Shown here one piece after another: positions 1 to 58,200 of a stretch of DNA of 58,200 nt. Numbering within the stretch: the first letter of the stretch is position 1; each line of letters begins with the position of its first letter. The stretch is from a virus. Taxonomy: Duplodnaviria; Caudoviricetes. The DNA lies in the IMG/VR virus record IMGVR_UViG_3300025889_000140, positions 1-58,200 of that record; one strand, 5' to 3'. The notes beneath the pieces were generated by a model. The model had not been told where the DNA came from. It saw only the letters and a program-made list of their open reading frames with translations, and searched no databases. Position numbers and translations under genes: made by a program.

Positions 1-47
1 TTTCAGCAGATGGCTCTTAATTCATATCTAACTAAAAACTATTAATT

Positions 48-155
48 ATGAAAGAAGAAATATTATATCAAATCGAAGAATTTGAAGACGGATATCTGTC
101 ACCTTATAGGTTAGTAGAAAAAATAAAGGAAATACTAAACAATACCACAGATTAA
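48..155 (+). CDS. small hypothetical early protein (35 aa)
   Basis: ATG at 48 after AT-rich leader; MKEEILYQIEEFEDGYLSPYRLVEKIKEILNNTTD*; stop TAA lies in stem I of hammerhead 1. Confidence 0.6.
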   Translation: MKEEILYQIEEFEDGYLSPYRLVEKIKEILNNTTD

Positions 156-206
156 CTGACGAGTCCTAAGAGGACGAAACACCTGAGTAATCAGGTGTCT
201 TAATCT
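149..206 (+). ncRNA. type I hammerhead ribozyme HH1
   Basis: agattaa-CUGACGA-gtcct/aag/aggac-GAAA-cacctga/gtaa/tcaggtg-UC-ttaatct; all core nucleotides and three stems present; predicted cleavage after C199 (GUC). Confidence 0.95.
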
Positions 207-220
207 TAAAATTTATTATT

Positions 221-562
221 ATGAAACACACCAGAGAAATCAACGGAGTCACCTACGATATTTTAAATCGTGGGTGGGAAACCAGTAGAGCATGGGGACA
301 CAAGTCTGAACTCTATGCTAATGGAAACTTTATTGGCGAAGCCAAGGTGAGATACTACAACAGAACATGGGAGTCCTACAGGTTTAGGTCTTGTATGCAG
401 AAGTTAGTAGGTGACTTGATTGAAGACAGAGAGAAGACCTATCTTCGTATCTACAAGGAAAACAATGGGATAAAAAGACTGACAGCCGACATGAAGCGTG
501 AAGCACTGGCTAAAGCAGATAACCCAGTAGGAAATTTATATAAACTTTACGAAACAATTTAA
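221..562 (+). CDS. hypothetical early protein
   Basis: 113-aa ORF, starts 21 nt after HH1 cleavage site. Confidence 0.8.
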   Translation: MKHTREINGVTYDILNRGWETSRAWGHKSELYANGNFIGEAKVRYYNRTWESYRFRSCMQKLVGDLIEDREKTYLRIYKENNGIKRLTADMKREALAKADNPVGNLYKLYETI

Positions 563-566
563 AACT

Positions 567-821
567 ATGAGTAAATTAAACCACAAAGCACAGAAGTTGA
601 TAGTAGAATACTTCAACCTCAACAACGGACACCCAGACGATGAGAATTACGACTGGAACTACTATGATATTCAAGGATATCAAGAAGACCTGGACGAAAG
701 TCCTGTAGAAGATGCTTTTGATATAGAGGATATTGAACATCTTCAGATGCGTATAAAATACCTACGCATGTACCATGAAGCCAAAGAAAAACTTAAAGTT
801 TATGGCCACGTGTACGCTTAA
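567..821 (+). CDS. hypothetical acidic early protein
   Basis: 84-aa ORF, tightly packed, stop abuts HH2. Confidence 0.75.
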   Translation: MSKLNHKAQKLIVEYFNLNNGHPDDENYDWNYYDIQGYQEDLDESPVEDAFDIEDIEHLQMRIKYLRMYHEAKEKLKVYGHVYA

Positions 822-886
822 GATTAACTGATGAGGGTTTATTATCCGAAACAGCTGTGCAATCTATTTGCATGGCTGTCTTAATC
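822..886 (+). ncRNA. type I hammerhead ribozyme HH2
   Basis: gattaa-CUGAUGA-gggt/ttatt/atcc-GAAA-cagctgtgcaa/tctat/ttgcatggctg-UC-ttaatc; predicted cleavage after C880 (GUC). Confidence 0.93.
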
Positions 887-901
887 ATTAAATTTTTTAT
901 T

Positions 902-1195
902 ATGAAAGTAACAATTTTACAACGTAGTGTATACTACAAAACGGCAGAGGTAGAGATAGACATAGACATGAATCTGTATGACCATTGGAGGTTAGACAAT
1001 GGTAAGTATGCAGACATAGGAGACTACCTAATAGAGAATGAAGACCTATGGTCTGACAAGATAGACCAAAAGCTAAGCGAGTCTGAATTCATCTTCGGAT
1101 TTGGAATGGATAGTAGTGGGGGTTGGGCAGACGCTGAGCTAGAGTCTGAATTCAGATACGAATGTGACGAACTAAAAATAGGAGGACACTTATGA
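902..1195 (+). CDS. hypothetical acidic early protein
   Basis: ORF track starts at GTG 857 inside HH2; ATG 902 (MKVTILQR...) follows the typical AT-rich leader, 21 nt after cleavage. Confidence 0.75.
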   Translation: MKVTILQRSVYYKTAEVEIDIDMNLYDHWRLDNGKYADIGDYLIENEDLWSDKIDQKLSESEFIFGFGMDSSGGWADAELESEFRYECDELKIGGHL

Positions 1196-1335
1196 AAATT
1201 AAACAGCACAAAATACTGCCGTCTGGACTTCATGCAATCCTGGACCAGAAAAATAGAGTACATATCTACACAGAGTTAGAATACCAACAGCTAACCTGGT
1301 GGCAGAAAGTTAAATTACAGAATGGTTGGAAGTAA
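1192..1335 (+). CDS. small hypothetical protein (47 aa)
   Basis: ATGA overlap with previous stop; MKIKQHKILPSGLHAILDQKNRVHIYTELEYQQLTWWQKVKLQNGWK*. Confidence 0.65.
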   Translation: MKIKQHKILPSGLHAILDQKNRVHIYTELEYQQLTWWQKVKLQNGWK

Positions 1336-1358
1336 ATTTACTATGCATGCATAGTATA

Positions 1359-1390
1359 TTTGGATATGTTCAAATTAAGTTTTATATTTG
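1359..1390 (+). promoter_or_regulatory. Bacteroidota sigmaA-type promoter
   Basis: TTTG (1359-1362), 20-nt spacer, TATATTTG (1383-1390); matches -33 TTTG / -7 TAnnTTTG consensus. Confidence 0.75.
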
Positions 1391-1410
1391 TCAAAATTAA
1401 GTTTAAAATT

Positions 1411-1659
1411 ATGAAATACACTAAAGAATATTGGGAATGGAACAATTCTCAAGATGACCTGCTCTTAAGAGCCAACCCAGATTTGATTTTTCAACTGCCA
1501 AAGGTTGAAACTACCACGTGTAAAGTCCTGGTAGTAAACCCCTCTAATTACAAGACAGACAAGGGGTATATAAGCAAGAACTATTGCTTTTGCAATCCTG
1601 CAACCACGTTTGTGGGTGACACCATTAAAGTAAGAACTAAATTTATTCAAAAATTATGA
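1411..1659 (+). CDS. hypothetical protein
   Basis: ATG 1411 (MKYTKEYW...) lies downstream of the promoter; track start at 1360 would overlap it. Confidence 0.65.
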   Translation: MKYTKEYWEWNNSQDDLLLRANPDLIFQLPKVETTTCKVLVVNPSNYKTDKGYISKNYCFCNPATTFVGDTIKVRTKFIQKL

Positions 1660-1841
1660 AAGAGCAATATAGAATTTTACGAAGAATGCAAGAAGATGGC
1701 TACAACGTAGTCACTTGCGGTAATTGTGGCGATGTAGTGTTATTGGAAGTAGATGACACTATTGAGGACGTTCAATGTCCACACTGCAAAGAGACTATGG
1801 ACTATAGCGACATGCCAGATTTATACCACCAGATTAACTGA
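1656..1841 (+). CDS. small zinc-ribbon protein
   Basis: CGNC...CPHC pairs; stop TGA lies within HH3 core CUGAUGA. Confidence 0.75.
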   Translation: MKEQYRILRRMQEDGYNVVTCGNCGDVVLLEVDDTIEDVQCPHCKETMDYSDMPDLYHQIN

Positions 1842-1889
1842 TGAGACTTGAGTAGTCGAAAGGGTAGGAATTTTCCTACTCTCTTAATC
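1832..1889 (+). ncRNA. type I hammerhead ribozyme HH3
   Basis: gattaa-CUGAUGA-gact/tgagt/agtc-GAAA-gggtagga/attt/tcctactc-UC-ttaatc; predicted cleavage after C1883 (CUC). Confidence 0.93.
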
Positions 1890-1917
1890 AGGCGAAAGCC
1901 ACTAAATTTATTTTATT

Positions 1918-2124
1918 ATGAGTATAGATATGATGAAAATGTTCATGCTCCTGGGGGACATGACAAATGAAGAGAGCTCCTTGGCTGACAAGGTAGCTTA
2001 CAAACAGCGTATAGCGTTTGCTACAATGCGTAATGCTATTCCAGACTGGCAACCACCTAGTGACTGGGACACACTTTCAGATGAAGTTAAGATGGAACGT
2101 CTAACGAAACTTATGGAAGTATGA
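1918..2124 (+). CDS. hypothetical protein
   Basis: 68-aa ORF downstream of HH3. Confidence 0.75.
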   Translation: MSIDMMKMFMLLGDMTNEESSLADKVAYKQRIAFATMRNAIPDWQPPSDWDTLSDEVKMERLTKLMEV

Positions 2125-2228
2125 ATGCACAAGAAAACCTGGTGGCTTACCTCGAAGCAAGAGTTGAGTCACTTGAAGCCAGGGTTAAAGAACTAGAAGA
2201 AGAAATTCAATCACTTAAAAGCAATTAA
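2121..2228 (+). CDS. short coiled-coil peptide (35 aa)
   Basis: ATGA overlap; MNAQENLVAYLEARVESLEARVKELEEEIQSLKSN* with heptad Leu/Val pattern. Confidence 0.6.
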   Translation: MNAQENLVAYLEARVESLEARVKELEEEIQSLKSN

Positions 2229-2245
2229 CTATAAAATTTATCACT

Positions 2246-2878
2246 ATGCCTAATCACGTTTATCACACAATCAAAGCTACGACAGACAAAGGTCGTAAAG
2301 TATTAAAAGAAATATCCAAAACCGAATACGGAATATGTGGATATGTAAAGCCAATGCCTAAAGACTTGACAGGAACAACAAGTCCACAGCGTATACCAGA
2401 AACAATATCAAGAGAAGAGTCTGACAGATTGAAAGATTTGTATGGCTACGATAACTGGTACGACTGGTGCTATAGAAACTGGGGGACAAAGTGGGGGTGC
2501 TATGACAACCATTATGATGAAGTCCAAGGGACTCTACATTTTGCTACAGCATGGTCACCTTTCAACTTTGATGTTCTTGATTTATTAACCAAGAAATTGC
2601 CAGACTTTATCTGGACCTGGGAAGAAGAGCAAGGATTTGGTGAAGAAGAAGAATTCCAGGACGGAGAATGCATACGTTCTTTCTCATGGGATTTGCCAGA
2701 GATATCAGATGACATTGTTGAGGTTGACGGAGTAGAATACATGGTCTTGCTATCTGACCACGTTACTCCAGACCAGACCTTTCCTGCAGGTTATTACCTG
2801 GCTTATGAGCCACTGGAAGAGGGTAGAATTGCTGAAACTTTAGAAGAATTAAACAAAAAAGTTTTGGACAATTCATAA
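2246..2878 (+). CDS. DUF1281/YubB ferredoxin-like domain protein
   Basis: MPNH start, YGYDNWYDW..NWGTKW and FATAWSP motifs typical of this family. Confidence 0.75.
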   Translation: MPNHVYHTIKATTDKGRKVLKEISKTEYGICGYVKPMPKDLTGTTSPQRIPETISREESDRLKDLYGYDNWYDWCYRNWGTKWGCYDNHYDEVQGTLHFATAWSPFNFDVLDLLTKKLPDFIWTWEEEQGFGEEEEFQDGECIRSFSWDLPEISDDIVEVDGVEYMVLLSDHVTPDQTFPAGYYLAYEPLEEGRIAETLEELNKKVLDNS

Positions 2879-2894
2879 ACATTTATTAAATTTA
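2863..2894 (+). promoter_or_regulatory. putative Bacteroidota-type promoter (variant -7)
   Basis: TTTG 2863-2866, 20-nt spacer, TAAATTTA 2887-2894, upstream of the recombination module. Confidence 0.45.
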
Positions 2895-2917
2895 CAATTC
2901 ATTAAACACTATTTTTT

Positions 2918-3124
2918 ATGGGAAGAACTAAAGAACTATTCGCAGATGTGCGACAGCAAGAGGCAGACAGGTTAGATGCCGACTATGAGTATCAACTTTG
3001 GCTATCAAAGGTAAGGTTTCATAGTAAATCCTTAACCAGAACTACAGAGGTCCTCGATGATTTATTCGAGGGTTTTGCTATGGCTATAAAGCATGGCCAG
3101 GAACAATCTAAACACTATAATTAA
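2918..3124 (+). CDS. hypothetical protein
   Basis: 68-aa ORF with AT-rich leader. Confidence 0.7.
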   Translation: MGRTKELFADVRQQEADRLDADYEYQLWLSKVRFHSKSLTRTTEVLDDLFEGFAMAIKHGQEQSKHYN

Positions 3125-3427
3125 ATGCACTATCCAATTTTTAGTGGGTACGTATCACACGTTTGTGACGTGTACTCCATTAGTCCAGTTGATTTGTTTG
3201 TTAAGAGTAAACGCAGAGATATAGTAGATGCCAGGCATCTGCTATATTTCCTTTGCTATGAAAGACCTATGCGTATTCGTTATATCCAACAATACATGGA
3301 AGAAAACGGATACAGAGTAGGTCACTCAACAATCATACATGGAATAAAACAGATAAAAGAGAAGTCAGAATATGATAATGACTATCAGAAAATAATTAAT
3401 GATATAAAAGAATGTATAACTCTTTAA
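3125..3427 (+). CDS. DnaA C-terminal (domain IV)-like HTH protein
   Basis: SKRRDIVDARHLLYFL...GHSTIIHG resembles the DnaA domain IV signature (R.R.i..aRq.amYl...dHtTv.ha). Confidence 0.7.
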   Translation: MHYPIFSGYVSHVCDVYSISPVDLFVKSKRRDIVDARHLLYFLCYERPMRIRYIQQYMEENGYRVGHSTIIHGIKQIKEKSEYDNDYQKIINDIKECITL

Positions 3428-3822
3428 GTAGTGTCTTTGAGGAAGCACTGAACGATGAAAAAGCAGCCAATGTAGATGGCAAAGGATATGAGTCCAGAAT
3501 TCTGCATGGCTGTAAGATTACAAGAGATAACGAGACAGGTAATGTGCTTATCCAGAACGTAGCTCTTGGTGGGGATTATTATAAACCTATTGACTATGAG
3601 TCGGAGTGGAAGTTTGTTGACAAAGGTTGGCGATATGGTGTTTATAATCTTTGTATTGAAACCTATCACATAAAATTAAAACGGATAGAGGAAAGAATAA
3701 AAGAAGAAATGAACACAAAGCAAAACCCTAAACAAATTCAGCACCTAAAGACTCACAGAGAGAGAATACTAAATATGTATAACACAATAAACAATAAATT
3801 AAAATCACTAAATTATGAGTAA
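3412..3822 (+). CDS. hypothetical protein
   Basis: 136-aa ORF overlapping neighbours. Confidence 0.75.
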   Translation: MYNSLSSVFEEALNDEKAANVDGKGYESRILHGCKITRDNETGNVLIQNVALGGDYYKPIDYESEWKFVDKGWRYGVYNLCIETYHIKLKRIEERIKEEMNTKQNPKQIQHLKTHRERILNMYNTINNKLKSLNYE

Positions 3823-4411
3823 TTCAAAATCAGTTTTCGAGACATTGAACTCTATCAATGTAAATGACAAAGTAGAAAAGAAGAACAACCTAACGTATCT
3901 ATCATGGGCATGGGCATGGGCAGAGGTTAAGAAAAATTATCCAACTGCCACCTATACAATCTATGAAGATGTGAATGGAATGTTCTACCATACCGATGGT
4001 AAATCTGCATGGGTAAAGACTGGGGTAACAATCAACGACCAGGAACATATTGAGTACCTACCTGTAATGGACTACAGAAACAACTCAATTCTTCTGGACA
4101 AAATTACTTCAGTAGATGTAAACAAAACAATACAGCGTAGCTTAACAAAAGCTATAGCAAGACATGGTCTTGGGTTGTATGTGTATGCAGGTGAAGACTT
4201 GCCAGGCGGTGAAACTAACGTAACATCAAAGAAACCTGTCGCTAAAAAGATGACAACGATTGAGCTAAATATAGGCGATGAAAACTGGGACAAAGTCCTC
4301 AAGTATGTAGTCGCTAACAAGAGCAAAGGTCTTAAGGTTATTGGCGAAGAGCTAAAGACAAAGTACAGCATGACTACAGCTGTTAAGAAAGAAATAGCAA
4401 ATGCAATATAG
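3815..4411 (+). CDS. Sak3/DUF1071 single-strand annealing protein
   Basis: LTYLSWAWAW and QRSLTKAIARHGLGLYVYAGEDLP motifs. Confidence 0.85.
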   Translation: MSNSKSVFETLNSINVNDKVEKKNNLTYLSWAWAWAEVKKNYPTATYTIYEDVNGMFYHTDGKSAWVKTGVTINDQEHIEYLPVMDYRNNSILLDKITSVDVNKTIQRSLTKAIARHGLGLYVYAGEDLPGGETNVTSKKPVAKKMTTIELNIGDENWDKVLKYVVANKSKGLKVIGEELKTKYSMTTAVKKEIANAI

Positions 4412-4413
4412 TC

Positions 4414-5145
4414 ATGAAAGATATCATCAAATTACTACAAGACGATAGAGAATACTATGATGGGGTTGGAAAGAATTATCTTTCTAACTCCAACATTGGT
4501 GACCTGTTAAAAAATCCTAAGAACTTTAATAAAAAGCAAGAGGATAATAAAAATTTCCTGGTGGGTAGATATTTCCATCAGTTAATTCTTGAGCCAGAGA
4601 AAGCACAGGCAGTGCCACATATTGACCTGGCCACACGAAGAGGTAAAGCTTACGATAGTTTCCTGGAAGAGCATGGTCTGGACATAGGATTGCTCACAAA
4701 AGAAAAACTAGAGACAGAAAAACTGGTTAATGAGATACTAAACGTGAATGACTTCAGAGATTTAATACGTGAGGACGGAGCTCAATATGAAGTGCCTATG
4801 ATTAAAGAAATACATGGCGAAATGTGGAAAGGTAAGGCCGATATTGTTGGCAGTAACCACCTGATTGACCTCAAGACTTCAAGTTCTATTGAAAAATTTA
4901 AGTGGAGTGTACGAGATTATAATTACGACAGCCAAGCTTACATCTACCAGGAGTTGTTTGGTAAGCCACTTGTTTTTCTTGTGATTGATAAGACAACACG
5001 TATGATGGGCATGTACCCAGTAAGCGATGAAAGTTTAGAACGTGGCGAGCAAAAGGTTATCAAAGCTATAGAGCAATACAGAAAGTTCTATGGTGACAAC
5101 CCCTCTGAAGATATAAATCAATTTTATTTCTATGAAGAAGTTTAA
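4414..5145 (+). CDS. RecE-like PD-(D/E)XK exonuclease (DUF3799-like)
   Basis: LSNS, GRYFHQLILEP, KGKADIV..IDLKTS, YDSQAYIY motifs; adjacent to annealase. Confidence 0.8.
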   Translation: MKDIIKLLQDDREYYDGVGKNYLSNSNIGDLLKNPKNFNKKQEDNKNFLVGRYFHQLILEPEKAQAVPHIDLATRRGKAYDSFLEEHGLDIGLLTKEKLETEKLVNEILNVNDFRDLIREDGAQYEVPMIKEIHGEMWKGKADIVGSNHLIDLKTSSSIEKFKWSVRDYNYDSQAYIYQELFGKPLVFLVIDKTTRMMGMYPVSDESLERGEQKVIKAIEQYRKFYGDNPSEDINQFYFYEEV

Positions 5146-5302
5146 AGATTATATAAAAAACTTATTTGATTATCAAGTAGGAAGACGTGTAATGTGGTTT
5201 GAAGTTCCGATGGACTGCAGAACACGTGAAGCAAAAGATGAAATCATCTTGAGCACTATAGAAACATTGGAACGAACTATTAATATTAATAATTATGAGT
5301 AA
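5132..5302 (+). CDS. small hypothetical protein (56 aa)
   Basis: MKKFKDYIKNLFDYQVGRRVMWFEVPMDC...INNYE* fills the gap and overlaps both neighbours. Confidence 0.6.
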   Translation: MKKFKDYIKNLFDYQVGRRVMWFEVPMDCRTREAKDEIILSTIETLERTININNYE

Positions 5303-5597
5303 TTCAAACACAAACGATGAAATTGTATTCGCAGATGGGTTCAAGTTCAGAAAGAAACACCCTAACCAAAAAGACTTTGTCTTGGGGAGTTTAAGTATCA
5401 AAGTAGATGATGCTATCACATTTTTAAAATCTAACCAGAAAAATGGTTGGGTAAACTTAGGTATCAAAGAAAGCCAAGCAGGTAATCCTTACATGTTTGT
5501 TGATAACTTTGAGCCAAAGTCACGTAACAACAATGCTAATGGAGTAGACACAGCTCCAAATCAAGCACCTGTTCAAGAGGCAGACCTGCCATTTTAA
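5295..5597 (+). CDS. putative single-stranded DNA-binding protein
   Basis: short beta-rich protein with flexible tail ending EADLPF (SSB-type tail), in a recombination module. Confidence 0.65.
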   Translation: MSNSNTNDEIVFADGFKFRKKHPNQKDFVLGSLSIKVDDAITFLKSNQKNGWVNLGIKESQAGNPYMFVDNFEPKSRNNNANGVDTAPNQAPVQEADLPF

Positions 5598-5606
5598 TTT
5601 AATATT

Positions 5607-5636
5607 GGGGGGGTGTGTAATGCACCTCCCTTTTTT
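5607..5636 (+). terminator. intrinsic terminator
   Basis: GC-rich hairpin gggggggtgt-gtaa-tgcacctccc followed by T6. Confidence 0.8.
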
Positions 5637-5801
5637 ATACTATGAAAAGATTAACAAAGATTTCAGCGTGGCTAACCATTGGGTTTATTTCCTTTCTGGT
5701 AGGCCGAACAATTATCAGACTTGTGTTAAGTTTTTTTTCTATATAGTAGTATTAGTTTAATATATTTATTTATATTTACTTCCTATATGTAGACTAAAAG
5801 T

Positions 5802-5872
5802 TAACATTTATAACATAACCACTGATAATCAGTAAGTTAAGTAACACAAAGTCGACACAAAGTCGACACAAA
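5802..5872. repeat. composite origin-like element, copy 1
   Basis: TAACATTTATAACAT, N5, CTGATAATCAGTAAGTTA (IHF-like WATCAR-N4-TTR), then 11-bp tandem acacaaagtcg x2.6; second copy at 56177. Confidence 0.7.
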
Positions 5873-5887
5873 TAAATTAAATTCAGC

Positions 5888-8305
5888 ATGACAGCAAAAG
5901 AAATCACAATTTTCCAGAACATTAAAGAGACCTCAACACCTTTCTTCAGAGACATAGATTTTATCTTAGAAAGAATAAAGTCTGGTGCGTCTAAAGACCT
6001 GGTGAAGAGGATAAGAACTGAGCAGAACAAGTCTCAGCGGAATGAACTAAAGAAAAACTTACCTGCTATTTGTTTTTCTGGCACGTTCAACAAAAGAAAT
6101 GACACTTCAATTATCCAACACTCTGGACTTATATGTTTAGACTTTGATGGGTACGAAAGCAACAAAGAGTTATTAACAGATAAAGAGAAGCTAACTAAGA
6201 GTAATTATATTTATTCTGTTTTTATATCACCATCTGGTAAGGGGTTGAAAGCACTTGTAAAGATACCTCAAGATGTAGACAACCACATAAACTATTTCAA
6301 TAGTTTAGAGATACACTTTAACAATCCTCACTTCGATGCAACGTGTAAGAACTTATCAAGAGTTTGTTACGAGTCATACGACCCATTGATTTATGTAAAT
6401 AAGAACTCAAGTGTATGGGAAGAGATTAAAGAAAAAGAATACACCGAGGTGAACACCAGGTTAGATGTTCCCACTATACCAATCACAGATGAGAATAAGA
6501 TTGTAGAAATCTTAGTGAAGTGGTGGACAAAAAAGTATCCTATGGTTGAGGGACAACGTAATAATAATTGCTATGTTCTGGCATCAGCGTTTAATGATTT
6601 TGGAATAAACAAATCATTGGCAGGATACGTACTCCAGAACTACAGAACATCTGATTTTTCTGAGAGTGAAATAAACCAGACCATAAACTCAGCGTATGCA
6701 CAGACTCAAAACTTTGGCACAAAGTATTATGAAGATGAAGAGAGAGTCAACAACATACGTGTAAAGCTCAGGCGAGGCACTTCTAAAAAGGAAATCAAAG
6801 CTCAGTTAGAGGACAGCCACATTGAAGCTAATGTTATAGAGGCCGTACTCAATAGAGTTGAAGAGGAAAATCAACAGAAACAATTCTGGACCAAGTCTGA
6901 AAAAGGAGTTATCAAGATTGTACATATTTTATTCAAGCAATTCCTGGAGGACAATGGCTTCTATAAGTATTGTCCAGAGGGTAGCAAGAATTATGTGTTT
7001 GTTAAGGTAACCAACAATCTTGTAGACCACACAGATGAGAAACAAATCAAAGACTTTGTTCTGAATAGTGTGATTGAGTTAGACGATGCTTCGATATATA
7101 ACCACTTTGCAGACCAGGTAAGGTACTTTAGAGAGGATTTCCTGACACTTCTGTCTACAATAGACATATACTTTGTCGAGGATAATAAGACCACCTCATA
7201 TCTTTACTATAATAATTGTGCTATAAAGGTTACGAAAGACAATGTAGAGATAATAGACTACATAGACCTCAATGGTTTTGTTTGGAAAGACCACGTCATA
7301 GACAGAGCTTTCAATAAATGCTCTATAGAGGGTTGTGATTACACAAAGTTTATTCATAACATCTGTGGTAATGAGCCAGACAGAATTAAATCAATGGAGT
7401 CAACGATAGGATTTCTTATGCATGGATATAAAAATCTAAGCTATTGTCCTGCTGTTATACTTAATGATGAGGTTATATCTGACAATCCAGAGGGCGGCAC
7501 AGGTAAAGGATTGTTTATGAATGCTTTACAACACATGAAGAAAGTTGTAACGATTGATGGAAAGTCGTTTACTTTTGAGAGGTCCTTTGCATACCAGTTA
7601 GTATCAGCAGATACACAGATACTGGTGTTCGATGATGTCAAGAAAAACTTTGACTTTGAAAGACTCTTCAGTGTTGTGACTGAGGGATTAACTTTAGAGA
7701 AGAAGAATAAAGATGCTATTAAAATTCCTTTCAGCAAGTCACCTAAGATTTCCATCACCACCAACTATGCAATCAAAGGAGCAGGTAATTCTTTTGCACG
7801 TAGAAAGTGGGAGCTTGAACTTCACCAGTACTACAACAAAAACTTTACTCCTCTTGATGAGTTTGGTAAACTAATGTTTGGTGATTGGAATGATGCCGAC
7901 TGGTGTAAGTTTGATAACTACATGGTTGGTTGTATGCAGGCCTATCTTGATACAGGACTAGTCAAAAGCAAGTTTGTAAATCTAAAAATCAGACAGCTTT
8001 CAGCAGAGTCTTCTTATGATTTCATTGAGTGGGTTGGACTTATCGAGGGTACAGATGCAGGTGCTGCTATACCAGTAAACTCAAGAATACACACCAACAA
8101 TCTATATCTAGATTTTATATCTGAGTATCCAGATTACGGACCAAAGTCCAGGCTATCTATATCTCAGGTCAGGTTTAATAAATGGCTAACAGCTTATGCT
8201 ATTTATAAAACAGGAGCTCAACCAGAAAAGGGTAGAGATGCTTCAGGTAGATGGATAAGATTGAAAAGAGAAGATGAAGTTAACGTGCAAACATCTATAC
8301 TATAA
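5888..8305 (+). CDS. primase-helicase (VirE_N/BT4734-like N-terminus, primase C-terminal domain, SF3/D5-like NTPase)
   Basis: LPAICFSGTF, HSGLICLDFD, FISPSGKGLK, SRVCYESYDP; GQRNN; Walker A GGTGKG, Walker B LVFDD, ITTN. Confidence 0.85.
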   Translation: MTAKEITIFQNIKETSTPFFRDIDFILERIKSGASKDLVKRIRTEQNKSQRNELKKNLPAICFSGTFNKRNDTSIIQHSGLICLDFDGYESNKELLTDKEKLTKSNYIYSVFISPSGKGLKALVKIPQDVDNHINYFNSLEIHFNNPHFDATCKNLSRVCYESYDPLIYVNKNSSVWEEIKEKEYTEVNTRLDVPTIPITDENKIVEILVKWWTKKYPMVEGQRNNNCYVLASAFNDFGINKSLAGYVLQNYRTSDFSESEINQTINSAYAQTQNFGTKYYEDEERVNNIRVKLRRGTSKKEIKAQLEDSHIEANVIEAVLNRVEEENQQKQFWTKSEKGVIKIVHILFKQFLEDNGFYKYCPEGSKNYVFVKVTNNLVDHTDEKQIKDFVLNSVIELDDASIYNHFADQVRYFREDFLTLLSTIDIYFVEDNKTTSYLYYNNCAIKVTKDNVEIIDYIDLNGFVWKDHVIDRAFNKCSIEGCDYTKFIHNICGNEPDRIKSMESTIGFLMHGYKNLSYCPAVILNDEVISDNPEGGTGKGLFMNALQHMKKVVTIDGKSFTFERSFAYQLVSADTQILVFDDVKKNFDFERLFSVVTEGLTLEKKNKDAIKIPFSKSPKISITTNYAIKGAGNSFARRKWELELHQYYNKNFTPLDEFGKLMFGDWNDADWCKFDNYMVGCMQAYLDTGLVKSKFVNLKIRQLSAESSYDFIEWVGLIEGTDAGAAIPVNSRIHTNNLYLDFISEYPDYGPKSRLSISQVRFNKWLTAYAIYKTGAQPEKGRDASGRWIRLKREDEVNVQTSIL

Positions 8306-8538
8306 TGGACGAACTAGACGAGAATATACATTTAGCATTTATTAATTCCTTTGCAGTTATTATACATAACAAAGATGCAAAGGAGTTAATAGGTGCTGAT
8401 GCAGGCTGGTTTATCCACAATCCAAAGTACGATGCTACAATGGAAGAGGTTGAGACAATGTTAGATTACTTTGTCGAGATTGAAGACTATGAGAAATGTT
8501 CAGAAATTAAAAACTATATAGATGCCAATAGAATTTAG
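8305..8538 (+). CDS. hypothetical protein with UVR-like C-terminal motif
   Basis: EDYEKCSEIK; coupled start/stop. Confidence 0.7.
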   Translation: MDELDENIHLAFINSFAVIIHNKDAKELIGADAGWFIHNPKYDATMEEVETMLDYFVEIEDYEKCSEIKNYIDANRI

Positions 8539-9763
8539 AGACTATCAGAAAAATATTATCAATACAGCAGTAGAGGTGATACAAAAAAAGGGTTTTGTTT
8601 ATCTGGCAATGGAAGTTAGAACAGGTAAAACTCTTACAAGTTTAGGGATAGCAGAGAGAATGGGATACGAGAACGTGTTATTTCTTACAAAGAAGAAAGC
8701 TATCAGCTCCATAGTTAAAGACAACGAAATGATGTGTCCAACTTCATTTAGTTTGTTTGTAATTAATTACGAAAGTATGCATAAACTTCCTAATATTAAA
8801 TGGGATTTTATTATCTTAGATGAAGCTCATGGCATGGGAGCTTTTCCAAAGCCAAACAAGAGAGCTAGAGACGTTAAAAGTATTATAAAGAAAACGGATT
8901 GTGATATCTGTTTGTTGTCAGGAACGCCAACACCTGAGTCGTACAGCCAAATGTACCACCAGGTGTTTGGTATTCCAAAGAATCCATTTAATCAATATGT
9001 AAACTTTTATAAGTTTTGTAAACAATACGTAAGAGTTAAGCAAAGAAAAATCAATTCTCTTTACATAAACGATTACTCTGATGGACTACCTACGATACTT
9101 GAAGCAATGAAACCCTACACTATTTCTTATACACAAAAAGAAGCAGGATTTAAAGTGGACACAAGAGAACATGTGCTTGAAGTAGAGATGAGCAAGTTAA
9201 CTTATGAGTTAACTAAAAAGCTACAGAAAGATTTAGTAGTTGAGGGGAGTGAAGAGGTAATACTTGCTGACACTCCAGTAAAACTTATGATGAAACTTCA
9301 TCAAATGTATTCTGGAACTGTTAAGTTTGAGTCAGGCAAGTCTACTATCCTGGACCTCAGCAAAGCAGAGTTTATTTGCAAGCAGTTTTTTGGTATGAAG
9401 ATAGGCATCTTCTACAAGTTTAAAGAAGAACTCAAGGCACTTAAGGAAGTGTATGGTGATGACTTATGTACAGAGCTAGATGATTTCAATACTACTAATA
9501 AAAGCATAGCTCTTCAGATAGTTAGTGGGCGTGAGGGTATCTCGTTGCGTAAAGCCAAAGCTCTTGTGTATTATAATATAGATTTCTCAGCCACAAGCTA
9601 CTGGCAATCAAGAGATAGAATGACAACCAAAGAAAGACTGGAGTCAGATGTTTATTGGGTGTTTTCTAGAGGAGGTATAGAGAAACAAATATACAAAGCT
9701 GTAACTAAAAAGAAAGACTACACCTTACGTCATTTTAAAAAAGATTTACTAAGCTTAAACTAA
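8522..9763 (+). CDS. SF2 (SNF2-like) helicase
   Basis: MEVRTGKT, ILDEAH, LSGTP, SGREGISL, QSRDR motifs. Confidence 0.88.
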   Translation: MPIEFRDYQKNIINTAVEVIQKKGFVYLAMEVRTGKTLTSLGIAERMGYENVLFLTKKKAISSIVKDNEMMCPTSFSLFVINYESMHKLPNIKWDFIILDEAHGMGAFPKPNKRARDVKSIIKKTDCDICLLSGTPTPESYSQMYHQVFGIPKNPFNQYVNFYKFCKQYVRVKQRKINSLYINDYSDGLPTILEAMKPYTISYTQKEAGFKVDTREHVLEVEMSKLTYELTKKLQKDLVVEGSEEVILADTPVKLMMKLHQMYSGTVKFESGKSTILDLSKAEFICKQFFGMKIGIFYKFKEELKALKEVYGDDLCTELDDFNTTNKSIALQIVSGREGISLRKAKALVYYNIDFSATSYWQSRDRMTTKERLESDVYWVFSRGGIEKQIYKAVTKKKDYTLRHFKKDLLSLN

Positions 9764-9769
9764 TATTTC

Positions 9770-10216
9770 ATGAGAACAAAAGCTGGTAAATTTAGGCAAG
9801 ATGACTACGATAAATTTAACGACATATCAATTAAAAAGGTTTGTGATTATTTAATTGAAAAAGGGTTTAGTGTTCCTGATAAAGAGGAGGATTATGATAT
9901 TGACATAATCGCATATAAAAACAACGAACAATATAGAATAGAAGTTGAGGTTAGAACTAAATTAAATTGGAATTCAGAAAAAGACTTTCCATATAGTACA
10001 GTATCATTTCTAGGTAGAAAAGAAAAATATTCTAAATCAAATATATTTTGGTATTTTCTAGTATCAAATGATATAAATAATTTTTTATTCTGTAGAAGCG
10101 ATTATATATTTCAGGAACAATTTAAAGTTTGTATCCAAGTGGATACAGATAAAAGATATGGAATTGATATAGCGTATCATGTACCAAAACAATTATGTAA
10201 CTTTAGAAGTTTTTAA
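9770..10216 (+). CDS. putative PD-(D/E)XK endonuclease-like protein
   Basis: DIDII...IEVEVR motif; visibly more AT-rich than neighbours. Confidence 0.6.
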   Translation: MRTKAGKFRQDDYDKFNDISIKKVCDYLIEKGFSVPDKEEDYDIDIIAYKNNEQYRIEVEVRTKLNWNSEKDFPYSTVSFLGRKEKYSKSNIFWYFLVSNDINNFLFCRSDYIFQEQFKVCIQVDTDKRYGIDIAYHVPKQLCNFRSF

Positions 10217-10235
10217 ATTTGTAACTTTGTTGTAG

Positions 10236-10475
10236 ATGACTGAGCAGCAGATACAAAAGAAAAGAATTCAACAACTTGAGGCCGAGGGTTACTACGTTAT
10301 TAAGTTAATCAAGACAAATAAGAATGGAATACCAGACCTCATAGCCATACCTCCAGACTGCGATGTTCTCTTTAGCGAAGTTAAAAAACCTGATGGGAAA
10401 GTATCTGCTCTTCAGGAATACAGATTAAAAGAACTAAAAAAACATGGCGTTAAGACTGAGGTTTACAGAGGGTGA
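10236..10475 (+). CDS. VRR-NUC domain nuclease (putative resolvase)
   Basis: EQQIQ..GIPDL..FSEVK..G.VSALQ. Confidence 0.85.
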   Translation: MTEQQIQKKRIQQLEAEGYYVIKLIKTNKNGIPDLIAIPPDCDVLFSEVKKPDGKVSALQEYRLKELKKHGVKTEVYRG

Positions 10476-10761
10476 TGTAGAGTATGAAGTGGACGATTAC
10501 TTTATTGATATACTAAAATCATTACCATCTAAGATTGGTATGGAAATAGCAACACAAATAGATTGGAATGCAGAATACTTACCAGAGACAAACAGCTGGA
10601 CAAATATATATGCAGGAGTAGTTAAAAGAGTTGAGCCTCCAGTCTTTTTTGCAGTTGAATATATTAAAGAAAAAAATACAAACACAATTTACATAGACCT
10701 AGAAATTATCGACAGCGATACTTATCTAGATTATCATTTATTAAATCAAATATTAGTATGA
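10444..10761 (+). CDS. hypothetical protein
   Basis: 105-aa ORF in operon. Confidence 0.7.
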   Translation: MALRLRFTEGDVEYEVDDYFIDILKSLPSKIGMEIATQIDWNAEYLPETNSWTNIYAGVVKRVEPPVFFAVEYIKEKNTNTIYIDLEIIDSDTYLDYHLLNQILV

Positions 10762-11282
10762 AAATAGAATATCCATCAAACAGATTAAAAAAAATAGTTA
10801 ACAGAGTTTTTGATGTTGACATTATGGACAACACAAGAAGACGTGAAGTGGTAGAAGCAAGAATGGTTTACTCTCGTATCCTTATGGATACAGGAAAACA
10901 CACTCTTACCAGAGTTGCAAAAACTTTAAACAAAAGCCATTGCACAATAGTACACTACAATAAAAACTTTAAATACTTTATCAAACCAGATGAAAGATTG
11001 TGGGAAATGTACCTGTTGTGTGCCAAAATTTTTACCGAAACAGACCATGTAGCTAATGCTTTAGACCTAGAAGACTGCAGAAATTTAATATTTTCTTTGG
11101 AAAATAAAATAAAAAAGTTAACTTTGGATATCAGTCGTTTAAATTTAGAGCATGACACGTATAAAAAGCAGACAGAAACATACCCTGACTTGTATCGTTT
11201 AATAAACGAAAGAGTAAGGCCAGCAAATGTTAAAGAAGTTACAAGAAAATTAAATACATACTTAAATGGAATACACAATTAA
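10758..11282 (+). CDS. second DnaA domain IV-like HTH protein with coiled coil
   Basis: TRRREVVEARMVY...LTRVAKTLNKSHCTIVHY. Confidence 0.65.
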   Translation: MKIEYPSNRLKKIVNRVFDVDIMDNTRRREVVEARMVYSRILMDTGKHTLTRVAKTLNKSHCTIVHYNKNFKYFIKPDERLWEMYLLCAKIFTETDHVANALDLEDCRNLIFSLENKIKKLTLDISRLNLEHDTYKKQTETYPDLYRLINERVRPANVKEVTRKLNTYLNGIHN

Positions 11283-11502
11283 CGACATAGAAAAGATAAC
11301 GGAGTTTAAATCATGGAGTGATAAGAAAAAAATAGATGAATTATTACGTATTGATTGTGATTTGTATACTAACCTGGGAATTGATTCAACAAAATCAGAA
11401 AGATTAGAGGCAAGAAAAAACTCAAGGAAAATATATAGACAAATAAAACAGATAAACCATAAAATTGGCAACGACCTTTTGGTTGTAATGGATAAGGATT
11501 AA
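11266..11502 (+). CDS. hypothetical protein
   Basis: 78-aa ORF in operon. Confidence 0.7.
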   Translation: MEYTINDIEKITEFKSWSDKKKIDELLRIDCDLYTNLGIDSTKSERLEARKNSRKIYRQIKQINHKIGNDLLVVMDKD

Positions 11503-11693
11503 TGGAACAAATAGCATCACTTGAGAACGAAAGAATAAAACATGTTAATGCAATAACTAACGAGCTTCACGACTCTTGTGATGAGATATATGAGTCTTTA
11601 ATAGACCATGACTACGCCCACTGTAAAGAAGTCACTAAGACATTAATCCTACAGCTAAAAGCAATGATAGATTCAATGGATGATGACTTATAG
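11502..11693 (+). CDS. hypothetical protein
   Basis: 63-aa ORF, TAATG coupling. Confidence 0.7.
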   Translation: MEQIASLENERIKHVNAITNELHDSCDEIYESLIDHDYAHCKEVTKTLILQLKAMIDSMDDDL

Positions 11694-12402
11694 AAAAGAT
11701 TTTAGACCACGACTTAGTGGCAACCGCAAAGCAGCATTTGATAACATCACGCAAAAGGAAAGAAGAATCCTGGTAGTAGGAGATATTCATGCACCCTTTG
11801 AGCTTGATGGGTATTTTGAATTCTGCAAAGACACTTACGCTAAATATAATTGTAACCAAGTAATATTTATTGGTGATATAATTGACAACCACTACAGCTC
11901 TTTTCATACCACAGACCCAGACGGAATGGGTGGTGGTGATGAGCTAGACTTTGCTATTCAAGAAATTCAGAAGTGGGTTGAAGAGTTTCCTGTAGCAGAT
12001 GTTTGTATTGGAAACCACGACAGAATAATAATGCGAAAAGCTTTTGATTCTCAGATACCTAAACGATGGGTTAAATCATACAACGAAGTTCTAGGAACTG
12101 ACTGGAACTGGGTTGATAGAATAGTATATGATGATGTTCAATACGTGCATGGTGAGGGAGGAACAGCACGAACAAAAGCAAAGAACGATATGATGTCTAC
12201 AGTGCAGGGACACATACACACACAGGCATATACCGAGTGGATGGTTGGAAGAAACTTCAAAGTCTTTGGTATGCAGGTTGGTTGTGGAGTAGACTGCAAT
12301 GCTTATGCTGCAGCGTATGCTAAGAATTTTAAGAAACAAGCTATCGGCTGCGGTGTTGTTATAGGTGGACACACAGCTATAAACAGACTCATGGAACTGT
12401 AA
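11680..12402 (+). CDS. calcineurin-like metallophosphoesterase
   Basis: GDIH, GDIID, GNHD, HG, GHIH motifs. Confidence 0.88.
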   Translation: MMTYRKDFRPRLSGNRKAAFDNITQKERRILVVGDIHAPFELDGYFEFCKDTYAKYNCNQVIFIGDIIDNHYSSFHTTDPDGMGGGDELDFAIQEIQKWVEEFPVADVCIGNHDRIIMRKAFDSQIPKRWVKSYNEVLGTDWNWVDRIVYDDVQYVHGEGGTARTKAKNDMMSTVQGHIHTQAYTEWMVGRNFKVFGMQVGCGVDCNAYAAAYAKNFKKQAIGCGVVIGGHTAINRLMEL

Positions 12403-12776
12403 TGACCGAAAAGGTAAAAGCTATAACTAAATTTACAGAAAGGTTTAAAGGTTCTTATAAAACATTAGGGCCTAATGATGTAGACTACAGAGTATATGAC
12501 CAAGCAAACAACCTTATAGCTTTTGTTTTGGTGATACCAATAAAAAAAAAGGTAACTGACTGCTACCCTTTATCTGTATCCTTAAATAAATTATCTCAGC
12601 TATCAATGAAACGTCTTAACCCAGTTATAATATGGGCTTGCGAAGATGGTATCATGTATGGTAAAGTAAAAGAAATATATGGAACTGTATCTTGGATGGG
12701 TACTACAGAACTGAACTCAGAGTTAGTAGTGCAGTACCCTAAACAGAAAACATTTAGATACGCTAGATATTATTAA
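12402..12776 (+). CDS. hypothetical protein
   Basis: 124-aa ORF; last + strand gene, converges on giant gene. Confidence 0.7.
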   Translation: MTEKVKAITKFTERFKGSYKTLGPNDVDYRVYDQANNLIAFVLVIPIKKKVTDCYPLSVSLNKLSQLSMKRLNPVIIWACEDGIMYGKVKEIYGTVSWMGTTELNSELVVQYPKQKTFRYARYY

Positions 12777-15700
12777 TCAAGACCCATAGCTGCGTCTATC
12801 TCTTTCTGGAGGTCACGCTTTCTTTTTCTCTCGTCTTTCTTTAGTTGCTCTACAGGAGCTAAGCTACCGCCTGGTCCGTACAATTCTTCATATAATCCAG
12901 GAGCAAATTTTTTCATATCTTTCTTGCTCATTCCCTTGCTTACACTACCTTTATTTTCAGGACGATATGATGGAGATATACCAAGCATGTCATAAACAGC
13001 AGGGTCTAAGTCCTCTTCTTCGCCACCGAAATAGTTGTATAATCCGATGAAAGGGTCAAGCTGTGCACCAATAGTTATCTCTGCTAAAGCTCTAGTCACA
13101 GCACCGATTTCACTTTCACCATTCTTGGTTAGCTTTCTGTACTTTTGCAATACACTAGCAACAGGATTTACAATATCATCATTAAATATTCTGCCTTTCT
13201 GCTTGTATTCTTCTCCTTTTATAGCAGAGATAACTCTACCAGCTACATCAAGTCCCTCTACTGTAGAGCCTAAGAATGGTATTTGATATATAAGGTTTAA
13301 TCCCATCATTGCTTCGGCCATTTTTTTAAGAGCTGCTTCCTTATCTTCATCATCACCCTTGATAAATTTAGCTATGTTAGACACACCTACAAACAATACG
13401 TTGGCAACAGCTAAGTTCAAAGCTAAATCTCTAGTGTCTTTTGAACGTGGTCTTTTCTTATTAGCCATGTCTCTTGTAATATTAGTAGTACTCTGCATAA
13501 CTTTATTCATCTGCAGGAATAATGTACTACCGAACATGGTAAATGCACGATTAAATATGTTACTATTCATTTGAAGTGGAATTTTATCTGTACCTCTTCT
13601 TGATTGCTGTGTAGCATTGTAATCATTAAAAGCTTTTACAGCATCGGCTTTACTCATTCCATTTGCAATGTTACGCTTGTAGTTAATCATGTAACCCATA
13701 ACCCCTAAGACATCACCAATTATTGTTGGTGAAGCTGCTGCAGTTTTAAACGCAGCTTGTGCTCTTTTAAGTTTACCTCCAGTAAGTGCGGTCTTCTTAA
13801 ATGTTTGCGAGCCAGATTCTAACCCATATACATCACCCTCTAGTCCTTGCTCAACCCTTTTTCTAAATGTAGGTGATATCTCCATAGCTTCTCTTATAGC
13901 TCCTTTCTTACCAACTAAATCTTTACCTAAGGACAAAGCTACTTTTGCTCCATCAATCATAAACATTGGCAAATCAACTGCTGCCTGTATAATTCTAGGA
14001 ACTCTAGAGTTGGCAGGGAAATAACTATAGTCAGAGTAAGCATTCACAAATGACGTTGCCTGCTTAAGTATCTGTATAGCTTTGAAAGCTAAAGCAAATC
14101 CTGTAAACTGAGTTTGTAATCTAGCTATAAGTTTTATACTTAGACTCGCATCCTTTCCAGAGTCTGGATTGATAGCAAAGTTAACAGCCTTTTTTATAGG
14201 CCCTGTTACACCCATCTCTTCTAGTAATACATTAACAGAGTCAATCTTAAATAAAGCATTCAGTCTCTGTGTACCTACAGCATACGCTTTATATTTCTCC
14301 ATTGTATCAACATGATTCTTAAGAACAGTTGTGAATGTTCCTGCGTGCAGGTCTACATCAGACCTCATGTCTACCCTTTCTTTAAAAGCAGGAGCAGATT
14401 CCGCATTGAACACACCATTGAAATCACCATCAGTAATCATCTTCTTGGTGGTCTCTTTCTGTATCGTTGATGTTGGGAAGTAGTTATTTACATATCCTAA
14501 ATTAACGTCATTAACGTAAGAATATACATCGTTAACACTCTCATAGTATTCATTGCTTAAGAAGTTTACAGTTTTATCAGTAAACTCTACAGCTTCTGGA
14601 CCTATGATACTTTTAATATTCTCTATAACCTCAGGAGTTATACCCTGAGCTTCAAGCTTCTGTCTTTGAACATCATTCAAGCTAAGTGCATATATACGCA
14701 TGAGTTCATCTGCATTAAACCTATCAGTATACTCTCGACCAGTATCACTACGCTTTAATTTTAAAACATGAACACCACTATTGAGTTTAGAATATATTTG
14801 TTTTGCTCCCTTGGTTATACCAGGGATTGTGTTTGCTATAGCATCAAGCTTGGCTTGAGTTTGGAATACACCAGCATTGTTAAGGTCATCCATTCTATTC
14901 AAAGCATCATAAACATTCTTGGTAAAAAAGTTTTTACCCTGAGTCACTCTGTCCAACACATTACTTAATGTGCCTAAGTGCTGGAACATTTGCTTCATGT
15001 TCTGAATAAACTCTTTGGCCGTACTAAATGCCATTCTCTCACCCAGTGCACTAAAAGCTTTACCTATTTCAAAGCTTCTGAAGTGAGAAAGTATCTCATT
15101 CTTTCTGGCGTTACGCTCATTTTTATTTAAAACATTTCCATCAGCATCAAACAACATAGGATTGGTATCCTTAATCTGAGCATCAGCCTCCTCTTTCATT
15201 TTCTTGTTTGCTTCTACTCTTGCTTGTCTTCTTGATTTAAACGTAGCAATTGATTCGGCTCTAACATCTTTCAGCTGTTGCATTAAGTCTTGAACTTCTT
15301 CCAAGCTCATGTTAGATACATCACCGAAAGTGTCCATAGCCAACGCTAAATTAACTTTGGCCTGCTCTTTTTGAGTTAACTTCTGTCCATCATTCTGCTT
15401 CTCTATAAGATTATTTATCTCGGTGCTTTCATTTTGCAGGTCCTGTTGTATTTTATTAAGGTCATCTATATCAGCTGTAAGTATTTGTTTTACAGCTTTG
15501 AAGTATGCTGTACCCTCTCGACTTAAACCTTTAGCTCTACGCTTACCAGACTTAGTGAATGCAGTCATAGCTTTTGCTTTGACTAGCTTAAGCATGTCCT
15601 TGACAAGAGCATTCTTCATTTTAGTCTTTTGCTGGTCTACAATCTTCATTACATACTCAGTATCTGCCTGGAATGTATCCACTGTAGACTTTGTAACACG

Positions 15701-18700
15701 TGATATAAGCCTGTTTATTTGAGCTTGAGTATACATCTTAGACTTTGGTAAAGCCTTTCTTATATAGTTTCTTAATTGTATCTGTGCGGCCTTTAAATTT
15801 TGGCTATTTATTTTACGCTGTCTTAGGTTGTTTTTAATCGCAGCTATTTCTTTTTGCACAGCAACATTAGAACGTGTGTTCAATGTCTTGTCAAAGTCTA
15901 CTAGAATCTCCATCTGAGTTTGTTCTGGCTGAGCTTTGTAGATTGGATTCTCTTTAATTAAATCCATTGCCTTTTGTCTAACCTCAGATAATGTTTTTTC
16001 TGGCGTAGTAAACTTAGAAAGCTTCTGTCTCACCTCATTAAACAACTGCATGCCCTGGCTAACACCACCCTCTACTCTGCCAAACGCTTCTGGCAGTGGT
16101 GTAAATGCATCAACCTTAACTTCCATAGCAGCGTTTATATCAGCAACTTTAAAGCCTCTGTCTTTTAAAACCTCTTTAATAGATGCGTCTGAGAATCCGT
16201 TCTGTCTTCCCTTATTTATAATAGCACCCATTGAATCTGTCTTACTGAATGCAGCATCAGGATTCTTAAGTTTTTTCTCCTGAGCTTTAGTAAGGTTTAT
16301 TTCTTTACCAGCAAAGATGTCAGCAAGTGCAGTTCCAAGGAATGTATCTAGATTCATATCCTGAATTTCTTCAGCCGTCAAATCTTTTGACATTTTAAAT
16401 TGAGACTTGATGTAGTTCCACATACCTAAAAGCCACTGAGTAAATTTACTCTTTACTGCTCCGTCTGCTATTGTCTGTCCTTTGTTTCCAATAAGGATAG
16501 CCATAGTTTCATTAGCGGCCTTTGCTTTGTCTCCGTTGAAGTTCTTAAGTTGCTTCTTATATTCTTCTGTTTGCTCTACAAGTTTTACACCTTGTGCATA
16601 TATAGCTTTTCCTTTCTTTGTAGTCTGTAAGTAGTCAGTCCACACGTGACCCATCTCGTGAATAGATGTGTTAAATAAAGCTGATTGAGAATTATGTACG
16701 TCTGGATTTACATATATATCACCATCAACAGTAACACCATATATAACCTCATCACCTTTCAGATATTTTTTTACACCCTCAGACTCCATAACATTATTAA
16801 ATGTTGAAGTGTCAGTGGATATGGTGACAGACGGAAAAGAAATATTCATAAAAGCATTTAGCTTAGCAACATTATCCATGTTGGTTTGCGCTAGTGCTCC
16901 CTCAAATTCGAGTCCAGGTAAGCCATATTGTACTCCTAATTTTTGCGTCAATATAGTTCCAACACTAGCTGGAGCAAGCTCACCCTCAACTAATTGCCCT
17001 TTACTTTTTTCTGCTTTTGTTTTTGTTACTCTATCTTGTTTCGTTTCAGCTGATGTTAATCCAGCCATAGCTAATCTATAAGCTTCTGGGTAGGTTTCAA
17101 TCAATGAAACTGGCTGCTCTAATATCCCTATGGTTTTTCCTTTAGGACCAAAAGGATAATTAGGGTGATTTGTTTCTATAACATCATCAACTGTTACATC
17201 AACCGCCTGTAATGCTATTATACTTCTTTGTGGCACATTAGCTAGTTGAGGCTCAGTAATAAGGTCTGTAATTTCCTGTATATGAGTTAAGCTAGCAGTC
17301 TCTGTGCTAGCCTCCATGCCCTCTAATAAAGCAAGCGCAACAGGCTTACCGCTTTTAGTTGGCATAGTTACCTTTTTCTTTGGTGCACCAGCTCTACGAA
17401 CTGAACCAGTAGTAATTCTTTTACCCAGTAATTCTCTTGTGGGTATATTTAATTGAGACAGAAACTCTGCGTTTAATATTTGTTCTATTGAACTCATATC
17501 TTTCATAGCTTCTATAACATTCTCTATGTTTGTTATTTCTTCTTGATACTTTTTTAAAGTCGTATCAGTACCCTGACCTTTTTTAATTGACTCTGCTCTT
17601 CTATTTGCAATATCTTGCAGGTCTTGTCTTAAAACCTCTAAAGCTTTTACTTTGTTTTCAGCAGGTACTTTAGACAGGTTGTCTTTAAGTACTCTAAAAA
17701 CAGCTTCATTTGAAGCTATAGAGCCCTCACCCATCTTAACGATGTTCATAGGAACATGTCCATTAAATTCTGGATTGTCTTTCCAGAACTTATCAAACAA
17801 TTCTTTGTTATCGTTGTATACTTTCTTTGCTTTGTCTAATAATCTTTGTGCTTCTTCTTTTGTAGTACTTGCCCACGCAGCGTTCTCATTTCCAATTGTA
17901 CCAGTAAATCCTAATCCACCTCTTAAATTATCTATGGTGTTTCCAGTAAAAATATTTACAATGTTACCTGTAGTAAGCTGGTCTGATATATTAAATATAG
18001 CAGGTATACCATTAATTACCTCTAAGGTTTTTATTGATGGAAGCTTTCTGTCTGTTCTGCTATTGAGTTCGTTAACATCAATAGTGCCCTCAGGTTTTAC
18101 CACAAGATTGGTAGACACGTTTCCTGACTGCGTTTCGTTGATTGCCTTAGTGACTGCATCTACTTCACCTTTTATAGGGGTAAATGAATCGTCTTCTTTC
18201 TTTCTGAAGTCTACCTTAGTATCGTCTAAGGAAGTTTCTAAATCAGCAACCTCTTGTGCTGCAGCAGTTGCGCTAGCTTGTAGCTCTTTTATTCCTGGCA
18301 GGTATTCTTCTGTAGTAATACCCTGGAACTTAGCGTCATTCTCTACTGCTTGGAGGAGCGAGTTATAAAGACTTGACCCAGTTTGTCGGTCAGCGGACCT
18401 TTTGCTCGCAGCTCGTCCAAGAATTTCTTTCCTTTTTCCCTGGTCGACATAGACGGAGTTGACTGGTCGGTAGTTTTGTTTTTCATAAGTAATATTATTA
18501 GCTTCTAATTCCTGTACAAAGATACCAATTTTATCTTGAAGAGTTGGGTCATCAAAGTCAAATATATTTATAAAACTTACTTCCCCTGTATCTTCGTTGA
18601 TAGTAAAATCAGTTATCCCTGCTTTTTTCAAAGCATCTATTGTGCCTTGAGTATCTGTAACATTTAATGTATATTCATTTCCATTGTGGTTTTCTGCTCC

Positions 18701-21700
18701 CTCTTCAACATAAGTAGCAGCAATGCTACTCTCTTGTGTTTCAGGAGCTAAGGCAGCTGCTAATGCAGCATATTCCTCTGCTTGTTCTATTGTTGCATTC
18801 TTCAATACAACTCTGTTAGATATCTCTACTATCTCTGTACCTGCATCGTTTTTATACCCACCGATACCCTCTTCAACTTCAACCTCTAATCCTAGTTGTT
18901 GTCCTATACCAGTTAAGTTGTTCTTATATTGCTGATAGCCCTCGCTTTCTCTTAACGTCTGTGCTTGTTCAGCACTCTCAATTGTAGTGTCGAAGAATGG
19001 AGCAACAGCTACGACTGTCTCTGGTTTAGTAGTAGGCGTTACAGTTATACCTAGTTTTTGTTTCTGGTCAGTAGTTAATTGAGCTATTTTTTTAGGATTG
19101 TTTACTTCAGTGCCACTTCTCTCTGATGTTTTTTCAAAGACCTCTTCACCAGGTGCAAAAACATCTTTCACTTGTTGTTCAGCAGTTATTCCATCTCTAA
19201 TAACTATATCATTGTCTGCAAGGTTTACGTCAAAAGCACCTGAGTCATCAATAAGAGTTCCATCTGAATCAAACCTTTTAACTCTTGCACCTGTACCAAA
19301 GGAGCCATCTAAGTATGTTTTTACAGTTACCTCTTGTCTACTTCCATCTTCATTAGTTACAGTAAATGTTTCTTCCTTTAAAACAACATTATTATCTTGA
19401 AACTTTTTAGTTTCAACTACCTCCTGCGTTTCGGTGGTCTCAACCCCTGGGGTTTCTTCGAGTGATACTTCTGTTCCCACTCCTGTGCCAATTGCGGCTT
19501 GTTGGCGTGCATCCACGCTCTCTGTTTCTGGCTTTTGAACGGCATTTATTTTATCATTTAATTGGTTAGCAACTTCTTCATCATTAACAACCTTACCATT
19601 GAACTTAGTCAGCTCACGAACACTCATTTTACCAAGCTTCTTTAAGAACTCTTGCTTGGTGTAACTCTTTCCGTCAATTACATACTGAGATAGACCAGCT
19701 CTAACATCACCAACCTCTACGCCTGGTGAGAATATAGATTCTATCTTTGCTCTCTTGTTGTCTGGAGCTAATGATTTGTTTTCTATAAGATATGCAATCT
19801 CTGCATTTATATCTTTTATCTTCTGACTAAACACTTCTTTACGATTAGTGTCTGCAGTATATTCTTCTTTGGCCGCTAACAATTCCATTAGTCTAGCCTT
19901 AACTCTTTTATTCTTAGGTCTGTTTTTACTTCTTCCAAAATCCAGCATATTATCTGCATCTTTAGATAGGCCTAAGTTTTTTTGTATACGTTGTCCTTGG
20001 TCTTCGTTAATCTTACCAAGTGCAAGCATATTATTTGTCCATGCTGATATTCTGGTGTCTGATTCTTTCTCGTTAACAATAAAGTTTATATCTGTAAGCT
20101 TAGAAGCAAGCTCTATGTTAGACATATTACGTGCATCTATAAGCTTGTTAACAGCCATCATACTGGCGTTGCTACCAAAACCACCGATACCCTCAGCCGC
20201 AATATCTTTCCAATCTAACTGGTCACCAACTACAACTTGAGCTGTTGCTTCACCAGCCATCTCACCAATAGGGTCAAAGATAGCACGTTCAGCTAATTGC
20301 GATGCAATTTTTTTAGTTCTTGTTGCTGTCTTACCTACCTTAAAAACACGACCAGCTAATCCTGAAGTAAAATAATCAACCATTGCAATTGGAATACCAC
20401 GTTTAAAACCACGTTCTTTAGCTAATGCCCATACATCTTCATCTTGTATAGCTAACTCAACGTCTTTAGCATCAAGAACATCATAGCCCTCAGATTCCAT
20501 AGCTGCAAAAAACTCATTAGTATATTCCATGGCTAAATTTGTCATAGCCATACCAGCTCTAGCTCCTTTTTGAGCTCCTAATACTGCTCCAGGAATTGCT
20601 CCAACCCCACCAGCAGTTGCTCCAACCCCTGCACCAACCCCTGCACCAGTCACTGTAGAAGCTGTTACTATTTCAAATCCATAAGGTAGCATCATAGCTA
20701 TAGAATTTGCAGCTAAAGACAATGCTAATTCTCCAGGGTTTCTTAAAAAAGCATCTAAGCTTTCTCTAAACCCTTTAGCCCTGTAGTATCTTGATAATGC
20801 TCTTGAATCTTTTTTACCTCTGTTTTTAGTCTTAAAAGCTACTATCATTTCAGCGGCTTTTTTTACATCTTCTGGATTGTCAAGGTCTAATGATTGAAAA
20901 TCAAAAGGCATACCAGTAGATAACTGAAGTATTACTTCAGCGGCATTACCATCATTAAGACCTTTCCGTATTTCGTTTAGTGCTGCAGAGAAGCCTGTCT
21001 CGAACTCACCCATAATACTTTTATCGTACTTAGCACTATAAAAAGTCTTAGCTGATTCATATATGTTTGCTGCATGTTGTTTCTCTGCATTGAGCGATGC
21101 GACCTGAACTTTGAAGCTGTCTAGTAATGCAGCTTCTCTCTCTGTTTCTGGCTTTACGTCTGTTAAGTTTTTTAGTTCAACACCAAAAGTTTCTAGTGCT
21201 TCAATTTCCAACGCTTCCTCAAAAGCTTTGGCTTGATAGTTTGCAATTGATGCGTCTTTAGCTAATGCTGAATATTTTTTCTGTAATAACAAGTCATATT
21301 TTTCTCTCAATTCTATCTTTTCTGATGTATTAACCTCAGAATATAAATCATCTTCTATTTTTTTAAGCTCTGCTAAAACCTCATCAGTATCATCTCTTAA
21401 AATACCATCGACATATAAGCCACCATAAAGTTTCTTTTGCTCAGGTGTTAGCTCTTCAATATAATCTGCTCCGAAATCTGCAACCTGAGATTCTATAAAA
21501 TCTATTTTATCTCTTACCTCTAAATACTTATCATATTTTGCTTGTTCAGTTTTAAAGTTTAGACCAGTATCTGAGTATAATTTTTTACCTACGGCATCTG
21601 TCGAGTGTGTGTCTTTCCACTCACCCTCTGCAAATCTTTGTGCTTCTTCTTCTGTATCAAACTGAAAAACCTCACCCCTTTCTTCAGCTACTTTTTTTGC

Positions 21701-22714
21701 TTCCTCAAAATCTAACTTCATCCAGTCATTAGGATTCGTTCCGTAGAACTCAGGATTTTTTGGGAATAAAGTTGGAATAGCATAATGCTTTCCATCTTCC
21801 TCATAAGATGTCATCAAGACAGTAGAGGCAGTCCCATCAGCATTTATCAGCCCTACTCTTCGTAGCTGTTGAGCTTTTAAAGATTTACCCTCGAAGTCTA
21901 AGGCTTCATTTGTTTCAAACTCTTCAAGAGCATGTTGCGATAAAAAGTTTTTTAGCTTTTGAGATTCTAATATCTCTGTGTCTGTGGTAAAAGGGTCGAG
22001 GTCAATTGTTTCTGTAGCTGAACCATCAAAATTAGTAACAATCATTTTGTCACCAATACCAGTTTCTTCAAAACTAAACCCATACTTCTGAAACTTTTTA
22101 TTTAAAGCAGGGACAACAGACTCTTCTTCTTGAGCAATAAGGTCAGCAGTAACAATTGATAAATCATTTTGAAACTGTTCACTTTGTTGTAGTAATGTTT
22201 GGTTTATTTTTTGCTGCTCTAACTGAGCTTCTTGGTCTAGCTTTTCTTGAGTTTTAAAAGCTTCCATGTCCAGTTTACGCTGAGCATCAAAAGCCTCTTT
22301 AGCTTCTCTTTCTTGAGCTACTTGAACAGGGTCTCTAAACTTTGGCTGTGCAACTCTTGTTTGGTCTATCGCTTGTACTGGAGGTTGCTCTCGTAAATCA
22401 ACACCATCTTCTTGAATATTGTACTTAGTCTTGAATCGCTCCAATAAACCAACTTCCGAATCTGAGACCGAAGCGTCTTTTTTTTTTACTTCAACCTCAT
22501 CTTCAACAAACGATTCTGTTTTAAGCTTAGGGGACTTGTACTTCAACAAAAACTCTTCTTTTGTTTTGGTATATAAACCATCTCTAGATACCACTCCAAA
22601 CACTTGGTCTTTGTACGCATCGCTTCCGTTATACTTCTGTATAAATTCTTCGTAAGAATTAGTGTAATATCCCTCTCTTACTAGAGTATCATAAAGTTTT
22701 TTTAATTCGTCCAT
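12773..22714 (-). CDS. giant virion/ejection (polyvalent-type) protein with zincin HExxH motif
   Basis: 3313-aa ORF at end of structural operon; IHEMGHVW; Gly/Ala hydrophobic segment. Confidence 0.75.
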   Translation of the reverse strand: MDELKKLYDTLVREGYYTNSYEEFIQKYNGSDAYKDQVFGVVSRDGLYTKTKEEFLLKYKSPKLKTESFVEDEVEVKKKDASVSDSEVGLLERFKTKYNIQEDGVDLREQPPVQAIDQTRVAQPKFRDPVQVAQEREAKEAFDAQRKLDMEAFKTQEKLDQEAQLEQQKINQTLLQQSEQFQNDLSIVTADLIAQEEESVVPALNKKFQKYGFSFEETGIGDKMIVTNFDGSATETIDLDPFTTDTEILESQKLKNFLSQHALEEFETNEALDFEGKSLKAQQLRRVGLINADGTASTVLMTSYEEDGKHYAIPTLFPKNPEFYGTNPNDWMKLDFEEAKKVAEERGEVFQFDTEEEAQRFAEGEWKDTHSTDAVGKKLYSDTGLNFKTEQAKYDKYLEVRDKIDFIESQVADFGADYIEELTPEQKKLYGGLYVDGILRDDTDEVLAELKKIEDDLYSEVNTSEKIELREKYDLLLQKKYSALAKDASIANYQAKAFEEALEIEALETFGVELKNLTDVKPETEREAALLDSFKVQVASLNAEKQHAANIYESAKTFYSAKYDKSIMGEFETGFSAALNEIRKGLNDGNAAEVILQLSTGMPFDFQSLDLDNPEDVKKAAEMIVAFKTKNRGKKDSRALSRYYRAKGFRESLDAFLRNPGELALSLAANSIAMMLPYGFEIVTASTVTGAGVGAGVGATAGGVGAIPGAVLGAQKGARAGMAMTNLAMEYTNEFFAAMESEGYDVLDAKDVELAIQDEDVWALAKERGFKRGIPIAMVDYFTSGLAGRVFKVGKTATRTKKIASQLAERAIFDPIGEMAGEATAQVVVGDQLDWKDIAAEGIGGFGSNASMMAVNKLIDARNMSNIELASKLTDINFIVNEKESDTRISAWTNNMLALGKINEDQGQRIQKNLGLSKDADNMLDFGRSKNRPKNKRVKARLMELLAAKEEYTADTNRKEVFSQKIKDINAEIAYLIENKSLAPDNKRAKIESIFSPGVEVGDVRAGLSQYVIDGKSYTKQEFLKKLGKMSVRELTKFNGKVVNDEEVANQLNDKINAVQKPETESVDARQQAAIGTGVGTEVSLEETPGVETTETQEVVETKKFQDNNVVLKEETFTVTNEDGSRQEVTVKTYLDGSFGTGARVKRFDSDGTLIDDSGAFDVNLADNDIVIRDGITAEQQVKDVFAPGEEVFEKTSERSGTEVNNPKKIAQLTTDQKQKLGITVTPTTKPETVVAVAPFFDTTIESAEQAQTLRESEGYQQYKNNLTGIGQQLGLEVEVEEGIGGYKNDAGTEIVEISNRVVLKNATIEQAEEYAALAAALAPETQESSIAATYVEEGAENHNGNEYTLNVTDTQGTIDALKKAGITDFTINEDTGEVSFINIFDFDDPTLQDKIGIFVQELEANNITYEKQNYRPVNSVYVDQGKRKEILGRAASKRSADRQTGSSLYNSLLQAVENDAKFQGITTEEYLPGIKELQASATAAAQEVADLETSLDDTKVDFRKKEDDSFTPIKGEVDAVTKAINETQSGNVSTNLVVKPEGTIDVNELNSRTDRKLPSIKTLEVINGIPAIFNISDQLTTGNIVNIFTGNTIDNLRGGLGFTGTIGNENAAWASTTKEEAQRLLDKAKKVYNDNKELFDKFWKDNPEFNGHVPMNIVKMGEGSIASNEAVFRVLKDNLSKVPAENKVKALEVLRQDLQDIANRRAESIKKGQGTDTTLKKYQEEITNIENVIEAMKDMSSIEQILNAEFLSQLNIPTRELLGKRITTGSVRRAGAPKKKVTMPTKSGKPVALALLEGMEASTETASLTHIQEITDLITEPQLANVPQRSIIALQAVDVTVDDVIETNHPNYPFGPKGKTIGILEQPVSLIETYPEAYRLAMAGLTSAETKQDRVTKTKAEKSKGQLVEGELAPASVGTILTQKLGVQYGLPGLEFEGALAQTNMDNVAKLNAFMNISFPSVTISTDTSTFNNVMESEGVKKYLKGDEVIYGVTVDGDIYVNPDVHNSQSALFNTSIHEMGHVWTDYLQTTKKGKAIYAQGVKLVEQTEEYKKQLKNFNGDKAKAANETMAILIGNKGQTIADGAVKSKFTQWLLGMWNYIKSQFKMSKDLTAEEIQDMNLDTFLGTALADIFAGKEINLTKAQEKKLKNPDAAFSKTDSMGAIINKGRQNGFSDASIKEVLKDRGFKVADINAAMEVKVDAFTPLPEAFGRVEGGVSQGMQLFNEVRQKLSKFTTPEKTLSEVRQKAMDLIKENPIYKAQPEQTQMEILVDFDKTLNTRSNVAVQKEIAAIKNNLRQRKINSQNLKAAQIQLRNYIRKALPKSKMYTQAQINRLISRVTKSTVDTFQADTEYVMKIVDQQKTKMKNALVKDMLKLVKAKAMTAFTKSGKRRAKGLSREGTAYFKAVKQILTADIDDLNKIQQDLQNESTEINNLIEKQNDGQKLTQKEQAKVNLALAMDTFGDVSNMSLEEVQDLMQQLKDVRAESIATFKSRRQARVEANKKMKEEADAQIKDTNPMLFDADGNVLNKNERNARKNEILSHFRSFEIGKAFSALGERMAFSTAKEFIQNMKQMFQHLGTLSNVLDRVTQGKNFFTKNVYDALNRMDDLNNAGVFQTQAKLDAIANTIPGITKGAKQIYSKLNSGVHVLKLKRSDTGREYTDRFNADELMRIYALSLNDVQRQKLEAQGITPEVIENIKSIIGPEAVEFTDKTVNFLSNEYYESVNDVYSYVNDVNLGYVNNYFPTSTIQKETTKKMITDGDFNGVFNAESAPAFKERVDMRSDVDLHAGTFTTVLKNHVDTMEKYKAYAVGTQRLNALFKIDSVNVLLEEMGVTGPIKKAVNFAINPDSGKDASLSIKLIARLQTQFTGFALAFKAIQILKQATSFVNAYSDYSYFPANSRVPRIIQAAVDLPMFMIDGAKVALSLGKDLVGKKGAIREAMEISPTFRKRVEQGLEGDVYGLESGSQTFKKTALTGGKLKRAQAAFKTAAASPTIIGDVLGVMGYMINYKRNIANGMSKADAVKAFNDYNATQQSRRGTDKIPLQMNSNIFNRAFTMFGSTLFLQMNKVMQSTTNITRDMANKKRPRSKDTRDLALNLAVANVLFVGVSNIAKFIKGDDEDKEAALKKMAEAMMGLNLIYQIPFLGSTVEGLDVAGRVISAIKGEEYKQKGRIFNDDIVNPVASVLQKYRKLTKNGESEIGAVTRALAEITIGAQLDPFIGLYNYFGGEEEDLDPAVYDMLGISPSYRPENKGSVSKGMSKKDMKKFAPGLYEELYGPGGSLAPVEQLKKDERKRKRDLQKEIDAAMGLD

Positions 22715-22723
22715 AGATGTTTA

Positions 22724-24610
22724 TTAATCAAGTTCACCACTTCCACGTGTAGACCTTACTTGTGTTCTAGTTTTTTTCTTTCCACCTCTATTACTTACAG
22801 TAGTGGTTTGCAGAATAATTCCCTCTTCGTCAGTTAAACTTTTGGTTATAAGGTCTTTTATTTCTTTAGAATACCCTGGCTTACTAATATCAACTTCTCC
22901 TAGTGTTGTACCGCCTTTCTTGATTTTAACAAACTTATCTTTGTTATCACCAACGCCATAAGATTGTTCTATATTAAATCCTTTTGGTAATTTGTTTTTA
23001 AAAGCTTTTACCGCTTCACCATTTGCATCATCAATAACTCCTGTTACATTACCATTCTTATCTTTAGTAACAAACTCATGTCTTGTTTCATCTATGTCCT
23101 CATCCAAAATTCTTCTAAATGCCTCTTGTGTAGATTCTTCTCTCTCTACAGCTCCTGCACTAAATCCTGTTGATGTTGCGTTAAAGTCTTCTGTTAAATC
23201 AATACCTGATTTAGTTATGACCTCATTTATGTTTCCAATCTTACTCTTATCATCTAAGAAGAAGTTTGCGCTTGCAGTGACCCAAGAAGTCTGGTCTAAT
23301 GGAGTTCCGTCCTTGCCTGTCCAAGAAAGTGTTTCTGCAGCTCTACCATCATTAAATGTAATAATAACATTTTCCCCTGTTCTATCAATTGACTCAATAT
23401 TAGGGTTGATACTTCTTAAGAAATCTTCAGCTTCTTTTACTTGCGCATCATCACCATAATATAATTGAGCTACATTACTTACAACATTTTTATCCTTATC
23501 CTCTTTAGTACCTTTAGCCACTTCAGCAGCACTTTCTTTAGGCTCTTGATAAGTAGTAATAGTTTTCTCTCTATCTATTTTATTTCTAAAGTTTGTTTGA
23601 ACACTCTCAAAAACTAATTTCTTTTGCTTATCACTAAGTAGCGGCTCTATTCTACCACTACCATCGTCTCTAATCAAAACTTTATTAGGGTCTTTTTTTG
23701 CTTCGTCAGCATCAAATGTAGGTTCAAATGGTACGCCAGTGTCTGGATTGATGGCTATGGTGTTTGTGAGAACAGATAATCCGTTTAATGGATTAGCTTC
23801 TAAATAGCCATTAATCATGTCTTTTTCCATGCTTAGAAAGCTATCTACGGCTTTTTCACCATTAGGACCTAGTGTCCCACGCATAGTTGGGTCTAGTAAT
23901 TTAGTTATAGTACCTGCATATTCTGGGCCTCCAGCTCTTCTTACACTATCTATAAAAGTCCCTAACCTCTCAGCTTCCATAGTCATAGTTCCTGACACAT
24001 CAAACTTATCGTACTTTTCTTTGTATCTATTACGTAACTGATTAACAGTCATGAAGTCATTAGGATTTTTACTTAATACTCTTGTGCCTCCAGGGCCGTC
24101 AACGAGCTTACCAATACTTACGCTTCCATCTTCTTGGTTTATATAGGACTGAGCATTCTTAAGATTAGAAAGACCCTCTATATTAGCCATCAACCAGGAC
24201 TCTAGTTCTTGACTTTTTCCCTCTTTTAACCTGGCCATTTTTTCTGTATACTCAGCCTGGTATTCTTCAGCTAAACCAAATAGTTGTTTAGTCCCATCAG
24301 TTAAGTTCTGACGAGCTACAGTGTAATCTCTATCTTTCATTACACCACTCTTTAAAAGCCTGTCTTGAATAAGACGCATACGTGAAGCGTCAGCAGCATG
24401 GTTTAATGCAAAGGTGTTTGCTGTTTTAAAATCTCCAGATGGAGCATCGTTAAGAGTATCTTGGTATTCTCTGGTTGCCTTGTCAAAAGCATCTCTTTTA
24501 GCTTGTCTTTCAGCTCCAGCTTCTAATAAAATATTAGATAAGTTTGCGCCTACTTCCTGCCAGTTAACACCAGCAGCGTTTTCTCTTTTTACGTATCCGT
24601 AATAACTCAT
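22724..24610 (-). CDS. putative internal virion (ejection) protein
   Basis: 628 aa, positioned before giant gene. Confidence 0.55.
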   Translation of the reverse strand: MSYYGYVKRENAAGVNWQEVGANLSNILLEAGAERQAKRDAFDKATREYQDTLNDAPSGDFKTANTFALNHAADASRMRLIQDRLLKSGVMKDRDYTVARQNLTDGTKQLFGLAEEYQAEYTEKMARLKEGKSQELESWLMANIEGLSNLKNAQSYINQEDGSVSIGKLVDGPGGTRVLSKNPNDFMTVNQLRNRYKEKYDKFDVSGTMTMEAERLGTFIDSVRRAGGPEYAGTITKLLDPTMRGTLGPNGEKAVDSFLSMEKDMINGYLEANPLNGLSVLTNTIAINPDTGVPFEPTFDADEAKKDPNKVLIRDDGSGRIEPLLSDKQKKLVFESVQTNFRNKIDREKTITTYQEPKESAAEVAKGTKEDKDKNVVSNVAQLYYGDDAQVKEAEDFLRSINPNIESIDRTGENVIITFNDGRAAETLSWTGKDGTPLDQTSWVTASANFFLDDKSKIGNINEVITKSGIDLTEDFNATSTGFSAGAVEREESTQEAFRRILDEDIDETRHEFVTKDKNGNVTGVIDDANGEAVKAFKNKLPKGFNIEQSYGVGDNKDKFVKIKKGGTTLGEVDISKPGYSKEIKDLITKSLTDEEGIILQTTTVSNRGGKKKTRTQVRSTRGSGELD

Positions 24611-24627
24611 TTAATTACTCTTTTTAA

Positions 24628-25536
24628 TTAAAAACCTAACTGCTGCTTTAACATCATTCTTTGTTCTGGAGTCATCTGCATTAACTGGTCCATAAACTCT
24701 ACTCCTTGTAGGCCGCCTAGTTGTTGAAAATCAGCTATAGGAGTAGTTACAAGATTACCGCTTGAATCTGTAGTCATCGTATTTCCTAAAGAACCAAAAG
24801 TATTAGCATCATAGCTTAACCCACCAACAGCTTGTTGAAACTGTTGATTCATCATTGGTTTTAAGTTCTGTCTGTACTCTCTACCTGTTCGAGGACCTTG
24901 TCCAGCAAACTGACCAGTTCCTGCTAGGTAATCTGCTTTTTGTTGTTTTGTAAAATCTTTCTGCATACTAGCTACGTCTCTAGCTTCTGCGCTTTTTCCA
25001 TAAGTGGGCATCATTTGAAGTCCTTGAGAAATAGTGCTTCCTACACCAGCTAAAGCTTGCTGGTTAAGCTGAGCTCTAGCATCTGCTGCTTGTGCTGCTG
25101 CTTGCTGAGCACCAGCGGCTTCACCAAGTTTTATCTGCATTCTGATATCACTCTTACGAGTTTCTTCGTCAGCGGCTAATTTTTCCAGTTCTGACATCTC
25201 TTTACCTTGAGCAGTTCTGATTGCTCCAGAAGCTTGAACCGCTCCCTCTTGAACTCTTTGAGAACCACCCAAAACGCCACGCTGGTCACCCTCTCTTAGG
25301 GCTTCCATTTCTGTTTTTATCTGAGCACCAAGTGTATCCTGCATTTGCTCGTATGGCTCTTGTTGTATTGCTAGAGCTTTCATTTCATTTTTTGTTAGCT
25401 CTTTCTCTACTTCAGCCATAGCTTGTGCGGCAGACCTTGCTGCTGCCTCTTCCATTCTTTTTTGTTTACCAGCACCGATAAAACTCATTGTGGTTGTTCC
25501 TGCTGTTATAACTAAGCCTGCTATTGCTCCTGACAT
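24628..25536 (-). CDS. putative internal virion (ejection) protein
   Basis: Ala/Gln/Gly-rich, hydrophobic N-terminus then coiled coil, typical of podovirus core proteins. Confidence 0.55.
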   Translation of the reverse strand: MSGAIAGLVITAGTTTMSFIGAGKQKRMEEAAARSAAQAMAEVEKELTKNEMKALAIQQEPYEQMQDTLGAQIKTEMEALREGDQRGVLGGSQRVQEGAVQASGAIRTAQGKEMSELEKLAADEETRKSDIRMQIKLGEAAGAQQAAAQAADARAQLNQQALAGVGSTISQGLQMMPTYGKSAEARDVASMQKDFTKQQKADYLAGTGQFAGQGPRTGREYRQNLKPMMNQQFQQAVGGLSYDANTFGSLGNTMTTDSSGNLVTTPIADFQQLGGLQGVEFMDQLMQMTPEQRMMLKQQLGF

Positions 25537-26048
25537 AATAATTTTTTATTTAATATAACATACTCAGGTAGTTCTTTATAATCTTCCGTATAAACCTCTG
25601 CCTCAGCATCTTCAATTGTTTTAGCGTTTGTTCTGTATACGCACACCCAAGTTGTATCTTCATGTATATAAGCAACTCGTTGTGTACCTATCTCAGTCAT
25701 CACTTTCATTGGTGCTTTTATTCTTTTTACTTCACCTGTGTCTAGTAAAACTGACATCTCACCTTTTAAAAAAAAAGATGGGTGGTTTTGTTTATGAATA
25801 AAACTTACAACCAATGTGCCTTTCGGCATAAAAATCTCTCTGGTATATAGTCCGTCTTTTAAATGATGAGTAACTGGCATCAACTCGTCCATTTCAGGAG
25901 TGTGGTGCTTTACTGAACCATTATGTACTAAGACGTTCTCTTTGAATGTATTAATATTCTCCCAAAGAAGACCTCTATTTTGATGGACATACTCTAATAT
26001 ATTTTCTGGTTTATTTTTCTTTTTCCTAAATATACTTAATATACCCAT
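25521..26048 (-). CDS. cupin-fold-like phage protein
   Basis: HHLKDGLYTREIFMPKGTLVVSFIHKQNH..GEMSV. Confidence 0.6.
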   Translation of the reverse strand: MGILSIFRKKKNKPENILEYVHQNRGLLWENINTFKENVLVHNGSVKHHTPEMDELMPVTHHLKDGLYTREIFMPKGTLVVSFIHKQNHPSFFLKGEMSVLLDTGEVKRIKAPMKVMTEIGTQRVAYIHEDTTWVCVYRTNAKTIEDAEAEVYTEDYKELPEYVILNKKLLCQEQ

Positions 26049-26056
26049 AACTTTTA

Positions 26057-26064
26057 CAAAGATA
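26057..26064 (-). promoter_or_regulatory. -7 promoter element TATCTTTG
   Basis: within a 22-nt sequence identical to 48650-48671. Confidence 0.55.
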
Positions 26065-26070
26065 TGAATT

Positions 26071-26880
26071 TTAAGGGAAACTTTTGAATGCCTGACTTTT
26101 TACCACAAAAAGCTCTGTTGGCGAAGTATTATTATTAGTTAGTGTAAATTCACAGTAGTGTCCTAACACTCCTTGAGATTCTGCAATAGAATTTTTAATA
26201 AATAAAAAGTATTCATTTACCCCTGGTATCGGAACGCTTCCTGCTATTGTGATGTCTATGGTGACTATAGATGTTCCGTCATTTTGTTTTACTACTGATG
26301 TAACTTGTCCTGCTAAATTAGGGTCATAAATTCCAGAACCAGGAACAGTTTCAAGACCAAAGTAAAATAAATCTCCATTTGATAAAATAGAACCAATGTT
26401 TGATGGCGGCACAAAAGTAATAGTTGCCGTAGTAGCTGTAGTTACAACATCATCACTAACACCTATACCAGTTAATGAGCGTAAAGGAAGTTGAGGTGTG
26501 TTATCAGGCAAGGTTGTGTTATTTCTTATAAAAGCAAACCAATCAGATTCTTTCTTTTCAAAATAACTTGCGTTAATAAAGCCTGTTGTTTGCAAGTCTG
26601 TTATAAACGTACCCTCCCATGCATCATCAGCTTCAAGGGCAATTGTTTTAAATTTTTTATTTTCTACAGGAGATTCATTAAAAACACTGGTTATTGTAGA
26701 TATACCCTGTATACCATAAAAGTTATTTCTTGGAACACTAGCTGAGTTATGCTGATACAAATCACCACCTTTAAAAGTGTACAAAAATTGATTCATACCC
26801 TTTATAAATTCTGGGTAATAAGAATAAAAAGATGGCCACCCTTGTGCTGAACCGCTATATGTTAATGTATAATTATCCAT
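26071..26880 (-). CDS. tail protein (resembles C-terminal part of crAss-like stabilization/muzzle protein)
   Basis: TLTYS..GWPSFYSYYPE..LYTFKGGDLYQHN. Confidence 0.55.
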   Translation of the reverse strand: MDNYTLTYSGSAQGWPSFYSYYPEFIKGMNQFLYTFKGGDLYQHNSASVPRNNFYGIQGISTITSVFNESPVENKKFKTIALEADDAWEGTFITDLQTTGFINASYFEKKESDWFAFIRNNTTLPDNTPQLPLRSLTGIGVSDDVVTTATTATITFVPPSNIGSILSNGDLFYFGLETVPGSGIYDPNLAGQVTSVVKQNDGTSIVTIDITIAGSVPIPGVNEYFLFIKNSIAESQGVLGHYCEFTLTNNNTSPTELFVVKSQAFKSFP

Positions 26881-26890
26881 GTTTTATTTT

Positions 26891-28645
26891 TTAAGTTGGG
26901 TCACATGAGCCTGTTGCTATCACCATTCCATATCTTACTTGAATATATGTGCTGTTATTAATTATATAATACAGAGGCGTAGTTGCATCATTTAATGGCG
27001 TTACACCATTAATATCCTCATATACAAAGTTACCAACTTTTGGTATAGTATTAGTATCAGTAGTGAATATTTGAGTATTAGGGTCGTAAGTAGCGTTAGG
27101 TGCAAAATAATAAGTTGTTGTATCTGGTCTACAACTATTGTCTAATTCACCAGCTGAACCTGAAAATGATGGTAAAGCCGCAGGACAACTTACATTATAT
27201 ATAAAGAATGTGTTTATTATTGGAGCAAAAAACTCTAACTGAAAAGTACTAGGTGTAGCAGATGGCTTAGGTATTACCAAAGTAAACACGTCCTCTCCAT
27301 CAGTGCTGTTTTGTGAGCTAGCCACACTTATGGTTCTTGTAGTTCCTAGCGATTGATATGTTCCATTCTGAAGCGAAAACTCATTTACATTTGTATAAGG
27401 AGAGCCGCTAAACGTATCAGGGTAGCCTACATAGGTAGGTAACCCAGTTCCAGAATTAAATTCTCTTCCAAAAGGAAACTGATTGGCGTTATTCTGAGAT
27501 GTTAATATATTGTAAGTATTGCCGTTGTATGTGGCTAACACACCATCAGGTATAAGACTTCCCATGTACATGTGTATAACAATAGCACCCACATCAGATG
27601 GAGTTCCACCTACATCAATGTCTGCAGTAAAATAACCATTGCTTGGATTTGATGCACTGAAGTTAGTATTACATGGGTTACCAGGTGATACAGGAGGAGT
27701 ACATGGTCCTGTAGCTATAACAATACCATACTGTATCTCAAGAAAAGTGGTGTTGTTAACTATGATATATTGACTTGTTGCTGTATTATTTACTGGACTT
27801 CCTCCATTAGCATCGGTATAAACAAAATTACCTACGCCAGGGACACTAAGTGTCTCAGGTACAAATACAATTGGTTGTGTAAATGTCGTAGTTGCGTTTT
27901 GTGCAAAGTAATAAGTTTCTGTAGGGTTAGCGCATGTATCGTCACTCTGAACTGGTGAACCTGAAAAACTATCTAAAGCAACTGGACAATCAGCTTGAAA
28001 AGAAAAAAATGTTCCTAGTATAGGACCATAAAAATCTATATTTAAACCTGTTGCTGTTGCTGAATTTTTAGGTATTACGTGTGTATATACCCTAGTTCCT
28101 CCACCTCTTAAATCTATTTGAGATGACACAACATTAATAGGTGCATTCGTTCCAGTATTCAAATAAGTTCCATCAGTTTGTATTGTATAAACAGGAAGAC
28201 TCGGTTGAGATACTGGAGTGTTGTCTGGACTTCCAAAATAAGTTGGCTGACCAACTGGAGTGTTTAACCCAACTGGGCCTTGATTGTTTCCTATGTATGT
28301 TAAACGATTAAATGTTTGCCCATTATATGTACTTAATATCCCATCAGGAATTGTGTTACCAACAATAGAATAAACCACTACCGCACCTATATCAGCACCT
28401 GCATTTATCTGGCCTAAGAAAGTTCCATTAATTTGGCTTGACTCACCTGCCACCTGGCCACATGGTAATGCACATTGTGGGCATGGTTGCGCAGGTAATA
28501 AAACGCAATTAAGTAATTCACGTACAATTAAGCCGTCTGAATATAATCCATCTGCTGCACAAACATTCATATCCTCATCAGCAAAAATTGCTGTTGAAGT
28601 TGCCAAGTCTGGGCCGTTTAAATAATATGTTCCTGATACTGCCAT
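26891..28645 (-). CDS. virion structural protein with internal tandem duplication
   Basis: 584 aa, Thr/Pro/Gly/Cys-rich, two homologous ~250-aa modules. Confidence 0.65.
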   Translation of the reverse strand: MAVSGTYYLNGPDLATSTAIFADEDMNVCAADGLYSDGLIVRELLNCVLLPAQPCPQCALPCGQVAGESSQINGTFLGQINAGADIGAVVVYSIVGNTIPDGILSTYNGQTFNRLTYIGNNQGPVGLNTPVGQPTYFGSPDNTPVSQPSLPVYTIQTDGTYLNTGTNAPINVVSSQIDLRGGGTRVYTHVIPKNSATATGLNIDFYGPILGTFFSFQADCPVALDSFSGSPVQSDDTCANPTETYYFAQNATTTFTQPIVFVPETLSVPGVGNFVYTDANGGSPVNNTATSQYIIVNNTTFLEIQYGIVIATGPCTPPVSPGNPCNTNFSASNPSNGYFTADIDVGGTPSDVGAIVIHMYMGSLIPDGVLATYNGNTYNILTSQNNANQFPFGREFNSGTGLPTYVGYPDTFSGSPYTNVNEFSLQNGTYQSLGTTRTISVASSQNSTDGEDVFTLVIPKPSATPSTFQLEFFAPIINTFFIYNVSCPAALPSFSGSAGELDNSCRPDTTTYYFAPNATYDPNTQIFTTDTNTIPKVGNFVYEDINGVTPLNDATTPLYYIINNSTYIQVRYGMVIATGSCDPT

Positions 28646-28659
28646 TCTATTTATTTTAA

Positions 28660-31600
28660 TTATGGTGTTGGGTCGGTACAGTCACAGCAGACATCTGTTA
28701 AGTCTATTGTTCCGTAGCACAACACATCTTCTGTTGGTTGTCTATAATCGTATACTAAATATAAGTTTGAGCCAGTTGTACCCATTGTGTACTCTCCTAT
28801 GTATTGGTCTGGTGCAAGGGCAACATCTAAAGGTAGAGCTGGTCCTGCAGCAGAAATTAAAGAAAGTATATCAGCAGGTGTTGCTGTATATGTCGTATTA
28901 GTTCGCAAAGCATAAAACTCATTTTGAGTCGGCTCAAAAACAAAATCATCTACACTTCTTCTATTACAAATCACTTGAACTGAAGCATTATCAGCAGGTA
29001 TAACACCAGCTCCTTGTGGAGCGGTTACAGAATCAAACTGACTGATTATAATAAAATCAGTACCATCTGTGAATGTTACTTGCTCAGAATGAAGTGGAGA
29101 CAAATATGTTCCATCTACCCATCTGTATTCATTGTGTATTGTTTGCCCTACATGAGTAGCATTAGTAATACATACTTGATACACAGTAATAATCTCTGCA
29201 ACTGGACATTTAACCTGAACGCTAACTGATGTTCCAACTTTTCCTGTTAATGTAACTTGTGCTTCACTTTCACTTACAATGTTTTTATCAAAGTTAAAAG
29301 TAAAAGTTCCATTGCCAATAGACGTTGTAGGGACTACGCTCACCCCATCATATACCACTTCTATACTGCTAGGTGTAGAACCACCTGGTGTATTTGCCAC
29401 GCAAATAATTTCTACATCTCCAACTAATAACCCAAGGTCGATACAATATTCAATTGTTTTGTCTTCAGAAAATGTAAAGCTTCTATTTATACCACATTCA
29501 ATACATGATTCTTCAGATGGCAACTCTTCATCGTTAATACTTAGAACATATTCATTCATATAAGGGTCATACCCTCCAATTTTTTGATTGTTCAAACTAT
29601 TAATAAATCTATCTCTAAACCACGACCTCATACCAGCTTCAGAAATTACTGTAAGCTGTTCATTTTGTCCTGCAGAACCTGTAAGCATAATTACTGCACC
29701 ACGCTTAGCGTCAGTAAAATACTTATTGTAACCCCAAGAACAAAAGCTTTCAGGGTTTCTTGAAATACCATACTCTTCTATTCTGGCTATCTGAGTTCCT
29801 AAAACCTCAGGTACAGAAGCAACTTGACCTCCACCAGTGGAGTCTGTTAACAAATTCTTTCCAGCCAGGACATAAGAAATTTTATCTTCTTGTAAAACTA
29901 ATATATCGGTTTCTCTTCCATGAAGTTTTTCAATAGGACCATATATATCTTCACAAGCCTTAAAGTTTAGTAAACCTAAGTTAAATTCGTTTAGTTTATT
30001 TACATTACTTTCATTATTGTAAACACCACTATAAGTTAAATCAGCAAAGCGATGTGCTTGCTTAAACTCTAATTCAGAAGTAGATGTAGTTCTTTCTCCT
30101 AAACTAAACTCTTTTCCTACAATTGAATCTCTAACCCTATAGCTTTCTACACCATTTCCGAAAGAAAAACAATTAAAAAAGTCTGTTAATATAACAGCAG
30201 ATTGAGTACTGGTTTGATTTTGTATGTTACCATCATGTCTTCCAGTTGTCTTATCTATATTGAACACATCTGCAGATTCATACCATAAATCTGGCGTAGC
30301 ATCTTGAGGTTCGGTTTCAAAAACCAATGTATTTTCAGCTCTAAATACTTCTATTTTTAAATCAGCACACGCTCTTTTTCTACCTGAATTCTTAGCTCCA
30401 GAACAAGAGTTTGTTCCAACTATCCCTAAAGACTTCAATCCTGTACTTGTACTTTCCAAGAATTGCCATTGATACACACATCTGTCTTGTGCCATTTGAC
30501 CTAAAGCAGCATTTGTTGAGCCAGCTGTTATGAGTGCAGGATTGTAATAGTTGTCAAAGTAAGGAGCTGGACAATCTGGGTCTCCTGTAATTCCAGAGAC
30601 TGTACCACTATTTAATAAAGAAGCAATATTGTCTCCATCCCACCATTCTTTAAAATTATCATAATCCTGTGAGGCTGTTAGTTTTAAGTTTAGATTATAC
30701 TGTCTTCCATCACATTTCTTTCCTGGACCACCTCTTCTTCTGAATTGTGCGGATATATTTATTCTTGACCCTGCAGGTAGTGAGTAATCTATAAACTGTC
30801 CTGGGTTATTAGGGTCTTCAACCCCAACTGGATAAGCCACTCTTGGGTGGTCGTTTTTTCTTCTACCACAATCACTCCTGTTTCCATATAGAACTGTCGG
30901 TAAATCTCCTTGAATCACCTGAAAGTCGTTAGCAATTACTTTCATATAAGTACCTGCTGGGATAGGAATCTGTGCGCCATTAGAATCTTTAACCTCAATA
31001 AAGTTTTCTGTCTGAGCCTCTTTCTGCAAAACAGTAGCATACTGACATCTTGTGGTTGGGCCAGCGGTGTCGGCCTTTACCCTTAGTCTATCACCCTCCT
31101 GAACTTTTCTAGCGTTTTCACCCTCCAATAAAAAGTATGTTGCTGCAGTTGCAGGCTCATCAAAAAAGATGTTTGAATAAACTGTATTGTAATCCTCAAA
31201 ATCTGGCTTTATACAAAGCTTATATCGGTCTGCCCATACTGGTGCTATTTGTGATGGTGGTATAGTTACTTGTATTGTATTCTGAAGTTGTGCGGCAGAG
31301 CAACCTACGTGAACAGTATTATTAGGGCTAACAAGAGCCGTTGATGAACGATTAAATTCATCCATATAGATAATACCTATCTCATAATCTCTGTCACTAT
31401 GTAAACTTTTAGGATTTCCAATACCAAGAAAAGTCCCCTCTGCAAATGTAGCTGTATAGTATTCATAAACACTCTGAGTTGGAGTAGTTAAATCATCAAC
31501 AAATCTCATTGCTGGCACAACAAAACCAATCTCTGTGCTCCCTGGACTAGAAATTATTTCTATAGGTTGTCCAGCTGCCGTAATACCACTTTCAAATTTT

Positions 31601-33105
31601 ATTAATGCATCAAGGGTGTTTGGAATAGAACAATTCCATTCATCAGTAAGAGTTGTTCCATCGCAAGAAGTTTCATTTCCAGGGACTGGGTCGTACACTG
31701 GAAGTATGTTTGCTGCTGTCCCTATCGACTCTATAAATTGAGGGTTTTGAGATAATTCATAAACACTTGAGAAATCTATAGGTAATATAAATGTGAATTC
31801 AAGTTCTAAATTTGTAGACTGTTGAACTGGGAAAGGAGTTTGCCCAGAAAACTGAGCATGACTATATCTAATTTCAAAAGTTAAAGAAGCACCAGCCTTT
31901 AGCTCTAACTCACCTAAATCAAAAAACACCGCAGCGTTTACAATATTTTGGCTTCCATTAATGTTGTATGTAAAAGAAGCGGTTCTGTCATCAAAATCAG
32001 CAGCACCTATTTCTTCAGACAAAAGGTCGCAATAATATTCTAGACGAATAGGATTTGTGTTTAAATCCAATAAGTCATAACCATCAACATAATTACCATA
32101 TATTAATCTGTTACCCATTATTGTTTGGGCTTGAGCTTTTAATGGGACGTTGTCAAACAATCTTACTAATTGTGTTGGATTTAAAACAGTGTATATTTTA
32201 CTATTATTAAAGTTTAAAGTATAATCTGTATTGTCTGCATATCCAAGATTTTCTTTGTCAAATATCTCTATAGATTTTATAACACTAGATGTGGTTTCAG
32301 CAAAAACAACTTCTATAGCTTTTACCAAAGGACCTCCACTATTGTAAGTAACTTTAACATTATTAAATGCGTTTGTCATTCCCTCATTCAGACCTGATTC
32401 TATTTTATAATCAAATCCTTTGGGAACAAAAGCTGGTTCTGTAAATTGTGATAAAGCAGAGTATTCTCCATCTCCATATCTATATCTGTAAGCAAATGTT
32501 ATAAATCTTTCTTCTATAAAGTTCTCTTCACCAGATAAGTTTGTTAATTCAAATGATGGAGCTGAAACTGGCGGTTTTTTAATTACCAATAGTTGCTCCT
32601 CTAAATCAGGTGAGTTAGCGTCATAGTTTCTAGTGATGTTTATAAACCTAGGCTGGTTGTAGTTGTCAGTCCAGAATAGTAAATCCTCAACCCTGTTTAC
32701 ACCTGTTATTAGAAAATCTTCATTGAAGTTCAAGACAGTTTGTATAGCATCAGCTGTAACAACGTGATAAGTTAATAGGTTTAATTGAACATTATATGAC
32801 ACAACTAAATCTACTATACCACCTGTACTGTGAGCAGGGTCATGAACAAACCAATACAATGTTTCTCTTTGGCCGTCCTCATAAGCACCAATGCATTTTG
32901 CTTGTGAACTTAAAGGAACACCATTATAACTCAAAGAAGTTAGCTGTTGATTACCTCTTGTGTTTTCAACTGAACCAACTTCAGATTCTTCAGTAGAACC
33001 AAGTCTAATATTCATCGCATCAACATACTCGCCATTTGGCACTAAGCGTTCATCAACGCTTTTATTCATGCGGCCTGCAATAAAATTTCTAGTAGTTTCT
33101 GCCAT
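28660..33105 (-). CDS. tail stabilization/nozzle (muzzle)-like protein
   Basis: F..GRMNKSVDERLVPNGEYVDAMN, FWTDN.NQPR.IN, NRLIYGNY, EYGIS.NPESF, YFTDAKRG motifs. Confidence 0.75.
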   Translation of the reverse strand: MAETTRNFIAGRMNKSVDERLVPNGEYVDAMNIRLGSTEESEVGSVENTRGNQQLTSLSYNGVPLSSQAKCIGAYEDGQRETLYWFVHDPAHSTGGIVDLVVSYNVQLNLLTYHVVTADAIQTVLNFNEDFLITGVNRVEDLLFWTDNYNQPRFINITRNYDANSPDLEEQLLVIKKPPVSAPSFELTNLSGEENFIEERFITFAYRYRYGDGEYSALSQFTEPAFVPKGFDYKIESGLNEGMTNAFNNVKVTYNSGGPLVKAIEVVFAETTSSVIKSIEIFDKENLGYADNTDYTLNFNNSKIYTVLNPTQLVRLFDNVPLKAQAQTIMGNRLIYGNYVDGYDLLDLNTNPIRLEYYCDLLSEEIGAADFDDRTASFTYNINGSQNIVNAAVFFDLGELELKAGASLTFEIRYSHAQFSGQTPFPVQQSTNLELEFTFILPIDFSSVYELSQNPQFIESIGTAANILPVYDPVPGNETSCDGTTLTDEWNCSIPNTLDALIKFESGITAAGQPIEIISSPGSTEIGFVVPAMRFVDDLTTPTQSVYEYYTATFAEGTFLGIGNPKSLHSDRDYEIGIIYMDEFNRSSTALVSPNNTVHVGCSAAQLQNTIQVTIPPSQIAPVWADRYKLCIKPDFEDYNTVYSNIFFDEPATAATYFLLEGENARKVQEGDRLRVKADTAGPTTRCQYATVLQKEAQTENFIEVKDSNGAQIPIPAGTYMKVIANDFQVIQGDLPTVLYGNRSDCGRRKNDHPRVAYPVGVEDPNNPGQFIDYSLPAGSRINISAQFRRRGGPGKKCDGRQYNLNLKLTASQDYDNFKEWWDGDNIASLLNSGTVSGITGDPDCPAPYFDNYYNPALITAGSTNAALGQMAQDRCVYQWQFLESTSTGLKSLGIVGTNSCSGAKNSGRKRACADLKIEVFRAENTLVFETEPQDATPDLWYESADVFNIDKTTGRHDGNIQNQTSTQSAVILTDFFNCFSFGNGVESYRVRDSIVGKEFSLGERTTSTSELEFKQAHRFADLTYSGVYNNESNVNKLNEFNLGLLNFKACEDIYGPIEKLHGRETDILVLQEDKISYVLAGKNLLTDSTGGGQVASVPEVLGTQIARIEEYGISRNPESFCSWGYNKYFTDAKRGAVIMLTGSAGQNEQLTVISEAGMRSWFRDRFINSLNNQKIGGYDPYMNEYVLSINDEELPSEESCIECGINRSFTFSEDKTIEYCIDLGLLVGDVEIICVANTPGGSTPSSIEVVYDGVSVVPTTSIGNGTFTFNFDKNIVSESEAQVTLTGKVGTSVSVQVKCPVAEIITVYQVCITNATHVGQTIHNEYRWVDGTYLSPLHSEQVTFTDGTDFIIISQFDSVTAPQGAGVIPADNASVQVICNRRSVDDFVFEPTQNEFYALRTNTTYTATPADILSLISAAGPALPLDVALAPDQYIGEYTMGTTGSNLYLVYDYRQPTEDVLCYGTIDLTDVCCDCTDPTP

Positions 33106-33106
33106 C

Positions 33107-34030
33107 TTACTTTATCCACTTATCCATTCCTCTGATGTTCTGTATCAAACGACCTGGATGTATATTACTAATTCTAAGCTTAGCGTTTCTTAGTAACGCA
33201 GAGCTTCTTTTTCTTGCTCTAGCAACAACATATTCTTGTACACCAAACTTAGCATTCAATATAGCAAACTGAATGTAAGCATAAACATATTCTTCAAATA
33301 ATTTATTGACACTAATTTGAGAGTCATCTCCAGCCTCCATTCCGTCTGAAACATATTCCAGAATACACAACTCACCTGCCATATCTGAACTGAAGTTTAT
33401 AACTCCAGCTTTTTTATTTATTTTAAATGTAGGATTAAAGTTTGCAGTTTCAGTATTTAATCCATACTGAGCTCCTATACCATAATCAAAATACCAATCC
33501 CCATCTACACAATACCCCTCTCTATTATTGTAAGGGCTTTGCTCGTTGAGGTAAATACTTTTTTTAGTACCCTCTATCCTTTGCATATCAATCGTAGACG
33601 TAGACGGCTTTAAAATGTTTCCATCATGGTCAAATAATATTCTACAGTTGTGGTCTTGAAGATATGCATCGCTCCAATTAGTTTGAATGTTTTCTGTAAG
33701 TGGTCTAAGCACACCATCTTTATATAAAGATATTCTTACCCAATTAACATAATCTATTGGCAGCACATATCTTAATGTGTCACACACATCTAGTTCTAAA
33801 ATCTTTAGCTCTTTAAATGCATCATAGTTGAGTTCCTGTATAGCCCTTTTTGCGTGAAACAAAATTCTATATCTTTCCTCATTATTGACTAAACTATGGT
33901 TGCCAGCATACATTAACATAAAATTGTTGACTATGTCATACAAACTTACATATTGATATGACCCCCAGTTAGCATCTTCAGGAGCGTTTCCATTGTTTTC
34001 GTAATATTGATATTCTGTTAAGTATGCCAT
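33107..34030 (-). CDS. tail ring/adaptor structural protein
   Basis: FHAKRAIQELNYD, LP.DYVN, LEYVSDG; position in tail module. Confidence 0.65.
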   Translation of the reverse strand: MAYLTEYQYYENNGNAPEDANWGSYQYVSLYDIVNNFMLMYAGNHSLVNNEERYRILFHAKRAIQELNYDAFKELKILELDVCDTLRYVLPIDYVNWVRISLYKDGVLRPLTENIQTNWSDAYLQDHNCRILFDHDGNILKPSTSTIDMQRIEGTKKSIYLNEQSPYNNREGYCVDGDWYFDYGIGAQYGLNTETANFNPTFKINKKAGVINFSSDMAGELCILEYVSDGMEAGDDSQISVNKLFEEYVYAYIQFAILNAKFGVQEYVVARARKRSSALLRNAKLRISNIHPGRLIQNIRGMDKWIK

Positions 34031-35064
34031 TATTGTTCTTTTTGTTCTTCTCTCATATCCATTGATTGCCCAAACTGAATTGCTTGAACTTCTCTAATTG
34101 ACATTCCAGCATATTGTAATATTTTATTTACCAATGTCGGCTCGTCTTCTAAAGGTAATTCAAAATCCTGGTATAAAGCATCTGATTGATTAAAAGATGG
34201 TTCACCTCCAACTAGTTGAGCATAAGTCCACTTAGGGTCTTTAGGATATCGTATATACTGACACAAGATTCTGCCAGCTGATGTCTCTCCAGAATTTATT
34301 ACATTTACACCCCATTGAAAGTTCTCAGGGTATACCTGTATTACTGTTCCATTCTGTGAGTAAGCTGGGAACAATTCTGTAGGTTTAGTTAAGTTAGACA
34401 TATTGAGCTGTGTAATCTTCTTATTGGTAACTTTCTCACATTCATTTACACCCTGTCTAGTACTTAAAATTGTATATGAATCTCCTGCACTTATAAATAT
34501 ATCATCTTCTAATATTAAAGTGTCAGTAGCCACTGTGTTTAAATATCTAACATTTGTTGTTTGTCCAGTGCTTAAGTTAACAACAACGTCACCTGGCTGT
34601 ACACCAAGGACAAAAAAGTTTTTGGTGTTATCAACTAATTCATTTACGCTAGCTAACGTGTTAGTGCTATTAGCAACTAAATATCTTGTAAGCAATAAAA
34701 CTTTATTTATCAAATAATAATCTGAGCCTGTTGTGGCTGTAGTCGGCACGCTGTACGTAGAAGTAGCAGATGGTGAAATGATTACCTCATTAGCTCCATT
34801 AAGATATACTGGTGCAAGAGGTTGCTGCTCCGAAAATAATTCGATAGCATCCTGATAAGTTTGTTTTATATCTGCCAATCCAACCCCTGATTGCCTAGCA
34901 TTCTCTTTAGTTATTTGATAATTATACTGATAGAAGTAATCCTCAAAAATATCTAGCTGCGCTTGCTTGGCATATAAATTAAAATCACTAGGAGTTATAT
35001 ATCCATAGTTGTTTTTATTAAGAACCGACAGTACAGTTTCTCGTACTGAATTTATTATGCTCAT
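34030..35064 (-). CDS. tail ring/adaptor structural protein
   Basis: NK...GYITP.DFN..AKQAQ, YIRYP.DP.W, DFELP motifs. Confidence 0.65.
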   Translation of the reverse strand: MSIINSVRETVLSVLNKNNYGYITPSDFNLYAKQAQLDIFEDYFYQYNYQITKENARQSGVGLADIKQTYQDAIELFSEQQPLAPVYLNGANEVIISPSATSTYSVPTTATTGSDYYLINKVLLLTRYLVANSTNTLASVNELVDNTKNFFVLGVQPGDVVVNLSTGQTTNVRYLNTVATDTLILEDDIFISAGDSYTILSTRQGVNECEKVTNKKITQLNMSNLTKPTELFPAYSQNGTVIQVYPENFQWGVNVINSGETSAGRILCQYIRYPKDPKWTYAQLVGGEPSFNQSDALYQDFELPLEDEPTLVNKILQYAGMSIREVQAIQFGQSMDMREEQKEQ

Positions 35065-35082
35065 CTGTTAATTTATTTACTA

Positions 35083-35090
35083 CAAAGATA
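35083..35090 (-). promoter_or_regulatory. -7 promoter element TATCTTTG
   Basis: 19 nt upstream of the 35064 start, right after a terminator. Confidence 0.55.
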
Positions 35091-35093
35091 AGC

Positions 35094-35128
35094 AAAAAAA
35101 AAGAGGTTGCATTTCTACAGCCTCTTTC
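35094..35128 (-). terminator. intrinsic terminator
   Basis: agaggctg/caacctct hairpin followed by T9 on - strand. Confidence 0.75.
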
Positions 35129-35188
35129 TTGATTGGTTGGAGTTATCAGCTCCATCTATTATTATGAAGTACTTTGCAAAAATATAAA

Positions 35189-35941
35189 TTATTTTTTATT
35201 ATCCAAGTTCTTTTCAAGAAATTTTAATACTTCAATTCCCTCATCAGATTGAAGATAGCTTGCAATCACATAGTAAGGGTCTTCTCCAAAAGGAAGATTA
35301 ATCATTCTCTTTTTGTTCTTATCAGTATTGAAGTATACATCTTTCTTGTTGTTCTTGAAAACTAATACCTTATAATTAAAAAACTCTTTTATTTTAGAGT
35401 TAAGTTTTAACGCAGGGTCTTTAACAGACCTTAAAAACATATCTGGTTCTTGCTCGGCAAATATAAGAATATCTCTTCTTAGCTCTGCTGATGTAGTTCG
35501 AGACGTGTCTGTGTTGAACAACACTCTAGCTAAAGCTTCCACCTGGTCTATATCAAGTTGTCTAGCTTCTATAAGAGCATCTACTCTGTTATTTAATTTA
35601 TCCATTTCTTTCTGAGCATCTTTCTCAGTATTAACCTCAACAAACTTGCTTCCATTCATTGGGTGATAATGTAAAAACTCTTGAAGCACTTGATTTGTTC
35701 TTGGAACAGATAAGAATCCGTCTTCAAAAACAATTGGCTCTACAATAGCATTACCATCTTGCTCATCTTCAAATGGGCTTTTTTGGTTACGTGCATAACG
35801 TAAGGCTCTGTTAGTTCCTGTACTTTCATCAAAGTACATCAATGGATATCTTCTTGAGTTTCTAGTTGGCAGCATAAAAGAAAGTGGTGCTGCATCTTTG
35901 GTAAGTTTATAGGTCTTATTGACCAATACATTTTTTTTCAT
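35189..35941 (-). CDS. conserved hypothetical (probably virion-associated) protein
   Basis: 250 aa directly after capsid gene. Confidence 0.65.
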   Translation of the reverse strand: MKKNVLVNKTYKLTKDAAPLSFMLPTRNSRRYPLMYFDESTGTNRALRYARNQKSPFEDEQDGNAIVEPIVFEDGFLSVPRTNQVLQEFLHYHPMNGSKFVEVNTEKDAQKEMDKLNNRVDALIEARQLDIDQVEALARVLFNTDTSRTTSAELRRDILIFAEQEPDMFLRSVKDPALKLNSKIKEFFNYKVLVFKNNKKDVYFNTDKNKKRMINLPFGEDPYYVIASYLQSDEGIEVLKFLEKNLDNKK

Positions 35942-35961
35942 TTGATTATAATTTAATTATT

Positions 35962-35998
35962 AAAAAAGGTTGAGGTCGCAAATTGCGACCCCTACCTT
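35962..35998 (-). terminator. intrinsic terminator after capsid gene
   Basis: aggtaggggtcgc-aattt-gcgacctcaacc followed by T-run on - strand. Confidence 0.8.
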
Positions 35999-36008
35999 AT
36001 TATTTAGT

Positions 36009-37490
36009 TTATGATTGGAAAATCACAAAGTTGTTTGCACCCATAGTACATACACATCTTTCAGATAGGAAGTTTACTTCCATAGCATCTAAATCAGATG
36101 TCATTGCACCACCAGCTGAACCTGTAATCCAAGTCTTGTACTTTCTGTCTTCAGTTTCTGAAGCTCTGTATCGTACATGTAAGAAAGGACGCTTAGCATT
36201 CTTTCCAAGGATTTGGTCGTAAACAGTAGTTGAACCTGCAGGTACTAGTAAACCATTTACAGAACCTGTTCCAGTTAAACCACCACGCATAGTTGGGTCG
36301 TTTAGGTATTTCCAGTCAGACTTGTAGAAATCATATCCTCTACGGAATCCAGTGAATCCAAGATTCAATGCCATCTCCATGTCATTGTCAAATAGACCAT
36401 AAGAAGTACCATTTGCAGTAGACTGAGCAGAACCATTAAGTTCAGCTAACATGTCATCAATATCAAATCCAAATTGTCTGTTCAAGAAAAGTACGTTTTC
36501 TTCAATAGCACCTTGCTTGTCTAAACGAGAAATGATAGTATCGAAATCTGCTAGTGCAGTTGGGTTTCCACCTGCCCATACATTTCCTCTGTTTTCTACT
36601 GCGTAGAATACACCCTCAGAACCTTTGTTTCCTACATCTCCACCAGCAGCAATTGCTCCAGAGCCTGCTTCTGCTGGTACTGCTTCAATCATAGCTGTTT
36701 CTAAGTAGTCATCAAAACGTAAACGAGTTTCGTGCTCAGACTTCAAATACCATAGGTATCCTGAAGCTCCGTTTTCAGTAGTCACTTCAATCCATCCGAT
36801 TTGAGCCATATCAGAACCTGATACTGCATACTTATCTTTGATGATGATTGGTGAGTTGTCGAAGATTTCATCTTCAGCCTCTAAAGAACCTTGCATTCCT
36901 GCTGTTCCTTTTTTGAATTCAGAACCATAGATAAAGATAGTTGCATCAGCATTACCTGCTCCTGAACCACCTGTATAACCTGCAGCGTTATAGAAAGCTA
37001 CAGTAATTTGGTTATCGTTCAATCCTCCTGCAACACCTACTGCAGTTACGATTCCTTTATATTCTCCTGAATCATCATTGTTAGAAACAACAACAGTTTG
37101 ACCTACACGAATAGCGATAGTTCCAGCTGTTAAGCCTGTTGCAGCTCTGTCTGGTACTAATGCATCGTTAATGTCAAATGTTACATTGTCTCCATCAACT
37201 ACTGCTCCTGTTCCACACTCTGTATATTTAGTGTGTAATCTTCCTTGCTCTGCCCACTTTACTAGGTCTGAGTTACTTGGTAGCTCAGCTCCTACTAAAC
37301 GTAAGAAAGAAGAAATAGTTCTATTACCATAACGCTCAAATTCTTTTTCATAAGTGTCTGGTAAGTACTGATTCAAAAAGTTGAAATCAGTAATGTAATT
37401 TGTAGCCAACGGCACTTGTTGTGGTGCTGGCTGTAGCGCAAACCCTGGTCCTACTGGAGTAGTGTTTGGCCCTAATAATTGTCCTGGCAT
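36009..37490 (-). CDS. major capsid protein
   Basis: 493 aa after scaffold-like gene, followed by terminator; QYLPD.YE.E.ERYGNR, W.EQGRLH, LGFTGFRRG.YDFYK motifs of Bacteroidota podophage MCPs. Confidence 0.8.
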   Translation of the reverse strand: MPGQLLGPNTTPVGPGFALQPAPQQVPLATNYITDFNFLNQYLPDTYEKEFERYGNRTISSFLRLVGAELPSNSDLVKWAEQGRLHTKYTECGTGAVVDGDNVTFDINDALVPDRAATGLTAGTIAIRVGQTVVVSNNDDSGEYKGIVTAVGVAGGLNDNQITVAFYNAAGYTGGSGAGNADATIFIYGSEFKKGTAGMQGSLEAEDEIFDNSPIIIKDKYAVSGSDMAQIGWIEVTTENGASGYLWYLKSEHETRLRFDDYLETAMIEAVPAEAGSGAIAAGGDVGNKGSEGVFYAVENRGNVWAGGNPTALADFDTIISRLDKQGAIEENVLFLNRQFGFDIDDMLAELNGSAQSTANGTSYGLFDNDMEMALNLGFTGFRRGYDFYKSDWKYLNDPTMRGGLTGTGSVNGLLVPAGSTTVYDQILGKNAKRPFLHVRYRASETEDRKYKTWITGSAGGAMTSDLDAMEVNFLSERCVCTMGANNFVIFQS

Positions 37491-37511
37491 TTTTTAATTT
37501 TTTAAATGTTG

Positions 37512-38612
37512 TTAATTTTTTCTTTTAATACTCTTAATCTTTAAACCTCTGCCCTCGCTTGGATTGATTGCACGAAACTGAGTTCCTCCTTTAGAAACAA
37601 CTTCTGGAGCAGAACGTGTAGACATATTAATATTTTTCATTTTTCTAGTTACGTCTTCCGTTGCTGCCGCCTTGCCTTGTTCGTAAAAAAACCTTGCGAA
37701 CTTGTCAGGGTTCATTGCTGCTGCTAATGCTTTGTGATACTCAGCCGCATCTTTAACTAATCCATCTTCATTCAAATGATTATTAATAAAATTAATAACG
37801 CTTGATTGAGATTTCTTAATCTCTTCTACAGAACCTCCAGGATTGTACAACAAATTAGCGTCATCAATACTGACCTTAAAACCTTTAAAGTCTTGATTAA
37901 GCACCTTGTCAGTTTCTTTGTTAAAGAAATCTACTTTCCTAGCCTGCTCTTCTGACTGAGTCTTTGCATTCTCAACGTATTGCTTGTAAGCTTTATAGTC
38001 TTCATTGTCCTCAGAAATACCAGTTGCACTTGACTCAAGTGGCTGGCGATACATTTCTTTTTGTTCATTGAAAAACTTTCTAGCTTTTACAATTGCTTTT
38101 TTCTTTTTTAACTTAGCTCTTTTGATATCAGATTCATCGTCAAGTTCCTCATCATAGGAATAATCTTCCATTAACAGCTCAACATCTTCTTTATCAATGC
38201 CCTCTTCAGTGGCTAAAAGATACTCAGTTAAAATTTGGTCTTCATCTAAGGAATCAAAGTCTCTGTTTAATTTAACATAATCTTCAATGCCACGACCAGT
38301 TTTCTTTTTATATTCAAAATAAGCTGACACATCTTCTGGCAGTTCAGTATTGTTTTCTTTTTCTTCAAACAATTGGTCTACCGATGATATGTCCTTATCA
38401 TATCTATTCTTAATAAAACTAAGAACGTCTTCTTCTTTTAGTTCAGCACCTTGCGTTTCCTCAGGAGCTGCGGTTTGCTCTACAACTTCAGTTTCCACTT
38501 GTTGTTGTGTTTGCTCTTCGTGTTGCTGTTCAACCTTTTCAATTAGATTTTCTTCTACTTCAGCGGCTGACTTTTCTTCAACAACACCCACTTCTTTTAC
38601 TTTTATTTCCAT
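37512..38612 (-). CDS. putative capsid scaffolding protein
   Basis: very acidic N-terminus; lies between portal and MCP. Confidence 0.6.
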   Translation of the reverse strand: MEIKVKEVGVVEEKSAAEVEENLIEKVEQQHEEQTQQQVETEVVEQTAAPEETQGAELKEEDVLSFIKNRYDKDISSVDQLFEEKENNTELPEDVSAYFEYKKKTGRGIEDYVKLNRDFDSLDEDQILTEYLLATEEGIDKEDVELLMEDYSYDEELDDESDIKRAKLKKKKAIVKARKFFNEQKEMYRQPLESSATGISEDNEDYKAYKQYVENAKTQSEEQARKVDFFNKETDKVLNQDFKGFKVSIDDANLLYNPGGSVEEIKKSQSSVINFINNHLNEDGLVKDAAEYHKALAAAMNPDKFARFFYEQGKAAATEDVTRKMKNINMSTRSAPEVVSKGGTQFRAINPSEGRGLKIKSIKRKN

Positions 38613-38629
38613 TAGATTAAATTTTAGTA

Positions 38630-38637
38630 CAAATATA
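38630..38637 (-). promoter_or_regulatory. -7 promoter element TATATTTG
   Basis: intergenic, upstream of scaffold-capsid genes. Confidence 0.55.
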
Positions 38638-38666
38638 GTACATTAAACAATTATTTTTTATTTAGT

Positions 38667-41102
38667 TTATCTTGGGTCAAACTCTGCTAAATCAAACCCA
38701 TCTAAACTATCTTCATTAGACTCAAAGTTTTGAGGAGGTAAGTTATTTTTTCTTTGATTAATTAACTTAGACTGCTCTGTATTTTGTTGACTAATACGAG
38801 AAGCTTTAGCTGTTTCTCTTTGAACTTCTCTCTTAGCTAGAGCCTCTTCTGACATTCCTCTCAACTGTTGATTATAATTAAACTCTTCTGCCATCAACTG
38901 ACTTTTTAGCATAGCTTCATTCTTCATCTTCTCAATTTCAAAAGCTATCTCGGCTTGTTTAATTTGCATCTTAGCATTCATCTCTGCTTGAGATTGTTGC
39001 ATAGCTGCTTGCGCAGCCATTTGCTGAGACTTTAATTGCTGAGCGGCTTGCATCTGTTGCTTTAACATAGCATTCTTCTCATCACGTTCTTGCTTTTGTT
39101 TTCTTTTTACCTTAAGTAATTGATTAGCAAGTTTAATGTTTTTAATTTCTCTTATATCAATAGCATCTTCCAGATTTATATCTTGTTTAGATAAAGCCAT
39201 TTGGATATTAGCCTCAAGCTGAGCTTTCTCTTCTTCATCAGGTGAAACCTCAATAAAGATACCGAAGTCATAAATATATAAATCAGATATATCATTAAGT
39301 ATACTTACGTTATACTTTCCTATTTTATTTATAAAATCTTCTTTGAAATCAGAGTACTCTAATATATCCGCTACTCTATAAGTTAAAGCTTCTGCCAGTG
39401 TTCTGTAAACATACAAGCTTCCTTGAAGTATATGTCTAGTTGCTGTGTTAGAGTTTAACGCTGCAAGCTTTTGTAATCCAACTAACGAGTTGGGGTCAGG
39501 AGTTGAGCCATCTCTAGCTTCATTTAACCCTGTTACAGTTCTAATCATGTTTAGATAATGATTATAGTTTGTAATAAGCATCTGAGTTTTACTAGCACCA
39601 CTATTAGATGTAAGTTGCTGTATAGGAACTCTGGCTTGATTAAAGTCTCCGTCTTGTGTATAGCTTCTTCCAATTACAGAACCTGTTTGGAAATATAATC
39701 TTAATGCATCTTCAGGATTATACGCAGCTCCTGTCCCCAGGTCAACTTCATTTAATCCATCTGCATCTATAAATACTCCATCAGGCACAGTCCTGGCTAT
39801 AACTTGTTGTAATTTCAAATGTGTAATCTGAATCAAATCAGCAAAAGGAATCATTCTTCTAACCAAAGATTCAATTACGCCTTTGTACATTCTTGGAGCT
39901 ACAGCTACATAGTTTGGTAATGCGTGTTGTGAAGAAGACTGAGGGCGAACCATATTACTAGCCAGTTCCCACTTCAAAAGAATATCAGTACCCATCACCA
40001 TTATTCCGTCATACCAAACATCAATAGTTTTTGAAACCTTTTCAAACCTGCCCTCTTCCATCATTTCTGGTGGAGGATTGAACTGGTCATCTTTTTCTAT
40101 CATTTTCATAGCTCCGCTATCAGTAACTTTTTTCTTATAAACCATCTTCTTCGTGGTTTTATAATTGAAATACATTAAGGTTACTGTGTCTCTATAAAAA
40201 ATATCGTTCTGATAATATTGTGCTACGTTGTAGTAATCATACCAGCTTTGACTATATTTAGATATCTTATCTAAATCTTCATTAGTTAATGTTGGGTCAA
40301 TCTTTAGGAGCTCCGTAATAGGAACAACTTTAATTTCACCCCAGTAAAAACAATCTTTAAAATGTGGGTCTTCAGTATAACTATACACAACATTAGCAGG
40401 GTCAACATATTTAACCTCTACACCAGAGCCTGGTAAAAACTCATGCTTGGCTACACCAATACCTAATACTGTTAAATCATAATCAATACGCTTACGTGTG
40501 TCTGCATAATGATTTTCTTGAAACATAGTGTCAATAGCCTCCTCTTCAGCTATCTCTATGGCTGGCTTATAATTAAGCTGCATGTATAGTGTAAGTTCTT
40601 CGTCATTTTCAGGAAGAGAGTCAGGGTCCATTGTAAATGGGTCTGCTCCTGTCATGTTTTTAATATCTAAGAGTATGTCTTTGGCGGCCATCTGAGCCTC
40701 CACCATGTCTTGATACTTACTTCTTTTACCTTGGGATAACACATCTTGCGCAAAAGCTTTTACTTTAAACAGTCTGTCTGACATTCCATTAACTACAATG
40801 TCAACAAACTTTGGAAGTATAGGAACAGGGGTCCAGTCTAAATTAAGATAAGATAAATCTCCGTCTACTGCTAGTTCATTTTTGTATTTTCCAACTGATT
40901 GTTCACCTCTTGCGTATAAACGTAATCTGTGAAAATCTCGCCATTGGTTATAATAACGACAGCCATTGCCGTCTTTTCTAAACCACTCATACTGTATTGC
41001 TTGCCCTATCTGTAAGCCAAACTCATCAGTGGCTTTTTCCGCATCTGATACAAATTGACTAGGGAATCCTACAGACGAAATATCTATTTTAACTTCTTTC
41101 AT
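38667..41102 (-). CDS. portal protein
   Basis: 811 aa after terminase; LRLYARGEQS, LDWTPVPILPKFVDIVVNG; Gln/Ala-rich C-terminal barrel. Confidence 0.85.
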   Translation of the reverse strand: MKEVKIDISSVGFPSQFVSDAEKATDEFGLQIGQAIQYEWFRKDGNGCRYYNQWRDFHRLRLYARGEQSVGKYKNELAVDGDLSYLNLDWTPVPILPKFVDIVVNGMSDRLFKVKAFAQDVLSQGKRSKYQDMVEAQMAAKDILLDIKNMTGADPFTMDPDSLPENDEELTLYMQLNYKPAIEIAEEEAIDTMFQENHYADTRKRIDYDLTVLGIGVAKHEFLPGSGVEVKYVDPANVVYSYTEDPHFKDCFYWGEIKVVPITELLKIDPTLTNEDLDKISKYSQSWYDYYNVAQYYQNDIFYRDTVTLMYFNYKTTKKMVYKKKVTDSGAMKMIEKDDQFNPPPEMMEEGRFEKVSKTIDVWYDGIMVMGTDILLKWELASNMVRPQSSSQHALPNYVAVAPRMYKGVIESLVRRMIPFADLIQITHLKLQQVIARTVPDGVFIDADGLNEVDLGTGAAYNPEDALRLYFQTGSVIGRSYTQDGDFNQARVPIQQLTSNSGASKTQMLITNYNHYLNMIRTVTGLNEARDGSTPDPNSLVGLQKLAALNSNTATRHILQGSLYVYRTLAEALTYRVADILEYSDFKEDFINKIGKYNVSILNDISDLYIYDFGIFIEVSPDEEEKAQLEANIQMALSKQDINLEDAIDIREIKNIKLANQLLKVKRKQKQERDEKNAMLKQQMQAAQQLKSQQMAAQAAMQQSQAEMNAKMQIKQAEIAFEIEKMKNEAMLKSQLMAEEFNYNQQLRGMSEEALAKREVQRETAKASRISQQNTEQSKLINQRKNNLPPQNFESNEDSLDGFDLAEFDPR

Positions 41103-43352
41103 CTATCTAATTAAATCGCTTATTAATCCCTTATTGGTATACCTTGCAAAGTTAATGGAAATTTTTGAGCTTTTCTTTTCAGGTGTATAAAGATGCTTTT
41201 GACAAGCCATAATCGCTAAACCACTGCTAATAGATGCATCAAATCTAGTTCTGTTGCTTATATCAAACTTAGCCCAGTCTTCTAGAGTCCTGGTAAATGG
41301 CATAGACCCCATAAGGTCAGGGTCTCTAAATGTACCCTCCATATCTAAACCAATATGTTTTTCTATATACGATTCTATTGCAGCTGCATGAGCTTGTTTT
41401 ATATCCTCACTGGAGTTTGGTATACCTCCTAATTCTTTTTCTGTTCTTGATAATTTATTAAAAACCTTATCAGGCCTATTCATACTAAAAGCTCTATATC
41501 CTCTGTTTTTAAAATGATACAAAAGCCTAGGCTTGTTATTCTCAACAAGTATTGGCATTCCATAAAACACACAAGCCATTAACACTTCTTCAAAAAATAT
41601 TTCTGCGGTTTGAGGTCTTGCTACATACTCTAAGAAAAACTCATTGCTTGGAGCTTCGTCCATGTTGAATTTTGTCAGGCCATGTAGTGCACCATTAGAA
41701 CCTCTTCCACCTACTGTTCCAGATATGTCATAACTATCACAACCAAACGCACCCAGGTGTTCATTACCTGGCATCTTTTTCCCATTCCTGTTTATGATTC
41801 TATTCTGTAAATTTTTGTTGGGTGTCCACGAAACTAGGAATCTCCCACGATTGTTAGGTGTCCATATAACTTTAGAATCTTTTATTCCATCTTTCCATGA
41901 AAACGAGCCTCTTGTTAAATGATGTTCTTTTATAACAGAATCGTTATAATCAATCTGCTGATATATCTTTGTTAAATTAAATAAAGATTGTTTACTTTCA
42001 TCTCTGAAAGCATGTGACTCAGTTCTTGGAAACTGTCTATAGAATTCGTTCAAAGCATCAGGGTCATTCTTTAGACTTTCAACTTCAGCTTCCCAATAAT
42101 CTATCGCACCATTCTCTATAACCTCACCATCAACACCAATAGTTTTTTCTGTAGGTTTTCTAAAAACAGGTAATCCATATCTATCTATAAATCCCTCCAT
42201 ATTCCATTCCATTGGAATAAATAAGTTATATAATCCGCTTTTAGTTTGGCCATTAGAATTACGCTTACTCAATGATGAATCCTCGTATAATTTTTTAAAA
42301 TTATCTCCACCCTTGCTCAATGCATTAGAAGTAGAACCCATCATACATTTACCTATAATCTTACTACCTAAACGCAAACAAGTTTTTGTTACACGCCAGT
42401 TATTTAAAATATTATTTGGCTTTATCCATTTACCACTTTCATCATGCACTAACAATAATAACTTCTCACCATCATAGGAGTTGTCATCTGTGTTCTTCCA
42501 ATCTATAGTTGTATCCAATCCTAACAATTCTTCTTGGTTAGAATCATACATATTTTTTTTTGTTATTTTAGATGCTGGTATCCTAAACGCTAACTCTGTT
42601 TTAGGTTTATCCATACCATCTTGTATAGGCTTGAAGAAGAATGGTAATCTGTTTGCTATAGGAACAACTTTATCAGTAAACATTTTCTTAGCGTCTGCTC
42701 CTGTTTTAGATAGTATACCAACCCTCGAATCTTTTGCGAGTGTCCCTGTATTGACACTCTCTGAAGAGCCCATGTAAGAAAAGCCTGAACGCCTTATTTT
42801 TAAATAAGCCATTCCAAAACTTCTGTTGTCAGCCTTGCATGCCTCCCAATACAAATAAAATATTCTATTAGCTTCTCTATAATCTGGGTAACCCACATCT
42901 ATAGATGTCCATTGCAAGTACATGTAGTGAGCTCCTGATATGTATGTAGGAACTCCATTATTCATAAACCAATAACCTAATTCTCTATTATCAAATTCAT
43001 TCTCAATATAATCAACCCAGTTGTTTTTAAACTCACTAGGCATTTCATTCCATTGAAATATTGATTGAATTTTACTAAGAGGTTTTGGAATATCTATTCT
43101 TTCCCAGTATTGTTCAGATTTTTTATTTGAACGTGAATGTATTTTTTTTGGTTGTTTGGGTAGACCAATAATAAGACCTTGTATATTTATAATCTCTCCA
43201 AGCTCGCCACTTCTAGATATACAGACAAAGTCATATTTCTTGTTGTATCCATACTCCCAACTTTTATTTTTGTTCTTGTTGGTAAGTACGGATTTAGGTA
43301 CGTAATCTTGTACAACTTTATACATGTCGTTATTTTGACCTACGCTCTGCAA
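41103..43352 (-). CDS. terL: terminase large subunit
   Basis: LKIRRSGFS (Walker A-like), LLVHDESGKW (Walker B), GSTSN, GCDSYD nuclease; true start may be slightly downstream (MYKVV). Confidence 0.88.
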   Translation of the reverse strand: MQSVGQNNDMYKVVQDYVPKSVLTNKNKNKSWEYGYNKKYDFVCISRSGELGEIINIQGLIIGLPKQPKKIHSRSNKKSEQYWERIDIPKPLSKIQSIFQWNEMPSEFKNNWVDYIENEFDNRELGYWFMNNGVPTYISGAHYMYLQWTSIDVGYPDYREANRIFYLYWEACKADNRSFGMAYLKIRRSGFSYMGSSESVNTGTLAKDSRVGILSKTGADAKKMFTDKVVPIANRLPFFFKPIQDGMDKPKTELAFRIPASKITKKNMYDSNQEELLGLDTTIDWKNTDDNSYDGEKLLLLVHDESGKWIKPNNILNNWRVTKTCLRLGSKIIGKCMMGSTSNALSKGGDNFKKLYEDSSLSKRNSNGQTKSGLYNLFIPMEWNMEGFIDRYGLPVFRKPTEKTIGVDGEVIENGAIDYWEAEVESLKNDPDALNEFYRQFPRTESHAFRDESKQSLFNLTKIYQQIDYNDSVIKEHHLTRGSFSWKDGIKDSKVIWTPNNRGRFLVSWTPNKNLQNRIINRNGKKMPGNEHLGAFGCDSYDISGTVGGRGSNGALHGLTKFNMDEAPSNEFFLEYVARPQTAEIFFEEVLMACVFYGMPILVENNKPRLLYHFKNRGYRAFSMNRPDKVFNKLSRTEKELGGIPNSSEDIKQAHAAAIESYIEKHIGLDMEGTFRDPDLMGSMPFTRTLEDWAKFDISNRTRFDASISSGLAIMACQKHLYTPEKKSSKISINFARYTNKGLISDLIR

Positions 43353-43617
43353 ATCCTTGTTTTGTATCTACTTTGTTATTACTTTCTGCTAGAGATAAAG
43401 CTTCTTTTTCTGCCTCTATTCTACTTAGTATTTCAAATGCATCAAATATCGCAAGCTTTTTAGTAGCTGCCGCATTCTTAAGTCTATCTGCTGCCAAATC
43501 ATCTTCAGGGTCTGGCTTAATAATATCTTCTTTAGCAACCTTAATTAATTGATGAACAGCTCTTCTGGCTGCGTCAATAATTTCTAATTTAATTTCCTTG
43601 TTTGATTTCATTCTCAA
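43330..43617 (-). CDS. hypothetical protein (possible terminase small subunit)
   Basis: helical 95-aa ORF immediately upstream of terL. Confidence 0.5.
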   Translation of the reverse strand: MRMKSNKEIKLEIIDAARRAVHQLIKVAKEDIIKPDPEDDLAADRLKNAAATKKLAIFDAFEILSRIEAEKEALSLAESNNKVDTKQGFAERRSK

Positions 43618-43891
43618 GTTCTTTTTCTAAACACGCCAGGGCTCGCCAAGCTACCTTAGCAGTATGTCGAATCCCATCATTGTCAATTGTTCCAGCCTCT
43701 ATTAAATGTCTAGCTAATGCATCGTAATCGTCTGTTGATTTATTTCTGTCCCAATGTAAATTTTTATCTGGGTGATGTTGTTTGTTTCCTGCTAAAGAAA
43801 CACGTGAAACCTCCATTAATGCAAGAGGAAAATATTTAATAACACCTGTAAATACAGGTCTTTTTTTTCTTTCTTCTGGATTTAATTTCAT
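43589..43891 (-). CDS. DUF5664-like dATP/dGTP diphosphohydrolase domain protein
   Basis: ALMEVSRVSLAGNKQH..W....DALARHL....DGIRHTAKVAWRALA. Confidence 0.65.
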   Translation of the reverse strand: MKLNPEERKKRPVFTGVIKYFPLALMEVSRVSLAGNKQHHPDKNLHWDRNKSTDDYDALARHLIEAGTIDNDGIRHTAKVAWRALACLEKELENEIKQGN

Positions 43892-44451
43892 AGTATCATT
43901 GTTATCTGATGGTCAAACATTCTATATAATTTTTCTCCATCTACTTCAAACTCATATTCACTCTCTGGTCTGAAAGATATTAAATCACCCTTTTTAACGC
44001 CTTGATTTACTAATGTAGTATTAGGATAAATCATCTCAGCAACTAAAGGTTCTTCTTTAGTGTTCTTAAATATAATGGATTCTTTTGTTTTAATTGGTTT
44101 AACATAACAATACCTGTCATGAGCATACCATTTGTTATCTTGCTTAAACATAAAGAACTGTTCGCTGTCAACTAAAAACAAGTTGTCTTTTAGAAAACTT
44201 TTACCACTTTTTCTGCGTCCCTTAATATCATTGTAGAATTTAAAAACATTGTGATGAACAAGAAGAGTATCACCTACCTTTATAGGTCCACAATAGTTTA
44301 TAGGCAGTGCTTTTACTTCAGCATACCTGTTTGAGTACCTGGCATCTTCTTCAGATGAGCTAACAAGAAAATCTATCCCACCAATATTTTTTGTATTGGA
44401 ATATCTTTTGTTTTCTCTAGGTGTTACTATAAAGTCAGTTGGTGATTTCAA
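43888..44451 (-). CDS. tandem GroES-like domain protein
   Basis: two repeats with IKVGDTLLVHH and GVKKGDLISF..EYEFEVDGEKLYRM. Confidence 0.6.
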   Translation of the reverse strand: MKSPTDFIVTPRENKRYSNTKNIGGIDFLVSSSEEDARYSNRYAEVKALPINYCGPIKVGDTLLVHHNVFKFYNDIKGRRKSGKSFLKDNLFLVDSEQFFMFKQDNKWYAHDRYCYVKPIKTKESIIFKNTKEEPLVAEMIYPNTTLVNQGVKKGDLISFRPESEYEFEVDGEKLYRMFDHQITMIL

Positions 44452-44672
44452 AAGTTTATATTGTATTCAATGGATACAGGCATAGTCGAACTAAACTCTT
44501 TCCAAAGAATAACAACATCATCTTCTTCTATGTATATTTTGTAGGATTGCAATTGAGAATCATATTTAATTAAATGAATCCTGTGTGTTCCATTTAGAAC
44601 TTCTTGACCTACTAAGTAATGCATAGCTCCAGACTTATAATCTGGACCGACAGATATTTTTCTTATATCCAT
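44448..44672 (-). CDS. conserved hypothetical phage protein
   Basis: IRKISVGPDYK..AMHY.VGQ. Confidence 0.7.
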   Translation of the reverse strand: MDIRKISVGPDYKSGAMHYLVGQEVLNGTHRIHLIKYDSQLQSYKIYIEEDDVVILWKEFSSTMPVSIEYNINF

Positions 44673-44689
44673 TATATTAAATTTTATTA

Positions 44690-47600
44690 TTAAGACTTAA
44701 GTAAGTCTATTTCTGCTTTCAATTCTTTTATTGCTTGTACAAGAACAGGGATTAGTCTACCATAACTTGCTTCTAATCTTTCAGGGTTGTTATCATAAAC
44801 AAGCTGTAGGTTTTCATCATCTACCTTTTGTAATTCTTGTGCGATAAATCCTAAATCTTTCTGTCCTACCTTAGCTCCATCTCGCATATTCCAATCAAAT
44901 GTTACAGGCTGTAATTTGCTAATTAAGTCAAGCCCATAAGGTGATGGTTGTACGTTTGTTTTATCTCTGCCATCAGAAAGTGCAGATATTGTTTGTACTT
45001 GACACCTTAAGGCAGTTATACTTGAGTTTCCTAAAGTTATTTCATTATAGACAGTAGCAGAGCTTGCTTGAGCGTTTCTACCGATAACGATGTTATTATC
45101 TCCATATGTTATATTAGAACCTGCATTAGAACCTAAAGCTGTGTTCCATCTACCTGTAGTATTAGACTCAAGTGAAAGATATCCTACAGCTGTGTTTTCA
45201 GCACCAGTCATATTTACAAGTAAAGAACCCCTACCTACAGCTGTGTTTGATGCTGCACCATTTTCTCTTAAAGCTTCTCGCCCTATTGCTACGTTATTAT
45301 TTCCAGGGTTACCATTTTTTTGAGCATGATAACCTATTGCAACACTACTATTTTGTACAGCAGCATTTGCATTAGCTTCGTTTCCTATAGATACGTTAAA
45401 ACTACCTGTAACGTTGTTTATAGATGTTTGATACCCTATTGCTACGTTATTGTTTGCGTTCGAGTTTAGTAAAGACTCAAATCCTATAGAGGTATTTCTA
45501 CTTGCTGTTGTTGCTAGTGACAATGAATTTTTACCAAATACAGTATTATAACCACCTGTGAGGTTAGCTAAATTTCCTGCATTATTTCCTGCAATGGTAC
45601 TATCATTTGGTTGGTCTAAATCTAAAAGGCCTTTTATTGTGGCTGTGCTATCTACCAAAAGCTCACCTTGACCCAATGAAACAGGAGCGGTTGTTGAACC
45701 AATGTAAACGCCTACATGTCCAAATCTAGTGCTGATTTCTGTAACCCTTACTGTTTCGGTATTAGTTTCATCTATAAAACTAACATAATTACCTCCACCA
45801 ATATTAATAGTATTATTTTGGCCATCGTATGTAAGGTCGTTTCCTATATATATAGCTCCATTTCTAGTTATTGTAGGTGCAATATTGTTTCCAAAAGCTA
45901 AGGTCTTCTTTACAGTTCCTCCTGTCAAAACTTGAAGAGTATTACCCTCCCCAAGCACTCCAACATTACCAGATGTAGTGTTGCCGCTACCTATAGCAAA
46001 ATTTCCATCACCTGGGTCTGCAACTGCTATATCGTTTACGTTATTCTGATATCCTAATGCAAGATGCCCTTCTCCTTGGTCTTCAACTATATTGTTGTTT
46101 CTACCAAGAGCAACGGAGTAAGCGGAGTTGGCAAGAGACCCAGAACCCCCTGCAATTGAGCCCTCTGCGTTTGCTGTACCGCCTATTAATGCCAATGAAT
46201 CTGTTCCGTTTGAAACAGCAGCACTTCCTATAGCAATAGAGCCAGTTCCAGTTGCCTGAGCAGTTCTACCCAAAGCCGTTGAATATTGTCCTGATGCTGC
46301 AGTATTAATTCCAATTGCAACGGCATCTGTATTTGTAGCGGTAGCTTGGTTTCCTATGGCAACTGCATTTTGAGCAGTTTGACCTGTAACGGCTGCTAAA
46401 CCAAGGGCAAGTGAATCTTGACCTTGTGCGTTTGGAGTAGTTCCTATTGCGACAGCTCCTGTGCCTGTTTGAGCAATAGCTTGAGTTCCTATCGCAATAG
46501 CTCCGTTTGTTGATGCTTGAGACGATATACCTAGGGCAACTGCTCCTGTACCGCCTGCAACAACGTTATCACTTCCCATTGCAATAGACCTTGTTGCTCC
46601 ACTTGCAACTTCATTGCCTTGACCTGCTACAATAGATTCTTTTCCGTATGCATTGTTTTTTTTACCGATAGCAGCTGAGCTTGCGGCATTAACTATGTTG
46701 TTAGAACCTGTTGCAAATGCTCCATCAGCACCTGAAACACCAATATTATTCTGACGGCCTAAAGCTACTGAGTTTTCTCCACCTGAGCTTATTACGTTTT
46801 CAAATCCTGACACAATAGAACCAGGTGAGGCAACTGAATTTCCTTTTCCAAATACTGCAGAGTGTTCAGCTGTAGATAACGTAGTTGATGTGTTACCAAC
46901 TACTACACTATAATCTGCTGCGTTTACTGTACTAGTTCCTCCTGTAATCCCTGCTTGCCCTGATGCAACTACACTATCTCCATAACCAAAAGCATTAATT
47001 CCTGAAGCTGTACTACCACCACCTCCTGCAAAAGCGTTTGCGGCATTTGCTTCTGAATTTCCAATAGCAAAGCTTTGTAGAGCTGAAGCTACAGCTTGTC
47101 CGCCAAAAGCAAAGGACAGTTCTGCTGAAGCTATAGATTGTTCGCCTCCTGCAAAAGAGTTTATTCCTGTTGCCTGATTTTCATTTCCAAATACAAACGC
47201 ATATTCACCAGTTGCGCTGTTACCCTCTCCTGCCACAAAAGTATGAGGTGCTGAAGCTGTATTTCCTTTTCCAAAGACGGCAGAACTAACTCCAGTATTA
47301 TTATTTGATAATCCTGCAGTAATTGAGTAATCTGCATTAACTGTGTTGTTATCACCAAACGCTGCAACCGAAGACCCATCAATAGTAAGTGACGAACCCC
47401 AACCGATTGAATGATTAGCATTCAACTGACTGCTTTGGCCTCCTAATAATGCAAAGTCATCTAAAACACTATTTCCTGAACCGAACACATTTGACTGACC
47501 TCCATTTATTGAGTTGTTTGCGGTGTCATTGAAGTTCAATGATGTACCTCCTGGAATAGGGCTTATCACTATTGGAGCGTCTCCTATTTCTCTAGTGCCT

Positions 47601-48394
47601 GTCCATAGTGTAATATTACCTGGTGTTCCTTGTCCTGTTATAACAGGGCTGTTATCTATCTTAGCCCAAAATACGTTTCCTGCATCATCTTCTGAAATAA
47701 TTGCCCAATCTTGTGGCTCCCAATCTGTGATTCCACTTAAATCTGTTGTTCCTGCAACAGATACAACCCAATACTTTCCTGTATTTCCAGGAATAAGAGA
47801 TATGGCTTGTAAGTCAGGAGTGTTTGTGTCTGCGTCCCATGTTCCTTGAAACTCAAGGCCTGAACCTTGGAAGTTTTGCCAAGTAACATTTCCTGATGCA
47901 TCTGAAACTAAAACTTGTTCATTATTTCCTACTTGGTTATTAGCATCATATATAGGTCCTAAAAGTTTTGTATCTCCTCCTAAGGTTGTAATTCCTGAAA
48001 CTGTTAAGTTTCCTAGTAAACTACTATCTAAACCTACTGTTAAGTTTTGTGCTATACTTAAGCTACCAACACCGCTTCCATTATCCAGATAAACTATTGT
48101 GCCGCTTGGAGCTTGACATGCATCTTTTGCATCAGTGGTGGCAACATCTTGGTAAAACAAAGAATTAACCAGCTTAAAAGACTCCTGGCCAGATGAACTG
48201 GAAGTAAATATAGGGATTCTGTAAGAACAACCATCAAAAGCTTCATCTATAATAAAATTAGCAATATCCCCTAATGTAAAAGTTTTTGTCTGCTTTTCAA
48301 TAGGCGTTGAATTTGCAGCAGTTCCAATTAAATAATCCCCAGACTCAATTGGTAACTGATTAGGGTATGATAAAGTATTACTAATTTTAGCCAT
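44690..48394 (-). CDS. tail fibre/spike with YadA-like head repeats and C-terminal S74 intramolecular chaperone
   Basis: many ~14-aa A(I/L)G repeats; SD.RDK.N...GL..I.KLQPV.FDW..GFIAQEL..Y.RLIPVLVQAIKEL. Confidence 0.88.
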   Translation of the reverse strand: MAKISNTLSYPNQLPIESGDYLIGTAANSTPIEKQTKTFTLGDIANFIIDEAFDGCSYRIPIFTSSSSGQESFKLVNSLFYQDVATTDAKDACQAPSGTIVYLDNGSGVGSLSIAQNLTVGLDSSLLGNLTVSGITTLGGDTKLLGPIYDANNQVGNNEQVLVSDASGNVTWQNFQGSGLEFQGTWDADTNTPDLQAISLIPGNTGKYWVVSVAGTTDLSGITDWEPQDWAIISEDDAGNVFWAKIDNSPVITGQGTPGNITLWTGTREIGDAPIVISPIPGGTSLNFNDTANNSINGGQSNVFGSGNSVLDDFALLGGQSSQLNANHSIGWGSSLTIDGSSVAAFGDNNTVNADYSITAGLSNNNTGVSSAVFGKGNTASAPHTFVAGEGNSATGEYAFVFGNENQATGINSFAGGEQSIASAELSFAFGGQAVASALQSFAIGNSEANAANAFAGGGGSTASGINAFGYGDSVVASGQAGITGGTSTVNAADYSVVVGNTSTTLSTAEHSAVFGKGNSVASPGSIVSGFENVISSGGENSVALGRQNNIGVSGADGAFATGSNNIVNAASSAAIGKKNNAYGKESIVAGQGNEVASGATRSIAMGSDNVVAGGTGAVALGISSQASTNGAIAIGTQAIAQTGTGAVAIGTTPNAQGQDSLALGLAAVTGQTAQNAVAIGNQATATNTDAVAIGINTAASGQYSTALGRTAQATGTGSIAIGSAAVSNGTDSLALIGGTANAEGSIAGGSGSLANSAYSVALGRNNNIVEDQGEGHLALGYQNNVNDIAVADPGDGNFAIGSGNTTSGNVGVLGEGNTLQVLTGGTVKKTLAFGNNIAPTITRNGAIYIGNDLTYDGQNNTINIGGGNYVSFIDETNTETVRVTEISTRFGHVGVYIGSTTAPVSLGQGELLVDSTATIKGLLDLDQPNDSTIAGNNAGNLANLTGGYNTVFGKNSLSLATTASRNTSIGFESLLNSNANNNVAIGYQTSINNVTGSFNVSIGNEANANAAVQNSSVAIGYHAQKNGNPGNNNVAIGREALRENGAASNTAVGRGSLLVNMTGAENTAVGYLSLESNTTGRWNTALGSNAGSNITYGDNNIVIGRNAQASSATVYNEITLGNSSITALRCQVQTISALSDGRDKTNVQPSPYGLDLISKLQPVTFDWNMRDGAKVGQKDLGFIAQELQKVDDENLQLVYDNNPERLEASYGRLIPVLVQAIKELKAEIDLLKS

Positions 48395-48397
48395 GTT

Positions 48398-48631
48398 CTA
48401 TTCTTTTTTCTCGGTGACTTCTCCAGTTTGTAAATTTATAACTGACTCTTCACCATATTTTTTTATTAGTTCTTTTTCTAGTTCGACAAACTTACTTTTG
48501 ATTTGTTTTATGTTGCCGATAATATTTTCTTTCTGAAGCTCTAAGTCTCCTAGTGAAATTTTAGATTGCGTAAAAGAATTATTTAGTTCTTGTAAATTAC
48601 CTAATTCTTCTGATGTTAATTGTTTTGACAT
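48398..48631 (-). CDS. small coiled-coil protein
   Basis: 77 aa, KYG...INLQTGE. Confidence 0.7.
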   Translation of the reverse strand: MSKQLTSEELGNLQELNNSFTQSKISLGDLELQKENIIGNIKQIKSKFVELEKELIKKYGEESVINLQTGEVTEKKE

Positions 48632-48654
48632 AATTTTAAATTTAATTTATTTTA

Positions 48655-48662
48655 CAAAGATA
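48655..48662 (-). promoter_or_regulatory. -7 promoter element TATCTTTG
   Basis: intergenic; same 22-nt context as at 26052-26073. Confidence 0.55.
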
Positions 48663-48668
48663 TGAATT

Positions 48669-49064
48669 TTATTCTTGATTGTTTTTTCTGTTTTTCTCCC
48701 AGCTGCGACCTACAAAATATGCGCCATATACAGTAACTAAAAGGGTTTGGAATATTGGAATATATGCTTCAGCTATTTTAAATTCACCAATATTTCCATC
48801 AGTAAAGCATAATGCTGTAAATATAACTGTAAGATATATGACAACCATAGGTCTTATGTTTTTAGAAAGCCAACTATCTGATTGCATATCATACTTCCAG
48901 CGTTCTGTTACCTGCTGCTGAGCTTCTTTATCTGCTTGCTCTAATATCTCTTGAATTTTTTGTTTGGCGGCTAGTCTTTCTTCGTCTGTAGTTACTAAAT
49001 CATCAATAACACTTCCGACTTGTTTTATAACACCACCTGTTAGCCATTGTATAATTTTTTTCAT
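48669..49064 (-). CDS. holin (3TM GTA-type family)
   Basis: RWKYDMQSDSWLSKNIRP plus two hydrophobic helices, YFVGRSWEK; adjacent to amidase. Confidence 0.75.
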   Translation of the reverse strand: MKKIIQWLTGGVIKQVGSVIDDLVTTDEERLAAKQKIQEILEQADKEAQQQVTERWKYDMQSDSWLSKNIRPMVVIYLTVIFTALCFTDGNIGEFKIAEAYIPIFQTLLVTVYGAYFVGRSWEKNRKNNQE

Positions 49065-49471
49065 AATCCTTTGTATTCATTAGTTGCGTCAAAGCTTGGA
49101 CAAGCTTTGGTTGAAAAATCCCTATGCCCATGTATAGAGGCTTCAGGAAATATGTTCTTTAATAATCTTAACAATAAAAGAAAGCTAGCTATCTGTGCAC
49201 TTGTTCTATTATCTTCTGGACACATATCTTTATCTACCCCACCAGCATAACAAATGCCAATTGAGTTTTTATTGTATCCTTTTGTGTGAGCTCCTGATTT
49301 TTCTAATGGTCTACCAAGTTGTATATGACCATCTCTCTTAATAAAAAAATGGTAGCCAATTCCTGACCACCCTCTTTGTTTGTGCCATTCATCTACTCTA
49401 TCAGCATCAACGTCCATATCAGGTGGAGTTGCTGAGCAGTGAATAATAATTTTATTTATTTTTCTTTTCAT
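49061..49471 (-). CDS. endolysin, N-acetylmuramoyl-L-alanine amidase (T7 lysozyme-like)
   Basis: IIIHCSAT, IGYH, GAHTKGYN, IGICYAGG, HGHRDF..KACPSF. Confidence 0.92.
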   Translation of the reverse strand: MKRKINKIIIHCSATPPDMDVDADRVDEWHKQRGWSGIGYHFFIKRDGHIQLGRPLEKSGAHTKGYNKNSIGICYAGGVDKDMCPEDNRTSAQIASFLLLLRLLKNIFPEASIHGHRDFSTKACPSFDATNEYKGL

Positions 49472-49613
49472 TATAATTAATCCATATTCTTTGAGCTGTA
49501 TATACTATAGAAGCTACTAATAGAATTAATTTTAATACCATCTCTACTTGAGTCATTGAAACAGCAAGGCTAAAAAAATTGATTGCATATATTTTAAAAT
49601 CTTGCAAATTCAT
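49452..49613 (-). CDS. small membrane protein (holin-like, 53 aa)
   Basis: MNLQDFKIYAINFFSLAVSMTQVEMVLKLILLVASIVYTAQRIWINYNEKKNK*; upstream of endolysin. Confidence 0.6.
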   Translation of the reverse strand: MNLQDFKIYAINFFSLAVSMTQVEMVLKLILLVASIVYTAQRIWINYNEKKNK

Positions 49614-49677
49614 TATTCTTTAACAATTGTATACTCTACTTCTAATTCTAAAAGTGAACTATTATTTTGAACATAGT

Positions 49678-49941
49678 CTACCATAATGCTACTATTTCCC
49701 CAGCCGTTGTTCCTGTATTATAAACTTGAACTACGTTCACAGGAAAAAACTGTCCTGCATAACATCCAACAAATATTACATCGTCACCGCCTGCGGTTTG
49801 AACTCTTACGTTACCTGGTAAACCTATGTATAAAGCGCAGCCATTATTTACCCCATCAGGGTTAGATACATTTGGTATCAAATCTGTATCGCTGGGAGTT
49901 ACTACTGCCGCTCTATTAGCTGTTAATTTTGTATATGCCAT
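49678..49941 (-). CDS. head spike base-like protein (RcGTA Rcc01079-like)
   Basis: AAVVTPSD..ALYIG..GNV.V...FPV.V..V..TGTTA..IVALW. Confidence 0.6.
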   Translation of the reverse strand: MAYTKLTANRAAVVTPSDTDLIPNVSNPDGVNNGCALYIGLPGNVRVQTAGGDDVIFVGCYAGQFFPVNVVQVYNTGTTAGEIVALW

Positions 49942-49943
49942 TT

Positions 49944-50099
49944 TTATTTGGTATAAGGGAATTTCCTATTTAAACTGTCTCTGCGCTGTTGGCAGCCACA
50001 AGGTTTCCCTGTTACCTTGCTTACAGTATCAACCACTTTTTTTATTCCAGTGACTGTTGTTACTTTTTCTATTGTATCTCCTAAGCCTCTTGATTTCAT
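49944..50099 (-). CDS. small conserved phage protein (51 aa)
   Basis: MKSRGLGDTIEKVT..TGIK.VV......CGCQQRRDSLNRKFPY. Confidence 0.7.
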   Translation of the reverse strand: MKSRGLGDTIEKVTTVTGIKKVVDTVSKVTGKPCGCQQRRDSLNRKFPYTK

Positions 50100-50239
50100 T
50101 TTTTACAAGTACATAATTTATTTGGGCACTCTTCAATGTTTTTAAAACTTATAGCTTGCATCCATGAGTTCCATGTACACTGAAATTTACACCATACTGA
50201 TTGCATCCACAATCCTAATTTGACAAATAATTTACCCAT
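50096..50239 (-). CDS. small Cys/Trp-rich protein (47 aa)
   Basis: MGKLFVKLGLWMQSVWCKFQCTWNSW...CPNKLCTCKK*; ATGA overlap. Confidence 0.55.
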   Translation of the reverse strand: MGKLFVKLGLWMQSVWCKFQCTWNSWMQAISFKNIEECPNKLCTCKK

Positions 50240-50281
50240 TACTTTTTAAAATTTTTAAAACTTAGTTATAGCACAAAGATA

Positions 50282-50572
50282 CTAATATTTTCCTTTACGA
50301 TTTTTTGGCGAAGATTTCGTTGAACCGCCTTTACCAGCCCATAAATTTTTACATGCCCAATAACGTGCAGTTAGTTTTGATTTGGCTGTTCCGCACTTGT
50401 GACGTGCCTTAAAACTTTTTCGTGCAGCTGCTGAATAATTGTGCCCATAGCCTTTTGCGCCAAAGTGAATTAGCTTTTCTTTTCCACCCTCGCAGGCTTT
50501 AACCATGCGCTTCTTACCTGCCCTATCAGATGGGCGAGGTTTGTTACAAGCCATTTTACTTTTATCTGCCAT
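50282..50572 (-). CDS. small basic conserved phage protein
   Basis: KLIHFG..GY..ARKSFKARHKC..ARYWAC..W. Confidence 0.75.
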   Translation of the reverse strand: MADKSKMACNKPRPSDRAGKKRMVKACEGGKEKLIHFGAKGYGHNYSAAARKSFKARHKCGTAKSKLTARYWACKNLWAGKGGSTKSSPKNRKGKY

Positions 50573-50573
50573 A

Positions 50574-50906
50574 TTATTCGTTTACACAAGCCTCTAGCTC
50601 TTTTACTTTTAATTTAAGCGCATCAACATCGCTTACAACTTTTTCTTGATATTTCTCTAAATATATTAACCTCATGTTTTGTTCTGCATCATCAGGTAAA
50701 GAGCCCAGTTCTCCCCTCGGCCACTTAACTCTAAACTCAGAGTTCATTTCAAGCTCAGATTCCATTCTCATCAGATTTATATTCATCTGTTGAATTTCAG
50801 CAATCAACGTAAAATAAACCGCTGCTATCGACAATAATCCTGCGCAAATAGCAATTATTGTTTTAACATTTACGTTAAACCTTGTATCTTCACTAAGCTC
50901 TGCCAT
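50574..50906 (-). CDS. membrane-anchored coiled-coil protein
   Basis: single TM (IIAICAGLLSIAAVYF) then heptads. Confidence 0.7.
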   Translation of the reverse strand: MAELSEDTRFNVNVKTIIAICAGLLSIAAVYFTLIAEIQQMNINLMRMESELEMNSEFRVKWPRGELGSLPDDAEQNMRLIYLEKYQEKVVSDVDALKLKVKELEACVNE

Positions 50907-50907
50907 G

Positions 50908-51150
50908 CTATGCGTTTCTTACTCTTGCCGCTGATGTATTAGCAACAAATTGTTTTCCTTTTTTACCAGCTTTCTTTTTCTTTCTAGCTGTTGCGGCTAA
51001 TTGTCTTTTTGATAAACTACGAGCTTTAGCTAACGGCAAACATCGGTCTGGATTCTTTTTATCCTTAGAAGTTCCGCATGGTCCTTTTATCTTACCATCA
51101 GTTCCTATTCTAACCCATTTCTCGTCTCGCCATTTTTTAAGCTCACCCAT
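50908..51150 (-). CDS. small basic protein (DUF5872-like)
   Basis: LKKW..EKWV..C....CLP.A..SLS, K-rich tail. Confidence 0.65.
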   Translation of the reverse strand: MGELKKWRDEKWVRIGTDGKIKGPCGTSKDKKNPDRCLPLAKARSLSKRQLAATARKKKKAGKKGKQFVANTSAARVRNA

Positions 51151-51155
51151 TACCT

Positions 51156-51440
51156 TTAGCTTGATGCTCCTTTTATTGCTCCCTTTTTAGCTAATTTCTT
51201 AGCAGCTGCCTTTACCAAAGCTTTAACTCCACCACCAACTGCTCCAGCCGCATAAGTAATAGCTGAATTATCCCCAAGATTTGTTCTTGTTTGTTCTACA
51301 GGAACATTTAGTGTTTTGGCATATTTTTTTATGTTAGACTTTTTCGTTGTACCTCCATTGGTATTATTCTTAAAAACAGGTCTATTAACTAAATTATCAA
51401 CAACAGTGTTTTTGAATCCGTATTTTTCGTAATCTGGCAT
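51156..51440 (-). CDS. small Lys-rich protein
   Basis: 94 aa, KAAAKKLAKKGAIK tail. Confidence 0.6.
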   Translation of the reverse strand: MPDYEKYGFKNTVVDNLVNRPVFKNNTNGGTTKKSNIKKYAKTLNVPVEQTRTNLGDNSAITYAAGAVGGGVKALVKAAAKKLAKKGAIKGASS

Positions 51441-51535
51441 AATTATTTTTTTATAGTTGTTTTATTTTTTCTTTTTATAGCTTGTCTTTGTCTTTGATTT
51501 AACCTTTGACTTAGCTTTAGTTTTTTTTCCGTACA

Positions 51536-51757
51536 CTATAATTTGTTTTGTATGTTTTTCATCCCAGTATTTTTTCTTACTTTCAAAGTGTCAACTTGCT
51601 TGTACCCCCTTTTTTCTTTTCCAAAGACTTTTTGATTGGGTGTTCCACCTGCAGCAAGAATACTACATTTTTCTATTTGTCTTAATTGCTCTGGAGTTGC
51701 TTGTGAAATTTTCATTGCATCTCCTAAGATTTTTTTTGCACATTTTCTATCTGGCAT
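51536..51757 (-). CDS. small basic protein
   Basis: 73-aa ORF with AT-rich leader. Confidence 0.55.
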   Translation of the reverse strand: MPDRKCAKKILGDAMKISQATPEQLRQIEKCSILAAGGTPNQKVFGKEKRGYKQVDTLKVRKNTGMKNIQNKL

Positions 51758-51759
51758 AA

Positions 51760-51921
51760 TTATTTATTTTTAGCTCCCTTAGCGTAATTAGGGTCTTTAC
51801 AATATTTGCTTGCAGCCATATTCGCATACGCAGACGGATATTTATCAAAGGTTCTTTTTGCCCATGATATTCCTGCAGCACAAATTTTATTTCCTTTTCT
51901 TTTAGTTGCTTTTCTTGCCAT
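51760..51921 (-). CDS. small basic protein (53 aa)
   Basis: MARKATKRKGNKICAAGISWAKRTFDKYPSAYANMAASKYCKDPNYAKGAKNK*. Confidence 0.7.
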   Translation of the reverse strand: MARKATKRKGNKICAAGISWAKRTFDKYPSAYANMAASKYCKDPNYAKGAKNK

Positions 51922-52147
51922 CAGTAATAGTTATTTTCTTTTCTCCTGTAGCAACCTCTTTAACTGTTTTAGCGGCATCACCAACATCACTGGCAACTTT
52001 TTTTACTTTTCCTTTAATTTTATCTCTAAGGTCTCTAATGCGTTGTTGCTTACAAGCTTTCAACCTTTCTTTTTCCATTGAGCCTAGCTCACTTCTCTTT
52101 TTACCTGGGTATAGTTCTTCTATACAAGATTTTTTCATTTCTGCCAT
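51902..52147 (-). CDS. small Lys-rich protein
   Basis: 81-aa ORF. Confidence 0.55.
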   Translation of the reverse strand: MAEMKKSCIEELYPGKKRSELGSMEKERLKACKQQRIRDLRDKIKGKVKKVASDVGDAAKTVKEVATGEKKITITDGKKSN

Positions 52148-52180
52148 TAATATGTTTCTTTAATAGTTATTTTGCTTTCC

Positions 52181-52777
52181 TCACGCTGTAACTTCAAATG
52201 CAATTACCATCTCCATTTCACCATCAGTCGAAGCAATATCACCTGTTTCAACTCCTGAAATATTAAAAATATCTCCTGCAGATAAAGTAAACTCTGTTGA
52301 GCTAGTTTTGTATGGATATAATCCGCTATCTGCACTTGTCAAAAGAAGTCCTGAAAAATCTCCAACAAGATTATAATTACTAGCAACTGTTGTATCACCT
52401 GCGTTATTATTCATTTTATAAAGTTTTACTTGCCATGTATTTCCGCCAGTTATAATTGGAGTATCATTAGAAATCCACTTTATAGAAGCTCCTATAATCT
52501 TGCAATCAAAAGGTACAGCATATACAGATGAATGGTCTGCAGAGGGAACTGCTCTTGCTGAAAATTCCAATGTATCCCCAAAAATACCTGCAGCAGAACC
52601 TGTACTTGTAAAAAGGTTTTGAAATACTCCTGTAACTGTAAACTTAGATGTTATAGGAGTTGGTATTAAATCGTCTGGAGATATTTGTATATTCTCTAGA
52701 CCTGTATACCCTACTAGGTAATCAACTTGACTAGTGTCTGTTTTTATTTCAAATTGTGAAAATTTCTTATTTGCCAT
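52181..52777 (-). CDS. putative virion structural protein
   Basis: MANKKFSQF start, beta-rich 198 aa. Confidence 0.6.
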   Translation of the reverse strand: MANKKFSQFEIKTDTSQVDYLVGYTGLENIQISPDDLIPTPITSKFTVTGVFQNLFTSTGSAAGIFGDTLEFSARAVPSADHSSVYAVPFDCKIIGASIKWISNDTPIITGGNTWQVKLYKMNNNAGDTTVASNYNLVGDFSGLLLTSADSGLYPYKTSSTEFTLSAGDIFNISGVETGDIASTDGEMEMVIAFEVTA

Positions 52778-52802
52778 TTTTAATTATTTTATTTTTAAGG
52801 TG

Positions 52803-52961
52803 CTACACGCACATTTCAGGAAACATTCTGCTGTCCCCAATTACTAACTCTTGTTCGCAGAACTCATCAAGCTCTGTAATTATAAAACATATTTCTGGTA
52901 TGTCTTCGTTTCTTTTATCTTGAAATGGTATGCCATTTCCATTACCTATAGCTGTTCCCAT
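52803..52961 (-). CDS. small hypothetical protein (52 aa)
   Basis: MGTAIGNGNGIPF...EMCV*, TAATG-coupled to upstream ORF. Confidence 0.55.
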   Translation of the reverse strand: MGTAIGNGNGIPFQDKRNEDIPEICFIITELDEFCEQELVIGDSRMFPEMCV

Positions 52962-53194
52962 TATGCGTTTCTATCTTTACTTGCTCTACTATGTTCACCA
53001 AAACTTCTCATACCTCTAAGCTTAGTTGCAGCAACAGTTGTTCTGCTTGGACTAGAAGTTTTATTTTTCTTCTTTTCTTTATCCAAGGCCGATTGTAAGC
53101 TTTTAATTTTTGTTATTGCGGCATTTCTAAAGTTGATGCTGTTATTGTCATCTTTAGATTTGTCTTCTTCTTTAGGTTTAGTTTTGTCTGACAT
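52961..53194 (-). CDS. small Lys-rich protein
   Basis: 77 aa, first gene after - strand promoter. Confidence 0.6.
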   Translation of the reverse strand: MSDKTKPKEEDKSKDDNNSINFRNAAITKIKSLQSALDKEKKKNKTSSPSRTTVAATKLRGMRSFGEHSRASKDRNA

Positions 53195-53201
53195 AATTTA
53201 T

Positions 53202-53220
53202 TATCTTTGTTGCAAAGTTA
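53202..53220. promoter_or_regulatory. overlapping divergent -7 elements
   Basis: TATCTTTG (+, 53202-53209) and TAACTTTG (-, 53213-53220) between divergent genes. Confidence 0.65.
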
Positions 53221-53233
53221 CAAAATTTAATTT

Positions 53234-53671
53234 ATGTCTATTCGAGAGTCTGACTACCTAAAATATTGGAGGGTTATTAGATATTTTATAAAAGCTAAGT
53301 ACGGATTATCACAAGCCGATTTAGACATGTTACTCTTTCTTTATTCTGAAGATTACTTCTCTAAAGATAAGTTCGGTGAGTTTGATGAACTACTATCGTG
53401 GGACGTTAATAGATTTGATAGACTACTTAGAGATGGATGGATTGAAGTATTTAGAAAAGGAACAAGAAATAGAAAAGGAATATATCAGTTATCATACAAA
53501 ACTGAAAGAGTTATAAGTGGTATATATAAAAAGTTAGAGGGTAAAGAGATTCCTACCAGTACATCATTTAATCCCATGTTCGCCAAGAACGTGTCATACA
53601 CCGACAAGGTGTATCGAAATTTTATAATTCAAATTAACAAAGAGATTCGTGATGCAAAAAAAGAACTTTGA
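53234..53671 (+). CDS. putative winged-helix protein
   Basis: GLSQADLDMLLFLY...RLLRDGWIEVFR..YQLS.K resembles MarR-like wHTH. Confidence 0.6.
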   Translation: MSIRESDYLKYWRVIRYFIKAKYGLSQADLDMLLFLYSEDYFSKDKFGEFDELLSWDVNRFDRLLRDGWIEVFRKGTRNRKGIYQLSYKTERVISGIYKKLEGKEIPTSTSFNPMFAKNVSYTDKVYRNFIIQINKEIRDAKKEL

Positions 53672-54032
53672 TATTCAATATGTTCTTGATAAACTAAATC
53701 TAACCCTAGAAGAACTAGATGCATTATCAGATACTGGACCTGTTATAGATGTTAAATCATATCTTGCGGAACGTAGAAAATCAAACATACATGGTTATGG
53801 AATGTTTGCTAAGCGTAAAATTTTAAAAGATGATTTTATTGGAATGGCTTCTATTGATAATAAATATAAAACGTATCTAGGTAGATACACTAACCATTCA
53901 GCCAGTCCGAATATAGCTTTTCTATATAATCAATCAAATGATTTATTAGTAAAGGCCCTACGAGACATAGAGGCAGGAGAAGAATTATTTTTAGACTATA
54001 CATCACACTTTCTTAATCCACAGTATTTATAA
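53649..54032 (+). CDS. SET-domain protein (putative lysine methyltransferase)
   Basis: SNIHGYGMFA, RYTNHS..PN, ALRDI.AGEELFLDY canonical SET motifs. Confidence 0.88.
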   Translation: MMQKKNFDIQYVLDKLNLTLEELDALSDTGPVIDVKSYLAERRKSNIHGYGMFAKRKILKDDFIGMASIDNKYKTYLGRYTNHSASPNIAFLYNQSNDLLVKALRDIEAGEELFLDYTSHFLNPQYL

Positions 54033-54284
54033 TACTACAACTACATCTCTTTCTTGAATCACAGTAAACTTTTCGTTTTCTATAATCATTGTGTATCCTT
54101 GACGCTTGTCATAGTAGATAACATCGCCTTTGTTTATAACCTCCACATGAGTACCTGGTTCAACTACTTTTCCTTTGCTGTATCTGAACTGAGACGTGTC
54201 TTCAGAAGATAACAATAATCCTGATGAGGTTTTAACCTCTTCATTGATTACTTCAATTAAAATATTTTTTCCTATTAACTTCAT
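54027..54284 (-). CDS. groES: co-chaperonin GroES
   Basis: KTSSGLLL, G.VV..G, INKGD.IYY, I.E.DV..V. Confidence 0.88.
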   Translation of the reverse strand: MKLIGKNILIEVINEEVKTSSGLLLSSEDTSQFRYSKGKVVEPGTHVEVINKGDVIYYDKRQGYTMIIENEKFTVIQERDVVVVL

Positions 54285-54433
54285 ATACTTGTATATATTA
54301 AAACATCTTCTACATCACACTTATGATGAACACAAGTATAATTGCCAACTATTCCATCTCCGTCAACTCCATAGTCTTCATAACTATGTTCGCCACCCCA
54401 GAGTAAATCTTTATTACATTTAGGACATTTCAT
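54281..54433 (-). CDS. small zinc-finger protein (50 aa)
   Basis: MKCPKC..LLWGGEHSYEDY.....YTCVHHKC; between groEL and groES. Confidence 0.7.
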   Translation of the reverse strand: MKCPKCNKDLLWGGEHSYEDYGVDGDGIVGNYTCVHHKCDVEDVLIYTSI

Positions 54434-54435
54434 AT

Positions 54436-56037
54436 CTACTTAGTTTCGTATGAACGTGCCATAGTTACAATAGCATTAGTGGATAGTATTGTGGTTGCTA
54501 CTGACACAGCATTTAACAATGCAGTCCTAGTTACTTTGAGTGGGTCAATCACTCCCATCTTTATTAAGTTCCCATATTGGGAATTTTTTAAATCATAACC
54601 CTCACCGACTTTAGGAGGTGAAGAATAAATTTCATCAAAGTCTTTTCCTGCATTTGAGAGTATCTGTCTAGCTGGTGCTTGTAATGCATACTTCATTATA
54701 TTGGCAGCAATCTTTTCACTAGCTGTGGGTGAGCAAGGCTCACAAACTTCATAACCCAATGTCCAAAGAGCCATGCCACCACCAGGAAGTATGCCCTCCT
54801 CTAGTGCGGAACGTACTGCACAAACCGCATCGTCCACTCTGTCGTACAGCTCTTTTTGTTCTAGGTCTGTGTTACCACCCACGTATATTACACCAATACC
54901 ACCAGTAAGCGAAGCTATCCTGGACATGATGAAATCTTTTTCAGTTTTTGTTTTTGCTAAATCATACGCACCTTTCAGTTCTGCTACTCTGCCATCAACT
55001 GCATCTTGGTTTGATGAATCATCTTTAAGGATGACTGTTGAGCCACGTCCAACTATCACCTTGGCTGCATGGCCCAAGTCATCAGCATTTATAATGCTCA
55101 GGTCATCCCCAGTCTTTTCGGAAAAGTAAGTAGCTCCTACTGTATATGCAATGTCCTGCATCAACTCATGTTGCTTGTACCCAAAATTCGGTGGTGCAAT
55201 ATTACATATCTTTAAATTGTTTTTCATAACATTGGCCGCCAACGTATTTATTACATTAACCGATGTAGGCGCAATGATAAGTAGTTTTTTATTCTGCTGT
55301 ATGATTGGTTTAAGCACACCCTCAATCTGAAGTATATTACTTATCTCAGCATCAGATACCAGGATACTAACGTCCTCTAGTACACACTCGTCTTTCTTCT
55401 GGTCATTGATAAATAATGGTGATGTGTAACCCCTGTCTACCTTTATACCCTTAGTGGTCTCATAATACGTCTCACTGGTTTGTGATTTCTCTACAGTTAC
55501 AACACCATCTTTACCAACCTCCTTGTATACATTAGCAATCGTAGTACCCAGCTCCTTATCGTTGTTGGCTGAAATAATCGCAACGTCTTTCATCTTTCGC
55601 AAAGATAATTTCTTGGAGTCTGATTTTAAATCATCAATCACCTCTTTCGTAAGTTCATGCATGTGGCGTAATACATCTGTTCGATTAACATCTTCTGTAA
55701 TCAACTCTGTGCCTTTCTTCACCAACGCCTCTGTCAATACTATCGCAGTGGTCGTTCCGTCCCCAGCCGTAGTAGCCGTCTTGTCGGCAGCCTCTTTCAT
55801 CATACGAACCGCAAGGTTCTCGACTGGGTCGATGAGGTTAATAGACTTGGCTACTGTAACTCCATCTTTCGTAACAGTAATGCCTCCAATATGTTCCTGT
55901 GATTCTATAAGTACTGTGTTACCCTGTGGGCCTAATGTACTCTTAACTGCGTTTGATAGTTTGGTGATTCCAGAGATTAACTTCTCTCTGCCGTCCTCAC
56001 CGAAGCGAAGCTCCTTTGGTGAATATCCTTGATTCAT
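54436..56037 (-). CDS. groEL: chaperonin GroEL
   Basis: TLGP.G, TKDGVTVA, AGDGTTTA, GILPGGG, GVIDP.KV. Confidence 0.96.
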   Translation of the reverse strand: MNQGYSPKELRFGEDGREKLISGITKLSNAVKSTLGPQGNTVLIESQEHIGGITVTKDGVTVAKSINLIDPVENLAVRMMKEAADKTATTAGDGTTTAIVLTEALVKKGTELITEDVNRTDVLRHMHELTKEVIDDLKSDSKKLSLRKMKDVAIISANNDKELGTTIANVYKEVGKDGVVTVEKSQTSETYYETTKGIKVDRGYTSPLFINDQKKDECVLEDVSILVSDAEISNILQIEGVLKPIIQQNKKLLIIAPTSVNVINTLAANVMKNNLKICNIAPPNFGYKQHELMQDIAYTVGATYFSEKTGDDLSIINADDLGHAAKVIVGRGSTVILKDDSSNQDAVDGRVAELKGAYDLAKTKTEKDFIMSRIASLTGGIGVIYVGGNTDLEQKELYDRVDDAVCAVRSALEEGILPGGGMALWTLGYEVCEPCSPTASEKIAANIMKYALQAPARQILSNAGKDFDEIYSSPPKVGEGYDLKNSQYGNLIKMGVIDPLKVTRTALLNAVSVATTILSTNAIVTMARSYETK

Positions 56038-56061
56038 AATTTAAGTGTATTTAATTTAATG

Positions 56062-56069
56062 CAAATATA
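56062..56069 (-). promoter_or_regulatory. -7 promoter element TATATTTG for groEL
   Basis: 25 nt upstream of groEL start. Confidence 0.55.
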
Positions 56070-56176
56070 GTAAATAATTTCAATACATATATATGTTATA
56101 TACGGCTGCTCCTATATATATATATATTTTATTACAATTAATCGTGTAAAAATTTTTGACGTTTTGGTTTTTTTTA

Positions 56177-56254
56177 TAACATTTATAACATTAGTATTGA
56201 TTATCAGTTAGTTAGCTATTTAAAGTCAACACTAACTCAACACTAACTCAACAT
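56177..56254. repeat. composite origin-like element, copy 2
   Basis: TAACATTTATAACAT, N5, TTGATTATCAGTTAGTTA, then TCAACA(C/T) x3 at 11-bp period. Confidence 0.7.
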
Positions 56255-56271
56255 TAGAATAACATATAAAC

Positions 56272-56298
56272 AAAAAAAGAGGGCACTACCCCTCCTTT
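56272..56298 (-). terminator. intrinsic terminator
   Basis: gaggg/ccctc hairpin followed by T7 on - strand, after 56334-56528 gene. Confidence 0.6.
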
Positions 56299-56333
56299 CT
56301 TTAGACAAAGTCTATTCATCAAACACTACGCAA

Positions 56334-56528
56334 TTATAGTTTCTTAAATAAGTTAATGTTAGATTCAGCTAACTCGTTACCCTCTGCAATCATACGAACC
56401 TTTTCAGCTCGCTTCATTTGTTTGCGCATACGTGCAGCTTTCGTAATACCCATCTCACACTCAGGTGCATTATTAATGAGCCTACCATTTTTAATGGTGT
56501 AATCTTTTATTGGTTTTCCGTAATCCAT
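56334..56528 (-). CDS. hypothetical protein
   Basis: 64-aa ORF followed by terminator. Confidence 0.65.
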   Translation of the reverse strand: MDYGKPIKDYTIKNGRLINNAPECEMGITKAARMRKQMKRAEKVRMIAEGNELAESNINLFKKL

Positions 56529-56716
56529 ATCTCAAAGTTTTTGTAAAGATACAAAATTTATTAGATACATAGGGGTTGGAGGTTCCACTGCGCCACACGC
56601 AAACCGACCCACAACGGAAAGCGATATTTTTTTTGCCACCCCCCATAGCGATTTGTTCCCTGCACTCTGGATTTTTTTGCCTTTTTTTTTGACCTGTCCT
56701 ACCCTGGTAGTCCTAT

Positions 56717-56794
56717 CCCCTTACCCCTGTCCTGTCCAGGTTACACAAACCCCTTACCCCTGTAGGATTTCCCCCTATATCCCCCCATATCCCC
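56717..56794. repeat. C-rich repeats (G-runs on - strand)
   Basis: ccccttacccctgt at 56717 and 56750; C5/C6/C4 runs at 10-nt spacing 56771-56794. Confidence 0.7.
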
Positions 56795-57003
56795 TAACGT
56801 TTACCAGATAAACTTCTTAAGAAGCACAGAGAAGTGCGTTAATCTCTCGCCCAGTTTCCAGTTGTCTAAACATTTAACAGGGAACAAAGACAGATAATGC
56901 GTTGATATTCAATAAGTTAAGTGCGAAAGAACACAATTTTTATTAGAATGATTATAAATTAAAAAAATTTTCCAGGTTAAAATGCATTTTTTTTAAAAAA
57001 CCA

Positions 57004-57066
57004 TTAGGAATTTACAAAAGTATTAAACTATATTTGTACCAGAATTGAACGCTCATTGACATATTG
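57004..57066 (+). promoter_or_regulatory. early promoter plus boxA-like element
   Basis: TTAG-N21-TATATTTG (57029-57036) after A/T tracts; GCTCATTGACATATTG at 57051-57066. Confidence 0.65.
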
Positions 57067-57518
57067 ACTTCCCATCGAGAGTACGAGAGTACGCTTCGAG
57101 TAATGCTACGAGTAGCCCAGATAACACCTGGTTACTGCTCTGGGTTATCGCTGAAGACAGGGCCTGCCAGAACATCGGTATAGCTGTCCAGATATCCGCA
57201 ATCATATCCGTTCGATATGGTGCTACCAGAGTTTCTTACAGAGGCGAGTACCAGATACACTCGAGAGTCCAGGTAATTCAGGGACTCAAGGGAAGACAAC
57301 TGCGAGTACAAGTGAAACCAGGGAAGAGTCGAAAGACTCCGAAAGATTGCCTACCAGTAGGGTGCTATCACGATAACCAAGTGTTTAACCATCTGTAGAT
57401 GGAGCGAAAAGGATTGTAGTCCTGGACTGATTGTACGACTCTGAAGCATCGGTATCTGAACGACAGACTAGTGGGAGCAATACCCATGCCGATGACTAAT
57501 TTTAACCAGGCGAAAGCC
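57066..57518 (+). ncRNA. large structured non-coding leader RNA (unassigned)
   Basis: no ORF; GC-rich relative to genome; at least 10 hairpins, several with GNRA loops. Confidence 0.7.
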
Positions 57519-57532
57519 ATAAATTTTATATC

Positions 57533-57910
57533 ATGCAAAAATTAACGCAAGAACAACTAGACAACAGGGATGAAATCAAAATCGTAAAGAAGCTACTCTC
57601 GATGACAGCACATGTAATCTCGAAAGAAAACGAGGACAAATCCTGGAAACTACAGATAAGCACACCAGATTTCAAGGTGGTGATGAGATTCCACATGCAA
57701 GATTGCCCAGTGAAAGTCCTGAGATACGGAATACAAACCTGGTCGCTAAGTGTTCTCAACTCGAAAGGGAACAGGGTAATGTATAACTCCAGTGTAAATC
57801 CTCAGGTAGCTCAACTGATTGGTGAACTGGTGGGAGGGCACGAAGAGAAAACCCAGAAGCAAGACCAGAAGCAAGACTGGAAAGACCTAGAAACGTTTTT
57901 CAACCTGTAG
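57533..57910 (+). CDS. hypothetical early protein
   Basis: 125 aa; first gene of early transcript; stop TAG overlaps HH4 stem I. Confidence 0.75.
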   Translation: MQKLTQEQLDNRDEIKIVKKLLSMTAHVISKENEDKSWKLQISTPDFKVVMRFHMQDCPVKVLRYGIQTWSLSVLNSKGNRVMYNSSVNPQVAQLIGELVGGHEEKTQKQDQKQDWKDLETFFNL

Positions 57911-57964
57911 ATTAACTGATGAGACCTGATAGGTCGAAACCACCTCACCAGGTGGTCTTAATCT
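57909..57964 (+). ncRNA. type I hammerhead ribozyme HH4
   Basis: agattaa-CUGAUGA-gacct/gat/aggtc-GAAA-ccacct/cacc/aggtgg-UC-ttaatct; predicted cleavage after C57957 (GUC). Confidence 0.95.
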
Positions 57965-57978
57965 TAAAATTTATTATT

Positions 57979-58167
57979 ATGCAATTCAACAAATTATCGT
58001 TGTATCACTACAACCAAGACCAAGTAACAGAAATCAAGTTTGACGAGTACGGAAGACCATATATCCAGGAGTACACAGAATATGACTCCCAGGGTAACAT
58101 CTTGAAAGTCGGTGGCAAGTTTATGCTATCTATGAGAACAGGTTACGAATTCACCATTGAAAACTAA
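57979..58167 (+). CDS. hypothetical early protein
   Basis: ATG 57979 (MQFNKL...) 21 nt after HH4 cleavage; track start at 57919 lies inside the ribozyme. Confidence 0.7.
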   Translation: MQFNKLSLYHYNQDQVTEIKFDEYGRPYIQEYTEYDSQGNILKVGGKFMLSMRTGYEFTIEN

Positions 58168-58200
58168 GAGCTATGAAGTTTACGAAAGAACAACTGGAAA

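Follow-up and report, generated by a model that had tools for sequence, protein, structure and literature searches.

Hammerhead ribozymes clustered in phage DNA were first described in prophages in 2011, and in the accessible text of that study (Perreault et al. 2011, PMC3088659) multiple copies flank single genes or short gene blocks, the examples including prophages of Clostridium scindens and Azorhizobium caulinodans and the ardA locus of Agrobacterium tumefaciens. It was proposed there that long phage transcripts are processed to gene-length mRNAs, and the triple arrays that were tested cleaved in vitro and in E. coli. In the accessible part of a 2019 review (PMC6765202), the processing of polycistronic transcripts was still an unproven suggestion; the review asks for more work on what bacterial and phage hammerheads do. 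Single ribozymes placed just ahead of a gene are also on record. According to the accessible text of PMC3088659, the early polycistronic transcript of the haloviruses HF1 and HF2 includes a hammerhead variant that lies 13 nt ahead of the start codon of the helicase, with a mapped 5′ end no more than 3 nt from the cleavage site, and the available description of the fusarivirus PtFV1 (PMC13725137) places an intergenic type I hammerhead such that the cut falls 7 nt upstream of the ORF2 start.

The locus examined here is part of a 58.2 kb stretch of phage DNA, referred to throughout as the window. In both the window and related phage loci, several clustered hammerheads on the gene strand flank genes, as in the prophage clusters, and the array is a real feature and a further example of that arrangement. 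The original prediction implied that a genome-punctuating array was new, and this has to be given up, as clustered phage hammerheads and the same processing hypothesis are already found in Perreault et al. (2011, PMC3088659). Judged against that text, the likeness lies in close-set, gene-strand hammerheads around single genes or short blocks and in the role proposed for them, and the differences are that the window comes from a presumably lytic phage with a virion-type genome and marine Flavobacteriia-like hosts, that every copy is of type I and has the same stem I, a stop codon overlapping that stem and a fixed leader length, and that relatives of the window reach nine copies in 4.3 kb, whereas triple arrays are described for the prophages. 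HF1 and HF2, as described, are lytic tailed viruses and resemble the window in that a ribozyme precedes a start codon closely in their early region, but they infect archaea and have a single copy, a variant core and no array. PtFV1 likewise has, in the available account, a type I hammerhead in a short intergenic spacer with the cut just before the next start codon, but it is a fungal RNA virus and the role proposed is in eukaryotic translation initiation.

Four type I hammerheads in the window

Both strands of the whole window were scanned with a descriptor that required CUGANGA, a stem II hairpin, GAAA and a stem III hairpin closed by A15.1-U16.1, with H other than G and a stem I of at least 3 bp. 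Four type I hammerheads were found on the + strand and none on the − strand (Table 1), and one extra match at 1835-1918 is an alternative parse of hammerhead 3. The scan recovered the same four units, with the same cut positions, that the original prediction had put forward as complete type I hammerheads, and its sense-strand placement was also correct, all four lying on the + strand between small orphan genes. When 200 dinucleotide-preserving shuffles were searched on both strands, the mean was 0.125 matches and the maximum 1, with one match in 25 of the 200.

Table 1. Positions of hammerheads, leaders, ORFs and a promoter-like site in the array region, which spans the ends of the record
Feature	Position	Strand	Description
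First ORF of + strand block	57533..57910	+	125 aa, orphan; TAG stop overlaps 5′ edge of hammerhead 4
Hammerhead 4, type I	57909..57964	+	stem III of 7 bp; predicted cleavage 3′ of C57957 (GUC)
Leader 4	57958..57978	+	21 nt, up to ATG 57979
ORF after hammerhead 4	57979..58167	+	62 aa, orphan; 86 % identical to ORF after L007:3801
ORF before hammerhead 1	48..155	+	35 aa; TAA stop is the UAA of the hammerhead 1 stem I 5′ strand
Hammerhead 1, type I	149..206	+	stem I of 7 bp; stem II of 5 bp, 3 nt loop; stem III of 8 bp, 4 nt loop; predicted cleavage 3′ of C199 (GUC)
Leader 1	200..220	+	21 nt, A/U-rich; starts with stem I 3′ strand UUAAUC, runs to ATG 221
Unit between hammerheads 1 and 2	221..821	+	two orphan ORFs, 221-562 and 567-821
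Hammerhead 2, type I	822..886	+	stems I, II and III of 6, 4 and 12 bp; predicted cleavage 3′ of C880 (GUC)
Leader 2	881..901	+	21 nt, up to ATG 902
Unit between hammerheads 2 and 3	902..1841	+	ORFs 902-1195, 1192-1335, 1411 (or 1366)-1659 and 1656-1841
Promoter-like site	1359..1390	+	TTTG ... TAnnTTTG; inside array; weak evidence
Hammerhead 3, type I	1832..1889	+	stem III of 9 bp; predicted cleavage 3′ of C1883 (CUC)
Leader 3	1884..1917	+	34 nt; GNRA hairpin GGCGAAAGCC at 1891-1900; up to ATG 1918
ORF after hammerhead 3	1918..2124	+	68 aa, orphan

All four units include the complete core (C3 U4 G5 A6 N7 G8 A9 and G12 A13 A14), G10.1-C11.1, A15.1-U16.1 and an N-U-H triplet in which H is not G, and N7 is C in hammerhead 1 and U in hammerheads 2-4. 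By the descriptor and the folds of the isolated units, helix I is open and helices II and III are capped by loops in each case, which is the type I topology, and the three-way junction was the minimum free energy fold for every isolated unit. Stem I is short and A/U-rich, and when 20 nt flanks were included it was retained in the minimum-energy fold for two of the four units, alternative pairings winning in the other two. It is GAUUAA/UUAAUC in all four copies, and the claim that stems II and III differ between copies yet pair was confirmed.

A covariance model was built from a seed of eight hammerheads, only one of which (hammerhead 4) came from the window. Hammerhead 4, as a seed member, scored 78.1 bits and hammerheads 1, 2 and 3 scored 59.2, 53.7 and 53.2 bits, respectively, and the best remaining match on either strand of the 58.2 kb reached 11.3 bits. 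On the sequence features set out here and below, it is probable that the four are functional type I self-cleaving ribozymes that lie in intergenic spacers and divide the transcript into units.

Flanking genes and layout of the units

The source is a tailed phage of approximately 58 kb, identified as such by portal, terminase, primase/helicase, Sak and exonuclease family matches, and its nearest cultured relatives infect Flavobacteriia. It is presumably lytic with marine Flavobacteriia-like hosts. The array occupies the hypervariable first part of a + strand operon, in which orphan small genes are followed by those for a Sak-like annealing protein, an exonuclease and a primase/helicase, the Sak-like and exonuclease genes lying 2-3 kb downstream. 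The four hammerheads fall within approximately 2.5 kb and delimit blocks of two and four ORFs. At E≤0.01, none of the ten small flanked proteins could be assigned to a family in Pfam or PHROG, the sole exception being sub-threshold zinc-ribbon-like matches for the ORF at 1656-1838, and the compared relatives gave no homologue of the 35 aa ORF. In comparison with the related loci L005, L006 and L007, the window has an insertion at 1407-1830, and synteny with the relatives is continuous from the ORF that follows hammerhead 3 onward. No tRNA genes were found. It is plausible that the array region is carried on one early polycistronic RNA. The promoter-like site inside the array is found directly upstream of the hammerhead 3 orthologue in relatives and fits TTTG ... 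TAnnTTTG, which we take to be the Bacteroidota promoter consensus; an internal promoter was treated as weak because the pattern TTTG-N17-22-TAnnTTTG is no more frequent in the window than chance would give (four matches versus 3.42 expected).

The stop codon of the upstream ORF falls within or adjoins stem I in the layout shared by the units, and among the 31 units in the window and its relatives (see below) it lies no more than 15 nt from the first base of the hammerhead in 23. In the window, ORF 1656-1841 stops at the first UGA (1839-1841) of the CUGAUGA core of hammerhead 3. Between the predicted cut and the ATG, 18 of the 31 have 18-23 nt and seven have 30-34 nt, the usual leader being approximately 21 nt and that with a GNRA hairpin approximately 34 nt. 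The hairpin of leader 3 has a compensated variant, GCCGAAAGGC, in L011. For leader 2, ATG 902 was picked by leader conservation; the in-frame GTG 857 and ATG 872 fall within the ribozyme. The long leader at 57045-57532 is not unusually stable overall (z = −1.20).

Conservation and covariation in related phages

A search for the same motif in related phage contigs had been suggested, and copies were found in the same region and on the gene strand. When the window and 67 related loci (1.14 Mb, both strands) were searched with the covariance model at E≤0.01, there were 31 matches, every one on the same strand as the Sak gene: nine in L007, four each in the window and L006, three each in L011 and L019, two in L015 and one each in L005, L065, L066, L067, L069 and L070. 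Among the 30 distinct sequences, which were picked and aligned by a model that rewards core and structure so that the pairing and core counts lean towards the motif, 99.2 % of cells are paired compared with 26-42 % in slid controls, double changes occur at 15 of 17 pairs with covariation in all three stems, C3, U4, G5, A6, G8, A9, G12, A13 and A14 are present in all 30, N7 is U in 24 and C in six, H17 is C in 28, A in two and G in none, and A15.1-U16.1 is found in 30 and G10.1-C11.1 in 28, the two L015 copies having U.U at 10.1/11.1 and H = A. A core that varied among related phages would have told against the original prediction, and this was not seen; the invariant core and the compensatory changes bear out its claim of selection on RNA structure.

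Of the 31 aligned copies, 30 have a stem II and loop that together measure 13 nt. Stem I has 6-8 bp, and its 3′ strand TTAATC is identical in all 17 copies of L005, L006, L007 and L011. The positional orthologues of hammerhead 2, L007:7468-7532 and L006:2350-2414, show a C-G to U-A change in stem III, and the orthologues of hammerhead 3 are at L005:470, L006:2896 and L007:8014; in L007:3801-3850, the positional orthologue of hammerhead 4, stem III is wholly different. Copies share 78-90 % identity over approximately 75 nt both within and between genomes, and their number ranges from 0 to 9 in the same region among relatives with syntenic downstream genes. No hammerhead was found in the syntenic close relatives L008, L009 and L010 or in MW202828.1, and hence any such processing is dispensable. 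Each whole record has one cluster, as in the 51 kb relative with nine copies in 4.3 kb. In L007, the points matching the end and the start of the window are 1.3 kb apart and enclose three more hammerheads, and the phage studied here may have up to seven. The two search methods differed at the margins: matches at L019:4458, L066:5032, L067:4126 and L069:4521, with a 2 bp stem II and a 14 nt loop, were made by the descriptor only, and the two L015 variants were missed by the descriptor and found by the model only.

Comparison with Rfam models

The closest Rfam models are Hammerhead_1 (RF00163) and RAGATH-1-hammerhead (RF03152), which share the core and type I topology and gave the best Rfam matches for the window units. 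At gathering thresholds, no Rfam match was obtained in the window or in nine related loci totalling 141 kb. In E-value mode, RF03152 scored the four units at 28.2, 28.1, 20.6 and 22.7 bits against a gathering score of 56.3, and RF00163 scored hammerhead 1 at 22.5 and hammerhead 4 at 20.5 bits against 34 with no report for hammerheads 2 and 3. The RF00163 alignment of hammerhead 1 stops at 188, short of the true stem I. Two of the four RF03152 matches are local, starting at model position 26, and the additional 5′ hairpin of that model is absent or poorly matched in the window units, aligning with gaps in hammerhead 1. The confirmation anticipated from the Rfam hammerhead models was, therefore, not obtained, with none of the four units reaching a gathering threshold and sub-threshold matches alone. 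Because every structural feature of the motif is present, we attribute the missed RF00163 score to a limitation of the model. Canonical phage hammerheads are overlooked at Rfam gathering thresholds, with none reported in the window and 141 kb of relatives, sequence that includes 23 covariance-model matches.

Proposed role and alternative readings

The most likely role, judging from the sequence, is self-cleavage of early transcripts to gene-length RNAs with 5′-OH and 2′,3′-cyclic-phosphate ends. During transcription, each unit would fold into the shared stem I, the 13 nt stem II hairpin and the variable stem III hairpin, and cleavage would follow on the 3′ side of the NUC triplet. This would leave an upstream RNA that ends in two hairpins and a 2′,3′-cyclic phosphate, and a downstream RNA that starts with a 5′-OH and a uniform, unstructured, A/U-rich leader of one of the two lengths noted above. 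The transcript would thereby be split into units of one to four genes, the stability and translation of which would be uncoupled from the upstream context, because 5′-OH ends and 3′ hairpins give protection from end-dependent RNases and stem I would no longer tie up the start region. Folding of the ribozyme would face competition from any ribosome that terminates at the stop codon in or next to stem I. We infer that cutting of the RNAs in vivo is plausible and that it would affect expression of the genes. Two further systems work or are laid out in a similar way, with no homology implied. In T7 early mRNA, intercistronic cuts by RNase III leave hairpin-protected 3′ ends and defined 5′ leaders, and the cuts proposed here would do the same without a protein. 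RiboJ is a synthetic insulator consisting of a ribozyme and a hairpin ahead of the ribosome-binding site, and the hammerhead 3 unit is a natural mirror of this layout (ribozyme, GNRA hairpin, start region).

Matches were found in four marine metatranscriptome runs from two studies (0.07-0.27 of the sampled words), the Logan contigs coming from relatives that are 90-99 % alike. Contigs that span predicted cuts (X1 record 1, 401-940; X2 record 8, 762-921; X3 record 16, 760-909; X3 record 19, 1680-1948; X4 record 27, 1770-2170) are neutral with respect to cleavage, as contigs carry no end information and the libraries may include DNA or uncut precursor.

A reading that we consider rather unlikely, and in which cleavage would still occur, is that the hammerhead-plus-leader units are standardised, exchangeable module boundaries and that the selected benefit is modularity. 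The repeat of approximately 75 nt would close upstream frames by means of the UAA of stem I and the UGAUGA of the core, insulate the next gene and provide short homology for the phage's own Sak/exonuclease recombination, which could act at these units because the element is repeated, and orphan early genes would be swapped as cassettes. In a breakpoint sample that is small and has no control, all five HSP ends in the region versus L006 lie at unit edges (215, 821, 820, 1406 and 1831, with 1406 mapping to the edge of an L006 hammerhead), as do four of eight versus L007 (57908, 221, 1406 and 1831). The two-gene insertion at 1407-1830 is specific to the window and ends exactly where hammerhead 3 starts, and the variation in copy number between syntenic relatives, the identity among copies and the nearby Sak-like and exonuclease genes point the same way. 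Metatranscriptome contigs also link hammerhead halves to other neighbours, but some of these joints may be mapping artefacts between similar repeats. However, mosaic junctions in phages are usually at gene boundaries, with or without ribozymes, and a boundary role alone leaves the invariant catalytic core unexplained. Only tentatively, then, can the units be regarded as a natural parts kit that ends upstream translation, cuts itself and gives the next ORF a standard 5′-OH leader, and at which Sak/exonuclease shuffles orphan genes between genomes; if that were true, the arrays of 0-9 copies seen in near-identical backbones would be a trace of gene exchange with ribozymes at its boundaries and not of simple mRNA trimming.

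It is very improbable that paired hammerheads release RNAs which are then circularised, by self-ligation or RtcB-type ligation, to give circular mRNAs. As stem I is common to all four copies, the 5′-OH end of one unit is able to pair with the 5′ strand of stem I in the following unit, and such pairing would rebuild a hammerhead across the fragment ends. The constancy of stem I in the window while stems II and III vary, the unchanged 3′ strand in the 17 copies of the four relatives and the ligation-ready ends of the products, which are established hammerhead chemistry, would suit this, but the arrays of more distant phages mix stem I sequences within one array (e.g. L188, L066 and L019), there is no back-joint from approximately 1889 to 206 among the listed contigs, themselves a poor test, and spliced or circular products were sought and none found according to the accessible text of Perreault et al. 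(2011, PMC3088659). We also give very little credence to the view that the motifs are hammerhead-shaped but catalytically idle, acting as structured spacers that stabilise 3′ ends with hairpins, signal pausing or termination, or bind proteins. The scores below Rfam thresholds could be seen in this light, and stem III of hammerhead 1 with its U-rich run (179-198) was flagged by a terminator-like scan. A tertiary contact between loop II and stem I is required by natural hammerheads for speed at physiological Mg2+, and no tertiary contact was identified here by inspection. Retention of every catalytic core position in all 30 distinct copies while the stems change freely is, however, hard to explain without catalysis, and CUGANGA ... 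GAAA ... UH would be unnecessary for hairpins alone. Self-cleavage of early transcripts remains the preferred reading.

Wider occurrence

Bases 1-6000 of the window gave no megablast match to deposited phages. A 14-mer scan of viral contigs gave at least 119 stretches, and in 12 of the 119 listed the descriptor found a hammerhead-like unit; one of these 12, in L082, looks spurious. An unrelated contig of 82.7 kb has seven copies in 5 kb. The phages related to the window form an unusually clean natural series, with near-identical backbones, 0, 1, 3, 4 or 9 copies and a fixed architecture of stop codon, ribozyme and leader of approximately 21 nt. A cultured relative, Flavobacterium phage vB_FspP_elemoF_6-3D, which grows on Flavobacterium sp. 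BAL314, has a single hammerhead copy (L192:3959-4016, cut predicted after L192:4010) and could serve for end-mapping and mutant tests. At least one such hammerhead site in a GenBank record sits beneath a small CDS annotated on the opposite strand.

Gene organization

The window, an entire IMG/VR virus record in the linear class, is 58,200 bases long, has an estimated completeness of 96% and carries two gene blocks. Genes for the portal, large terminase, structural proteins and a GroEL-like chaperonin lie on the minus strand from approximately 12.8 to 56.0 kb. The plus-strand block opens at 57533, extends past the last base of the record and resumes at base 1, reaching approximately 12.4 kb; its products include a Sak-like annealing protein, an exonuclease, a primase/helicase and a helicase. 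The first 2.5 kb of the plus-strand block contain only small ORFs without a Pfam or PHROG family. By primase/helicase similarity, the nearest deposited relative is the uncultured podovirus MW202828.1 (70% identity) and more distant ones are phages of Flavobacterium, Polaribacter, Maribacter and Cellulophaga, which suggests a host of the Flavobacteriia type. Runs containing related sequence are labelled marine metagenome.

Features discussed in the text (positions in the window unless another record is named)
Feature	Position	Strand	Remarks
Hammerhead unit 1	149-206	+	predicted cut after 199
Hammerhead unit 2	822-886	+	predicted cut after 880
Hammerhead unit 3	1832-1889	+	predicted cut after 1883
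Hammerhead unit 4	57909-57964	+	predicted cut after 57957
GNRA hairpins GGCGAAAGCC	1891-1900; 57509-57518	+	14-17 nt upstream of two start codons
Conserved non-coding element	57364-57500	+	directly upstream of first plus-strand block gene
Insertion	1407-1830	+	two ORFs; absent from L005, L006, L007
Second ORF of insertion	1656-1841		two CxxC pairs; sub-threshold zinc-ribbon/DUF5817 matches
Bacteroidetes FopS sRNA match	133-231	-	27.8 bits vs threshold 56
GroEL-like chaperonin	54436-56037	-	PHROG 5725, E 4e-135
3313-aa ORF	12773-22714	-	sole Pfam match a short DUF6861 stretch
C-rich, ORF-free stretch	56560-56800		33-nt tandem pair at 56693-56758; repeated CCCCTTACC motifs
L015 hammerhead variants	L015:3867-3919; 5495-5547		39.4 and 41.1 bits
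L192 (NC_055853.1) hammerhead	L192:3959-4016		41.3 bits; weak stem II
L192 CDS gp66	L192:3924-4031		108 nt, strand opposite to hammerhead
Further L007 hammerheads	L007:4204, 4440, 5226

Four hammerheads in the window

A strict descriptor scan, combined with reading of the sequence, returned exactly the four hammerheads listed in the original prediction, all on the plus strand and none on the minus strand of the window. Each consists of stem I, in which (A)GAUUAA is paired with UUAAUC(U), the core CUGA(C/U)GA, a 13 nt stem II hairpin with closing pair G10.1-C11.1, GAAA, a stem III hairpin with closing pair A15.1-U16.1, and a cleavage triplet, GUC or CUC. In 200 dinucleotide-preserving shuffles, a mean of 0.125 matches per sequence was found over both strands together, with a maximum of one. 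Minimum free energy folds of the isolated units contain the hammerhead junction in every case, and with 20 nt flanks added the weak A/U-rich stem I was retained in two of the four.

The Rfam search proposed with the original prediction reported none of the four units at gathering thresholds; in E-value mode there were only sub-threshold matches, the best families being RAGATH-1-hammerhead, at 20.6-28.2 bits against a threshold of 56.3, and Hammerhead_1, at 22.5 and 20.5 bits against 34. A covariance model seeded with eight hammerheads of the clade, of which only unit 4 is from the window, scored the four units at 53.2-78.1 bits with filters off and the rest of the window at no more than 11.3 bits. 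The FopS match opposite unit 1 and its leader probably just mirrors an A/U-rich start region of the Bacteroidota style.

Conservation and covariation in relatives

The motif was also found in related contigs, a search that had been suggested at the outset. Among 67 related loci retrieved from viral contigs using the Sak-like protein, the descriptor found 29 hammerheads in 10 loci, every one on the Sak gene strand, and none on the opposite strand in 1.08 Mb of these loci. The covariance model gave 31 matches at E<=0.01 in the window and the 67 loci, again all on the Sak gene strand (four in the window, one in L005, four in L006, nine in L007, three in L011, two in L015, three in L019, and one each in L065, L066, L067, L069 and L070). 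Over the 30 distinct sequences, standard pairs occupy 99.2% of cells, compared with 68.4% when partners were shuffled and 26-42% when they were slid by 1-3 columns. Changes on both sides were seen in 15 of 17 pairs, distributed across all three helices, and the catalytic positions are invariant in 30/30, position 17 never being G. These pairing and core counts lean towards the hammerhead, the set having been picked and aligned by a model that rewards that structure, but positional orthologues, found independently of the model, agree with the pairing result. Stem III of the unit before the 57979 gene is CCACCU/AGGUGG in the window, against CGCC/GGCG in L007, and a C-G to U-A exchange separates the 822 unit from its orthologue in L006. 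Thus, selection on the structure, with stems that vary yet remain paired, is borne out, and, with the core kept and the stems of orthologues changed in this way, the loss of core conservation named beforehand as contrary evidence does not occur. On this comparative evidence, the hammerheads are real and well supported. The two L015 variants, in which U.U replaces G10.1-C11.1 and the cleavage site is CUA, may be weakened or differently tuned copies.

Stop codons, cut sites and leaders

In the 31 units, the upstream ORF ends inside or adjoining stem I. In 12 units the UAA within the stem I 5' strand GRUUAA serves as the upstream stop (TAA), in two the first UGA of the core does so, and in others the stop is a few bases away. 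The distance from predicted cut to next ATG is 18-23 nt in 18/31 units (21 nt in three of the four in the window) and 30-34 nt in seven, six of which include a small inserted hairpin, GGCGAAAGCC or the compensated GCCGAAAGGC. The GGCGAAAGCC copy at 57509-57518 precedes the first gene of the block without an accompanying ribozyme, and compensated variants occupy the equivalent position in L011 (GCCGAAAGGC) and L157 (GTCGAAAGAC). This GNRA hairpin may stabilise the 5' end or act as a spacer exposing the start region. Leaders of the units are A/U-rich and lack a Shine-Dalgarno motif, in keeping with Bacteroidota hosts.

The conserved non-coding element shares 77% identity with L007:3326-3470 and 69% with L157; RNAalifold predicts 27 pairs from the three sequences, 11 with compensatory changes, and no Rfam family matched it at E<=5.

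Distribution and copy number

No hammerheads were found in L008, L009 and L010 (model, filters off), despite synteny through the same small genes, or in MW202828.1. Whole-record searches of five deposited phages found a hammerhead only in the cultured Flavobacterium phage vB_FspP_elemoF_6-3D (L192), in a single copy; the gp66 annotation overlying its spacer is probably spurious. Whole records also contain clusters, with nine copies within 4.3 kb of a 51-kb relative and four in another. An unrelated 82.7-kb viral contig, L129, carries seven copies within 5 kb on one strand near one end, and the conserved leader downstream of each is of a distinct type; hence arrays are not confined to the clade of the window. 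Among the 14-mer matches listed, the descriptor counts two to six copies per contig in other unrelated viral contigs, with a conserved leader specific to each contig, one including a Shine-Dalgarno-like AGGAG.

The last and first bases of the window align to L007 positions 4090 and 5406, and the intervening 1.3 kb of L007 includes three further hammerheads. Therefore, the true array of this phage may exceed four, and the missing approximately 4% of its genome may hide more copies.

Proposed role and alternatives

Most likely, the clustered units cut the transcript into defined pieces. Each unit would fold on the nascent RNA and then self-cleave, leaving an upstream piece whose 3' end, a 2',3'-cyclic phosphate, follows the hairpins of stems II and III, and a downstream piece with a 5'-OH and, once the 6-7 bp stem I dissociates, a short unstructured leader; these ends are those of established hammerhead chemistry. 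The ends could be shielded from end-dependent RNases and expression of each unit could be independent of upstream context. The cutting of T7 early RNA by RNase III, with which the original prediction compared the array, resembles this and is a fair analogy for the mode of working. Hammerheads are absent between some genes, the blocks delimited being two and four ORFs, and L005, L006 and L007 have a weakly predicted promoter-like stretch directly upstream of the unit 3 orthologue, so that cleavage there would shorten a primary transcript from its 5' end. On the strength of this placement, we argue that a defined 5' end is as important an outcome as the separation of cistrons. Several contigs of related strains from four marine metatranscriptome runs span predicted cut sites; as contigs can derive from DNA or rare precursors, this counts neither for nor against cleavage.

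The units might also serve as sites of cassette exchange, an added role and not a replacement, which we consider unlikely. Module edges in the mosaic coincide with them: in this region, most homology breakpoints separating the window from L006/L007 lie either at a hammerhead's first base or at the ATG that follows the leader, and the window-specific insertion abuts unit 3. As repeats of approximately 75 nt with 78-90% identity, neighbouring the Sak/exonuclease pair, the units could drive swapping. Circularisation of released units, hinted at by the shared stem I, is highly improbable, as other arrays have no common stem I and the authors of the 2011 study, in part of their report, describe seeking circles and finding none (PMC3088659). 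We give almost no credence to an inactive structural role, which is hard to reconcile with the invariant core.

The array belongs to a class already known, in which clustered hammerheads flank phage genes, and the novelty originally claimed does not stand: portions of Perreault et al. 2011 (PMC3088659) already describe clustered prophage hammerheads, propose the same processing role and report that triple arrays cut in vitro and in E. coli. Part of a 2019 review (PMC6765202) still terms that role a suggestion. Our literature search, which covered main texts, turned up neither a study of such arrays in phages of Flavobacteriia nor any functional demonstration of the processing role. The array is of interest for its regular architecture and for the useful series of copy numbers that occurs naturally among its relatives.

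Other features

The insertion lies between the promoter-like site and unit 3. Besides the GroEL-like chaperonin of the window, there is a groEL annotation in MW202828.1. The C-rich stretch, within the divergent region separating the two gene blocks, may be an origin or packaging region.

Follow-up and report, generated by a model that had tools for sequence, protein, structure and literature searches.

A large leader RNA, very probably of a new structured family, at the head of the early operon in uncultivated phages

The window analyzed here is a stretch of 58,200 nucleotides that comprises the whole of an IMG/VR phage record (IMGVR_UViG_3300025889_000140; 58.2 kb; Duplodnaviria, Caudoviricetes) with an estimated completeness of 96%. 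Its portal, terminase, GroEL/GroES pair and primase-helicase place the phage among uncultivated phages of about 60 kb, and its nearest GenBank records are MW202828.1 and the Flavobacterium 'elemo' podophages. Genes on the plus strand begin at about position 57050 and continue past the end of the record as far as 12776, and the late genes are located on the minus strand. The early operon is about 6.8 kb long, is headed by the leader RNA discussed herein, and has a strong terminator at 5607-5631. All phages in which we have found this RNA are uncultivated and resemble phages of Flavobacteriia.

Several features are arranged in a fixed order at the start of this operon. The box TATATTTG (57029-57036, plus strand) resembles TAnnTTTG, which we take to be the Bacteroidota-type -7 consensus, and on this reading of the sequence it is the presumed promoter box of the early operon. 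A similar box lies 15-30 nt 5′ of a TTGACAT motif in most homologues. In the window this motif reads TCATTGACATATTGA (57053-57067, plus strand; consensus GTTC[AT]TTGACATnnTGA), and it is found family-wide at the transcript start, 127-373 nt 5′ of helix P4 in all 22 homologous loci whose sequence extends far enough in that direction. Because sister clades with different, unrelated leaders, such as the L019/L026 and L032/L065 types, carry the same TTGACAT motif, it is more likely to be a transcription-start signal than a component of the fold. The leader RNA is present in a single copy per genome (the covariance model R1, described below, finds one copy in the window), and it is invariably 3′ of the motif and 5′-adjacent to the first open reading frame (ORF). 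This first early ORF (57533-57910, plus strand) encodes 125 amino acids without a family match. Other ORFs occupy the same place in homologues, such that 22 loci exhibit about 9-10 unrelated first ORFs 3′ of the RNA, as judged by eye, and 16 distinct N-terminal hexamers. Preceding the first ATG is an A/U-rich translation-start module, CUAAUUUUAACC-(ggc-GAAA-gcc, 57509-57518)-AUAAAUUUUAUAUC, at 57496-57532 on the plus strand.

The cistrons that follow are punctuated by candidate type I hammerhead ribozymes, four of which are located on the plus strand of the window. The first (57910-57963) has a complete core as read from the sequence, GATTAA-CTGATGAG-stem II-CGAAAC-stem III-GTC/TTAATC, and is situated 21 nt before the next ATG; the Rfam model RF00163 matches it at 57911-57962 with 20.5 bits (E = 0.082), below the gathering score of 34. 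The second (150-205), whose CTGACGAG core was likewise read from the sequence, is 21 nt before the ATG at 221 and was not found by Rfam at the gathering score. The third (822-886) is 21 nt before the ATG at 902, and the fourth (1832-1889) is followed by the same AGGCGAAAGCC hairpin module that is present at 57507-57518. The predicted cleavage site is therefore 21 nt before an ATG for three of the four. Among the 24 homologous loci with at least 800 nt of downstream sequence, 20 carry same-strand hammerhead cores after genes, with as many as 8 within 4 kb. Antisense cores are absent, and an upstream one is present in L245 alone, at a distance of 750 nt. Judging from these sequences, every cistron except the first appears to be preceded by a hammerhead, and the first is preceded by the leader RNA. 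A/U-rich modules of the same kind follow both the leader RNA and the hammerhead cleavage sites.

The first-pass annotation of this locus, made from the window sequence alone, proposed that 57066-57518 is an ORF-free, unusually GC-rich and highly structured noncoding RNA. Its compositional elements are borne out. No ORF of at least 60 amino acids beginning with ATG, GTG or TTG is present on the plus strand at 57066-57532, and the GC content of the region is 48.3%, compared to 36.2% for the genome, with no other 453-nt window (step 50) reaching so high a value. The structural element fares differently when only this sequence is considered. Folding energies are no better than those of dinucleotide shuffles (z = -1.41 for the plus strand and -0.31 for the minus strand), and the core alone (-1.43) and the 5′ insert alone (-1.50) give similar scores. 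The first-pass annotation had named such an outcome as grounds for refutation, and taken alone it would weigh against the proposal. Given this result and the empty Rfam search described below, the label 'highly structured' would fail on single-sequence evidence; it is the covariation among homologues that overrides the null folding energy.

Readings of the region other than RNA structure gained no hold. One frame runs for 110 codons without stops, but it holds two TAG codons and no ATG, GTG or TTG, and a coding reading with TAG recoded was rejected because this long open frame has no start codon and its sequence is not kept in relatives. Indeed, nothing is alignable across 57068-57360 in close relatives whose GroEL is 95% identical. 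Comparison of homologue ATGs by eye revealed no conserved short leader peptide. An enrichment of CCAG and CGAG in the leader is due to its composition and repeated boxes, and neither TCGA nor CGAG is depleted genome-wide against Markov expectation.

Homologues were collected by an indirect route. When used as a query, the first early protein yielded no relatives in viral contigs, and a PHROGs search with the small early proteins returned nothing. Because the first early protein is without relatives, the GroEL gene, 1 kb away, was chosen as bait, and 80 related loci were retrieved through it from viral contigs. Relatives with 90-97% identical GroEL have little sequence in common with the window across 57068-57360. 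In two of them (L005 and L008), 57360-57505 is alignable, and the hairpin stems there differ in sequence yet still pair. The covariance model R1 was built on three sequences (the window, L005 and L008), and it detected the RNA in none of the other 77 GroEL-linked loci, nor in MW202828. A 27-nt pattern from the conserved part was also scanned over metagenome contigs and gave 29 loci, all 29 of which are matched by R1 with 52-141 bits. The same pattern found one further IMG/VR viral contig and one contig of a metagenome-assembled genome, both matched by R1.

In total, 34 copies (about 24 of them distinct) were assembled, all in uncultivated relatives. Because 31 of the 34 were found with the pattern, its letters GATAACCAA, TTAAC and CTGTAG cannot vary among those copies. 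The RNA is known from one phage clade only, and the family is probably broader than this collection shows. A blastn search of GenBank phages with three different leader copies as queries produced no match. Two sets of candidates were discarded. A shorter pattern search with CGGTATCTGAWMGACMRG in viral contigs gave 31 stretches, of which 2 are real (those on the contigs of L005 and L008) and 29 lie in unrelated sequence. In addition, motif matches at L081, L029 and L033 fall within genes and are due to chance.

Comparison of these homologues gives a three-domain architecture, in which helix P0 closes a mosaic variable module, helices P1-P5 form a multi-branch core, and helices P6-P8 form a three-way junction. 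The leader is 431 nt long in the window (57064-57494, plus strand); across the family its length is between about 260 nt, in the smallest homologues, and about 500 nt. The alignment fitted to the model (A3; 24 distinct rows) has 97.1% of its cells paired, compared to 78.8% after shuffling, and none of 500 shuffles reaches the observed value. Compensatory changes are present in 17 of its 22 pairs, and pairing falls to 28-46% when partners are slid by 1-3 columns. An alignment made with MAFFT without regard to structure (A4; 23 distinct rows) gives 89.7% pairing against 78.2% for shuffles, again with 0 of 500 reaching it, and its slid controls yield 27-39%. Each of the nine helices (P0-P8) is backed by compensatory changes or by helix replacement.

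Helix-preserving covariation of this kind, above both shuffled and slid controls, is what is generally expected of a conserved structured RNA, and it answers the first-pass annotation's call for homologue covariation. The plus strand is identified as the RNA strand by the many G-U pairs, since these would read as A-C on the opposite strand. We are therefore highly confident that 57064-57494 is a real and new structured RNA family. The central proposal of the first-pass annotation, a novel large structured noncoding RNA heading the early transcript, is upheld by the covarying multi-domain structure in about 24 distinct homologues, by the empty Rfam search, and by RNA contigs that begin at 57052 or 57055.

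Domain I (57064-57299, plus strand) is closed by P0, which pairs 57064-57073 with 57290-57299 and hence joins the bases directly 3′ of the TTGACAT motif to those directly 5′ of P1. A long-range pairing of cttccc (57068) with gggaag (57290) had been suspected from the single sequence, and its covariation in homologues confirms it as P0. This helix can be formed in 23 of 23 sequences, with 7-12 bp made from quite different letters. Cognate strands have a mean duplex energy of -16.6 kcal/mol and non-cognate strands -9.5 kcal/mol, and only 2.4% of 288 non-cognate combinations reach the cognate mean. The variation of about 250 nt in the distance from the TTGACAT motif to P4 (127-373 nt) is accounted for by interchangeable modules inside P0. 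In many homologues the module includes a palindromic box, CTGAKAATCAR, as two copies flanking a hairpin, and the window's own leader carries CGAGAGTAC/CGAGTA repeats. On this sequence pattern the leader appears to be a hot spot of mosaicism, which is the probable explanation for the fact that many related contigs break 0.4-1.4 kb 5′ of the GroEL gene, towards or inside the leader.

The variable module of the window lineage is a 150-nt multi-branch insert (57093-57245, plus strand) that exhibits 5 compensatory pairs between its two sub-lineages. Several hairpins had been proposed in and around it, with mixed outcomes. The gacag/ctgtc hairpin is supported by one compensatory change. The atcatatc/gatatggt hairpin is present in the window lineage, but it is lineage-specific and is replaced by another hairpin in L259; one RNA contig omits most of this stretch (22 + 7 nt around 57195-57224). 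The tagcccaga/tctgggtta pairing is probably wrong, as it is lost in the L257 lineage and RNAalifold pairs the same bases otherwise. The hairpins gtac-GAGA-gtac, gagtc-GAAA-gactc, cgagt/actcg and gagtcc/ggactc are all confined to the window's own lineage.

Domain II (57306-57436, plus strand) is the conserved core. Its outermost helix, P1 (57306-57310 with 57432-57436), covaries, being GUACA/UGUAC in most sequences, GUAGA/UCUAC in L247 and GUUGU/RCAAC in sequences of the L008 type. This bears out the other long-range pair noted in the single sequence, gtacaa (57306) with ttgtac (57431). A UGA-rich internal loop (AGUGAAA/ACUGAU) separates P1 from P2 (57318-57323 with 57420-57425), which also covaries: it is CCAGGG/UCCUGG in the window, and elsewhere UCUAAGA/UCUUAGA, UCCGA/UCGGA, UCAAAGC/GCUUUGA, CAAUAG/CUAUUG, CAAUAU/AUAUUG and others, including GCA..GG/CC..UGC against GCC..GG/CC..GGC. 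RNAduplex recovers P1, the loop and P2 in 23 of 23 sequences. The energy is -11.3 kcal/mol for cognate strands and -6.6 kcal/mol for non-cognate strands, and 3.7% of 296 non-cognate combinations reach the cognate mean.

Within these helices the core holds a hairpin specific to the window lineage (57326-57339), followed by the variable hairpin P3 (about 57349-57365), whose position is constant and whose length varies in every subtype. P4 (57369-57371 with 57381-57383) has only 3 bp, all three of which covary, and a 9-nt loop, GAUAACCAA. This loop appears invariant, as do UUAAC and CUGUAG, but 31 of the 34 copies were retrieved with a pattern that requires these letters. P5 (57389-57393 with 57398-57402) has a UGUA loop and covaries, in agreement with the proposed hairpin ccatc-tgta-gatgg. 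Its suggested twin, aggat-tgta-gtcct ('H3'), is probably wrong because its 3′ arm is the 3′ strand of the covarying P2. The joiner GCGAAAA is also conserved in this domain. Two tertiary pairings were considered and rejected. In a pairing of loop GAUAACC with GGUAUC, the second partner becomes ACUACC and the first is unchanged, and a pairing of the P5 loop UGUA with P1 shows no covariation.

Domain III (57447-57494, plus strand) is a three-way junction of P6 (57447-57452 with 57489-57494), P7 (57456-57458 with 57464-57466) and P8 (57471-57475 with 57483-57487). P6 and P7 covary, and the P8 loop AGCAAUA (AGCRAWA in the family) contains a GNRA-like GCAA. The multibranch structure catcgg...ccgatg with a GCAA-type loop, proposed in the first-pass annotation, corresponds to P6-P8 and is supported by covariation. 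In alignment A3, 12 of the 14 pairs of this domain show compensatory changes and 95-100% of cells are paired; the first pair of P8 is G-U in 15 of 23-24 rows. The junction was also considered as a terminator and rejected, since 5 nt lie between the stem and a U run that is short and not conserved. From the end of the RNA to the ATG the distance is 21 nt in 8 of 22 homologues. It is 37 nt in four copies (the window and three others), all of which have the GGC-GAAA-GCC hairpin inserted. The ggc-GAAA-gcc hairpin (57509-57518) that had been counted as part of the RNA is present, but it lies outside the conserved structure and belongs to a module that recurs after a hammerhead at 1884-1909.

Evidence of transcription comes from four RNA runs (X16, X17, X19 and X20), which were available as assembled contigs, such that their ends and depths are unreliable guides to RNA ends and levels; X16 is possibly DNA. 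Two studies contribute RNA-library contigs that begin at 57052 and 57055, 16-19 nt 3′ of the promoter box TATATTTG. A third run (possibly DNA) passes through the promoter. These data support transcription of the region from a start near 57040-57052. A 350-nt leader contig extends from 57055 to just past the 3′ strand of P1, and its depth is 20.9, compared to 3.1 for the contig of the downstream gene. The contig end after P1 and this depth ratio are a weak hint of processing. The lack of cover at 57364-57446 in X17, X20 and X16 is uninformative. The X19 contig spans the whole core, the first gene and a hammerhead and continues into the next genes, indicating that at least some molecules are uncut or that the library contains contaminating DNA.

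Known RNA classes were sought by several means. At the gathering score, Rfam 15 gave no matches in the whole window, and cmscan with E values up to 10 gave nothing inside 57066-57518, the sole nearby match being the hammerhead at 57911-57962. For six homologous loci searched with E up to 1, only the downstream hammerheads and two sub-threshold, opposite-strand chance matches emerged. The classes that the first-pass annotation asked to be excluded (ROOL, GOLLD, group I/II introns and ribozymes) are therefore not matched, nor are Rfam families that include riboswitches, RAGATH motifs, GIR1 and EAR, and the claim of novelty stands. The hammerhead ribozyme is a three-way junction with the core CUGANGA / GAAA / UH and joiners of 7, 3 and 1 nt. 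In the leader RNA, the joiners of the P6/P7/P8 junction are 3, 4 and 1 nt and the hammerhead core letters are absent. ARAGORN found no tRNA or tmRNA genes in the window and 12 related loci, and a T-loop-like GGTTCGACTCC in the L019 and L026 leaders is not part of a tRNA or tmRNA according to ARAGORN or Rfam. A literature search, with the supplements of papers outside its scope, found no description of this leader RNA.

What might such an RNA do? The reading we tentatively favor, while granting it somewhat less than an even chance, is that the leader works in cis, either by bringing about processing of the transcript or by setting where the first mRNA begins, and that it may do so by cleaving itself. 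We favor this reading because the leader occupies before the first cistron the position that hammerheads occupy before the later ones, and because of a precedent in the haloviruses HF1 and HF2 (PMC3088659). According to this scheme, the early operon is transcribed from near 57040-57052 with the leader RNA as its untranslated 5′ portion, which would then self-cleave or guide a host RNase. Cleavage would detach the long leader from the first cistron, which would gain a short A/U-rich 5′ leader like those that hammerheads would give to later cistrons, and the detached leader might persist as a stable RNA. Of the functions originally listed for this region (antiterminator, protein sponge or ribozyme), no known family was matched for any, and the position relative to the hammerheads weakly favors processing or a ribozyme.

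Counting against the processing reading, no known ribozyme is matched, the leader exceeds the small self-cleaving classes several-fold in size, its junction is unlike that of a hammerhead, and the X19 contig spans the core. Moreover, the 21-nt spacing may merely reflect a translation-start module that is shared and recombining. It is possible, but in our estimation unlikely, that the core P1-P8 is specifically a new class of catalytic RNA, self-cleaving or branching in a capping-like manner, that would free a stable leader and create the 5′ end of the first mRNA.

Perhaps the leader instead acts on transcription. In processive antitermination, the RNA would stay with RNA polymerase, or would deny loading to Rho, such that the whole operon is transcribed; HK022 put RNA and Bacillus EAR, which remain with elongating polymerase, would be models. 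The leader lies close to the promoter, is present once per genome, does not depend on which gene comes next, and stands at the start of an operon that extends for about 6.8 kb to the terminator at 5607-5631. Furthermore, in a sister clade (L032 and L065) a canonical intrinsic terminator closes the leader immediately 5′ of the first gene, pointing to termination control in such leaders. However, the early operon of the window has no convincing intrinsic terminators before 5607-5631, and terminator-like matches near its genes are hammerhead stems. Also, put and EAR are much smaller than the leader RNA, to which no Rfam family is similar. We consider antitermination rather doubtful.

Another proposal, which we judge unlikely, is that the leader, whole or cut, acts in trans as an early noncoding RNA that titrates a host or phage protein or RNA (e.g., a defense or RNA-decay factor), with the variable module engaged in an arms race. 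It would be the first RNA made, and its variable module is a mosaic with repeated boxes (CTGAKAATCAR; CGAGAGTAC/CGAGTA). However, being palindromic in DNA, these boxes might just as well serve as operators. Similarly, the 9-nt loop of P4 looks invariant and resembles a seed or kissing loop, but the search pattern forces that invariance. The greater depth of the leader contig in one RNA run is weakly in favor, whereas the absence of a terminator between the leader and the mRNA argues against a trans-acting RNA.

A riboswitch-like sensor, whose core would respond to host state by binding a small molecule or ion and so gate translation or stability of the early message, seems improbable to us. 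Large riboswitch aptamers are comparable to the leader in size and complexity, and its multi-branch core, conserved joiners and end about 21 nt from the start codon would suit such a function. However, the genes 3′ of the RNA differ among loci and none is metabolic, the core showed no alternative pairing with the start region, and no known class in Rfam matches. Finally, it is very improbable that DNA-level signals (operators, an origin, or packaging or injection signals near the genome end) are what is conserved and that the RNA fold is incidental, because, despite the palindromic boxes, the family-wide TTGACAT motif and the contig breaks noted above, compensatory changes keep pairing rather than sequence, G-U pairs that would be weak in DNA are used, and the region is covered by RNA contigs.

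Large and complex noncoding RNAs are rare, and those with known functions are mostly ribozymes or scaffolds of RNA-protein machines. The present example combines an unusually clear comparative signal with a fixed position at the head of an early operon that is punctuated by hammerheads. If the leader self-cleaves, as the processing reading allows, then it would represent a new ribozyme class; if it alters transcription or titrates a host factor, then it would be a new device for phage takeover of Bacteroidota. Either way, it offers a concrete RNA of 260-430 nt for biochemistry and structural work. In our view, the phages that carry this RNA are likely to rely on RNA-level processing for early gene expression.

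The closest parallels are found among hammerheads. Perreault et al. (2011; PMC3088659) describe hammerheads that flank phage genes. They also report that, in haloviruses HF1 and HF2, a hammerhead precedes by 13 nt the first ORF of a polycistronic early transcript, the mapped 5′ end coinciding with the cleavage site. These hammerheads and the leader RNA are alike in that a folded RNA is situated at a fixed short distance 5′ of a start codon in a polycistronic early transcript. A looser parallel is provided by 5′-UTR ribozymes that enable translation in RNA viruses (PMC13725137). Unlike the hammerheads, which are about 55 nt long, the leader RNA measures about 430 nt, has no hammerhead core and has a junction of unsuitable geometry, and its cleavage is putative.

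Other systems share some but not all of these features. RNase III site R0.3 of phage T7 is comparable as a structured element between early promoters and the first gene in a transcript with RNA processing sites between cistrons. However, the T7 elements are simple hairpins cut by a host enzyme, whereas the present leader folds into several domains and candidate ribozymes separate the cistrons. HK022 put, lambda nut and Bacillus EAR are promoter-proximal antitermination RNAs that serve long operons independently of the following gene. In this case there is no Rfam match in sequence or structure, the leader RNA is much larger, and a search of the operon gave no terminators that such an RNA would have to overcome. 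GOLLD and ROOL are also similar in being large, complex and covarying noncoding RNAs that are linked to phages or prophages and have no assigned function. Their models are unmatched at this locus, and they are free-standing near tRNAs, whereas the leader RNA is fused 5′ to an mRNA and is known from a single phage clade. Judged by its sequence and predicted pairing, this RNA appears to belong to a known kind, the structured leader of a phage early operon, with a fold unrelated to that of any described member.

Four type I hammerhead ribozyme cores are located between the small early genes of the window (57910-57963, 150-205, 822-886, and 1832-1889, all on the + strand), and for three of these the distance from the cleavage site to the next ATG is 21 nucleotides. 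All four score below the Rfam gathering threshold, with the best reaching 20.5 bits versus the required 34. Related loci carry as many as eight such cores per 4 kb, always on the same strand. A 25-nucleotide module composed of TTAAYCAGGCGAAAGCCA and an A/T-rich segment occurs twice on the + strand of the window with 92% identity, once 3′ of the conserved leader RNA that heads the early transcript (57503-57527) and once 3′ of the fourth hammerhead listed (1884-1909). Hammerheads of the related locus L008 are likewise trailed by this module. Both the leader RNA and seven hammerhead cores are also present on a 5.8-kb contig (L262) from a metagenome-assembled genome labeled Aliivibrio. This contig looks like a member of the phage group of the window rather than bacterial DNA, and therefore the bin label should not be taken to identify a host.

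Within the variable module of the leader RNA, which is enclosed by helix P0, most homologs carry two copies of a palindromic CTGAKAATCAR box that flank a hairpin (e.g., L008 3010-2955 and L005 300-240, both on the − strand). Each copy can base-pair with the other. Alternatively, a dimeric DNA-binding protein could use the boxes as its operators. The lineage of the window lacks this box and carries CGAGAGTAC/CGAGTA repeats in its place.

Sister clades carry other leaders at this location. An ORF-poor, GC-rich leader of approximately 500 nucleotides (L019 ~1670-1100 and L026 ~2750-2190, both −) differs from that of the window, yet the family-wide TTGACAT motif precedes both. This leader includes GGTTCGACTCC, which resembles a tRNA T arm, and yielded no call by ARAGORN or Rfam. 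It may represent a further unknown large leader RNA. A third type of approximately 250 nucleotides (L032 ~2440-2190 and L065 ~2810-2560, both −) is closed by a canonical intrinsic terminator approximately 20 nucleotides 5′ of the first ATG, which suggests attenuation or the production of a separate small RNA.

A short way 5′ of the early promoter, the segment 56560-56810 comprises a block that is retained in relatives (GGAAAGCGAYATTTTTTT, GGATTTTTTGCC) and, after it, short CCCCT/CCTGT-like repeats that make up a pyrimidine-rich stretch. The ends of many related contigs fall within approximately 1 kb of this segment, which could mark a terminus of the genome or act as an origin or a packaging signal. 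At the other end of the small early genes, a strong intrinsic terminator (5607-5631, +), formed by an 11-bp G-rich stem followed by TTTTTT, divides them from the replication genes (primase-helicase start at 5888).

GATC and CCGG are entirely absent from the window, versus approximately 152 and 17 occurrences, respectively, expected from a Markov model. This total avoidance is presumably due to host restriction systems. Among the virion genes is an ORF of 3313 amino acids (12773-22714, −) with no PHROG match. By its size and place, we take this ORF to be reminiscent of the giant virion proteins of N4-like and crAss-like phages, which are injected RNA polymerases.
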